From the NCBI GenBank assembly GCA_049999805.1, contig JBNGIO010006281.1:244210-298793 (forward strand): 54,584 nucleotides of DNA, given 5' to 3'. The DNA comes from Folioceros fuciformis (Eukaryota). The translations under genes were made by a program, and so were the position numbers. The notes under the pieces were generated by a model. The model worked only from the letters and a program-made list of their open reading frames with translations, made no database searches and had not been told where the DNA came from. Below are positions 1-54,584 of the stretch, piece by piece; within the stretch, counting starts at the first letter, position 1; every line of letters begins with the position of its first letter.

Positions 1-348
1 GGGAGGAGGGATCTTGTAGCTTCCAAGGTTGTGGATGTAGGGAGGAGGAGGAGGAGGAGGAAGAAGGAATAGAAGAAGCAGAGCCTTGTTTTGTGTGGAG
101 GAGGAAAAGAGAATTGGATTGCAAGTGGAATTGCGGATCTGGAGGACCGGGGCTCGCAGAATGCGTCTCTCGTGAGGCGTAATTTGGAGGGAGGTGTGTG
201 CCCACTTGGTAGGGCGTTGCGGGAGGTGGAAAGGGGAAGGGCAGCCGGAATTGGGAGGTGCCGCGTGAGGCACCGCAATTGGGACGCTTGCTTGGTGGTG
301 TAGCCTTGCCAGCTACATCATCTGCGGAGGCAGTAGGTATGACGGTAG

Positions 349-3300
349 ATGGAAGCCTCGGGAAATGTCTTGAGCGACCTGTTCGAACGCATTCGGGCTT
401 GGATTCCGCACAAGCCAGAACCTGTGGCCCGTGAGTTTTGGATGCCCGATCGGAATTGCCGCCTCTGCTACGAGTGCGAGGTTTCCTTCACCATCTTCAA
501 TCGCCGCCACCATTGTCGACGGTGCGGCAAGGTTTTCTGTGGAAATTGCTCTGTGAACACCATACCTGTTTCCGACGCCAACGCTGCTGATGAGGAGGGG
601 CCCGAACATCGAGTACGGGTCTGCAATTACTGCTACAAGGTGTTCACGCAGGGCAGTGCCGATGCACCTCACCTTCCCCAGCTCCACGCCGACTCTCAGG
701 ATCCTCCCATAACAGCCATCGCCTCCGACGAGCTGGACCTTTACTCGGATGGTATCTCTGCCCCCTTGACTATGGCGCACCGCCCGATTAAGGTGGACTA
801 TCCGCCTCTCAGCACGCCTGCCACATCTGGCAACCGGTGCGTCCTCTCCTCTTCGTCCCTCCGCTGTCTTGCTGCTTTCTGCACTTTTTTGCTTTCACTG
901 GGGCTGGGGTGTGTGAGCTGTCTCAACGCGACCCTTGTGTTTCGCCTACGTGTGCAGGAGTGACGATGACGACGATACCGATATCAAGGAGAATGATTTT
1001 GATCATCATCCACGTTACCGCCAGCGGCCCGACCGTTCCGGGCTTCAAGGGGAGGAGTTTGAAGATGACAGTGTCATCGACCTAGAGCTCACTGATAACC
1101 AGCATGCCAGTCTCTCCCACAAGTTCGATTCCTCTCGGAGCTTTGACGGCAGTCCTCTGCCTCCAGACGATGGAGACGGCAGAGTCTCAAGGACTGAGGA
1201 TGGTCCTACAAAATCTGGACATGCTCAACTCCTTTCCGGTGATCCCCCCTCGCAGCCAGGCTTCTTCGAGGTGTACAATAGCGAGGGGCTCAAACCCGTT
1301 GACTTCGAGAACAATGCCCTTCTCTGGGATCCCCCACCGCCTGAGGAGGAGGATACTGCCATGGTTGACGAAGAGGATGTTGAAGACGAGGATGACGAGG
1401 GTGGTTGGGGCGTACCTCCATCCGAAGTCAGTGTCAGTAGCAGCGAGTTTAAAGTCAGAGAGAAGGCAGCGTTGCGAAGTCTTGTCGGTGGACATTTTAG
1501 AGCTCTGGTTGCAAAGCTGCTTGAGGGAGCAGGTCTGGAGGTGCCAGAGGAGGAAGTCGATCCTGATAGCTGGCTTTCCATTGTTTCTTCTTTGTCCATG
1601 GAAGCGGCCAGTCTTGTCAAACCTGACAAGGGAGGTGGAGCAATGGATCCTGGAAACTATGTCAAAGTGAAATGTCTAGCTTCTGGACACAGGCGGGACA
1701 GGTCTGCCAATTGCACTTGTCTCATGGGCTTCGTGAACTGCACGTTTTCCCTCTTCTTCTCCTCCTCTTGCCTTGGTTCCTGTTCTCACCTGTAATTTGA
1801 TGCGTCTGCGGAATCTGACCCCTTTGTCTCTTCTCGTTTCGTTTTTGCAGCTTTGTTGTCAAAGGTGTTGTGTGCAAGAAAAACGTGCATAACAAGCGTA
1901 TGTCATCTCGATACAAGAATCCAAGGATTCTTTTGCTTGGTGGCGCCCTCGAATACCAGCGCGTTTCCAATCAGCTCTCGTCGATAGAAACGCTGCTACA
2001 GCAGGTTTTCCTCGTCTTGTTCTTGTTTTTGGGAGGACTGAAATTCTTAGGTCTAGGAGCTCCATTTGGGATAAAAGTGTGCAGTCACATGTTGACATGT
2101 TCCTGTTTGTGCAGGAAATTGCTCATATCAAGATGACGGTTGATAGAATAGAGCAACATCACCCGAATGTTCTACTTGTGGAGAAAACCGTATCAGGACA
2201 TGCCCAGTCTCTTCTTCTTAACAAAGATATATCTCTAGTTTTGAATGTCAAAAAATGTGTCATGGACCGCATTGCGAGATGCACTGGTTCGCAGGTCTTC
2301 CAGTCATGTGAGAGCCTGAATATACCCAAAGCTGGACACTGCGGGCATTGTGAGTGGTTCCATGTTGAGAAATACGTCGAGGAGCATGGGAGTGCTGGAT
2401 GTGCAGGAGAGAAGAAGTCAAAAACTTTAATGTTCTTTGAGGAGTGTCCCAGGCCAGTCGGCTGCACAGTAAGTAGAGCTGCTTCTCATTTGGTTCAGTC
2501 ACTGTAGCCTTGCAGCTTTCCTTCTCGACTTTTCAAGTCACCTGAGCCGTGTCTCTTGACTCCTCTGTAGGTCTTGCTTCAAGGAGCCAATGGAGATGTA
2601 TTGAAGAAGGTCAAAGCTGTTGTGCAGTATGCAGTTTTTGCAGCCTATCACTTAGCCTTGGAGACGTCATTCTTGGCTGATGAAGGTGCTACCCTGCCGG
2701 ACTGTGCCTTCAATCAAGCGGTCAGTGTTGCTCTCCCAAATACTCAGGGTGCTGCAGACAGGTCCATATCTGCGGTGCCGGGTTTCAATTCACAAACTCC
2801 AACTGCTGATGATCACTCACGAAGCATGGCTTCAGGGAGCAGTATGTCAGTTTCACCGCTTCCGCAGGGATTTCCTGGCACAGCGTCCACGTGGAGTACT
2901 GTTCTTCCTTCGGCAGCATCTTCTCAAATCTCTTCAGTGGTGAATACTCCGGACACAAGTCCTGCTCATACAACCATCGGATTTAGCTCAACAGTTATCA
3001 AAACTGCTGTCATGTCAAGCCCTTCCGCTGGGAATCCGAATAACAACAATGGCATCCGAACTGGATCCCTTCCTAGACAACCCAGCCACGGTGTCTCTGG
3101 TCTGTCTGCTTCATTGCGACAGAATGCTCAGGAGAATGGGCACTCGCCATTGGCTGTAACTTTTATATCGCAGGGCTCTGGGATGCCTAGATCTGAAGCA
3201 CTAGTTTCCAGTATGGCTAATGGAAGTTATGGTACCTCTGTTGTCAGTGATGGATCACATTTTCCATATCATTCTGCAAGTGTTGTAGACCAGATATCTG

Positions 3301-6300
3301 TACCCAATGGTGTCAGTGGTGAGCATGCTTTGGTTTCCCATGATGAGCAGATGCCTCAGGTGGATCCCTCAAGTAACTGGCAGGTGGAGGACCAAGACAG
3401 CAAGGAGGATTTTCCTCCCTCTCCGTCTGATCATCAAAGCATTTTGGTTTCAATGTCTAGCCGGTGTCTTCAAAAGGGGACCGTATGTGAACGTGCTCAC
3501 CTATTCCGGATTAAATACTATGGGAACAGTGATAAACCACTGGGACGATATCTGCGCGAGTCTTTGTTTGACACGGTATGTTCTGAGTTGCCAACTATCC
3601 TTTTGGCTGTCGATAGCCATCAGCCCAGTGAAGGCTTTGCGCATGTGTCAGCTTGTTAAGTTCAGTGTTCTTTTCATGTGAATGCAGAGTAACTGTCAAT
3701 CGTGTGAGGAGCCACTTGATGCGCACATTCATTGTTTTACTCATCGTCAGGGCAGCTTAACTATCTCTGTCCGGCGTTTTCAAACCAACCCTGCGCTACC
3801 AGGGGAGACAGAAGGAAAAATATGGATGTGGCACCGTTGCTTGAAGTGTCCAAGAGTTGATGGATTGCCTCCTGCTGGACGCTGCAGAGTGATGTCAGAT
3901 GCTGCATGGGGCCTTTCCTTTGGGAAGTTCTTAGAGCTGAGCTTCTCAAATCATGCAGCAGCAAGCCGGGTGGCGGCCTGTGGGCACTCTTTGCACAGGG
4001 ACTGCCTCCGATTCTATGGGTAAGACACTTGGGGACGGAGCACTGCCAAACGTAGCTGTCAAATGTGCTCTGCCTTTGGCATAGGTGCAAATGCTGATGG
4101 ATTGGCGGTGGTGTCCAATGCAGGTTTGGCAATGCAGTTGCGTGTTTCAGATATGCTCCTATAATACTGAATGCTGTTCATGTTCCTCCCGCTCGATTGG
4201 ACTTCAATAACCCTTCACCAGCAACCACAAAGTGGCTTCAGGACGAACTAGAAGAGGTAGTTCTCCGTGTTTTCTTTTTTGTTTTTTTCCCCTTGTGACC
4301 ATACTCGAGTAATTCAGGTGCAGAATTCCTGTGATCTAACGTGTCTTGTTCAGATTGGCAAGAGAGGAGACCAAGTATTTGCGGAGGTTTTTGATACTCT
4401 CCGGGTGATTGGGGAAAGGATTGCAAACTCTGGATCTCTGGAGAGGTTATGTGGGGTCAAGGCTCCAGAGGCAAGGAGGCGATATATAGAATTAGAGACA
4501 CTTGCTCAAAGTCATAAGGCGAGTTTTGAGGTCAGCACATGCCGCTATCAATGTGCTGCATTATTTTTGCACGGGCCTGGTGTTCTTTGCTTGTGAGTCG
4601 TGGATACGGGATACAGTAGATGTCCTCAGGTCTTAAGTCTTTTTTCTCTTTGGCGTTTCAGGGGGAGTTGCAAAAGGCAGGAAATCCGAATCCGACGCCT
4701 GGGCAACCCGTTGCAGACATTCTTCAACTGAATCTCATAAGACGGACACTCGTGGAATGTGCCACGTACTGGGAAGAGCAGTTCAATCAGTTATATAGCC
4801 ATCTCAGGGCAAAAAGAGGTCAAGGTGGGTCAGAAGCAAATTTGGATGATTCCTCTCTCAAGCTGTCAAAACAAATGAGTTTTGGTGGTATCAGTGGCAA
4901 GTCGACAGGTAGTCAAGATGGAGAGGCTGATTCAGAAGGATCCGGAAGTGCTCTTTCCAGATCGCACAGTGGTGCAGATTCTAACGGAAACAGTGGAACT
5001 GCGAGAAATCTGATGAATGGGGATGAACATTTGGAGATGAGTGCTGATTTGGGTGCTGGGGCGGTGCAAGTACCTCCAGACATGGCCTCAGCAACCTTTC
5101 TGCCCATCTCTGGAGATTCCAAGCCTCCTCCTGTCACAATTCCGCTGAATCCTGCAAGCACCACTGAGGCATTCGGTAGTCCTGTGCTTGCCCTTGATGA
5201 GAAGGTTAAAGAAATGTGGAACCCTGGAATTGATCATGTTGTTCAAGGTGGAGTTGAAGATGCATCTCGAATACAAGATGAGCCACGTGGTAGTTCAGTG
5301 GAGGTTATCGAACAAGAATCTGAGCCTGCTAATGAGATTCTACACTTGGATGTACCAGGAAATGCCAATGCCCCAGACTATCTTCGGGCTCAGGGTGTGC
5401 TTGATGACCTGATTACCAGTAACAGTCTCCCCGCTGCAAGTAGCGAGTTCCTTGTTACGGGTGGGCAGCCTGCCGAGATCGAACAATCTATGTCCTATGA
5501 CAGATCTGGGGTACTGACTGGTGGACCTGGTCTGGACGGTGCAATTCCTGCTGTGGCTTCACTAAATGTTGAACAGAAAGATGTGATTGATGCAGTGCAG
5601 CAGAGTGCCCCTTCATCACCATCAAAGAGTGTTGCTGACCGTGAAAGTGCAACACCCTTTCACAGTCTTTACCGGACTTACAGCAACCGGACTTCCAGTT
5701 CCATTGCTGGTTCTCCTCCAAGGAATGAAACTCGCGGGCCGCCTTCCCTGTTGAGCATATCCAAAACTGCAGCTGAGGGGACAGCCAGAGTTCTCCTGCC
5801 TCCAGGTCAGGACGACCTCATAATACCTATATATGATGATGAGCCCACATCCATCATAGCACATGCACTTGCTTCAGAGGACTACCATAAGGACTTGAAG
5901 AACTGCAGGGAGTCTGCTGATAGTAGTGTTCAAGATGGAAGCTTCTCACACCCATTGCAGTCGAGTGAAGGTTTACCTGATAACCTGGACAGGTCGTTTA
6001 GTTCCAAAGAGTCAGCGTCTGGTGATCCTCATATTTTGACACAGTTTGAGGATGGAATCGGTCCGAATAAAATGAAGTACTCCGTCCGGTCATACTACGC
6101 AAAGCAGTTTGCCATACTGAGGCAGAAATGTTGTGATGGAGACCTGAGTTTCCTAAGATCTTTGTGCCGATGCAAGAAGTGGGGAGCGCAAGGAGGCAAG
6201 AGCAATGTATTTTTTGCCAAGACTGCAGATGACCGGTTTGTTGTGAAGCAGGTCACGAGAACAGAATCTGTCTCATTTCGGGACTTTGCACTTGAGTACT

Positions 6301-7189
6301 TTAATTACCTCTCAGAATATATCGATTCTGGGAGCCCCACTTGTTTGGCCAAAATTTTTGGGCTATATCAGGTTTGAAAATACTTCTCCCACTGTCAATA
6401 ATGTGTGGTGCAATTCACAATTTTGTTTGCTGCAGGGCTTCTGAAGCTGCTTTTCTGTTCCTGCAGGTTACAGTGAAGAAAGCAGGCAAAGAAATACAGA
6501 AGATGGATCTTCTCGTGATGGAGAATCTTTTGTATGGGAGGTCTGTATCGCGAATTTATGACCTGAAGGGATCAGTTCGCTCTCGCTATAACGACTCCAA
6601 AGGAAGTAATGCTGTCTTATTGGACCAGAACCTTTTGGAATCAATGCCCACTGCTCCAATCTTTGTTGGCAACAAGGCTAAACGGCTGTTGGAACGCGCT
6701 GTTTGGAATGACACAGCATTTCTTGCGGTATAAGCTCTACCTAGACCTAGTTCAATGAGAGCTACGGGTCTCTTTGTTGTCCCCTTGCTAGCACGTCGAT
6801 CGTGTACTGTGAGAGCTGACCTTGTCTGCTTATTTGTCCCGCAGACTGTAGACGTCATGGACTATTCCCTTTTAGTTGGGATTGATGAAGAACGACAGGA
6901 GTTAGCTATAGGTATTATTGATTTTATACGCCAGTATACGTGGGACAAGCAGCTTGAGACTTGGGTGAAAGCATCAGGGATCCTTGGTGGTCCCAAAAAT
7001 GCTGCACCGACTGTTATTTCACCCAAGCAGTACAAGAAGCGATTCCGCAAAGCTATGTCAACATACTTTTTGATGGTCCCTGACCAGTGTTGGTCTCCCC
7101 CACCTATTATTTCTGTACCCCCGGCCTTGGAGGACAATGGTCGACTATCTCACGATGATTTTGGAGAGGATGGACCAAGACGATCTTAG
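349..7189 (+). CDS. FAB1: 1-phosphatidylinositol-3-phosphate 5-kinase FAB1/PIKfyve (FYVE-containing FAB1A/B type). 11 exons: 349-836, 958-1701, 1851-2004, 2115-2468, 2571-3575, 3688-4019, 4124-4256, 4354-4530, 4662-6371, 6467-6727, 6845-7189
   Basis: FYVE motif (FWMPD..C..C..F...[14 protein letters not shown]); CCT/Cpn60-like domain ([44 protein letters not shown]); Cys-rich region ([22 protein letters not shown]); PIP-kinase domain ([49 protein letters not shown]). All ten introns are GT-AG and keep the frame. Confidence 0.97.
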
Positions 7190-8516
7190 GGAGCAATTTT
7201 AGTCGTCTAGTGTCTGGGTGGACTCGTGTCGGATTCCGTAGCAAGATCCTTGCCACTATCAGCATTATGAATTATGCGGCCATGGCGATAAAAGGTCCTT
7301 GTCAAGACGGATATTCGCACAGGTTTCTCATGGTTTACTGTATTGGTCTATAACCACTTGATTATTCTTAGAGTTCCTATAACTTCTAGTTTGTCAATAT
7401 TAGAATCCTTAGAAAACTATTGTAGAGTGCACCACCTATTTGCTTCCTCAAACAATTAGGGGAGAGCAATATGCAGTTTAGTGTTGAAGTTTATTTGTAA
7501 CAGTCTGCTTTGTCAACTGATGCTTGGGGGCTTGCCTTCGGGATTCTGGCTGCCAGTCTAAAGCCTGGTTGTTGGAATTAAGTTGTAAATTTTGTCTTCT
7601 GCTGTGATCTGTTGAGGTTTAGGATCCGGAGTGATACGTGGTCGGGAGAGGCGTATTGAGGGATGCACTTCTGAGTACCAAAGTAGTTGTATCTGGTCTT
7701 GTGGATTGACTGTCGCATTATTAGTTCTGTATGCTTTGTAAGATCTGTATCCCGGCAACTGGCAGGATTAATCAGCAGCCGGCCTACATCAAGGGAGGCA
7801 AGTGAAGTGGATTGGCTTTACTTACTGTTTGGACCTTTGAGCATAGTTCCCCAGTGGACTGCTATTTGTGAGTGTTTTCAGTTTCTCAATCTAATAGTTC
7901 AGTGATCAGTTCAGTTCAGCGACTTACACTGGTCTACTGATTATCTTTGCTCGCTTGTTCTGAAACAGGTGCCCTGGAGTTATGATATCTTATTTTTTAA
8001 GTCACTCCAAGAAGGGCATTTGGGACATCGATGTCCCCCAAGCAAGTTACAGTTCGCTTTGGTTGCAAGCCNNNNNNNNNNACATCGATGTCCCCCAAGC
8101 AAGTTACAGTTCGCTTTGGTTGCAAGCCTCACTGTACGTCAGAAATTCGGATGTTCCGTTCTATTATCACGGCACCTCCACCTAATTGATTTTTATGGAC
8201 TTTAGGTGGTGCTTTTGACCTGCTTGGTTGTACCATGCCCTAAAAAACTGTACTTGGGGGTTGGACTTATCTTCGTGGCCTCCTTCTATGAGTTTTTTCG
8301 AGATGAGATTTTAGATAACGGCGGTTACTAAATCCCTCAAACTGATAGAATCCCTCCCAAAGTATTGTGGATTTTATCACCTAGCGCAGTTTGCCATGGC
8401 AGTCATCCGTCCGCCAGAATGACGTGGACTAATGGCAATTGTCGAACTTTGTCGGACTAAATACCGGATGTGTGAAACGATGGCAGACTAAATGGCAATT
8501 GTGTTATACGATGTAC

Positions 8517-8580
8517 GATGATGGACCAGATGGCAATGTGCTGAACGATGATGGACCAGATGGCAATGTGCCGAATGATG
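8517..8580. repeat. 30-bp tandem duplication (gatgatggaccagatggcaatgtgc.gaa. x2)
   Basis: Two near-identical copies at 8517 and 8547, at the left edge of the mobile-DNA island. Confidence 0.8.
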
Positions 8581-8734
8581 TCGAAAACAACTGCAAGAGC
8601 AATTGGGTTGAACAAAGATAACTAACAAAGCTCCAGAGATTAGAGGAAATGAAAACAAAAAAAAATGGTGGAATAGAGGAAAGGAAAACTATGAAGCGAA
8701 ATATAATCTCCAACTCAAGTGGCACCACTTAGAG

Positions 8735-8878
8735 AAAAGGTCATCTCCAAGTGGAGAATCGAAGAGGGCAAGTAGTATGTTGTGCACAACAAGGAACATA
8801 AAGTTGCAAGAAAGGTCATCTCTAAGTGGCAAATCTAAGAGGGAAAGTAGTATGTGACAACAAGGAACATAAAAGTTG
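8735..8878. repeat. ~76-bp imperfect tandem duplication
   Basis: aaaggtcatctc.aagtgg...aagaggg.aagtagtatgt...acaacaaggaacataaa(a)gttg occurs at about 8735 and 8811. Confidence 0.75.
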
Positions 8879-9728
8879 GATGTTGGCTTTGTGAGGTGGT
8901 CTATGGCGAACATGCTTCAATACCCATAATGCCTCTCTATGTCTATGTCTAACACTTCATTAAGTGATTTTTTTCCCACCTAGCAACTACTGCCAGTATA
9001 AGCTCCCATGGAAAGAAGATACGCATGCTCAAAGTTGAGTTGTAGACTTGTAATGCATGATCACCAAGTGTTTGGCCAATAAATACTTGCCTTATGGTAG
9101 GAAGGAGAAGCAAGAAGAGCTCTAGAGATTGCTTGAACATGTGTAGGGAGGTTGCAACCTCATGGTCAAGTTGTAGCCCATTAATAATTGCTATGGTAGG
9201 GCCAAGAAGTGTAAAGCATGCAATGGGCATGCAAGTGCAGCGGTTGGGAAGGATTTAGGCAACATTCTCACTATTGGGAAGGATTTAGGCCTTCAAGGAT
9301 TTCCACTTCGTAGATATAAAAATACAATGGGCATGTGGGTGTATCAAGTGGCAGCAATTTCCTTAATCATGTAGAGTGTAGCAATTGAATGAATTAGCTT
9401 TAGTTGTCTAATAGATGTGGTAGGAAATGTGAAGGATATCAACTTTGAAGAATTTACACTACCTAGACGTACAAATAAAAGCGAGGAGATGATGGTATGT
9501 TGAACATGTCTATCTATCCATAATGGATCACCACTAAGCTACTTACAAGAGAACATCATCTGAAATAATTTGGGTCTATCCGCTAACCCTTCTTTCCTAT
9601 TTTTTTCTGCACACGGTTTCCCAACTTCCCACCCTCCTTGATCGCTCAATTTTGTCGTTTCCGAGTTGGGCTCGGCTAGACACATAATACATCATGGGTT
9701 TAAAAGTAGACTTTTTTTGAAGCTAAGA

Positions 9729-12700
9729 TTACAGGCATGCCATGCATGGCATTACCGTCAAACATAAGCATGTATTACAATGATTATAGCCATTTGTGGC
9801 GCGCACATAGGCATGCCAAAGCTCTTTCACATTTGCACTGCTAGCATAGGCCACAATGTACTCTTCATGCGGTGGAGAGTCTTGTTGCTCCGTCATGGGG
9901 ACAATTACTTCGTCTCTCATTGGCGCATGGCCCGGTAACAAACAACGGTGTGGGTGCTCTTCTTCTGTGGACATAGATGATGGGTTGGACGTGAAAGTCT
10001 CTAGCTGCTCTAGGTCCCAGGTCTCATCATCGAAGTGTCGTGGCGTTGGCTTTCCCAAATACTCTATGAGTGCATTATCACATTTCCTTCCCCTTCCTTT
10101 CATCTTCATCTTTGAGTTCTTGGAGGTCCATTGGTGCAGTCTGCCTTCAACCATTTGCATTATGTGCGCCTTTGCTCTCACCAACCTTTCACTGGAAAGC
10201 TCTTGAGCAAAAAAAAGGAAATGCCCTCGTGTGTGAGGCTTCGTCATCAATTCTTCCTCATCAGATGGAAATACTTCATGCCCCGTGATTCTCTGCTCAA
10301 TGAAGATGGTATGTCGTTGGTCTTGGTTAATGGCAATACAATTCCGCCCTTCCATTAATACAGCAAGCACACCACTTCCGCTCCCAGCCCATCCATCCAT
10401 AATCCACTCTCCTCGATCGCTGAATAGCCCACATGAGAGAACCATCAACCCCAAGGGCTTCTGATATGGATTTACAACTCGGCCGTCATTCGACACGTTG
10501 ATTAGTTTTTTGATGCCAACACTATGCTTGATGATCCCAGGCATCTCTCCAATCTCCTTTGCCGCACTGTTGCTCAGTGCACTCCTCTTTCTAATATCTT
10601 CATTCAATGGATGAACCCCAAATCCCACTATCATGTACTTGCAGTTTTCATACAGCCCCTCATCTGCGACGACATTGTCTTTTTCCTAGACCATCGTTTG
10701 TACGCCTCCCTTTGCACACCACTTCCGTAAGCTGTCTCTCACATCCTGCATCTGATCTAGTCCATGCATGCACACAACTTTGAATGTTTGTCACTCAATG
10801 ACTTTGAAAAATCCTTCCTTTACCTTCTCCAGGTCATCTGCTGTAAACTCCTTGTCCCATGGTTCTGCATAGTTTCCTCTTGGCATATCCAATATGAGCA
10901 ACTTGTACTCTCGCTTACTCAGGTATGCAGCCATTTCTCTGAGATCACCATTTATCACCTGATACTTCATTTTTTGTTTACTGCTAGGAACTTGGAAGGT
11001 TGAGAGTTTTGCGTCATTGTCCTCGTCCGCTAATTCTCATTGCAAATCCTCCACTCGCTTCCAATTTTGAGCGGCATTGAAGTGCTCTTTGAAAGAATCC
11101 GGAATGACTTTCTCCTTGTATTCCTCTGCCTGGTGGAGTGTCTGCAAAGAGTACCGACAATGCATGGAAGATTAGGACCTAGCGCACCCAAATGCGCACC
11201 CATCACATGCAATGGCACATTCGTGTCCAAATACTTACAATGTGATCGAAAATAGGCTGAAACTTTGCGATGTCTTCAGGTGTCGAGTGCTTTGGATATT
11301 CCATCTCAACTTTAACAAATGAATTGCATTGTAAACCTGAACAGAACGTAGTCTAAATGATGTTTAATTTTTTGGCTTTCGTTATCCATGTTCTCATCCC
11401 ACTCACCATCAACTCCCCTTGAACGACTTTCTTTAGCGCGGACATCATGATCTGATCCCTTGCCTCTCCTAAAGGCATACCTTGAAACACCCTTCATGTA
11501 GAAGCGTGCATTGGTTTTATTATAAGGTTCGAGTCTCTGACTACCGGCTCAGCATCCGCATTCCCTCNNNNNNNNNNNNNNNNNNNNNNNNNNNNNNNNN
11601 NNNNNNNNNNNNNNNNNNNNNNNNNNNNNNNNNNNNNNNNNNNNNNNNNNNNNNNNNNNNNNNNNNNTCATGTAGAAGCGTGCATTGGTTTTATTATAAG
11701 GTTCGAGTCTCTGACTACCGGCTCAGCATCCGCATTCCCTCTCCTCGTTTTCCCCTGTTTGCTCGCCTTCTTCCTACTACCTTGTTCTGGTAGCTCTCCC
11801 CTTTCCCACAAACTGAAGACCTCATCCACCTTCTGCCAAACATGCGGAGGCACACTTGTGATACATAGCACTCGTGTTTTTTGGTCAAGCAGACGTTGTT
11901 TTTCTTCTTTATCTTTGGCATCCCCGATGACTCCTAACATCCTGTACAAATCATACTTCCATGTCATTGTGATTGAAGTACCTTGCTTGCCTGCAATCTT
12001 CAGCTCATCGTGAATGTATCGGACTTGTTCAATGAAAGACATCTTCTTGCGGAAATCTGCCTTCACATTATGGTTAGTTGCCAAACACATTTCCTTTTGC
12101 GTATATGTGCTTCCATATATTGGTAGTGAGAGTTCTCCGGGTCCTGTGCATATAGCCGCTAGAATGCATAAAAACTATGGTTCTCGCCCAATACTCCCAT
12201 GGTATACTTCTATTTCTTCAGTTTCTCGCGGTCAAAATCAACCACAGTCGGGCACTCCTTAGGGTTGATCATGCACAGCAAGGGCAAAACGCCCTCCTGT
12301 ACTAGCCCCTTCTTTGTCTCCCATAGCAAATGCTTTCCCCAAGACTCATCGACTCGCCTTATTTGCGCATCTTTGGTTAGATAATCTGCTAAGCGTAGCC
12401 TGTTTATGGCGACCATGTCTGTATGTGGAATACATCGTTTGCGATGCGCAGACTCCCTCACGAGATTGATAGGATCAATGTGTTGCAAGGCCCTACCAAC
12501 TCTATCGCTATCATTCAGCACAACCTTCGTTTTCACTCTGCTTGTTGGATCCTCTTCCATATTGCCTTGTTTTTTTTTCCTGCTGGCCTTCACAGTCGTT
12601 GTTCCTATATGGATGATCGGGGAGTCCATGACAATTAGCTGAAGGTCGTCATCGCTTTCAGACACTGACTCCAACTTCTCTTCTTCACCCAACCTGTCAC

Positions 12701-13178
12701 GCAAGATTGCCTGTGTTTTTCTCCCTAACACATTGAGGCTATGCAATAATGTCTGTGCCCTGGCTTTCTTTGAAATGTTCGAAGATCGCTTTGATGCGCC
12801 TTCGCTAGCCATCTCTTGAAACACGTTGTCGTCTTCGTTCTCTTCGCTCTAATGGTGTTTGGGATCTTCCTCTACAGGTTCCTCCTCATCAGGTTGCTCC
12901 CCATTATCAGCATCATCGTATACTTCCTCCGCTTCACCCCTAAAATCTCTTCATGTATCAATGTCCATGGATGCTCCAAGACAGACTTCATCTTCTCTAG
13001 CTGCATACGACGGTTCATGAGAACTTGTTGCAAACTGATTGCACCAAACATCGAGGTTATCTCCCGCGTTTTGTCTTGCTTCCTCGGCCTTGTCTTCCAT
13101 CTTCGTCATAATGAGTTCGATAAGGATCTCTTTTCTTGATGAACCTAAGTCCTGCGTCAAATGTCTGCAAGGCAACAT
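9729..13178 (-). pseudogene. Intron-containing pseudogene: acidic N-terminus, ParB/Srx-like domain and beta-class amino (N4-cytosine/N6-adenine) DNA methyltransferase
   Basis: Minus-strand translation gives, in order: QIRRVDESW and GVLGENHS (ParB/Srx-like GxH motif, ~12177-12197); YKLLILDMPRGNYAEPWD (motif IV, DPPY-like, 10875-10889); MV*EK (IxWxK-like); NPYQKPLGLM (HPxQKP-like, ~10455-10472); FSDRGEWIMDGWAGSGSGVLAVLMEGRNCIAINQD (motif I FxGxG SAM-binding, 10371-10397). Several stops and frameshifts. Putative GT-AG introns at 11337-11480 and 11142-11238. Confidence 0.8.
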
Positions 13179-13599
13179 GGGAAAAGGATTAGAGGATGGC
13201 GGTTGATTTCGGCTTTCATTCTTAGCCTATGGCCCAGTCTTGAACATGATTGCAATAAATGGCCGATGGCAGCCACGGGACGGGGACTCAGCATCCATCC
13301 TGCATGGCGCAGCTAGGGTCGCACTAAAGGCCATCCATCTTGTGTGGTGCACTGAAGTGCGCACCTCTAGGTCTCTCAACCAGGCCCTGGCACGCCCATG
13401 GGCACGCTAGGGCCAAAACAACCTGCCTGACGCACACTTGGGCGAGCCTGGGCTTGAACAACCTGCTCGGCGCGCCTAGGGGCTTGCTAGGGGTTGTATA
13501 GAGTGCCCGGCATGCCAAGGGGCACGCCATGGGCTATTCAGAGTGCCTAGCGCGCCTAGGGGCGCTCCTGTGCAAGAACATCTTCATTTCCAATGGCCA

Positions 13600-16500
13600 A
13601 GCCAGTGTCCCTACATTGTCGATGTCGCCCTCCTTGGGACATTGTCTGCTGCTGGACAAGCACCCTTGTAATGCAAAACTTGAATCAAAAGCTCACCTTG
13701 TCCGTTGCCAATGCGTTTTCAAACCCGGTTCGCAAGTCCGCATCGTTGCATTGGCGAGGTATCAGCTTGTCAGCGGACAACTTAAGGAGGTGATGTACAT
13801 TGGACTTGCGCTGAAAGAACTTTAGCTTCATAAGACAGATTAGCATTTTCACTCTTACTTGGGCCCGAACCTTGTACTTCCATACCCAAAGGATGTAACC
13901 CACAACGGTTTTTTAGGTCTTAGAAGCATCAAGGTAGCCATTCACCCAAAGAACCGGGATGGGATCAACGTTGGGCAAGGTTTAATCAGCCCCTTCTTTG
14001 TGGACACACCATTCCTTGTCCAAGAGATCCTAATTCAGGCAAGGCAACATATATGTCTTGCAATGCCTTTTTCTCTTTCCCTATGAATGGCTTTTCCAAG
14101 TCCATTCCTAGTATAATGCCCAGCTCCTCCAGAAAGATCGTCGTCGGGTCCATCTCCAAGGCTTCCCCACCTAGAGTTTCTCATCCCCTGCTCTCGTGCC
14201 GGCCTTGGCTCCCAGAAACAAGCATAAAGCTTCCTTCCCTTGTTGACGACGTCGTCTTATGCCCAGCTTCAGTGTCTTTTGATACTCTTTTTGGTTTGGA
14301 CTTTCCCATACTGCTTTCTTGTCATAGTTGGGCCTCTTGTGCAATCCTCCTTTTCCCATAGCTCTTGGCCTCCCCTTTGGGGTCCACTCTCTTCCGCTTT
14401 TCATCTGCAGGCACCGCCTGAACGTCAACAACATTGGTGTGCTTCGCTCGAACTTGGCATGTCGACTGCGACATTTCTGGACAAAACAATAGCAACCATG
14501 ATTTAGGAAGGTAGTTTTGTATCCATATCACAATTAGGGGTATCTAAGAAGGTTCCCAAACTTGCTATTTCGGTTTCTACCCAATGAAAAAAAGAAAATC
14601 CTATAGGCCTAAACTGCCTGCTTGGTTGCTCACATAGATACCATGATATGGTCAGCCCTATACGAAATCGTCCCGAGTTGTAAGCAATCCAGCATGGACC
14701 ACGTCAAAATTTGACTGTAAGCTATCATGTGATTCTGGTACACTCTACTACGTTGCTCCTTGAAACCACAAAAAAAACCGAACTCTTACTCAGATGAGAG
14801 CGTGCCCAGCGACGATGATTATCTGAATATGCCCAGCAACAGACACTCAGCACATGTGTAGACGCCCAAGGAAGGCCAACTCTTGCAAGTTTCTTAATCG
14901 CGACCAACTCCTGCAGGTTGCTTAAACACGGTCAGGAGCACAACGGGCAGCAACAACAAGGAACCTGAAGTAGTGATGACAGGAAGTGCTCACGACAGCA
15001 GTACAACAAGCATGAGATCGGTTGAGCTGAAGGACCTCGTCGTGCGTCAAAAAAGGCCGTCAACGAGAGTGCACCCTGTCTCCTTCCTCGCTGATCCTTT
15101 GCTTTGCAACTATGCCAACCGGCCGCCGCCGACCCAATCCTCCTGCCCAATGCTAGCTTCCGCTGTAGGTCTTAAGCGTTTTGACACTACCTCCCACCCA
15201 AGCTTCCACTTGCGTTGCCCAATTCTGCCTTGCCTAATAGCCGCACCTCCCGATTCCACCCTACCGGATATGGTTAACGCTGCCTCCGCCTTGGCTTCTA
15301 CCCACTTGAGACAAGATGCCGGATTCTAGCTCTCGAAGGTCGACGTTGATGCAGGAAATTGTGGACAATGTTGATGGCAGACACCATGCCCTCAACCTCT
15401 CCATTTACAAGTCCTCTTCTGGCGCACACAACTTTTGTCTCCACGTCTTCCAACACTAGAAGACATTGAGGTTTCTGGGCTGACCTAAATAGTACTGATT
15501 TAAGACAGGATGTGATTTTTTGAGTTGAGCTAGTTCTAAATTAGGGTTAGACTAACCCTAGGTTAAATTTTCTAACTGTAGTTAGCCGAGATTAAATGCT
15601 GGTTTTTGCCTGTTGCAAACGGTGAGCCGGTATCAATTATGACACCTGTTTGATACAAATGTACTTAATTAAACAATGCTATTCAAGGAAGGTTCCATTT
15701 CAAACTAATCGCGAAAGCGGAGTGACTAATATTTCCAGCGGCTGCTTCCAAGGGCACCTACAAGATTGAAGCCATCTTCTCTGTGCCTGGTGGTGGCATG
15801 AGCTTATGCGTGAGCAACTTTAACGAAGCGCAGCCACCACTTGTGTTCAAGGTGACAAGAGCTAGTAGCGCTATGGATGGATGGTAGGACGCAACACATG
15901 AGAAGGATGCCCAAAGGATTGGGCATTGTACAGGGCTCATTGAGAAGATATGTAGTGAATACAATGCCGGAGCTTCCAGCAATCAGAAAATCTAGATCAA
16001 TGCACAATTTGGTGCATACAGCAAGACGAGAAAGTGGACAGCAATTGGGCTCCAGTGCAGAAGATGGAGAAGAACGTGACAACGAAACAACAATAAGTGA
16101 CTGATGGTGGTTGAATAGTACGAACAATTGTGCCTACAGCAATAGCCGTCTGGTGGGTTGTAACTTCCACTGCCAACTTGGCATTATAAGCCATTTGAAG
16201 CGCGCTCTGATAAATTGGGTGTGGCCACAGTTGAACTAAGCTTTGCCTGATGCAGCTCATAGAGGTCCAATGCCTCATCTGCTAGGTAGTTTGACAACTA
16301 CTCAAACATATATTGATGGTTGTATGTAGTGCCATGCTTGAATTTTACCTGACTAATGACAACATTGATGTGTAGCATGAAGTCTCGCAATGTTTGTGTC
16401 CCAGGTCTACTAGAAAACCTCTCCTGCTTGTAGGGTGCTCCTCCCTCCATGGATCCAGTATTTGACTCCTCAAAGAGGTCTGTCTGACCCTGAGCTCCTA

Positions 16501-17036
16501 CTCTAGCATTAGTAATAGAAGGACAACTAAGCACCCTGCTCTGACTTCCCAAAGGTGTTGTTGGAACAGGTGGGGCCGCCCAGTTTGCAAAAGGAGACTA
16601 GCTTCCTACCTGCGGTTGATCTTCAGCACCCGGTTCAGCTTGGTCTACTTGACCTTCCTCCTCCCAAAACGGATGTTGTCGGTGCAAAGCTCTCCTCCTC
16701 CTTGCTCGTCCTTGCACAGGTGTAACCCTGGCAGGCCTAGCGGAGACATCTCTAGATGGGCTACCGTGGGCTCCCCTCAACCTCTTTGGGTTGCATAACC
16801 CATGAGGCGGTTCACTCACAAACGCCCAATCACCAGCAAGAGGTGGCATGCAAGCACACCTATTAGAGAACCCTAGATGCCTTCCCAACACAAAAAAGAA
16901 AGCACAACCACTCTAGATCTGATTATGCTACAACATCTACAATTCCCTATGCCCTAGGATTTAGGAACATAGTACAACAAAACTCCAGCTCACTTGTGAA
17001 GATTTCAGCACACGACCTCACTCATACATGATACCA
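13600..17036 (-). mobile_element. Highly degraded LTR-retrotransposon remnants (gag-like, protease-like and RNase H-like scraps)
   Basis: PBS-like TGGTATCA preceded by TTTTCA-aga on the minus strand at 17029-17036. Gag-like YKQERFSSRPGTQTLRDF...LSNYLADEALDLYE (16250-16440), protease-like GIILGMDL (~14100-14125) and RNase H-like HHLLKLSADKLIPRQ (~13750-13800). Weak motif-level evidence only; no matching LTR pair seen. Confidence 0.45.
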
Positions 17037-18349
17037 TCTTGAAAATTGAAGCAAGTGCAGTAGGAGCAAAACCCTAACTGATGTCCGAACCTTCCAGGTG
17101 CAATCAATCCTTGAAAAGAGCTCCAAATCGCACAAAAGCATATCATTCGACTTGCCTTGTTGGGATGAACAGTTTGGTACAAGAATCAATAGAAATAGAC
17201 TTGTAATTCGGCCGCTATGAGCCCTGGTAGGCTAGAAACCCTGAACTTGTTGGGTTAGCGTTGCAGCTGGTGGCTGGCGAGACAGGGAAGATGGCGCCTT
17301 GCTGTAGGGTTGTAACCACATCCTCTAAGCCCAATCATCCTCAGATCTCACAGACATTCATTGAAATGACATGAAACCAACTCACATGCGGTTTCTTAGA
17401 CGTTGTAGCAATGCCACGATCGATGGGCTACTGTTGCTGGGTAGCTTGGAGTCGCGTAAGTCACACCGGAGCTGCCAATGTACATAGAATATCCACGAGC
17501 TTTACAACACTCTTGCCCCAAAACGGGCTGGAAATTACAAACACAAAGCAAGCGAAATCCTTGGTGCGGGGTCAGGCACTCTCCCTCGGTGCAATTTCGA
17601 CAACTGCCTTCTGCGACGCCCTTCCCAAGATTTAGCACTAGCCACCATGGTTGATGTCAAAGACGTTTTTAAGTATTAGTAGCAATTATGTCACGGTTGG
17701 GCTCACACTCTTGGTGTGAGCCCATGAGCATCCTGCAGGGCAGCTCTTGAGTGAGCTGTGCTACTTTCCATTTAATGTTTTGTTGATATTTCGGCAGCAT
17801 TTTGTTAATCTAAATCAAGAAACAAAGGCTAAAATGTTCTAGCACTTTGGTGTCGTGACAAGCATATGGACCATGAGGTGTGGTTGCGGGCTCTCTGTGC
17901 ATCGAGGTTCAAGTTGGCTTCTCCCTAACCGTCTACTGTAATGAAAGTCTATGGGTTTGTCATTCATGTGCCTAGCAAGATGGGTGGAGGGCGCCGGCAT
18001 GTCGGCGCCCTCCACCCGTCTAGATGTGTAGTATGCCATTGATTGCTGGGGGTGACAAACCAACATCTAGTCCTACTGAGGGGAACCGTAATGTGGTCTA
18101 TGCACGGTGGGGAACTGTCGGTTGCATGCGGTCTTGAGTGCCGGCAGGCCGGCACCCCGAAGTCTTTTATAGTTGAATGGTACTTACACCACTCATGTGA
18201 GTTGCAACTAACGCAACCGATAAGCCGACGCCCTAGAATGCTATGCATTGATGGCACCAGCATTTCGAGGTCTTTGCCAGCTGCTTGTTCTGTGTTTCCT
18301 TCCCGACAACATCAGCTGTGGGCTACACCAAGGGGCCGTGTTCAATTCA

Positions 18350-20130
18350 CGAACGGCATCGTGAGAAAATCATTCTGGAACTCACTATTGAAAGGTGGTC
18401 ATGAAAGGGGACTAGTGTCATGGAATACCTGCTTGGTATGCCTAAGACGATTAACTTGGGTGTGCGGAAGTGTATCAAGACACTTTTAACAAGCATCGAG
18501 TGAAACTCATGGATGAGAGGAAAAACTGAACAAGCACATGTCCAAAGGGTATACAGAGCCACACAAGTATATGTTGTTGTGCATTGATGGCATGGACCAG
18601 AAGAAGACTGCATTCCCGCACATTCTTAGATGGCCAAGGGAATTGAAGGAGGACAGCAAAATTATTGTACACGTCGTCAGGTGTATGGTGCACAACCACA
18701 AAATTCACGGCAAGGACATACCTATATTATGCCAATATACGGAACGACGCCAATTTGACTATATGCATTATTCAGGATATCATTCACACATATGAGGGTC
18801 TACTTTCACAGGTTTTATACATTCAGCTCGACAATACTTGTTGCGAGAACAAAAACCAGTTGCTATTCACTTATTTGAATATGCTCGTTGAGCTTCAAGT
18901 GTTTGTCAAAGTGAAGGGTGTATTTTTTCTTGTAGGCCATAAACATGACCAAGTAGACCAAATGTTCTTATGTTTCTCCAAGCATTTGAGGCACAAAGAG
19001 GTGAAGACACTACCACAAACTCATGTCAATTCTATAGGGCTCATATACTCCGAATCCAGAGATTAAGCACTTGGTTGAAGTTCCGGATTTTAGAGGGTTT
19101 GTATGGCTAGTGGTCCAAGGCGTAGGTCAACACATGTATAGGGCTGCGGTGAAGAAGCTCAACAATCTATTATATCAGCATCAATTTAAAATAACTCGGG
19201 AGGACAAACCTGGCAAAGGATATGTCACTGTAACTTGGAGCAAGCAATACGCCACCTCCCTTCTTTGGGAACTTGAGGAAGGACTAGAGTACCTTACGCA
19301 TGTTCCGAAGACATTCATTAAACCGACAACTCTACTATCACTGTAGCCAAAGGATAGAAAGGGGCAGGAAGGGTAGATGACTGCGAGAGAAAGTGTTCCT
19401 AAGACATGTGAAGAAAGGGTTGTTAAAACTAGCTACATACTTAACTAATGCATAAAACGTGTGGTGGCAAGACTTCTGGCAAGATCAAGAGGAAATTGCT
19501 GATATTGTGGACAACAATATAAGTTTGGTACTGACAACCCCCTAGAGAAAGCGCTTCTCCATGACCTGCCGGAGAGTCACATGTATATAGGTGCATACCA
19601 AAGTATTGGCAGACGTGAGGCTGAGATTTCACGGATGAATGGAGATGTCTCGCAGATACAGAAAGGGATGGTCATAATCACCCTACGTGAGGGTGATATT
19701 CATAATTGGGAGTTTTGGGTGGCAAAAGTTGTGAGCACACATTTCACACGTGGGGAGCCATACCTGTTGGTGCATTGGTGGCAAACAGATCATATGGATG
19801 CATATGAGGGCAAGTATGTCAGAGAGTACTTGTTGCACGGAAGGGATGCAAATTTCGAGGACACATGTGGGAAGAAGGGCAAGCCCTAGTGTGCTCCAAA
19901 TGTTCAGAAGCTGTACATCAAGAAAACCATAATTGTGTACCACAGATTCCACCTGATGTTATGCAAGCACCTATATGCAGCAGACACAAAGATTATAAAG
20001 GAGAAATTAGCCTTGCTACAAACGCACATCGAACCGGGCTCCCCTTCAAACAGGGGCACAGAAGCACTAGTGGAACAATTTCATGATATTGATGAAGAAG
20101 AACACGTACACTCCGATGACATGGGCGTTT
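18350..20130 (+). mobile_element. Sola-like DDD transposase pseudogene with a C-terminal PWWP/Tudor-like module
   Basis: Fragments in shifting frames: YMLLCIDGMDQKKTAFPH (18538 ORF); YIQLDNTCCENKNQ...FFLVGHKHDQVDQMF (18665 ORF; D..DN.xxENKN..GHxHxxxDQxF pattern); HQFKI (19071 ORF); IQKGMVII...FWVAKVV...LLVHWW...YEGKY (19581 ORF). Broken by stops and frameshifts. Confidence 0.75.
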
Positions 20131-20459
20131 AAATGGAATACACTTATAGTGCCATATTTGGCCGAAAAGCAGACCGTACAATGCCAATGTACCATCCCCG
20201 TAGGGATGCAACTCCCATACCCACCACTGGAGCTAATGGATATAAAGAGTAGCGTGATAATAGGTTGTTGAGGAACACATGCAGAGAACTTTGTGTGTGC
20301 ATCATACCCTTCTTTGGGGTTTTGAGTGGAGTATATGCATATCATGGAAAAAGACAATATCCTTTGGATTTTAGTCAGGTATCATGTGATGACTGAGATA
20401 GATGAAGAGTGCAGGCATGTATGATTTTACATGTAAACTTTATTTTTTGATACCCGACT

Positions 20460-21545
20460 ATGGCTATTGACAAAAAGGAATTCGCTAAGGCTTATGAGGT
20501 GAGTACTCGTTACTGTTGTCCCTCATCAGAACATACCTGTTCACTGAAATGTCAGAGTTGGATAACAGGACTGATGTTTAGATGTGGCATGCCGACGCCC
20601 TCCGTAGTTCTCCATTTTCTAGAGACTATGATTCACCTGACTGCACACGGTTTGGCACCCAATATCTAGAACTAAACCATACTCGTGTACTCCTTGTTTG
20701 AGAAAAAGGTGATTATTAGAATTACTTACCGATAGGAAGGATGAGTTGGGATGGGTGTTGTTTAGGCATAATTTGGCAATGAAAGACCTTTGTACCATAT
20801 TCCGATCCTTCAAAAATTATGCTGTTTTTGGCGTAAATTCGAAAAGTGCTTGAACAACCAATGGACAAGTACTTGAGTGACAAGGACAAGGATTGGTGGC
20901 AAGCATTTTGGAGGTCTCAAGAAGACATAGCACACAGAATCATCCGCGGAGACGATTGTCAATTGCGAAATCCATGGGTGTGGTACAACCGAGAAGATAT
21001 TCCTTCTCATTAGGTGGCTGAAAGACATTCTATTCCTCTAGAGCAAGAGCCTCCGGAACGGAATCAACTTGATGGCAAACATATGTACCTTGGCAACTAT
21101 AGACCTACTAGCACTGCAGACATGGAGGGAGGAAGGCTTCACGGGAATGTAGATAAAATTCAAAAAGGGGACATGATCGTTGTGCCTTCCGAGGGCGATG
21201 ACTAAAACCGGCCATTCTGGAAGCCGAAGTGGAAGAGGTTGACTTCATGTCAGCGGAGCAAACACTTCTAATACAGTGGTGGGTGACAGAGAATACCAAT
21301 GCATTTGAAGGCAGATATCTTTCAGAGGAAATATGTCCATCCAAGCAATGAGGAAACAACGCCAAACGTATGCGTCATCGCAACGCCATGACCTTAGACC
21401 GGATTTTTATTTCCAAAACGTATATATTGGCATATGGATTCTCTTTAACTTGTGACAGCACTTTAAAGGTACAGACTTCAGAGCTGATCAAGACAAAGTT
21501 ATATGAGTTGCACAAACGACGACTAACAGGATCACGTTCATGACA
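20460..21545 (+). pseudogene. Second element gene (degenerate), paralogous to the C-terminal part of the transposase
   Basis: ATG at 20460 (MAIDKKEFAKAYE) followed by a GTGAGT donor. DWWQAFW (~20891), HMYLGNYRP, LHGNVDKIQKGDMIVV, RPFW, IQWWVTENTNAFEGRY and ELIKTKLYEL align by eye with WWQDFW, MYIGAYQS, MNGDVSQIQKGMVII, EFW, VHWWQTDHMDAYEGKY and KIIKEKLALL at 19460-20020. Confidence 0.6.
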
Positions 21546-21672
21546 GTGACGGAAGCCAAGGCATTTAGCTGCACAAGGACATGCATGCGCAGAAATGCCC
21601 CGACGATGAAGCGGACGCAACAATTGAAGTAGCAAGAGCCATCGAGGACGTAGTAGGATGTANNNNNNNNNN

Positions 21673-21792
21673 GTAGATGTATTTTGATGCCTTCCACCAA
21701 ATATAGGGGTAGATGTATTCTAACCCCTTCCACTAAATATAGGCGTAGACGTATTCTGACACCTTCCACCAAATACAGGGTAGACGTATTCT
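21673..21792. repeat. 36-bp minisatellite (gtaga(t/c)gtatt.t.a..ccttccac.aaata.agg.), at least 3.3 copies, running into an N gap
   Basis: Units start at 21673, 21709, 21745 and 21780, at the right edge of the mobile island. Confidence 0.85.
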
Positions 21793-22568
21793 CAATGTCT
21801 CCATCATAGCACCACTTGAAGTTGCTAATAATATTGTAAAGAGCACTAGACATTATCTAGAGAGTTGAATTCAAGAGAAATAAAGTGCTTGAGAATATAA
21901 TAGAGTCTAAAATATAAAATAAATGATGGTATATATATATATCCTCAAATATACACAAACCTAGACTCCCAAGAACAAAAATACACAATGAAAACAGAAA
22001 TGCTGAATAAGACTTCATTGGCGAAAAGAGGGAGCCGTGAAATATAACAGGTGGAGTTTAACTAAGTCCTAAAGTTAAGAGAAAAGATTGCCTTTAACAC
22101 ATATAACAAGTCAGATCGGGACCAGGGCCCGCTACGGCTCCGTCCGGTACTTTTACGGACGGAGGCAAAACTCAATGTGAGTTGGGCTTAAGACAGTCCG
22201 CGCACGTCGCACTTCGGCTCCGTCTCGTGCCCACTATAACCGGGACTTTTACGCACGGAGGCCCAACTCAAAGCGAGTAGGCTTTGAATGACGTTCTGAA
22301 TAACGAAGTTGCAAAATAGTATAATACCATAGTGTGGAAATGAAAACTGGGTGTCGAAAAACACGAGGTAGCACGGAGTGCAGCTAGGTAGGCCTGCCTG
22401 TGGGCAACTGTCCAACGACAGTTCCTGCAATAGCTCTTGTGATGACAGTGTTTGCTGGTTACGTTGGCGGTTTAACAGGCAGAAGGTTAGAGTTACCAAG
22501 CTCCTGACTTCCTACGAATGCAGTGCGAGGAGTTTCTTTGGTGAGGCAACGTCAACAAGCCAGCTTGC

Positions 22569-25070
22569 ATGGATTCGCAGCGGATTGCTTCGAATATGCA
22601 CATGGGTTGTTGGGCGCCTACCTCCAAAGCAGGATACGACAGTTGCTTAACAACTGAATCAGTATGCAAACTGTGTCAGCAGGGGCAGGTGACTGAGGCT
22701 GTCGAGGCTCTTGGAGCTCTCGTACTCACAGAATATCGCGTTACCAAATCTCTTATTTACACTGTCCTGAAAGAAAGCGTGGCAAGGAAGGACCTTGCTC
22801 TTTCTCGCCGTGTGCATGCCATGACTGTGATGACAGGGTATGAATCGGACACGTTCCTGTGCAACCACCTACTGCGCATGTATGCTTCTCATGCCAGGTT
22901 GCAAGAAGCCATGAATGTGTTCACTGTGGTTGAGAAACCAGATGCCTTCACATGGTCTGCCGTAATCTCTGCGCATGTTCAACATGGACAGGACAAGCAG
23001 GCCGTGCAACTGTATCAACGAATGCGCAGGTCACGAGTGAAGGCAGATGGCCATGTGTTTGTCGCAGCCCTTCAGGCTTGTGCAAGAGGAGCAGACCTGG
23101 AATCTGGGCAGCAGGTGCATGCTGATGTGTTGGCTAGTGGCGTAAAACCTAGTTTGTTTGTTTGCAGCTGCCTGGTGGACATGTATGCGAAGTGTGGCAG
23201 CTTGGATGATGCTCGAGGAGTTTTTGATAGCCTTCCTTCCAAAGATGCGGTGACGTGGAATGCTATGGTGGCAGGATATTCCCAGCATGGTCGAGGTCAG
23301 GAAGCCCTTCGTCTTTATGATTGTATGCAGACGGAAGGCATCGTCGCAGCCAGTTCAGTGACGTTCGTATGTCTGTTGCAGGCATGTGCAAGTGTGGGCA
23401 TCTCGGCGTTGGAGAAGGGGAGGCAGCTGCATGCACAAATTAGACAGCGAGGGTTTCAGGCTGATGTGTTTGTGGCCAACAGCTTGGTAACTATGTATGC
23501 CAAGTGTGGCAGCCTAGAGGATGCTCGGGCCGTATTTGATGGACTGGGTCAGAAGAATGTGGTGACGTGGAATGCCATGATGGCTGGATACTCCCAGCGG
23601 GGCATGGGGCAGGAAGCCCTTCGTCTTTACAGGGCTATGCAAACAGAAAGCATCGTGGCTCTCGATTCTGTAACATTTGTGTGCCTCTTGCAGGCCTGTG
23701 CAAGTCTGGGCAGCCCAGCTTTGGAGAATGGGAGGCAGCTTCATACGCAAATTCGGAAACGAGAACTTCAGGCTGATGTGTTTGTAGCCAACAGCTTGGT
23801 GAACATGTATTCAAAATGTGGCAGCCTAGAAGATGCTCAGCGTGTGTTTGACGAACTCGGTGAAAAGAATACTGTCACATGGAGTGCCCTGATAGCAGGA
23901 TACTCCCAGCAGGGCATGGGGCAGCAAGCCCTCCGTCTGTACAGGGCCATGCAGGACGAGGGTCTTGTTACACCCAATGCTGTTACTTTTGCGTGCCTCC
24001 TCCAGGCATGTGCAAACGTGGGTGCCTCGGCTGTGGAGAGTGGGAGGGAGTTGCATGCACAAATTAGAGAACGAGAACTTGATGCGGATGTGTTCCTTGC
24101 CAGCAGTTTGGTAAACATGTATGCAAAATGCGGCAGCCTAGAGGATGCTGAAAGAGTGTTTGACGGCCTTGGTAGCAAGAATGTGGTCACGTGGAGTGCC
24201 ATGATAGCAGGATATTTGCAGCAAGGTCTGCCGCAGAAAGCCCTTGGCCTTTACAGGGTAATGCAAGAAGAAGGTGTTGTTGCACCCAACTCCGTGACAT
24301 TTTTGTGCCTTCTTCAGGCATGTGCAGGTGTGGGAGATTTGGATGTGGGGAGGCAACTCCATGCACAGATCAAACAGCAAGGGCTTCAAGGTGACGTGCT
24401 TCTTGGCGGTAGTTTGGTGAACATGTATGGAAACTGTGGTAGCATGGTCGAAGCGCAGCAAGCTTTCGAGGCCATGTCCGAGAGAGACGTTGTTGCCTGG
24501 AACGCGCTAATTTCCGGATACAGCCGTCAAGGAGAAAGTGAGGTTGTGTTTCAGTTGGTTACCAGAATGGGAGACGCTGGGATACAGCCTGACATCATCA
24601 CCTTCCTCAGTATATTAACTGTCTGCAGCCACACAGGTCTAGTAAACCAGGGGCAGGAGTACTTCGAAGCCATGAGCAGACAGTATGGCCTCAGTCCCAA
24701 GGTGGAGCACTACACATGCATGGTGGATATCCTGGGCCGTGCAGGCCGACTACATGACGCACTAATTATGGCCAGGACGATGCCTGTGGCCCCCGATGTG
24801 GCAGTTTGGCACACCCTATTAGGCGCTTGTCGGAAGTGGAGCAATGTGGAGGTCGGCCGAGTTGCCTTCGATGAGGCGGTGAAATTAGACAAGGCAGACG
24901 CTGCGGCGTATTTGTTGATGTTGAATATATATACGGGTGCCCAGATGTGGGGGCAGGCAGCAGAGTTGGAAGCAATGCGGAAAGGCAATAGGGCTCGGAA
25001 GCAGCCAGGCCGGAGCTGGTGGACAGATTCACACGGTGTGCAGCATGGTTTTTTCTCCTGGGGTTGCTGA
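22569..25070 (+). CDS. PLS-class pentatricopeptide repeat protein with E1/E2 and a truncated DYW:WW-type PG box (organellar RNA-editing factor)
   Basis: Intronless 833-aa ORF with repeated S/P/L motifs (LVNMYAKCGSLEDA, VVTWNAM.AGYSQ, SVTFVCLLQACA), S2 (HYTCMVDILGRAGRL), E1 (PDVAVWHTLLGACRKW) and E2 (AAYLLMLNIY). It ends RKQPGRSWWTDSHGVQHGF; no HxE/CxxC deaminase motifs follow. Confidence 0.95.
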   Translation: MDSQRIASNMHMGCWAPTSKAGYDSCLTTESVCKLCQQGQVTEAVEALGALVLTEYRVTKSLIYTVLKESVARKDLALSRRVHAMTVMTGYESDTFLCNHLLRMYASHARLQEAMNVFTVVEKPDAFTWSAVISAHVQHGQDKQAVQLYQRMRRSRVKADGHVFVAALQACARGADLESGQQVHADVLASGVKPSLFVCSCLVDMYAKCGSLDDARGVFDSLPSKDAVTWNAMVAGYSQHGRGQEALRLYDCMQTEGIVAASSVTFVCLLQACASVGISALEKGRQLHAQIRQRGFQADVFVANSLVTMYAKCGSLEDARAVFDGLGQKNVVTWNAMMAGYSQRGMGQEALRLYRAMQTESIVALDSVTFVCLLQACASLGSPALENGRQLHTQIRKRELQADVFVANSLVNMYSKCGSLEDAQRVFDELGEKNTVTWSALIAGYSQQGMGQQALRLYRAMQDEGLVTPNAVTFACLLQACANVGASAVESGRELHAQIRERELDADVFLASSLVNMYAKCGSLEDAERVFDGLGSKNVVTWSAMIAGYLQQGLPQKALGLYRVMQEEGVVAPNSVTFLCLLQACAGVGDLDVGRQLHAQIKQQGLQGDVLLGGSLVNMYGNCGSMVEAQQAFEAMSERDVVAWNALISGYSRQGESEVVFQLVTRMGDAGIQPDIITFLSILTVCSHTGLVNQGQEYFEAMSRQYGLSPKVEHYTCMVDILGRAGRLHDALIMARTMPVAPDVAVWHTLLGACRKWSNVEVGRVAFDEAVKLDKADAAAYLLMLNIYTGAQMWGQAAELEAMRKGNRARKQPGRSWWTDSHGVQHGFFSWGC

Positions 25071-25519
25071 CTCCAGGATGGCTATGCCCCTGTGTCATCG
25101 TTGCCTCATAAGTTCCCTTGGCCGGATTTCGCAGCCGAGACGCCCACTCCACCGAGCCAAGACAGGCCAGGCCAGGCCAGTCCAAGTAAGTGCTCCTGAA
25201 CTCCTTCGACCTCGGAACGACGTTAGAGGTACGAAAAGGAAGATGGTGGATCCTCAGGCTCAGCGCAGCTGCAGCATATCCCATACGCCCGTCCCATTAT
25301 CTTAGCGTCCCGCTGGACGAGGGACATCACAGTCCCGGATTGGCCGCGAGACACTTTTGGGAAACATCTGTCCCGGTATGGCCGTGACATCCGTCTCTAG
25401 GGCGAACATTGCTCAACATGTTAGCGGGTTTGACGGACGCAGTCACAAGGGAGCGCCACAGATTTTGGACACTGAGGGCACTACTCAAAACTCTCATTTT
25501 AGCCCAAAATCGAGAAGTT

Positions 25520-25703
25520 TTTTTCCCGATTTGTGCACACACGCTATCTCTTCGGGGTGCTTCTTTCCCGATTCTTGTACACAATGTTTTTTTCGGGATG
25601 CTCCTTTCCCCGATTCAAGCACGCACATGATCGGGGTGCTTCTTTCGCGATTCATGCACACACTCGATCATTTCGAGGTGCTGCTTTCCCGATCCATGCA
25701 TAC
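25520..25703. repeat. Degenerate ~40-bp-period array, 5 copies of a gggtgcttctttcccgattcatgcacac-like core
   Basis: Cores at about 25520 (partial), 25554, 25595, 25633 and 25675, separated by short variable linkers. Confidence 0.75.
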
Positions 25704-25931
25704 TGTCTCCTCGATTCAACAGGAGGAAGAGGTGCTTCGGCTGTGGGTTTCATAACATACATTAGCCAAAAAATGAGGCCCGAATACCCATTTCCCCCAC
25801 CACGAAACTTCTTGACGTGTCTCCCCCCATCTTCCCCTGAGCTCCATACACCCATGCCTTCGCGCATCGGTGCTTTACAAGCCCGTCTGCCAGAATTCCC
25901 TAGGAGATAATAAGTATGCAAATATCGGCAC

Positions 25932-28211
25932 TCACCTCCTGAGGATGCCCTTGGGAAAGCAGGAGAGCCTGCTGAAGATGAGCAAGCCGGCTTTCGGTGG
26001 CTGGCCCTTGGCCATGGCCAGGCTTCTACTGTACACTTCCTTGCAGTCTTGCACCACCTCCTTGGCGTCTTTCCGGGGAATGCCTTCCCGGAGCGCCACA
26101 ACGCGCTCCACCACTTCCGGTGGACAGTCCGCGTGGCTCCGCAGCAGGGCGGTGTAGGCGAGAGTGAACTCCTCGACGCTGGCAGCCGACGCCAGCTCTC
26201 TGAGCTGCGTCAGGGCCTGCACTCGCTTCACCACCTTGGCGGGGTTGATGTACTCCTTGAAGAAATCCGTGATAACATCCTCGTCGAGCTTGAGGCGCTG
26301 GAGAGTCTCCTCCTTAATGTAGCTCCGCTGTCCCAGCAGGCGGTCCACGTACACTACCACCGTCTCCTCCAAACACGCCTCCGCAAAGCGCTGAAAGGAT
26401 CGTTCCTCCACATACACTTTCACGTCCCCGAAGTAGTCCCCGAAGGTGGCCACCAGGTACTCAGTCACCAGGCCATCGTACCAGTCCTTCAGGTACAGCT
26501 TCTCCACCAGCTCCTTCACGCCGGGGTCCTGGAAGATAAGCGCCACGCACTGCTGCACCGCCTCCTTGGCAATGTCCAGAAATCCCTTGCACGTGTCCTC
26601 AAAATTCACCTGCTCCGCGTAGTAGGGCGCCAGGCTCTCCATGAGCCCGTTGCTGAGATCCATGGCCAGGGTGTAGCATCGAACGTTGTTGTTCATCATC
26701 GCGCACAAAGCCTCGAGCCCGATCTCCGTCACCGGCTCTTCCAGTCTCTGCCTCTCCGCGATCTGGAAGGCTCCCATCACCTCGATCACGGCCAAAGCCA
26801 CCCGATACAGCATCACGTCCGTGCTGTTATCCTGCACGTACTGCACCTGCTCGCTGAGGATGCGGAACAGATCCACCGCTGCCGGAGTCCACAGCTTCCC
26901 GTCGTCCGACTTCTTGGGGGGCTGCGTCCTGTCCGCAGCCAGGATATTGGTATACCATTTTTGCATGGTTGCCTGCATCCGCTCCACGTAGACATTCATG
27001 AGGGGATCCATGGCTCCGCTCTCGGCACAAACCTGTGCCAGCTGCTCGTCGACTCCGAGACTCACCATCTGCTGCTGATACTGCACCACCCAGGCTGTGA
27101 TCTTAAGGATCTCCAGATTGGAAAGATCCTTCGCCCGGTCGCCGAGCTTCCGCAGCATCTGGATGAAACGCTCCGTGTAAAGCTGTACCATGAGTTGGAA
27201 AACCTGGTAACGAGGAGGAAAGCAAGGAGCAACGTAGTCGAAAATGTCAGCCAGCTCCCCGCTGATGTCACTGGCTTCCTCCAAGGCCGCCTTCAGATCC
27301 CTCTCCACCACCAGCTTGGACAGCAGCTCATCGAACCTGTCTTCCACCGACTTTCTCATCTCCTCGTAACACCTGTCCTTGTACCCTCTCCCACCCGGCG
27401 TCTTAGGGGATCCCGAATCCGGAGCAGCAGCAGGATACTGAGGAGCGGGAGCGGCAAGGGTTGCCCTTGCGTTGCTCCTGGATCTTGAGAGGGAAAGCGG
27501 CTGCTGCTCCCCGCCATCCGCTCTCAAACTCTCCTCCGCCTGCTGCTGGTCTATCATCTCCTGCATTTCCACCACCCTAAGTGCCCGCACTAGCGTCTGC
27601 GGGCTGTCCTTGGCCAGCCGGAAGAAATTCCGCACATGGCTCCACAGCCGCTGCTCGAATTTTTCCCTCGTCTCATTCACGTCATGGAAGAAATCCGTGA
27701 GCTTCCCCGCCTCCTCCCTTCGAGACGAGGCCGTGGCGAGCGCGAACCTCCGCTTGCCCTCCAGAGCAGACAGCCGCTCGAACGTCGGCACCAGCTGCCG
27801 GTCGTCGTCCAGCGATGCCCTGGCCTCCCCGGCCTCCACCGAGATGGACATCATGCCCTCGACGTCTTTGAGAGTCATGTTGATGTTGTTTCTAGCGTTG
27901 CTTAGGAGCTTGATGTGGTCGTGGTGCTCGATGAGCGTCTGGCACTCCCGGCAGAGCTCGTCGATGAGCACGAAATTCCGCCTCAGCTCCTCGATGGTAG
28001 TGTGCGCTCCAGAGAGGGCGTCAATCCCCGCCCTGGCGTGCTCCACCTGCGTCATCATGCTTACGCTCAGCAGCGCGTCGTTCGCCTGCTGCCGCTGCAC
28101 GTAATCCGCTCGGATGGCTGTCATCTGCGCCAGCGACTCCGGCCCAGGCAGCAGCTTCGCCACCTCCCGCACCGCGGCCTCCTGCGCCTCGATCCCCGCC
28201 TCCAGCAACAT
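25932..28211 (-). CDS. SEC6: Exocyst complex component SEC6/EXOC3, single exon
   Basis: Continuous ORF from the ATG at 28211: [22 protein letters not shown]...[13 protein letters not shown]...[12 protein letters not shown]...[13 protein letters not shown]...[25 protein letters not shown], matching plant SEC6 over its full length. Confidence 0.95.
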
Positions 28212-29293
28212 CGCAAGGAAAACCAAATGCAGCTCCCAATCTCTCCCTCCTTCCTCCCTTCCTTCACCTACCCAAGCCTCATCCGGAATTCCTCCTCGCC
28301 TTGGGCCTCCGCCTCGCCATCACGTCCAAAAAAAGCGCCGTCCGCGATGCTTTCGGAAATTTCCCATGTTCCGCCCTGTCCCGGCTCGGCATGCGGCTTG
28401 GCCTCGCACCGCCCTCTTCTTCCCATGGGCGTGCGAGAGCCAGGGCAGGCGAGGAATGCAGGATCGGCCGCGACCACGTCCGGCCACCCGTGAACAGCCA
28501 TGGCGGCTGAAAGCCAAGACCCCACAGTACCCGGCTCGACTGTGTGGCGCGCAAGGATTCCGGGCGTCGAAGAGCAGAAAGCTGCAGGAAGACAAGGAGG
28601 CTCCTTCCTTTGATGAGCGGGTGGCAAGATTCCGAGACGGCCACTCCGAACGCCAGAAAAGATCTTCCAGGTCATCTAGGTGGCGGGGTTTGGGGGGAGC
28701 TGGAGCTCGGAGCCGGGCCCCGCTCTGTAGCGCACGTCAAATATCGTGATACCAGGATAGGATATTCTGGCACTGCCAGCAGTGGTACTACAACCACCAC
28801 TGCTGCACTGCTGCAGTGCCGTGATGAGAACTATCTCCAATGCAGAGCCCGGGTCTGGCATGGCATGTGACTGCCTTCATTGCATGGCAAGTCAAGGTAC
28901 ACGGCGCTGTGGGGTTCGGGCACATGGCCTCGGGGTAGGGATGTTGGGTAAAGGGGGCACAAAGAGGAACACAGTTACAGGCCAGCCTGACTAATGTATC
29001 GCGCTCATAGCATCGGGAACTGTATGATGACGAAGCGGGGAGGGAAACGGAGGCAGATATTTTAGGACGAGCTTGCGTCTGGTGGAAACAATGGCCGCCT
29101 GCTTTTTGGCTTTGCGCTCACGCCCACGCACACATACACGCTACCAGGGCGGGGGCTCGGTTGTGGGTGTTAGCAGACAGAACCACTTCTGATCAGGATG
29201 AGGATCAGGGTGAGACAGGGTCCAGCGTGAGGTAGTACACGGGCAGCGGTAGACCGTGGCTCGACGTCCTTCCCCCTCTCTCATCAGGCTGCC

Positions 29294-32200
29294 ATGCTTA
29301 TTTCCGCGCAGGCCCTCCGCGTCTCTGCTGCATCTGCCTCGCACAGGTTCAGGCTCTCTGTTGTCGTACGCCCTCTCCCGCGCTCCTTGCCACGGTGCAG
29401 ACGTACGTTTGTGGCCTGCTGTACCGCGGTTCTCGCCGCCTGCTCGGGGCAGTCGTCGGGCGTGCTTCAGGTGAAGGCCACTAGGAGATCTGTGCTGCTA
29501 GCTGGGTCTGGGAGCGCCTTCTTCCATACGTCTGCACCCCGGTCTGCGGCCATGGCGTTCGACAAGATCAAGGTGGAGAACCCCATCGTGGAGATGGACG
29601 GTACGTTTCCCAATCAGCTGGGATTTTGCTCACGGCTCAGCTGGGATTTAGCTCACGGCTCATGGGCGTCATGAATTGGGCGTTTTTTGTGGCTGCTCGG
29701 GTCTCCACACATTTCCTTCTCCCTTCTCTTGGTGCAAGCATGGATCGGGGGGTCCTTCAACTGAATTGACAAGTTCCTGGGGGCCATGACCGGATTCGTG
29801 CTTCTGGAAGGACGGCTGTTGTTTGCCTTTCCTTCTCCTCTTTGACATACACCGTACTCAACACGGAATTATCCTTCTTTGCTGAGAGATTTGCAATGTC
29901 TTGGAAACTGGTCCTTGGTGAAATCGTCGTAGGTGAAACTTCTTCGATAGTTCATCCTCGTGATCTCTCAGTCTGCTTCAAGAGAACCTGCACTGCTTCC
30001 CCGACCTTTTTCCACAGGACTGAAAAACCTAGGCCATCTCGAACTGGAAGCTTCACGTTCTCCTGCTGTTCTGGGTCTCTGCCCCTCCTCATTCGCGACC
30101 TCTAACTTGTCTCCTTTCCTTGCCTGCAGGGGATGAGATGACGAGAATCATCTGGCAAATGATCAAGGACAAAGTACGATTGCTCCACTTGTTTTGTCAG
30201 TTCCACTGTGTTTGGCCCCTGTCAGTTCCACTTGCTAGGGGCCATGCTGAATTAGGATTTCTAGCCTTTTAATCAATCCAACGTACCTCTCCTTGACAGC
30301 TCATCTTCCCATTTCTGGACTTGGATATCAAGTACTTCGACCTTGGGATCGAGCATCGGGATGCGACTGACGATAAAGTGACTGTCGAGAGTGCCGAAGC
30401 CACTCTCAAGTATGGTCGGTTGTAGTTCTTTGTTCTTGGATTATGTTCTTTTTACTTGTCGTCTTCGATCGCCTACCACATCTGTTGAGCAGTATTGTGA
30501 CTCATCGATCACGAACTCTTCAGGTACAATGTAGCAGTCAAATGTGCAACAATCACCCCAGGTATGTGTCTCGTGGATCCTACAAACTCTTATCCCTGGG
30601 TTCCCCTCGCTTCGCATGTTCATGGCCTGTCTCGTGGATTTGTCTTTCCCTTCGCTTAGGTTGGATTGGCCTGCACCTTGAGCTTGGTCAAGCCCATCGT
30701 GTGAACCTCTACTTCCCATAAATTGCCCTTGGTATGTGCACCAGACAGTGAAAAATCATGAACTCTTATTCTGGTTATATGTGCGTGATTTGTTCATCTT
30801 TTGAGGAGTGCAGATGAGGCACGCGTGAACGAGTATGGGCTGAAGGCCATGTGGAAGAGCCCTAATGGAACTATCAGAAACATTTTGAATGGTAATGTTC
30901 TCGTTTGCACGGGTTTCCGCTCACTCTGCACAAGAGAATGCTCGCTCTGTTGAAGAGAGTAAGAGAATGCTATTACATTGTGATATATACCATTGCAGGT
31001 ACTGTCTTCCGGGAGCCTATCTTGTGCAATAACATTCCGAGACTCGTCCCAAGTAAGTACATGCTTCTAGGGACCGTCCTGCGGGCAATTACACGGTATT
31101 CGGGACTGGGGGTTCGCTTGGCACGGGATGCAATGACGTCCTTGCTTCTCTCTCTCAGGTTGGAAACACCCCATCTGCATTGGCAGGCATGCGTTTGGTG
31201 ACCAGTACCGTGCCACTGACTATGTTGCCAAGGGTCCTGGAAAACTGAAGCTCGTCTTTGGTGAGGCATTTGCGAGGTCCTTCACTAGCTTCGTTTCTTC
31301 TGTGTGACTGCATCACTTTACAGATTACTGTAGAGAAGTGCCCCGTATCCTCGTAGGGTTTGTATTGGCAAATGCTGGTTGAAATAACCTATGAACATGT
31401 TTCTTTGCCACACTTGTTGCAGTCCCTGAAAAGGGAGAGCCAACAGAACTTGAGGTGTTTGACTTTGAGGGCGAGGGTGGTGTTGCCCTTGCTATGTACA
31501 ATACTGATGAGGTAGGGACGTCGTTTCTGATGTGCATTTCGCGTTTGAGTTACGGGAGGACATAAGTGTTGACGGATGTTGTGGTGATTCAGTCAATTCG
31601 TGCTTTTGCCGAATCGTCTTTGACAATGGCGTATGAAAAGAAGTGGCCTCTTTATCTCAGCACAAAGAACACAATTTTGAAGAAGTATGATGGAAGGTAA
31701 TCTGCAACAGGCAGTGACTTCTTTTGGGATGATACTTTTGAACTCAGATGTGCAGAGAGGAAGAGGCGGTGCAGCCACAGAGCGCAGGGTGCTTTCAGGT
31801 TGATGACATGTCTAATGTCATCTTGACGAATCTTGGACAGGTTCAAAGACATCTTTCAAGAGATCTACGAGGAAAAGTGGGCTGATAAGTACAAGAAGGC
31901 TGGAATCTGGTGAGGTGGTGCCTCAGCTTTGGTAGGCAGTTTGTGGGATGTTTGTTTCATTCTGATGGGGATTCGCCTCTTGACGCAGGTATGAGCACCG
32001 ACTTATCGACGATATGGTGGCATATGCCCTGAAGAGTGATGGAGAGTATGTATGGGCGTGCAAAAATTATGATGGTGATGTGCAAAGTGACATGCTTGCG
32101 CAAGGTTGGTGCCACCGTGTAGTGGAGTGCGTGGTTGGTGTGCTCGTGTCTGGTACTAACTAATGTGTGGAACGGATTGGCCGTGCAGGCTTTGGCTCTC

Positions 32201-32967
32201 TGGGTTTGATGACTTCTGTTCTGGTAAACCTTGCTGTGACGTGTTGCCCCGAATAAGCTGGGATCCTTCATGGCAAGTGAGGTGATGTCTCGGACAGAGT
32301 CATCTGACATGTGCTTACCACGCGCAGGTTTGTCCTGATGGGAAGACTATTGAGGCTGAGGCCGCCCATGGCACAGTCACTCGCCACTACAGAGTCCACC
32401 AAAAGGGTGGGGAGACCAGCACGAACAGCATTGCATCTATCTTTGCTTGGACTCGTGGTCTTGCTCACAGGTAAGATGTTGCACGTAATGGTGGCATGTG
32501 GGTGCGTAGCTGGGAAAGTGGAGGGGTGTTGCATAACTTGTGTAGAAAATGCTGCTTCGGTTTGTTGTTGCATTGTTGTGTGCGGTTATGGTGGCGCTGA
32601 TTGGGTGGTTGTGGTGGTCTTGTTTGCTTCGTGCAGAGGGAAATTGGACGGGAACGCTGGGCTGGTGGATTTTGCGGAGAATTTAGAAGCTGCTTGTGTG
32701 GAAACCGTGGAGAGTGGCAAGTTCACGAAGGATCTGGCACTTCTCGTCTACGGCCCCAAGTAAGCCGTGTATCAATAGTGCAGATTTGTGTGGTGTGCAA
32801 TGAGGCGGGTGTGGATTAAAGGTAATGAGATGGCAACCATTCATTAAATGTGGGCTACTTTTGGCAGGGTTACGCGAGACCAGTACCTGAACACGGAAGA
32901 ATTCATCGATGCTGTTGCCCAAGACCTGCGCCTGAAACTGTCCACCCCTGCATCGTCGAAATTGTAA
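29294..32967 (+). CDS. ICDH: NADP-dependent isocitrate dehydrogenase. 15 exons: 29294 (or 29552)-29600, 30130-30173, 30300-30409, 30524-30561, 30814-30891, 30999-31052, 31159-31260, 31423-31511, 31593-31696, 31841-31909, 31989-32104, 32189-32223, 32328-32470, 32637-32759, 32868-32967
   Basis: The spliced product contains [93 protein letters not shown] and [10 protein letters not shown]. All introns are GT-AG and frame-preserving. It ends ...PASSKL*. Confidence 0.96.
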
Positions 32968-35900
32968 AGCCTTCCCCCGCCCTACAATTGGTGTTCCACT
33001 TGCAGTTTCACTTGGTCTCTTTCCCAAATATCCCGTGGCTGTGGAACCCACCTCGGGTTAGAGGGCATTGTCGGTCAAGTCGTAGCACGTTCCGCTATTG
33101 TTTGACGTGTTCGGAAGTTAGCGTTTGGTAGCTGAAGTGTTAGGATGATGGGCGTGGTTGCAAATGTGACGTAGCTGTGCAATAATAAAAGTGGAGAGAC
33201 TCGAGGAGATTTTGTGGCAGTGGCGGCCATTTGTTTGCGGGTGACGTGACTGAACCCCGGGCGGGGTGGGGCTGGGCGGGCCACGCCAGGCTAGGTTAGG
33301 CTTGGCTAGACTGGCTAGGCCAGGCCAGGCCAGGCAGTGGGCTTATTTGATGGAATGTTTTCCTTTTTGTTTGTGCAGGACGAGCTAAAGCGGTGGGGAC
33401 CGGGGGGAAAGGAACAGTGATCCATTGGTCCCTGATGTTGACTTTTTTGAGACGGCGGATCTCTAGGACAGGAGAAGAGAATAGAGCGGCCATTTTGTGT
33501 CGCGCGTAGAAATCGAGCAGATGCTTTGGGCGGAATGCCCAACACCACGGAACGGCATGGTATCTGGCGCAGGGAGAAGCTCCAAAGGAGAGAGGCCGGC
33601 CAATGGAGCGAGGCCGGTTGGTCAGCTGCCTGCGGCCAGCCTGCCTTGTGGTGTGTAGCCTGTATCCTGTAGCCCGCGGTGTTGCAAAAACTCCTGGGTG
33701 AAGTGGGCGTGTGTGGTCGGGGTCGGGGCAATTGTAATGGCGGGTGAATAAAGAGGATGAGAAGCGGAAGTGATTTTGTGTTGTTGTTGTTGGCCTGATG
33801 AGCCAGGGCCTGAGCTGGCCGCTGGCACACACGTAGCGCCTTGTCCGGCGACGTGATTTACGAGATCCTTAAAGACGGCGAGGCTGGCTGGATGGGCGGG
33901 TGGACCCGGGCCCAGTTGGCACGCGATCCGTGAGGCATGGAGCCATGATCCATGATCCAGGAGGGGAATGTGGGATGTGGGATGGTGGAGGAGGGGGAGG
34001 CGAGTTTGGCCTGGCCTGGCTATGCCCCCTGGGCTTGGGCCCTGAGCTCCGTGAACCGAGCTGAGCCGAGGATCCGAGCCGAGCCGAGCCCAGTCCAGTC
34101 CAGCCGAGCCGAGCCAGCGGCGCGCCGGTGGCGAATGAAGCTGTGCCGTTTGCCGTGGTAAGACGGAGCGTCGCGCTCGCAGCGGCAGAGGCAGCGGCAG
34201 CGACGGAGATCTGATACAAGCACAAGGACTGGAGTGGTGGGAGATTAATACGATGGGGGTGGTGACGCAGCGTTGATTAAGGCGGAAGGATCGGCCCAAG
34301 GGCAAAGCCACCTGCGGAAGGCGGGCTTGTTGGGGCCCGGGTGGGGGGGCGGGGTGGAGTTGAAGGAAGTCTGCGGCAAGCAAGTGAGGCAGGGATCCGA
34401 TGTTAATGTGGTGCTCCATCCAAGACATTTCATCTACGTAGCTAGGTAGATAGGACGTGGAAAGGGCGCGGCAGAATAGGTATCCCGACATGTGACATGA
34501 AAATCCGGGGATGTACACAAGGCACGCGGGTCCGGTCGGTGCGCGATTTTACTGGATGCTGGCGCCGCGAGAACGATACGAGCTCGTTCGCTGGGAGACT
34601 TGAGTTGGCTACGGTGGCGTGGCAACGGCTTTGGATCCCGGCCGCCAGTGGCACCGGACAGCATTCCATTCCATTCCATTACATTCCAGTCCAGTCCACT
34701 CCAGTCCACTCCAGAGCATCCCGTTCCCGTAGGCCGGCCGGGTGGGCTCAGGCGAAGCCGCGGGGAAGGTCCACGGTAGCTGGTGTCCGTAGCGCGCGGC
34801 GAGCCGTGGCGCTAGCGCAGCAGAGAGCAGAGTAGAGTAGGGTAGAGTGGAGTAGAAAAATGGAGAGTGCGGTGGAGGAGTGGCAGAGCCTTTAAATGAA
34901 GGCGCTTTTGTCGCATGCTGACTGACACGACGCGCGTTATTAGTGAGGAGGAGTCTGCACACAGTGGACGCTGGTGTCACAGCTGCAGGAGGAAGGAGCA
35001 GGCAGGCGGTGCGTGTGTGATGGGGAGTTGAGTGCGGAGTGGGAGTGGGCTTTGGTGGAGAGCGACGATCCCCGCTACTCCCGCTCCCGTTCCCGACTTC
35101 CGGCTATGAGCCCGGGAGCGGGTTTAATGGCGGTCTAATTGTGCGGGACCGGGGGCGGCAGAGCCAGGGACTGGGACTGGGCCCAGGCGAGCTCATCACT
35201 CCACCTGTGGTGCTCTCGGCTCATCTCTAAGAGCCTGAGGCTGGAGGCTGAGGCTGAGACTGAGGCAGAGGCAGCGGCAGAGCCTGAGCCTGAGCCTGAG
35301 CTTGAGGCTGATGAGGCAGGCCTGGCCCCCTGGGACTGGACCTCTGCACCCTGCACTGCACTGCTCTGCACTTGTGCACACTGGACACACTGCCGTTGTA
35401 TGTGTGAGTGAGTGATGGTGAGAAGCGATGTGTGATGAGGGCAGGGTCCCGGGGGGCCTACAGAGCACGGATCCCCACACACATTCTCTGACACCAACTA
35501 CATTCGTCGTCGTCGTCGTCGTCGTCGCCATTCTTGGTTCCTTCTGTCCATCTTTCCTTGCTCGTTTGAGTGAAGTTGAAGGCGCATGGATGGCAATTAA
35601 GGTGAGTATCTCTCCCTGGTTGTGGCTCAGGCCGAGGCGATGCACCCCCCCTTTCAGGGGCTTAGCCGTATAAATCAGGTGGCCAGGTCCGGGCCCCACT
35701 GACACTGTCCTTGTGCCCAAGTGTATACGGTGCATGTACATCATACATTACATGCACCGTATACAGTATAGGCTTGACTGGTTACCGGTTGTGTCTGCTA
35801 CGGGTTGTAGGAACTAGGGTTTAGGGAATGAAATCTCATTTCAAATCTTGATTTGCTTATACCGCGGTGTGGTGCATGTTCACTTCTTTCTCTAGTTACA

Positions 35901-36472
35901 CATTTAATCAGGATGCTACGATGCAAGGTTTTCTTCATCCTAACTTTGGATGTTTGTTTGTTTGTTTCTCCAATCTGCACTAATCCCTGCATGCTACACA
36001 CCATTATGTTTGTCTTGGTAAGGCAAACAGAATAGTACGTAGCACACAAGGATGAGCACGATGGTATTGTGTTTGAGGATACAGAATACTTCGTTGACAG
36101 TGAATGGTTCATAGCCCAAATGCAAGAGATGGGTGGACAGCCTTGAGTGCAGCTAAGTTGAGGCCTTTCAGGGAAAACAAAGAAAGTCATTACGATGGAT
36201 AATTACATGCCTCGTTTTTTCCAGCAAAATGGCAAGGTCGCACTCCTTGGTCCATCAAGCATGGCAGTGCTCCACGAGTGGCTGGGTAGGACCCAGACCT
36301 GGCCACCTGATTTTTACGGCTTAGCCCTCTCAGGGGCCCCTCTTCATTAACGCATCGAAGCGAGGGGCCCCAGGTCGTGGCTTCCGGCAGAGGGAGGGGG
36401 GTTGAGCAGAGGGCCCCGAAATTAATGGTCCCCAACGTGAAGCCAGTTACAATTAGAGGCGCAGTTGGCGCA

Positions 36473-36496
36473 GGGCAGGGCAGGGCAGGGCAGGCG

Positions 36497-36543
<47 letters not shown>

Positions 36544-36553
36544 NNNNNNNNNN

Positions 36554-36606
<53 letters not shown>
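36473..36606. repeat. Compound microsatellite (GGGCA)n-(CAGGCT)n spanning an N gap
   Basis: Read directly from the sequence. Confidence 0.9.
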
Positions 36607-39600
36607 CCAGGCGGTGACCATATCACACCACACACTACATAATGAGGGTGTGGTGAGGTCAGTGGGAGTCCCTCCTTGGGACTTGGGGCTGCGGCCAAAT
36701 CGGGCCGACAGACAGACCAGTGGGCAGGGCAAGGAAAGGCAGGGCAGGGCAGGGTAGATCCCTGGCCTTCCCTCCCTCCTCTCCCCCCAATCTGCTTAAA
36801 AAAGCGGCACTGCGTGCTGCTGCTGCGTCTGGCGCTACTGATGCTGATGCTGGGTGCAGCAGCCACCCGTCGCCGCGCCCGCAGCCAAGCCCAGCCAAGC
36901 CCAGCCCGGAGGGCAGGTGCCCGAGAAATCCCAGATATTTTTATTACATATCTCTGGGCCGTTCTCTCTCTCTCTCCATCTCCCTGTGCGTGTACATGGA
37001 TTGTCCGCAAGCTGCAAGCTGCAAGCTGCAGGCTGCAGCAGCCGCTATAAGAGGTCACGGTTGGTTGGCGGTGGGAGAGAAGGGCGGTGCTAGAATGGCG
37101 TGATTGGCGCGGGCCGCAGCCTACAAGCCGCAACGCCCCTCGCTGCACATGGGCGAGACGTGAGCCAAGAATAGAAGGAAAGAGCAGGTTAGCCAGCCAA
37201 TCACTGGGCTCCATTAATGATGACCAGCCCCAAAACTGCCGCCAATGAATGCGCATAACATCCAGTTTAAGGGCAGCCCCCATGCGGGTCGCTAAGCATG
37301 AGTGTAATGATGGAGCAGCGATTCGGGTATCCGGTTCCCGTTCCGGTTGAATGCTGGACTTGGCCGCCTCATCATGTCGTGGGCGCCGGCCGCCACTGCC
37401 CGCTGGCTGGCTGGCTGGCTCGCTGGCTGCATGTGCCACAACTCTCTGCCTTGCCCTGCCCTGCCCCGCTCCGCCCTGTCCTGTCCTGCCCTCCCCGTCT
37501 CATGCCCCATGTTATTCACAACAACTCCTTGAAATGGTCTAGTCCAATGCTGAATTACCAACAGTAACTACAAATTCCCTTTCTTTCTTTCCTTCCATTC
37601 CCATTCCAATTCCAATTCCAATTCCATTCCCGTGTTGTACGGACGGCATAAACTCCAGGCCCACCTCGCATCGCCTCCCACCCGCAAGCATTTGCCCAGC
37701 TTACCTTAATATAGCGCTACCGCTACCGATGCCGCTACCGCCACAGTTGGCCGCCGTCGATCCTCCCCTCCCCTCTGCCCAAGTCCCAGGTATCTAGATC
37801 TTCAACGTTTCTTCCTTAAACAGCAAAGCGCCTCAAGATGAAATGGTGGCGGAGCATGGAATTTTCGGGCCCCGCGCTCTCCTCTCCTCTCCTCTGCTGT
37901 GCTGTGCTCTGCTGTTCTGTTCTGTGCTTTGCGCCAACCCTCTCTCAAGACTTAGCAGCATCCCATTGCATGGCATCGTCTCGTCTTCCCCCCCCAGCCG
38001 AAAAGCAAAAAACCAAGCAGGCAAGCATTGGTTGCAGGTGGAGTATCGGGTTGGCGTCGCTTGTGTGGAACGGATCGGTATGGCATGTCAAAAGTACAAA
38101 CATTTTCTTTTCTCCTCTGCTCTGCTCTACTCTGCCCTGACCTGGCCTGTCCTGTCCTGCCCTGCCCTGCCCTGCCCTGCCCTGCTCTGCTGTGCTGTGC
38201 TTTGCTGTGCGAACGCGGAGTGGCGGGAGTGGGGGCGGCCCAATGGGACGCGTGGGCGACTGAGCGGGCTAGCGGCGTGGCCTCCTGTATCGCTAGGACT
38301 CGGCCCCACGCCACACGCCACACGCCAATCCAGAGGTTTTCTATCTCCAGGGCCAGAGCCAGGGCGCTGTGGCGCGCGGTGAGCGTGGCGTCCACACGCG
38401 CCGCAGCCAGCAACCATCAGCGTTTCGATCAGGATAACGTCGCTGCATCTCCCTCCCTCGGCTCCCTTTCCCAGCCCTGGGCCAGCGTCTCTCATCACTC
38501 ATTCTTGGTAGAGATCAAGCAAGCATGCAAGCACGAGCGGCCAGCACCCTAATCTTGCACTGTGCGAAGTCATGTCATGGCATCACACACGCCTGCCCGC
38601 CCCTTGCTACCTTTTTTATTCCGATCAAAGGCAAAGAAAGGCGCCTGCGCCTGGGTCTGGGCCTGGGCCTGGGCCTCGCCTGCCATGCTCTGCGCTACAC
38701 TGTTAATGCCCCTGCCCATTTGCTTTTGCTCTGCAGACTGCCACTTACCCCACCCCACCGCACCGCACCGCACAGCACCGCACCACGTTGCCTTCGGAAG
38801 CAACTTGTCCAACAATTGTGCGGAGTGATTGAAGGGAATGATCGAGCGGCCTGTCATCTGCTCCTCACGTCTCACCCACTCTCGACTCCCTGCCCAGGCC
38901 TGGCATCCTTCCTCCATTCTCCGCTCTCCACCTTCGACGCAACCAAACAAAACACAACAACGCCAAGCCAAGCCAAGCAGAGCAACGCAACGCAACGCAA
39001 CGCAACGCAACGCAAAGCCAAGTGTGGCTCTTGGCAGAAAGCGCAGTCCGGCTGCCCTGGCATGTCATGCCACTCTTCCATCCACCCTTTCCCCCTTCTC
39101 CTCCGCATCCGCATCCGCGTCCTCGTCCTACACCTCGTCCTCGCCCGCATCAGCGTCAGCGTCAGCGGATGACGTGAGTCAACAAGAACAAATAGTGGGG
39201 CAGCTACGCTCCAAAAACTGCATCTATCCAAAAAAACAAAAACCCGGCTCCACTGCCGGCCCTGATAGGCCCGGTCCCGAGCCAAGACCGGGCCGCGGCT
39301 GTCTGGTCGGGTCGGATCGCGTCGGAATGCAAACAAACACAGGCACGGTTTTGGAAAGCGAATGCCGTGCGGTGGGACAGAAGCCAGGGAGCCAGGATCG
39401 AAATGCACCGCACCCAGGCTGGCATATCGACAAGGCCCAAGCCGCGCAGCGCCACGTGGACCACCTTCTTTTCTCCTCTCCTTACCCTCGGCTCACCTCC
39501 GCTCGGCTCGGCTAGGCTCGGATAGGCTCGGATAGGCTCGGCTCAATGGCCTTATTCGCCCCATGGCAACGACTCTCCTCCATGACTGACTGAGTGGGCC

Positions 39601-39868
39601 AGCTATGGCATTCCCCTCCACAAAACCTCCTTCCTTTCCCCCTTCCCGACCACACAAACCCTACCCATGCTTCGGCCCTGGCCTGGCCTGGCTTGCCCTT
39701 CAACCGTAAAACGACAACACCTTAATAGCACCAGATATTTTCCCACATCCATCCTCTTCTCCCTTCCTCGACACTGCACACTCAGTGCTTGCACACCTAC
39801 AGGCTGCAGGCGGCCATTAGATTTCTTCACCTCCTCCTTTCTCCACCAACAACACACACGAGCGGATT

Positions 39869-39920
39869 GGGTTTGGGTTTGGGTTTGGGTTTGGGTTTGG
39901 GTTTGGATTCGGGTTTGGGT
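39869..39920. repeat. (GGGTTT)6 hexanucleotide microsatellite with a degenerate tail
   Basis: Read directly from the sequence. Confidence 0.9.
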
Positions 39921-41001
39921 TGGAGCCAACCGGACCAGACCATAGCGGACCGGACCGGAACGGAGCCGTTTCAAACTTGATTTGCAGACTGCAAGGACAG
40001 TGTGACCTCAACACAACACAATCCTACCTCGTCGCCCCACGACGCTTTCATACTCTGACGTAGTCCAACACCCACATTACTTATTGATTACCGAATCACC
40101 CACATCGCCATCAATCGGGAAGAAACGAACAAAAGGCAGTAGGAGTGGCTACGCCAAAGGCGAAGAGCTTGCAAGGCGGCTGGACCTGTGTCCCGGAAGG
40201 GGCAGGGAGAAGGGGCAGGGGCAGGGGCAGGGGCAGGGAGAAGAGGCAGGGGCAAGGGCAGGGGCGGGGGCAAAGGGCGGGGCCCCAAATGTCGTGCGCG
40301 AGAGAGCCTGCCATTGGCCCCGCCATGCTGTGCTGCATGGGACCCATCCATCTCATCATGCCCATGCTGCATTCAATTCCACCTCCTCTCCTCCTCTTCT
40401 CCTCCTCTCCTCCGCTGTTGCTGATCCTCTTCCAGCCCGCAGTCCCAAGTCATGGCTGGATTCGAGTCCGCTCGCTTCGCCTCGGCGCTCGAGCCTTTCG
40501 CATGTTCATCGGGCAGACTGTAGCCTCTATCTAGCCTTAGCTTGGGATGTAATGAAAACAGAGGCACCCACACCACAAACGCCTCCGGCCTCAACACGTT
40601 ATCACCTGGACGCGCTACCCCTTTCTGCTTATGATATTATTATTTTATCATATCACACCCAACTCTCCTTATCACACACAGAGCTAGCTAGCTAGCTTTG
40701 TCTTCTCACACGGACCAAGTGCACGCGCTTTTTCGCCTCTCCTCAGCGCTCCTCTCCACGCCTCGGGACACTTGAAACATTTGAAAAGCCTTACACGCAA
40801 CAACTGCAAACCACGCCTACGTCTCCAGCCCCAACCCACCAAACCGAATATGACTTTGTGTGTTTATAGTACCACGAGTTACATAGGAGCAGCATAATGC
40901 CATGCTGCGGATGCTGTTATGGGGACAATAATTTCTTCTGAACCTCGGCAGGACCATCACAAGACTGCCAGACCTTCACACGAAACAAATCACTTGTGCA
41001 T

Positions 41002-41218
41002 GTACCTCAGACCTTGACATAAAGCATGCGACACATTGATTCATAGTACCTTGAAGCTTGATATAAAGCATGCAACACATCGCAGTACCTCGAAGCTTGA
41101 CATAAAGCGACTGCAGCCGTCGGTCGTCTTACACATGTACTGTACTACGTCACTACACAGCGAACATACAACGAGGATGTACTGTACTACGTCACTACAC
41201 GGCGAACATACAACGAGG
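41002..41218. repeat. Two adjacent minisatellites: ~40-bp unit x3 (gtacct..a..cttga.ataaagc) and 42-bp unit x2 (atgtactgtactacgtcactacac.gcgaacatacaacgagg)
   Basis: Units at 41002, 41046 and 41085, then 41135 and 41177. Confidence 0.85.
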
Positions 41219-42014
41219 TTGGTTATGTCAGGTTTAGCTTAACGTTCTCCCACCTTCTCTTGCGCTGCAAAACACAGCTGGCCTGACTTGCTCCAGCCTA
41301 GCTAACTCATCCCGACCGTTGGTGAAAGCAACCTTACACATGCAAAACTATCACATCATAACTAACTGGGCAATTTTGAACTCTTGTCCACACCTACACT
41401 ACTCTGCCATGTACAACACACACCCACAAACTCACGCTACACCAATTGTCCTTCCACGCTCTAGCTTAATGTTTCACTACACCACATGATTATCAGATGT
41501 CTAGCCATTGTCCAGCTTCTTACATGTCACAGTTACATTCCACCCCTTCATGTCATGCGTGCATTTTCAAACTTGCACGACTACTTACACCTCATATGTA
41601 TGTACACAACCTCCTTTACATATAAAGCATGCCTGCAGGGGTTGTAGGGGTCAGGTTCAAATCCCAGCAAGATCAGACAAGCCCGAGACTCTTGTGTGTG
41701 TCTGCAACAGGTCTGGAATGTTCAAGGACAAGGACGAGCCAGTCCAGAGAGGCAAGACACTTGTGCATGATTGCCAGATCATAGCAACAAAGTAGAGTAC
41801 GCCCACAAGAGCATGTAGAGTACGCTCGCTAGAGCATGCTAGCAACAAAGTTGAGTACATCTCATCGCTCTCTCTTACACTCTTGCCTAGTCCTATTTTG
41901 TCTTGTCTCGTCCATAAAAAGAAAAAGACCCCTTTTTCAGACAAGGGGACAACATGCTATGTTGCCTGTCTATGTTGTATGTGCCTATGTCCATCACATC
42001 GTCCAGCCGGCCAG

Positions 42015-42162
42015 ACTAGGCTGGGCTAGGCTAGGCTAGGCTGGGCTAGGCTAGGCTAGGCTAGGCTAGGCTGGGCTAGGCTAGGCTAGGCTAGGCTAGG
42101 CTAGGCTAGGCTAGGCTAGGCTAGACTAGGCTAGACTAGACTAGACTCGGCTTAGGCTAGGG
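42015..42162. repeat. (CTAGG)n pentanucleotide microsatellite, ~145 bp
   Basis: Read directly from the sequence. Confidence 0.92.
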
Positions 42163-45100
42163 TAGGATATCCTATCTGCTTTTCAAATCTTCAATTTGAC
42201 TCATCCGGGTCACCTACACAATGAATCCTTATACTTTAGTCCAACCATGTACATACATTCCTAGGTGACCAAAAATATAATAATAATATTACGGACATGC
42301 GCAAAGATTCCCCGAGCAAACTGCGATGGAGGAAGATGAGGCCTCCCATGCGGAGCCAGCTGGTGGTGCGCATCTCATGACCCATAGGAGTCACGACCAC
42401 GATGGCCACTTGGCTGACGACGACTCGACTCGACTCGACTCGTCTCGTCTCGACTCCACTCGTCCCGTCTCGTCTCTTCATCCCACCCAACAGTCCCGCG
42501 GGTGTCGCAGTTCCCGTGATGGCGCAACCGCATGTGCTTGCAAGCTGTCGCGGTACTTGCGCGGCATGCACCGGCGCGGGAACTGGCACGGCGGGGCAGG
42601 GCAGGGCAGGGCAGGCACGACACGGGCCGGGGCGNNNNNNNNNNNNNNNNNNNNNNNNNNNNNNNNNNNNNNNNNNNNNNNNNNNNNNNNNNNNNNNNNN
42701 NNNNNNNNNNNNNNNNNNNNNNNNNNNNNNNNNNGGCCGGGTTTCGGGGTTCCCGGGTTCCCGGGTAGGGTAGCGTACCCGGGGAGGGGACCGGGGGTCC
42801 GGGGTCCGTCCACCGCCAGTCCTTACAAAAATCAGTGACGGACGCTGGGCGCAGTGGAGCCCACCATGGAAGGTAAGTCGGCCGAGAGAACCCGGGTGGC
42901 CTCCGGTTCCCGGTGTACACAAGTCAACATTCTGCCTGCCTGCGGCATGCATCATGTATGAATGTATGTATGTACCTATGTAGAGTATGTATGCATGGAG
43001 CACGGAGGGCATACTGTGGGCCCCAGTAGTTAGACGGACGGCGGTGAGTTTGGAAGGAGGTTTGGGCCACCGTTCGCCAGTGTCACTGCCTCTTGGCAGC
43101 GCCTACATATTTGGGGCTGGCCAGGGATCGAGTAGGCGGAAGCCAGGGATTGGCGCGGGGCCAGAGCTAGATGCATCCGGATGCATCCGACAGGAATCCC
43201 AGGCGGACTCCTCGCTACTCGAGCCTGAGTCTCCCATTGGGCCCCCAAATTCATTCACTCACTCGCCGCTCGCCTGACTTCCGCCTTCCAGGCCTTACTT
43301 CCGGCCACACATTACATGGACGTGACAGGACATTACATCCTTCTCCGCCCAGGATTCCTCCACAAACTACTCACAGTCCCCAGTCCCCAGTCCCCAGTCC
43401 CCAGTCCCCAGTCCCAGTCATGTCCCTCGCTGTGTGTGCCCTCCTTTGTCCGCTCTCCACGTTTCAGGCTCACGTCTCCGACTTGGGTCCGTCGCCTGAA
43501 TCAGCGCCCCCTCCCGTCTCTGTCTTCGCTTTCACACTTGCCAGATCGCAATAATATCTGGCCCGCCATCAAACCAAACCGTCGCCACCCGACCTGTCGT
43601 GTCGGCCTCATCCCACACTTGCTGCACCGTCCCAGCTGGCCGTCCATTCCTTTGGGGATCAATCCGCTCCACTGGACCTCGTACGTTTGACCACCGCTTC
43701 AATACCCTATCCGACCCTACCCCCCCCACCCTTTAAGCTTCAACATATCTCAAATGTATATGTATATCCAGATCCTCACTTCTCATATCACACACACCCA
43801 CACATCTTTAATGCTCTTCCAATCTCTTTTAATGCTCCTATGTTCCTCTCCTGATTGGTTGGTCCTAAACCTCGGCATCATCGCTAACATCATCGCTGTT
43901 TTTTCACAATGTTGATCCGCCATTCACACGATTCTAATCCTCTAGTCTTCATTCCTTGATTCCAATCCTCTAGTCTTCCTTCCTTCCTTCCTTCCTTCCC
44001 TCCTTCCGTTCGACTCCAACAAACAACCCAATTCAAAATTTGAAACTAGACACACTAAGTGCTCTCAGTTAATCCAGATGCAGAATCGTTTTTGCCAATC
44101 CTTCCGTTCGATTGCCAACAACCCAATTCAAATTTCGAAACAGAGGAGACATTAATTGCACGCAGTCAAGATGCACAACTGTTTTCAAATTTGAAATAAA
44201 ACAACACCTCGTACTCCAAGCACGACTCGACTCGACTCGACTCGGCTCAGCTCATTTTGAAGTACACTATATCTTTTACAATAAGTGGAAAGGGAAAGGC
44301 TTAGCCTCAAGTGAGAAGTGTCACAATCAACTTATCTCGTGTGTCTTACTCATACTAAGTGATTCGTGGAGTATTATGGATTGTGAATAAAATTTCTTGC
44401 ATGCTCAAAGTTTTTAGAAGAACCTTAAAAGAGTTGTCAAAGTTCAAAACTCAGTGAATTCATTTACACATATCAAATAAATAACCATCACTTTAAATCA
44501 TATTATCGAGAGAAGACGTACTTGTGTGAGAATAGTTGTAAAATATTATATATATATATATATTCAAAACTATCATCAATTCAAGATGAATATATTGATG
44601 TAACCTTTTGCGCAGAAAAACTTACACTGAATCACAGCCTAAAAGCATGTTATCCTAGGTTTTTGCGCTTCCTTCCTTCCTTCCTGTGTATTCTTGGGGA
44701 AGTAATATGTACTAAGAGAGTTGGAAAGTATTCTTTGAATATTATGAATTTAAAAGAATATATGAAGAAGATACTGGAATGTATTGCCAATCATGCAAGA
44801 ATTAATTAGACGGGATTGAATCTTTGATGAGTACAATGAAAGCACTTTATGCTACAGTGGAGGTGTTCAGAGCAAGAGTGGTCAAACAAGACCTACAAAG
44901 CATTTGGGAGACTGGAGGGCAGAGGAGGAGGCGGGTGAGAAGGAAGGAGAGGAAAGTATAAATATAGACAAAAAAATATGAATATAAAAGGATGGCGTTG
45001 TACAGTAGCTACTGGAAAAAGAACAAGTAAGGAGAATGTGTGAAGTGGCGAGAAGTAGTAGCAAGTCTCCCCAGGGCTCCCGCTTCCAGCCAGAGCTGGA

Positions 45101-47126
45101 TGTTTGTTGGCTTGGTGCCTTGTTGTGGAAGCAGAAGCGGAAGCTGGGCGGAGATTCCGAAACGGAGCCCCCCAAGCCTGGAGCACGTTGAGTCTCGCAA
45201 GGCAGGGCAAGGCAAGGCCGGAACGGGCCGGGCCGGGTTGGGTCGGGCCGGGTCAGGCGAAAAATAATAGGACGCCGTCGTCGGTTCCGACACGTGGTGC
45301 CGAGGGCGACGTGGCGGGCGTGCGACTGGCCACAGACAACCCCAAAAATTCCAGGGGCCTTTCGGCCTGATTCGGGCCGCCGAAGAGAAACGACGGTCCC
45401 ATAGGGAGCCATGCACGCCCATGCACGACCAGGGGCTAGGGCCGGGCCGTCGTGCTCCCTTCCACCCCGACCCCGAGCGCCGCACGGTGCCTCTGCCTCT
45501 GCCTCCCTGCCCTCTGCCCGGTCGTTTCCCGCCACTGGTCGCAACTCCCCGTTCTCCCTTCTTGTTTTGTTTTTTTTGCCGCCAACCCGTTCTTGGTTCC
45601 CGCCAAGTGCGGTCGAGCGCCGGGTTTGGCCACGGGTAAGGTAGGCAAGGGTAGGGGTGACGGGCAAGGGTACTTCGTAAGGGGGATGAAATGCGGAAGG
45701 GCTTGGGCTTGGGTTCGCCGGTGGCCAGCCGGTCGCAAAAGTACAATACATGTGTACGGGGTGATGGCGGGAAGGGGCGGGGGCTGGGGCTGGGGCTGGG
45801 GCTGGACTGGGCTGCTCTTCGCTGTGCCAGGCCGCCTCATCACCAGATCATATGCTCCCAAAAAGGAAAAGGACGAGGGAAAACGAAACAAGAGTGGGAA
45901 TCTGTCCGAGCGGCCGAGCTGGTCGGCTATGTTTAACGGCGTGTGGGTATCGATACAACGGCTGCAGTGAGGGGGGGCCAGCCAGGGGCTTCGGCTTCGG
46001 CTTCCGCTACCGGCACCGGCCTCCGCCTCCGCCTCGCCCTCGCCCTCGCCCTCGCCCTCGCCCGCGCCCTCGGCCTTTTCCTTGTGTATCGTAGAGGTCA
46101 CGGTAGTCGCCTCCCCGCCTCCGTTCCCGGGGAAGTGGCGGGAAGGTTGGAAGGAAGTGGGAAGGAAGGGAGGAAAGGGGTANNNNNNNNNNNNNNNNNN
46201 NNNNNNNNNNNNNNNNNNNNNNNNNNNNNNNNNNNNNNNNNNNNNNNNNNNNNNNNNNNNNNNNNNNNNNNNNNNNNNNNNNACCACACCCCGCCCGGCA
46301 GGAGCTGCAGCAGCAGTAGCAGCAGGAGCTGCAGTAGGAGCTCTGCGGCAGCATCACACCGCCGCATGCCCTTTTGCTCCTCCTTGCCTTGCTTTCGTTT
46401 CCCTTCTGCCTCGCCTCGCCTCGCCTCGCCTCTGCTCTGCTGTGCTCTGTTCTGCTCTGCTCTGCTGTGCTGTGCTCTGCTTGCTGCGACTCTTTGCGCC
46501 CTCGCAAGCCTGGCTTTGCCTCCTGGAGTCGTTGCTGTTGGAACCTGTATCGAGCCAGCCAGAGTCTGAGTCCGGAGCCAGAGCCAGAGACTGCCCCTTC
46601 CTTGGTCGCCGCCTAGCCTAGCCTAGCCCGACCCTCCTCTGCCTGCTGGCCTGGCCTGGCCTTGCCTTGCCTTCCTGCCTGCCTGCTTCCCGTCGTCCCG
46701 TGAGTTTTGCTGGGGTGTGGGCGGTTTTGCGTGGATGCTCCTGGACTTCGTCTCCGGTGGGAGTGAGGGACTCGGGGAATTTTTTGCCTGAAGCTTCTCG
46801 TAAGCTTCTCTTCATGCACTATCGCCTTCACACCGCGCTCAAGACAGGTAGCGATAGCTAGCTGCCTGGGTGGATTCATTTCGTGCATTGGGTACTTGGT
46901 CCTGCCTGTTTGTTTTTTCTTCCCCTCCCCACCTCTGTTTCCCTCCTCCTCTTCCTTCTGCTTCTTGTTGCGAAGCCCACCACCAAATACCTCACTAGTC
47001 GTGGGGAGAAAGGAGGGAGTGAGGCGTGGGAATGGCGTTGGACGTGGTGGTGAGGATACTGTCTGACCCATGCTGGGTGGCGCTGCTTGCTCAGGTCACT
47101 TGCGCCGGGCTTTGACAGCCCTCTAC

Positions 47127-47267
47127 ATGCAGTACCGCCTCTCTGTCGCCATCAACGCTTGTTTCTGTGGTGGTTTACATATCGTTATTGTCTACCTGCT
47201 AATCACGGATTTGAGGCGGTCCCGGGCCGAAGATGCCAGGCCCTCAGACTTTACCAAAATCATCTAA
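47127..47267 (+). promoter_or_regulatory. Upstream ORF overlapping the CRF start codon (candidate conserved-peptide uORF)
   Basis: ATG at 47127 encodes MQYRLSVAINACFCGGLHIVIVYLLIT...* and ends 35 nt inside the main ORF in another frame. The GGLHI core resembles the GGFHI I recall from the uORFs of angiosperm CRF10/CRF12. Confidence 0.55.
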
Positions 47268-49173
47268 CACCCTGGTGAAGCGGACACCGAAGATTGGCAA
47301 GAAATCTCTCAAGCGAGAGTACCTTTCTGACTCAGAGGAGGAATGGAAGGTGGGAAAGTTCCAGGTTTGCCCCAAGCGGGTGCGGGTCATCTGCACCGAT
47401 CCCGATGCCGCCGACTCCTCCTCCAGTGACGACGACGAGTCCAGAAATTTTGTCTACAGTACAGCCCGCCTGATGAGGCCGGGAGGCCGCAACTCGAGGC
47501 ATGTGCCGGACGTCTGCTCCCCCTCTTCCGAGGGAGAAGAGGAAGAAGAGGAGGACGCTGACGAGGAGGAGGCCGAAGAGGATGGCGATGAGGAGGAGGA
47601 GGAGGAGGACGAAGAGAGCTCTGAGGAGGAGCAGATGCAGGAGCAGGAGCAGGAGGTGCCCAGCTACCACTCAGTCTTCACCGCTGCTGCTCGCAGACCC
47701 CTGCCTTCGCCAGTCACCAATGCCACCAATTTCTTGTCCAAGCTGCACCACCCGGGCCCTCCGCAGGGTAGAAAGAAGTCAGACAGAGTGACGGCAGCGA
47801 AGAAGACTCTGAAGCGGGGAGGTGGCAGGCGTCAATCTGAGGCGGCGGGAAAAGAAGTTCCCCTGCGCAAGGCGGAGAAGACTGTTTCCGTTTCCAGATC
47901 CTCCTCGGCTCGCCAGCAGCAACCGCACCATCAGCATCAGCAGCAGCACCAACCGCAGAAGGTGCAAAAGTATAGAGGTGTCCGTCAACGGCCTTGGGGG
48001 AAGTGGGCTGCTGAGATCCGCGACCCCTCGAAGGGCGTCAGGCTGTGGCTTGGCACTTACGATACCGCGGAGGAAGCTGCTCAGGCTTACGACAAGGCTG
48101 CTCGCCAGATCCGAGGGCCTCAGGCCCACACCAACTTCTCCGGGACGTCAGACAATGTGACGCCTGTTCTGCCTACCATCCAGTCGAAAGCCGAGCCGCG
48201 GATGGAGGACGCAGTGGAGGAAGGTGAGGCGGTGGAGGAAGAGCGGTGTGGGAACGGGAGCGGGAATGAAGAGGATGAGTTCGAGGCCAAGCCCGAAGTG
48301 TTGGCCCCCGGCTGCATCGCTGTGCAAGAATGCAAGTTATCCACCGAATGTTTGGTGAACGATGACGATCCTCTGGAGGAAGCGGAAGTTGAGAGGAGGA
48401 GGGAGGAGAAGCTGTTGGAGGAGGAGCTCATGCGGGAGCTTCGGCGGAGTGGGGACTTTGACGACGTGGAGGAGGAGGAAGAGGACGCCGAGGAGGAAGA
48501 CGGAGAGTTGGTGATGGAGGAGGAGTGCTACATGGTAGAGGACGCGGTGACGGTGAAGCATGAGCTTCCCGAGGAGGAGGGTTCGCTGGAGGAAGGCTCC
48601 ACCCCGGACTTCGATGACTACTGCCTGGACTGTTGCGAGGATGAGCCCCTGTACGTTGGTGTCCCTGGGGAGGAGATGGATGTGTCGTCAGCAGAGATGT
48701 TGCGGCAGCTGGAGGAGGGCTTCTGTGAGTACGAGGACATGGTGGGCACGTCGTATGACGACGCCGAGCTGTGCGAGGCGACTTGCAGTCTGAGCGAGCT
48801 GGATCCGAAGTGCAATGGCCCTCAGCAGCTCCATGACTTGCATCAGCATCAGCAGCAGCAGCAGCACATGATGCCTGGGTCGCAAGGGTCTGCAACCAGC
48901 CCGGACTCTGGGTTTTTGGAGGGTTCAGTAGGAAGCGAGTGCTCCGACTCCATCAACTCCAGCCCGCTGGAGCTGGAGGACATGAACAGCCTCTTCAACC
49001 ACGATCTCATCTTTGATGTGGTGGGCAACGATACAACGGTGGATGGGATGCTGGATTTCCCCGACGTCTATACCCTGCCCGACGAAGAGTTCTCCGATGT
49101 ATCTTTTGTGGACGATGGCGCTTTGGACTGGTTCAGCCTTCCAGATGTGTCGGAGATCGGGGTGAACTGCTGA
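47233..49173 (+). CDS. CRF: AP2/ERF transcription factor, cytokinin response factor (CRF) subgroup, single coding exon
   Basis: CRF domain ([21 protein letters not shown]) precedes one AP2 domain ([56 protein letters not shown]). Long acidic C-terminus. Confidence 0.93.
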
Positions 49174-51561
49174 GGTCCTTTCCTGCCAGTTTTGTGTGAG
49201 TAGGCTGCGGTAATCGTTTATGAAGGTCACACAAGCATGCACGGCAGTCTATGGTAGTGAGGTATGGAGAGGGAAGAGGGAGAAGGGAGGGGGGATGGCT
49301 TATCCCCAACACTGCCATGAGGATGTAACGGAGAAGACTGGATCTGGGCCGTTTTCCAGTGGTGAGGTTGGAGGTACAAGAGTTGGCGGTATCCATCCTC
49401 CATCCTGGTAGGAGGCGTATTAGTTTGTTACTGCTTATACAATGCTTCAATGCAGCGGGCCCAGCATTGAGCTGTGTATGGTAGTGACCATATTCCAGCA
49501 CGGCAGCACGCACGCACGGACGCACAGGTGAGGCCAAGAGCTGCGGCGGAAGAGTCGAGGGGAGCAAGCGTGTGTGCCGGGCAATTTTACTCTTTTTACG
49601 GTATGATAATATCACCCAGAGCCGCTCTCTGGGTTGTTTCTTAATAGCTAAGCCAAGCTATGGCATCCGGGGACTGTCACATCACGACGACAAGAGAAGC
49701 AGGCAGCAGAGGAGAGCGAAGAGCAGCAGCAGAAGAGTGTGCCATTGCTGAGACGAGAACGGGTCTGTGAGCCAATTTTTTTGATAACGTTCTAGAGAGG
49801 CTTTGGGCGGGGGGCTAGTGGCCCGGGTTGTGGCAGCACAGCTCCGAAGCCGAGGTGTCTGCCCAGACAAGTTTTGCAGTTGTAGGAGGAGGAAGATGGA
49901 CGAGGTGGCGTGTGCTGCTGGTTTTGCAGCAGCCGCCCCTTGTCTTAAAAGTATTTTGTGTAGTATAGGCGCGAGATATTGATAGATACCTGTGCCCTCT
50001 TGTAATACAGGGCAAAGTGAGATTATTCCCCACCTTTGGTCTCCCTACAATAAATTGCGATCTTGACGTACACAGATACATCCATGAGTTACACACACTC
50101 TCGCACACTCTCACATACATGCGATTACATGCGCGTACATGCTCAGGAATCAGTTTGACTGGGCAGAGCTGGTGTTGAACTCGTTCATGCCTTGTCCCTT
50201 GTGCAGTTTTGTCTGACCTGTGCGCTGGCGGTCATGTGAAGCGAGCTGGTGGTGCAAGCAAAGTGACAGAGCAGCAGAAGGCGACGGCAGCGCAGGGAGG
50301 AGGACGAAGAAGGTGGGGAAGAAGACAGGACCGGATGATCGGATGGTCGGATGGGATGGGATGGGACGGGATGCGATCATCCGCTGGCCCTGAATCTGTG
50401 CTGTGGGTGAGGTAAAGTGAAGTGATGGGGGCAGGGCAGAGGCAGTATATACAGCAGCGTGTACCAGCGATCCAGTTGCTGGGCCGGGGATTCTCATCCG
50501 TTGGTCGGGAAGCCGGAAGCGTCCACAGAAAGGAAGGATTGCGCGGGCATGCATGTCAAACACGTACTTGAGCGGCCTGGCTCCGGTTCCGGCCCTGGAC
50601 AGGCCTTCTGCTAGGCCCGGGTCGGGCCGGGCCGAGACCCATATGATTGAGAGAGTAATAGGGGAATCATGGGCTGGAGCCGGAACAGGGACAGGGACCG
50701 AGGCCGAGGTCCGGAGGTGGTAGAAAGAAATGAGGTGAGCATGAAGGAGAAAGAATAAGAGAATACATACACACATACGGCTACAGCTACCACTACGGCT
50801 ACGGCTACGGCTACAGGGAAAGGGGATAAAAAACAAACATGGCAATGATCAAGGAGAGCGGCGAGCAGCCATCGCCGCTTCTCCGTCCTATGACGTTCCG
50901 TTCCGCTAATCCTTTTCCTATCCTTTGCCAGTCCACTCCCAGCCATGATGCCGTGCCGCTAACCGCCTTAGCGCCCGCCCCTTCACTCATTGGCTTGTTT
51001 AACCAACAACCATCATCAGCGCGCAGTGGCTCACTCGCCTCCCCTCGCCACCATAATGCCATGCCGTGCTGTGCCACCGCTTCTTTGCGCCGCTTCTTCG
51101 GCGCCAGGAGTCACAGGATACTTGTCGGGAGAAGGCGGGACCCGCCAGCCCTCCCCTCTGCCATTCCTCTCCTCCCCTCCCCTCCCGCCCTCTCCCCCGC
51201 CCCGGCTCGGCCCGATCGTGAACGCAACCAAGGCCGGAATGGACTTGTCAACGCCCACATGCCGCGCCTGTGATTGGGCCGTTAACGCCACCACTTTCGC
51301 ACCGCCGGAGCCGGAAGCGGAACAGTAACCGCTCGCTAGCAACAGGCGGACACAACGGGAGGAGAAGGAGTCTGTTTCGGGGCTTGGGGCAAACGAAATC
51401 CCGTCTCGCTGTCACTCTTAGTCATGACTCTCAGCAGGTGCCGACACCTCAGCTAGCCTGGCGCTGGCACCTGACCCTCACCCTCTCACCCTGGCCCCCG
51501 CCTAACCTGCATGCCCGATTCCTACACTCCATGGACCTGGCTCATCTCAACGGAAGAACTG

Positions 51562-53651
51562 TTACAGCGGAATTGGCGTCGCCACGCAGGAGATGTGGAA
51601 AGCCGGGACCGCGTCCGCCGCGGACTCGTCCGGCTTCCGATGCAGCAGCCAGTATGGACGGACCAGCGGCGGCAGCAGCACGTCGGTTGGTGGGTCGCGG
51701 GCCAGAAGTCGCTGGCAAGTACTGCACGCCGCCCCGTGTTGGTTAGTTAGGTGGCCCTTTTCCGTAACCACACACATCTTTAAGCACTACGCTCTGCTTG
51801 CGGAGTGCAGGAAACTTACCAGCAGGGCTTTGAGAACAGCGAGCGATACCAAGACAGCCACCTCTGCACCACCCAAGCACTCTCAGTCACTCCACCATCA
51901 CTGCCAACACAGGGACAAGACAACAACATTTCGCTCCCCTGCGCCCACTAACACTAATGTGCCACGTACTACAACCAGAAACCAGTACCAGGAGTAGCTC
52001 CAGCGATGAATCCTTGTCGTGCCGCCTGAAGTAGTGCAGTGCATTCACCCCCAAGTCCTGCGAACCATCACACACAGCCTGTCTCTTCAGCAATGCCGTG
52101 CATAGCAGACACTGCTTCCAGCATGATGGTCTGTCATGTCCATGTACACTTACAGAGAGTCTTTGAAATAGCGCGTGCTGTGATACTCCCCATACATGCA
52201 CCTGGCTCCCAACCTTAACAAACGTAACCAGTGTCAAGTTAGAACAAAGGTGAGTGGAGGAAACACACTTAGCCTTCTCGTCCTACCGTTAGCCAGCCAC
52301 GTCTCAACTGAGAGCGTTTGGGCTGAGATCAGGCCGAGATATACCTCGTCCCCGGCGAAGATGGCCATGGCATCAGGATAGACAGAGCCTGCGGGCAGGA
52401 GGGATATGACGGCCCTTGCTGCCACACCAATCTTCACATCCAGGATTGCAACCTTTTCAAACCACGTGGCCTTGGATTCACCATCACTGGCATGGTTACT
52501 GCTCCACGGGCCGGAGGTTGATTGCAGGCTCTCCAGTTTCACAGCAGGAAGATTGCCGTCTCCAACAGCGCCAGGACCACTCCTCACACCACCTTGCCTG
52601 ACCCATTCTAGCCTTTGCAACGGAGTGACTGTGATGCCTGGAGCTTCGCTTTTCATGCGCTTCAGCAAGTCTGCCAGACTGGAACCAACACTCGATGCTT
52701 CGGTATCCTCTTCCTTCTTGCATACTGGCCTCTCCTCATAACAAGCAACTCTCTTAAAGCGAGGGAACAAACGTTTCCTTTGCTCCTCGAATGACTTCAC
52801 AGCTAACCTGGATCAGCAGCCAGAAAGAATCTCATACACATGTCTCGTCCTTTCACTTTTTCACAGGTCTCTTGCAACAACACGCTTTTTGTCAACTAGG
52901 TTCTGCAAAAATTACAACAAATGACATGACAAGGCTGTGAAAATTTTACCTGCTCCTGTCAACTGCTGTGGCAGCTGCTTGACCAGCGATGTGCCGCTTC
53001 CATGCATATGCTCCTGTAGCACCATCCGTGCATATCAGCTGTGTTTTGGAGTCCCAAGGTTGGTGATGGTTATACCTCTGCACGGCTCCTGCAAGGAGTC
53101 CTGCTGCTTCCAACTCCTTCACTGAAAACATAGCACTGAGGGGTCAGGCAAGCTATCACAAACCAGAAATCAACCTAACCCTAGACCTTCCCAGGTGCAT
53201 CCCAGCTGGGGTTGGCTTTTCCGACTGCCAATTGTTCATGGCAACAAACAGACAAGGAGATTTGCTTCTTACCCTTGGCTTTCAACAACTGAAAGCTCCT
53301 GTCAACAGAATGGAATGCTGAATCCACCTCTTCTCTGCTCCTGCCATAGGGGACCCTGGTGTATTCGTCAAAACACTCGAGGATAAGGGCTGAGTCAGCT
53401 CGGATGCTGGAAATGACACGGATAGCCGAGCTCAAGCCTTCCTGAGCATTGGCGAGCTGCATCGGAGGCGCATGATCTCGATCTTGCGAGCTAACGGGGC
53501 TCACTGCCACGGAGGCTGCTGGCTGTGGTACGTCAGTCACCGGATCCGGCTGATCCACCGATGAGAACAAAGGTGAAGCCCGTGGCCCGAAAAATCCATT
53601 ACTCGGTGATGACTGAGCCGGACTGCCAAGCTGCAGACTCGATTGTTGCAT
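51562..53651 (-). CDS. MED27: Mediator of RNA polymerase II transcription subunit 27. 7 exons: 53651-53273, 53121-52950, 52807-52345, 52213-52154, 52057-51989, 51863-51820, 51721-51562
   Basis: The spliced product has LICTDGATGAYAWKRHIAGQAAATAVDRSRLAVKSFEEQRKRLFP, KVAIL...RAVISLLPAGSVYPDAMAIF..DE and WLSWYRSLFSKPCCTCQRLLA..LLPPL.RPY...AFHISC, all as in plant MED27. Introns are GT-AG and in phase. The start codon is the first plausible ATG and is uncertain. Confidence 0.88.
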
Positions 53652-54584
53652 CGCGCATAGATCCAAGCTCCCGCCAAGCTCACATGCCGTTAATAGCCTG
53701 TTCAGGCCAATTCAATTTTCTCAGACCTCAAAACACCTTTATATGTATTAGATGCTCGAGGCTGGTGCCAGGTATGGCCCTTGCCGGACCTTCGTTTTCG
53801 GGACGAGAGAGCCCTGAGATGAGTTATACTGTATGGGGGACAGCTCGGAATCCCTCCGAAGTTTGGACATGTGCATTGATGGTCATGGACATGATGGTGT
53901 CCAAAGCAGGGAAACCATGTAGGACAGAGGAAACCAAGGGAGCAACGTGCATACATACGCAATTGGCCTTTTGTATGACCTTGTCCCCAAGTGGCACACC
54001 CGGTGTCTTGTTAGATGTCGTTACAAGCTTTCAGCTGTTTCTGCGGATTCCATGTGCGCGAGGAGCAAATTGAGTCAAAAGATTAGGTTGAAACGAGGAT
54101 CAGATCCCTCCCGCAGCCCCAAGTGCGATGATGGAGCTGCGTTGCATCGCTGGATAGCATCATATTCTGTGTGCGCTAACCGGACGATCAAATTCCTGCG
54201 GAATACATGTTCCGAGGGACAAGAGCATCCTCATCGGGGAGGGCTCTAGAGAATAGTGTCAGAGTCAAGGTGTACCTCGTCGTGCGTGAGAACGGCTCGA
54301 TGCCGGTCTATGGTAGTTTCCTGTCCGCTGTCGGTACCTTGGTGTACCGGTTCCTGGTGTCGCGTCTCTTCTCCCTTCGGAGATGTTGCCCTGCCCCACC
54401 TTGGCTTGCCTCTTAAACAAGACCGATTTTTGACAGGATGGCCTTTGCCTTTGCTGCCTTTCGTCCAAGTAAGTGGAGCATTCCCACCTCACCAGGATAG
54501 ACGCTGGTTTGGCTCTGTCAGCAGATTCTGATTCCCCACCAGCCCGTCGGGTCGGAAGAAGCAAGCGGAAGGTACAATTCATGC

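What the first reader, a model, noticed from the sequence alone, without database searches (positions are those of the whole stretch)
8400..21800. Candidate methyltransferase-carrying DNA transposon (divergent MTase gene, Sola-like transposase and reader-domain gene)
Seen: the ParB-MTase gene (minus strand) and the Sola-like transposase plus second ORF (plus strand) point away from each other. They lie in one gene-free island bounded by tandem repeats on both sides (8517-8878 and 21673-21792) and are similarly decayed. The DNA between them is largely retroelement debris that could be a later nested insertion. Established: some transposon classes carry DNA-modifying cargo (TET/JBP in fungal KDZ elements, N6A MTases in DIRS elements). 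Inference: this may be one large element pairing a transposase, a chromatin-reader-like domain and its own DNA-marking enzyme. I could not find terminal inverted repeats or a target-site duplication by eye, so chance adjacency of unrelated elements remains possible.
Basis: inference. Interest (0 to 1): 0.8.

Follow-up and report, generated by a model that had tools for sequence, protein, structure and literature searches.

The report
Decayed methyltransferase-carrying Sola-type DNA transposon
The gene-free island holds the broken remains of a DNA transposon type that carries its own ParB-linked DNA methyltransferase gene, a kind described in a brown alga in 2025 and seen here in plant-type nuclear DNA.

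Summary
The two genes are real. A ParB-like + beta-class amino-methyltransferase pseudogene lies on the minus strand (about 9.7-13.2 kb). A DUF7869 transposase fragment lies on the plus strand (18.3-20.1 kb).

- The "reader-domain ORF" is the C-terminal, BAH-like domain of the transposase, not a separate gene.
- A second, 5'-truncated transposase fragment lies at 20.84-21.53 kb.
- None of 65 ORFs in the middle hit a retroelement family.

In two unrelated eukaryotic contigs (L063, L065), the only ParB-like gene of an 8-Mb and a 16-Mb bin lies 2.4-3.1 kb from, and divergent to, the only strong DUF7869 locus. In L065 both genes sit inside 45-nt terminal inverted repeats. In L063 they sit inside 26-nt repeats with a 4-bp TTAG duplication. 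Arrays of palindromes flank the genes in both.

A 2025 paper (PMC12477816) describes the same design in Ectocarpus Sola1-1_Ec32.

The window copy has no detectable termini, lacks the transposase N-terminal third, and carries R where the methyltransferase catalytic motif needs an aromatic residue.

Verdict: a decayed new member of a known kind.

The parts
8515..8878 (.). Two short tandem arrays (30 bp x2.2 at 8515-8580; two 75-bp-spaced copies at 8736-8878) on the 3' side of the MTase gene. They may be a subterminal array by analogy with L063/L065, but membership is unproven.
   Evidence: Depth here is at single-copy level, 11.9-12.6. No sequence is shared with the right-hand array.
9729..13226 (-). 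ParB-like + beta-class amino-methyltransferase pseudogene. The MTase domain lies at about 11150-10233, the ParB-like module at about 12500-11755, and an acidic/basic N-terminal region runs up to about 13226.
   Evidence: It has 2 in-frame stops in the MTase domain and at least 1 frame change in the ParB part. Motif I is DGWAGSGSG. The motif IV position reads DMPRG.
13386..13585 (.). Decayed array of 5 x 40-bp units with partly palindromic cores, just 5' of the MTase gene. It is a candidate ParB or transposase docking array.
   Evidence: units 60-70% identical; TRF score 97. Comparable 41-43-bp palindrome arrays occur in L005 and L063.
13586..18300 (.). Unclassified, moderately repeated DNA between the two genes. 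It includes a 44-bp palindrome at 17978-18021.
   Evidence: Depth is 27-127. 0 of 65 ORFs have a retroelement Pfam hit. The palindrome is I1. The N-terminal transposase profile finds nothing here.
18301..20084 (+). DUF7869 (Sola-type) transposase pseudogene, copy A. The catalytic core lies at 18517-19343 and the BAH-like C-terminal domain at 19530-20084. The N-terminal part of about 290-350 aa is absent.
   Evidence: There are two frame changes and at least 5 in-frame stops.
20840..21534 (+). Second, 5'-truncated transposase fragment (copy B). Only the C-terminal region is present, 39-52% identical in protein to copy A.
21673..21792 (.). 36-bp x3.4 tandem repeat just 3' of copy B, next to an N gap.

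Best explanation
The island is the silent, decayed relic of a large cut-and-paste DNA transposon of the DUF7869 (Sola-1-type) kind. On the strand opposite its transposase gene, this kind carries an accessory gene for a ParB-like DNA-binding module fused to a beta-class amino (N6-adenine or N4-cytosine) DNA methyltransferase.

In intact relatives the layout is: TIR, array of palindromes, ParB-MTase gene (minus), transposase gene (plus), array of palindromes, TIR.

Inferred mechanism:
- The transposase, whose C-terminal BAH-like barrel may read chromatin, moves the element.
- The ParB-like module docks on the element's own palindrome arrays.
- That docking brings the methyltransferase to mark the element's DNA.

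Shown here: the homology, the fold of the ParB-like module (modelled on a metagenome relative), the gene order in relatives, and TIR/TSD in relatives. Inferred: docking, self-marking, and that the two window genes came in one insertion.

In this window both genes are pseudogenes. The transposase has lost its N-terminal third, perhaps to a nested insertion. A second transposase fragment follows, and the ends are no longer recognisable.
For: - The same divergent pair occurs in L063 and L065, which share no DNA similarity beyond 52 bp.
- In G001 (8 Mb) and G002 (16 Mb) the ParB-like profile finds 1 match each. That match lies 2.4-3.1 kb from the only strong DUF7869 locus. By my estimate, chance adjacency within 10 kb is about 1e-3 or less per genome.
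- L065 has 45-nt TIRs enclosing both genes: score 51 against shuffles with mean 23.3, sd 2.2, max 29. The palindrome TTGAAATTTCAA forms arrays at both ends.
- L063 has 26-nt TIRs (23 of 26 matching) and a TTAG duplication. Arrays of 42-43 bp with a shared palindrome lie on both sides.
- PMC12477816 (passages) describes Sola1-1_Ec32 with a 1104-aa ParB-like + DNA MTase gene on the opposite strand.
- The ParB/Srx fold: a model of the conserved N-terminal module built on a metagenome relative (L011) has pLDDT 77. All 13 Foldseek hits at E<=1e-3 are ParB or Noc.
- Both parts of the island are moderately repeated at similar levels, 35-75 and 72-103 against 11-16 in the flanks. The laid paralogous contigs are 80-87% identical.
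- A 40-bp array lies 5' of the MTase gene.
Against: - No TIR or TSD is detectable in the window. Scores were 20 against a shuffle mean of 19.7, and 27 against 24.2 with the top hit an N-run artefact. No AACAC/TSD pair was found.
- The transposase N-terminal profile finds nothing upstream of 18517.
- Depth is uneven and dips to 20 at 12812-13462.
- A second transposase fragment shows that the site has collected more than one piece.
- Only 2 of 15 DUF7869 loci carry the ParB-like gene. Seven of the 15 have at least 3 kb on the relevant side.
- Only 1 of 60 MTase loci (L055) holds a DUF7869 gene, and there it lies tail-to-tail. In L055 a conserved MTase-side end abuts a truncated transposase, which looks like a nested insertion.
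- Six MTase loci with 2.4-4.8 kb flanks show no transposase.
- In the tree the window's transposase lies outside the L063/L065 clade.
- The L063 TIR score was exceeded by the highest of 100 shuffles (max 41).
- Motif IV reads D-M-P-R-G, not (D/N/S)PP(Y/F/W/H). MTase domains in L063/L065 also look degenerate, so self-methylation may not occur.
Confidence: 0.68

Rival explanations
1. Nest of separate insertions. A self-contained or non-autonomous 'palindrome array + ParB-MTase gene' unit (about 9.7-13.6 kb) landed near two unrelated, truncated DUF7869 fragments. The two window genes therefore never moved together, even though the families are linked elsewhere.
For: - In metagenome contigs the ParB-MTase gene is a multi-copy unit of 3-4.5 kb (68-99% identity). 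It has palindrome arrays upstream and no transposase within 1.4-4.8 kb.
- L010 is a 5'-truncated copy beside a dehydrogenase gene.
- L055, L008 and L009 share an MTase-side end, after which the flanks differ.
- The window shows a depth dip at 12812-13462, a missing transposase N-terminus, two transposase fragments and no termini.
Against: - The window has the same orientation and order as L063 and L065, where both genes lie inside one TIR pair.
- Chance adjacency of these two particular families would be a coincidence on top of their shown linkage.
- The flanks of the MTase-only contigs are shorter than the 5-kb spacing seen in the window.
Confidence: 0.25
2. Host genes in decay. The MTase and the transposase-like gene are former domesticated host genes, not parts of a mobile element.
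For: G001 and G002 hold single copies of the pair. No RNA or function data were available either way.
Against: - Both window genes are pseudogenes with stops and frame changes.
- Both are multi-copy in the runs laid.
- Relatives carry TIRs and a TSD.
- The published homologous arrangement is a transposon family.
Confidence: 0.03

Closest known systems
Sola1-1_Ec32 of Ectocarpus (Genome Biol 2025, PMC12477816; passages read)
   Same: A large DNA transposon with a ParB-like + DNA methyltransferase (4mC or 6mA) gene transcribed on the strand opposite the transposase. It is proposed to bind and mark its own DNA.
   Different: This window is plant-type nuclear DNA and the copy is decayed, without ends. 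Palindrome arrays and a BAH-like transposase tail do not appear in the passages I read.
Plavaka (EnSpm/CACTA) elements of red algae with PAG2 and PAG3 (bioRxiv 10.1101/2025.02.11.637652; section read)
   Same: Giant DNA transposons carrying DNA-modifying accessory genes. A ParB-domain protein sits next to tandem arrays of inverted repeats. The cassette hops between transposon superfamilies.
   Different: There the MTase is fused to SET and the ParB domain to a 2OG oxygenase, as two separate genes, and the transposase is CACTA-type. Here ParB and MTase are one gene and the transposase is DUF7869.
KDZ transposons with TET/JBP cargo in fungi (recalled; cited in PMC12477816 and PMC4738411)
   Same: The principle of a DNA transposon carrying a DNA-modification enzyme.
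   Different: A different transposase superfamily and a different enzyme (dioxygenase).
Bdelloid rotifer N4CMT (PMC8885841; passages read)
   Same: A beta-class N6_N4_Mtase of bacterial origin working in eukaryotic chromatin, coupled to a reader domain.
   Different: N4CMT is a single-copy host gene fused to a chromodomain and has the SPPY-type motif.
Bacterial and phage ParB-methyltransferase fusions (for example L020 ORF 3536-4891)
   Same: The same domain order, with ParB_N then N6_N4_Mtase.
   Different: The prokaryotic proteins are shorter (about 450 aa), pass the Pfam thresholds and keep canonical motifs. The eukaryotic family has long extra regions and introns.

Membership tests
Sola-1-type transposon with ParB-MTase accessory gene | Accessory ParB-like + DNA MTase gene on the strand opposite the transposase | tested here: met
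   Window: MTase on the minus strand, transposase on the plus strand. The same holds in L063 and L065. The feature is described in PMC12477816.
Sola-1-type transposon with ParB-MTase accessory gene | Transposase belongs to the Sola1 superfamily | not testable with these tools
   Only Pfam DUF7869 could be scored (108 bits). No Sola reference profile or sequence was at hand. Indirect support: many bivalve relatives, and Sola elements are reported in bivalves (PMC10294476).
Sola-1-type transposon with ParB-MTase accessory gene | Terminal inverted repeats | tested here: not met
   Window: nothing above shuffles. Relatives: L065 45 nt, L063 26 nt.
Sola-1-type transposon with ParB-MTase accessory gene | 4-bp target-site duplication (the trait is recalled from memory, not from a call) | tested here: inconclusive
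   Window: no ends, so no TSD. L063: TTAG on both sides. L065: none seen.
N6_N4_Mtase (PF01555, beta-class amino-MTase) | AdoMet-binding motif I (FxGxG type) and a Pfam match | tested here: inconclusive
   DGWAGSGSG is present. The Pfam score of 23.7-24.1 bits lies below the 26.7 cut-off. 18 of 22 relatives scanned score above the cut-off. A profile of relatives matches CcrM, DpnA, MboIIA and RsrI.
N6_N4_Mtase (PF01555, beta-class amino-MTase) | Catalytic motif IV (D/N/S)-P-P-(Y/F/W/H) | tested here: not met
   The window reads D-M-P-R-G. In alignment A1 the column pattern is D-x-P-[Y,H,R,S]-G, and 4 of 10 rows (window, P0002-P0004) have R.
ParB/Srx N-terminal domain | ParB/sulfiredoxin fold with the GxxR-type box | tested here: met
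   Model of a metagenome relative (first row L011) aligned with 10 other relatives (pLDDT 77): all 13 Foldseek hits at E<=1e-3 are ParB or Noc, and sulfiredoxin gives TMt 0.56-0.65. Pfam and PDB sequence searches miss it. The window copy is homologous (E 1e-15; 41% over 56 aa), but its box is broken by a stop.
BAH domain (chromatin reader) | BAH beta-barrel fold | tested here: inconclusive
   Model pLDDT 71. Foldseek gave no hit at E<=1e-3. VIA-align best was Z 7.0 to DNMT1 BAH1 (rmsd 3.0, 80 aligned), and by my count of the row titles 14 of the top 25 rows are BAH domains. The tool notes that Z under 8 can be a common arrangement.
Retroelement (claimed for the middle) | RT, RNase H, integrase, gag or LTR pair | tested here: not met
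   0 of 65 ORFs hit. No long direct repeats were found.

The most novel reading that the evidence does not exclude
ParB-MTase-carrying DUF7869/Sola-type transposons reach into land-plant lineages. They share a conserved design in which arrays of family-specific palindromes, spaced about 40-43 bp apart, are the cognate docking sites of the element's own ParB module. The MTase (or, in the R-variant clade that includes this window, a non-catalytic or re-targeted version) would then act only on the element. That would be a self-addressed epigenetic mark, possibly read by the BAH-like tail of the transposase.
Probability: 0.3. Interest if true: 0.6.

Novelty: new member of a known kind. Interest (0 to 1): 0.4.

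Why it matters
Transposons that write a mark on their own DNA are a recent idea, described in the 2025 brown- and red-alga papers. How they work is untested.

This window adds a plant-type example, though a dead one. More usefully, the follow-up turned up two apparently complete relatives (L063, L065). They have ends, a target duplication in L063, both genes, and matched palindrome arrays on both sides. That gives concrete DNA sites and proteins for a binding and methylation test.

The window copy itself has no likely function today.

Tried and rejected
- **Whole genome:** none is held, so copies in this species could not be collected. An empty-site comparison was not possible.
- **RNA:** The look-up of sequencing runs listed no RNA holder. 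Run X4, guessed to be RNA, covered the FAB1 and PPR genes but nothing in 8255-21925. This counts as no evidence either way.
- **First protein search:** the search with the DUF7869 ORF among longer proteins found none. A two-row alignment then found 79.
- **Pfam:** no ParB, BAH or chromo hit on the window ORFs even at E<=1.
- **PDB profile search:** recognised only the MTase part.
- **Viral contigs:** 1 weak MTase locus and no transposase.
- **Earlier findings of this scan:** nothing for this genome or these sequences. The word search gave only prokaryotic and phage cases.
- **Tree of 83 transposase cores:** it could not test whether MTase-linked transposases form one clade, because the context of 80 rows is unknown.
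- **Contig ends at 9775:** I first read the exact contig ends at 9775 as a repeat boundary. I dropped this because copies only 80-87% alike rarely share 31-mers.
- **L055 pair:** I considered the tail-to-tail pair as a designed arrangement. I rejected this because the transposase there is cut where a conserved MTase-side end stops.
- **Literature:** no paper holds 'DUF7869'. None of the papers read describes a land-plant case; the listed papers not opened were not checked. Supplements of PMC12477816 and of the bioRxiv preprint were not read and may hold element sequences or further hosts.
Full report
**What is in the window**

The island lies between a PIP5K/FAB1-type exon (6734-7189) and a PPR-E gene (22545-25070). 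No whole genome is held for it. Six N gaps exist. Those at 8072 and 11568 are flanked by exact 47- and 74-nt duplicates, which points to an assembly artefact.

Contigs of two DNA runs that hold the stretch were laid at 80% likeness. They give summed depths of 11-16 over 5000-9556 and over 21926-22576, and 20-127 between 9557 and 21925. The MTase part reaches 35-75, the stretch 16067-18019 reaches 107-127, and the transposase part 72-103, with a dip to 20 at 12812-13462. The paralogous contigs shown are 80-87% identical. So the island is moderately repeated DNA.

**The methyltransferase gene**

- On the minus strand, one frame from 11036 to 10293 carries two in-frame stops.
- A scan of 1.84 billion representatives found 100 relatives at E<=1e-3, 11 at E<=1e-10 and none at E<=1e-30. 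The best is 35% identical. Named ones include Ginkgo biloba Gb_37443 and a Chara braunii protein.
- All 22 relatives scanned match N6_N4_Mtase (18 of them above Pfam's own cut-off). The window itself scores 24 bits, below the 26.7 cut-off.
- Relatives map to 11150-10233. The N-terminal regions of three of them map to 12287-11755, with a frame change near 12.1 kb.
- The N-terminal module is not recognised by Pfam or by a PDB sequence profile. A structure model of this module from a metagenome relative, built on 11 relatives (pLDDT 77), has ParB or Noc as all 13 Foldseek hits at E<=1e-3, and sulfiredoxin at TMt 0.56-0.65.
- A profile of that module, built without the window, hits ORF 11671-12174(-) at E 1e-15.
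- 'ParB-MTase' is therefore correct, and the gene is a pseudogene.
- The motif IV position reads D-M-P-R-G. In the family alignment, 4 of 10 rows have R where an aromatic residue is expected.

**The transposase**

- ORF 18647-19066 hits DUF7869 at 108 bits.
- An alignment with a metagenome relative retrieved 79 longer proteins. They come from bivalves, a sea urchin, Chara, Tetraselmis, a dinoflagellate and many unnamed metagenome sources.
- Full-length relatives of 905-937 aa map collinearly from 18301/18535 to 20084 across three frames.
- Their C-terminal residues (about 660-890) match both 19462-20084 and a second place, 20840-21534.
- A profile of the N-terminal 345 columns of five full-length relatives finds nothing upstream of 18517.
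- The C-terminal domain model (pLDDT 71) has no Foldseek hit at E<=1e-3. VIA-align gives Z 7.0 to DNMT1 BAH1, and by my count of the row titles 14 of the top 25 rows are BAH domains. That level can be a common arrangement. 'Reader-like' is a fair lead, not a result.

**The middle and the ends**

- None of 65 ORFs of at least 45 aa in 13000-18400 hits a retroelement family.
- No long direct or inverted repeats bound the island.
- Local alignments of the two edges score at the level of shuffles.
- A decayed array of five 40-bp units with partly palindromic cores lies at 13386-13585, just 5' of the MTase gene.

**Is the pair linked elsewhere?**

A scan of metagenome contigs with the MTase alignment gave 59 loci.

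- Many are low-GC, intron-bearing, multi-copy copies of the whole ParB-MTase gene, 68-99% identical over 3-4.5 kb.
- Several have arrays of palindromes upstream of the gene: L005 (41 bp x9), L011, L014, L017, L019, L025 and L036.
- Only L055 of these 59 loci plus the one viral-contig locus (60 in all) holds a DUF7869 gene.
- In L055 the two genes lie tail-to-tail. A block shared with L008 and L009 ends exactly where the truncated transposase begins, which looks like a nested insertion.

At that point I favoured independent elements.

The reverse scan changed that. Searching with a DUF7869 alignment in genome contigs gave 15 loci. Two of them, L063 and L065, carry a ParB-like gene on the opposite strand, upstream of the transposase, exactly as in the window.

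- They share only 52 bp of DNA similarity.
- L065 is eukaryotic DNA, with a Helitron next door.
- In the 8-Mb and 16-Mb bins behind them, the ParB-like profile finds one match each, 2.4-3.1 kb from the only strong DUF7869 locus.
- In L065, 45-nt inverted repeats (82% complementary) enclose both genes: score 51 against shuffles 23.3+-2.2, max 29. Arrays of the palindrome TTGAAATTTCAA lie inside both ends. I saw no TSD.
- In L063, 26-nt inverted repeats (23 of 26 matching) enclose both genes. Their score of 37 compares with 24.4+-2.5, and the highest of 100 shuffles (41) exceeded it. They are flanked by TTAG on both sides. Arrays of 42-43 bp with a shared palindrome lie on both sides.
- The ends of L055, L063 and L065 share AACAC.

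**Literature**

[quoted passage not shown] It says similar proteins are known from green and red algal transposons. The Bostrychia preprint (section read) describes MTase-SET and ParB-2OG accessory genes, and inverted-repeat arrays beside the ParB gene, in Plavaka and other elements. The kind is therefore published. In the searches, none of the papers I read describes a land-plant case.

**Verdict**

The window most likely holds a dead copy, or pieces of copies, of such an element. That the two window genes came in as one insertion is inferred (about two in three). The main rival is a nest of separate pieces. Whether the MTase ever marked DNA is open, because motif IV is non-canonical here and the domains in L063 and L065 look degenerate.

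Noticed in passing
window 9775-21650 (run X3): Run X3 looks like a bisulfite-type library: C>T 610 and G>A 692 places, against under 100 for every other change. All 25 X3-only conversions shown in the island are at CHH sites, against a background of 72% CHH. This suggests CG and CHG cytosines are methylated here. Only 25 of more than 4000 rows were visible.
   Followed up: partly
L005:671-1046, L014:1-192, L017:5-104, L019:207-424, L025:5-385, L036:1078-1434: Arrays of family-specific palindromes lie just upstream of ParB-MTase genes in metagenome contigs that show no transposase. The palindrome differs between gene families, as expected for cognate docking sites.
   Followed up: partly
L055:625-678, L008:3070-3123, L009:3257-3298: A conserved 40-54-nt block with a small hairpin (TTGCCG...CGGCAA) ends at ...GCGTGTT, after which the flanks differ. 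It is probably the MTase-side terminus of that element family.
   Followed up: partly
L068:5957-13249, L069:7079-12874, L070:1052-6568: Very long uninterrupted ORFs (1839-2431 aa) hold a DUF7869 core in GC-rich contigs filed under bacterial MAGs. They are a different, fused form of this transposase family.
   Followed up: no
window 22577-24500: The PPR repeat region draws summed contig depth of 3600-5500, against 11-16 for single-copy DNA. The PPR family in this genome is therefore very large.
   Followed up: no
window 17978-18021: A 44-bp near-perfect palindrome (22-nt arms, 91% complementary, no spacer) lies about 300 bp upstream of the point where transposase homology starts. It may mark a junction.
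   Followed up: no
window 8072-8081 and 11568-11667: N gaps are flanked by exact 47- and 74-nt duplicates. The contig ends probably overlap, so the true sequence is likely shorter.
   Followed up: no
P0012 (Chara braunii, 1825 aa): This gene model holds two MTase-like regions plus the ParB-like region. It may be two fused element copies.
   Followed up: no
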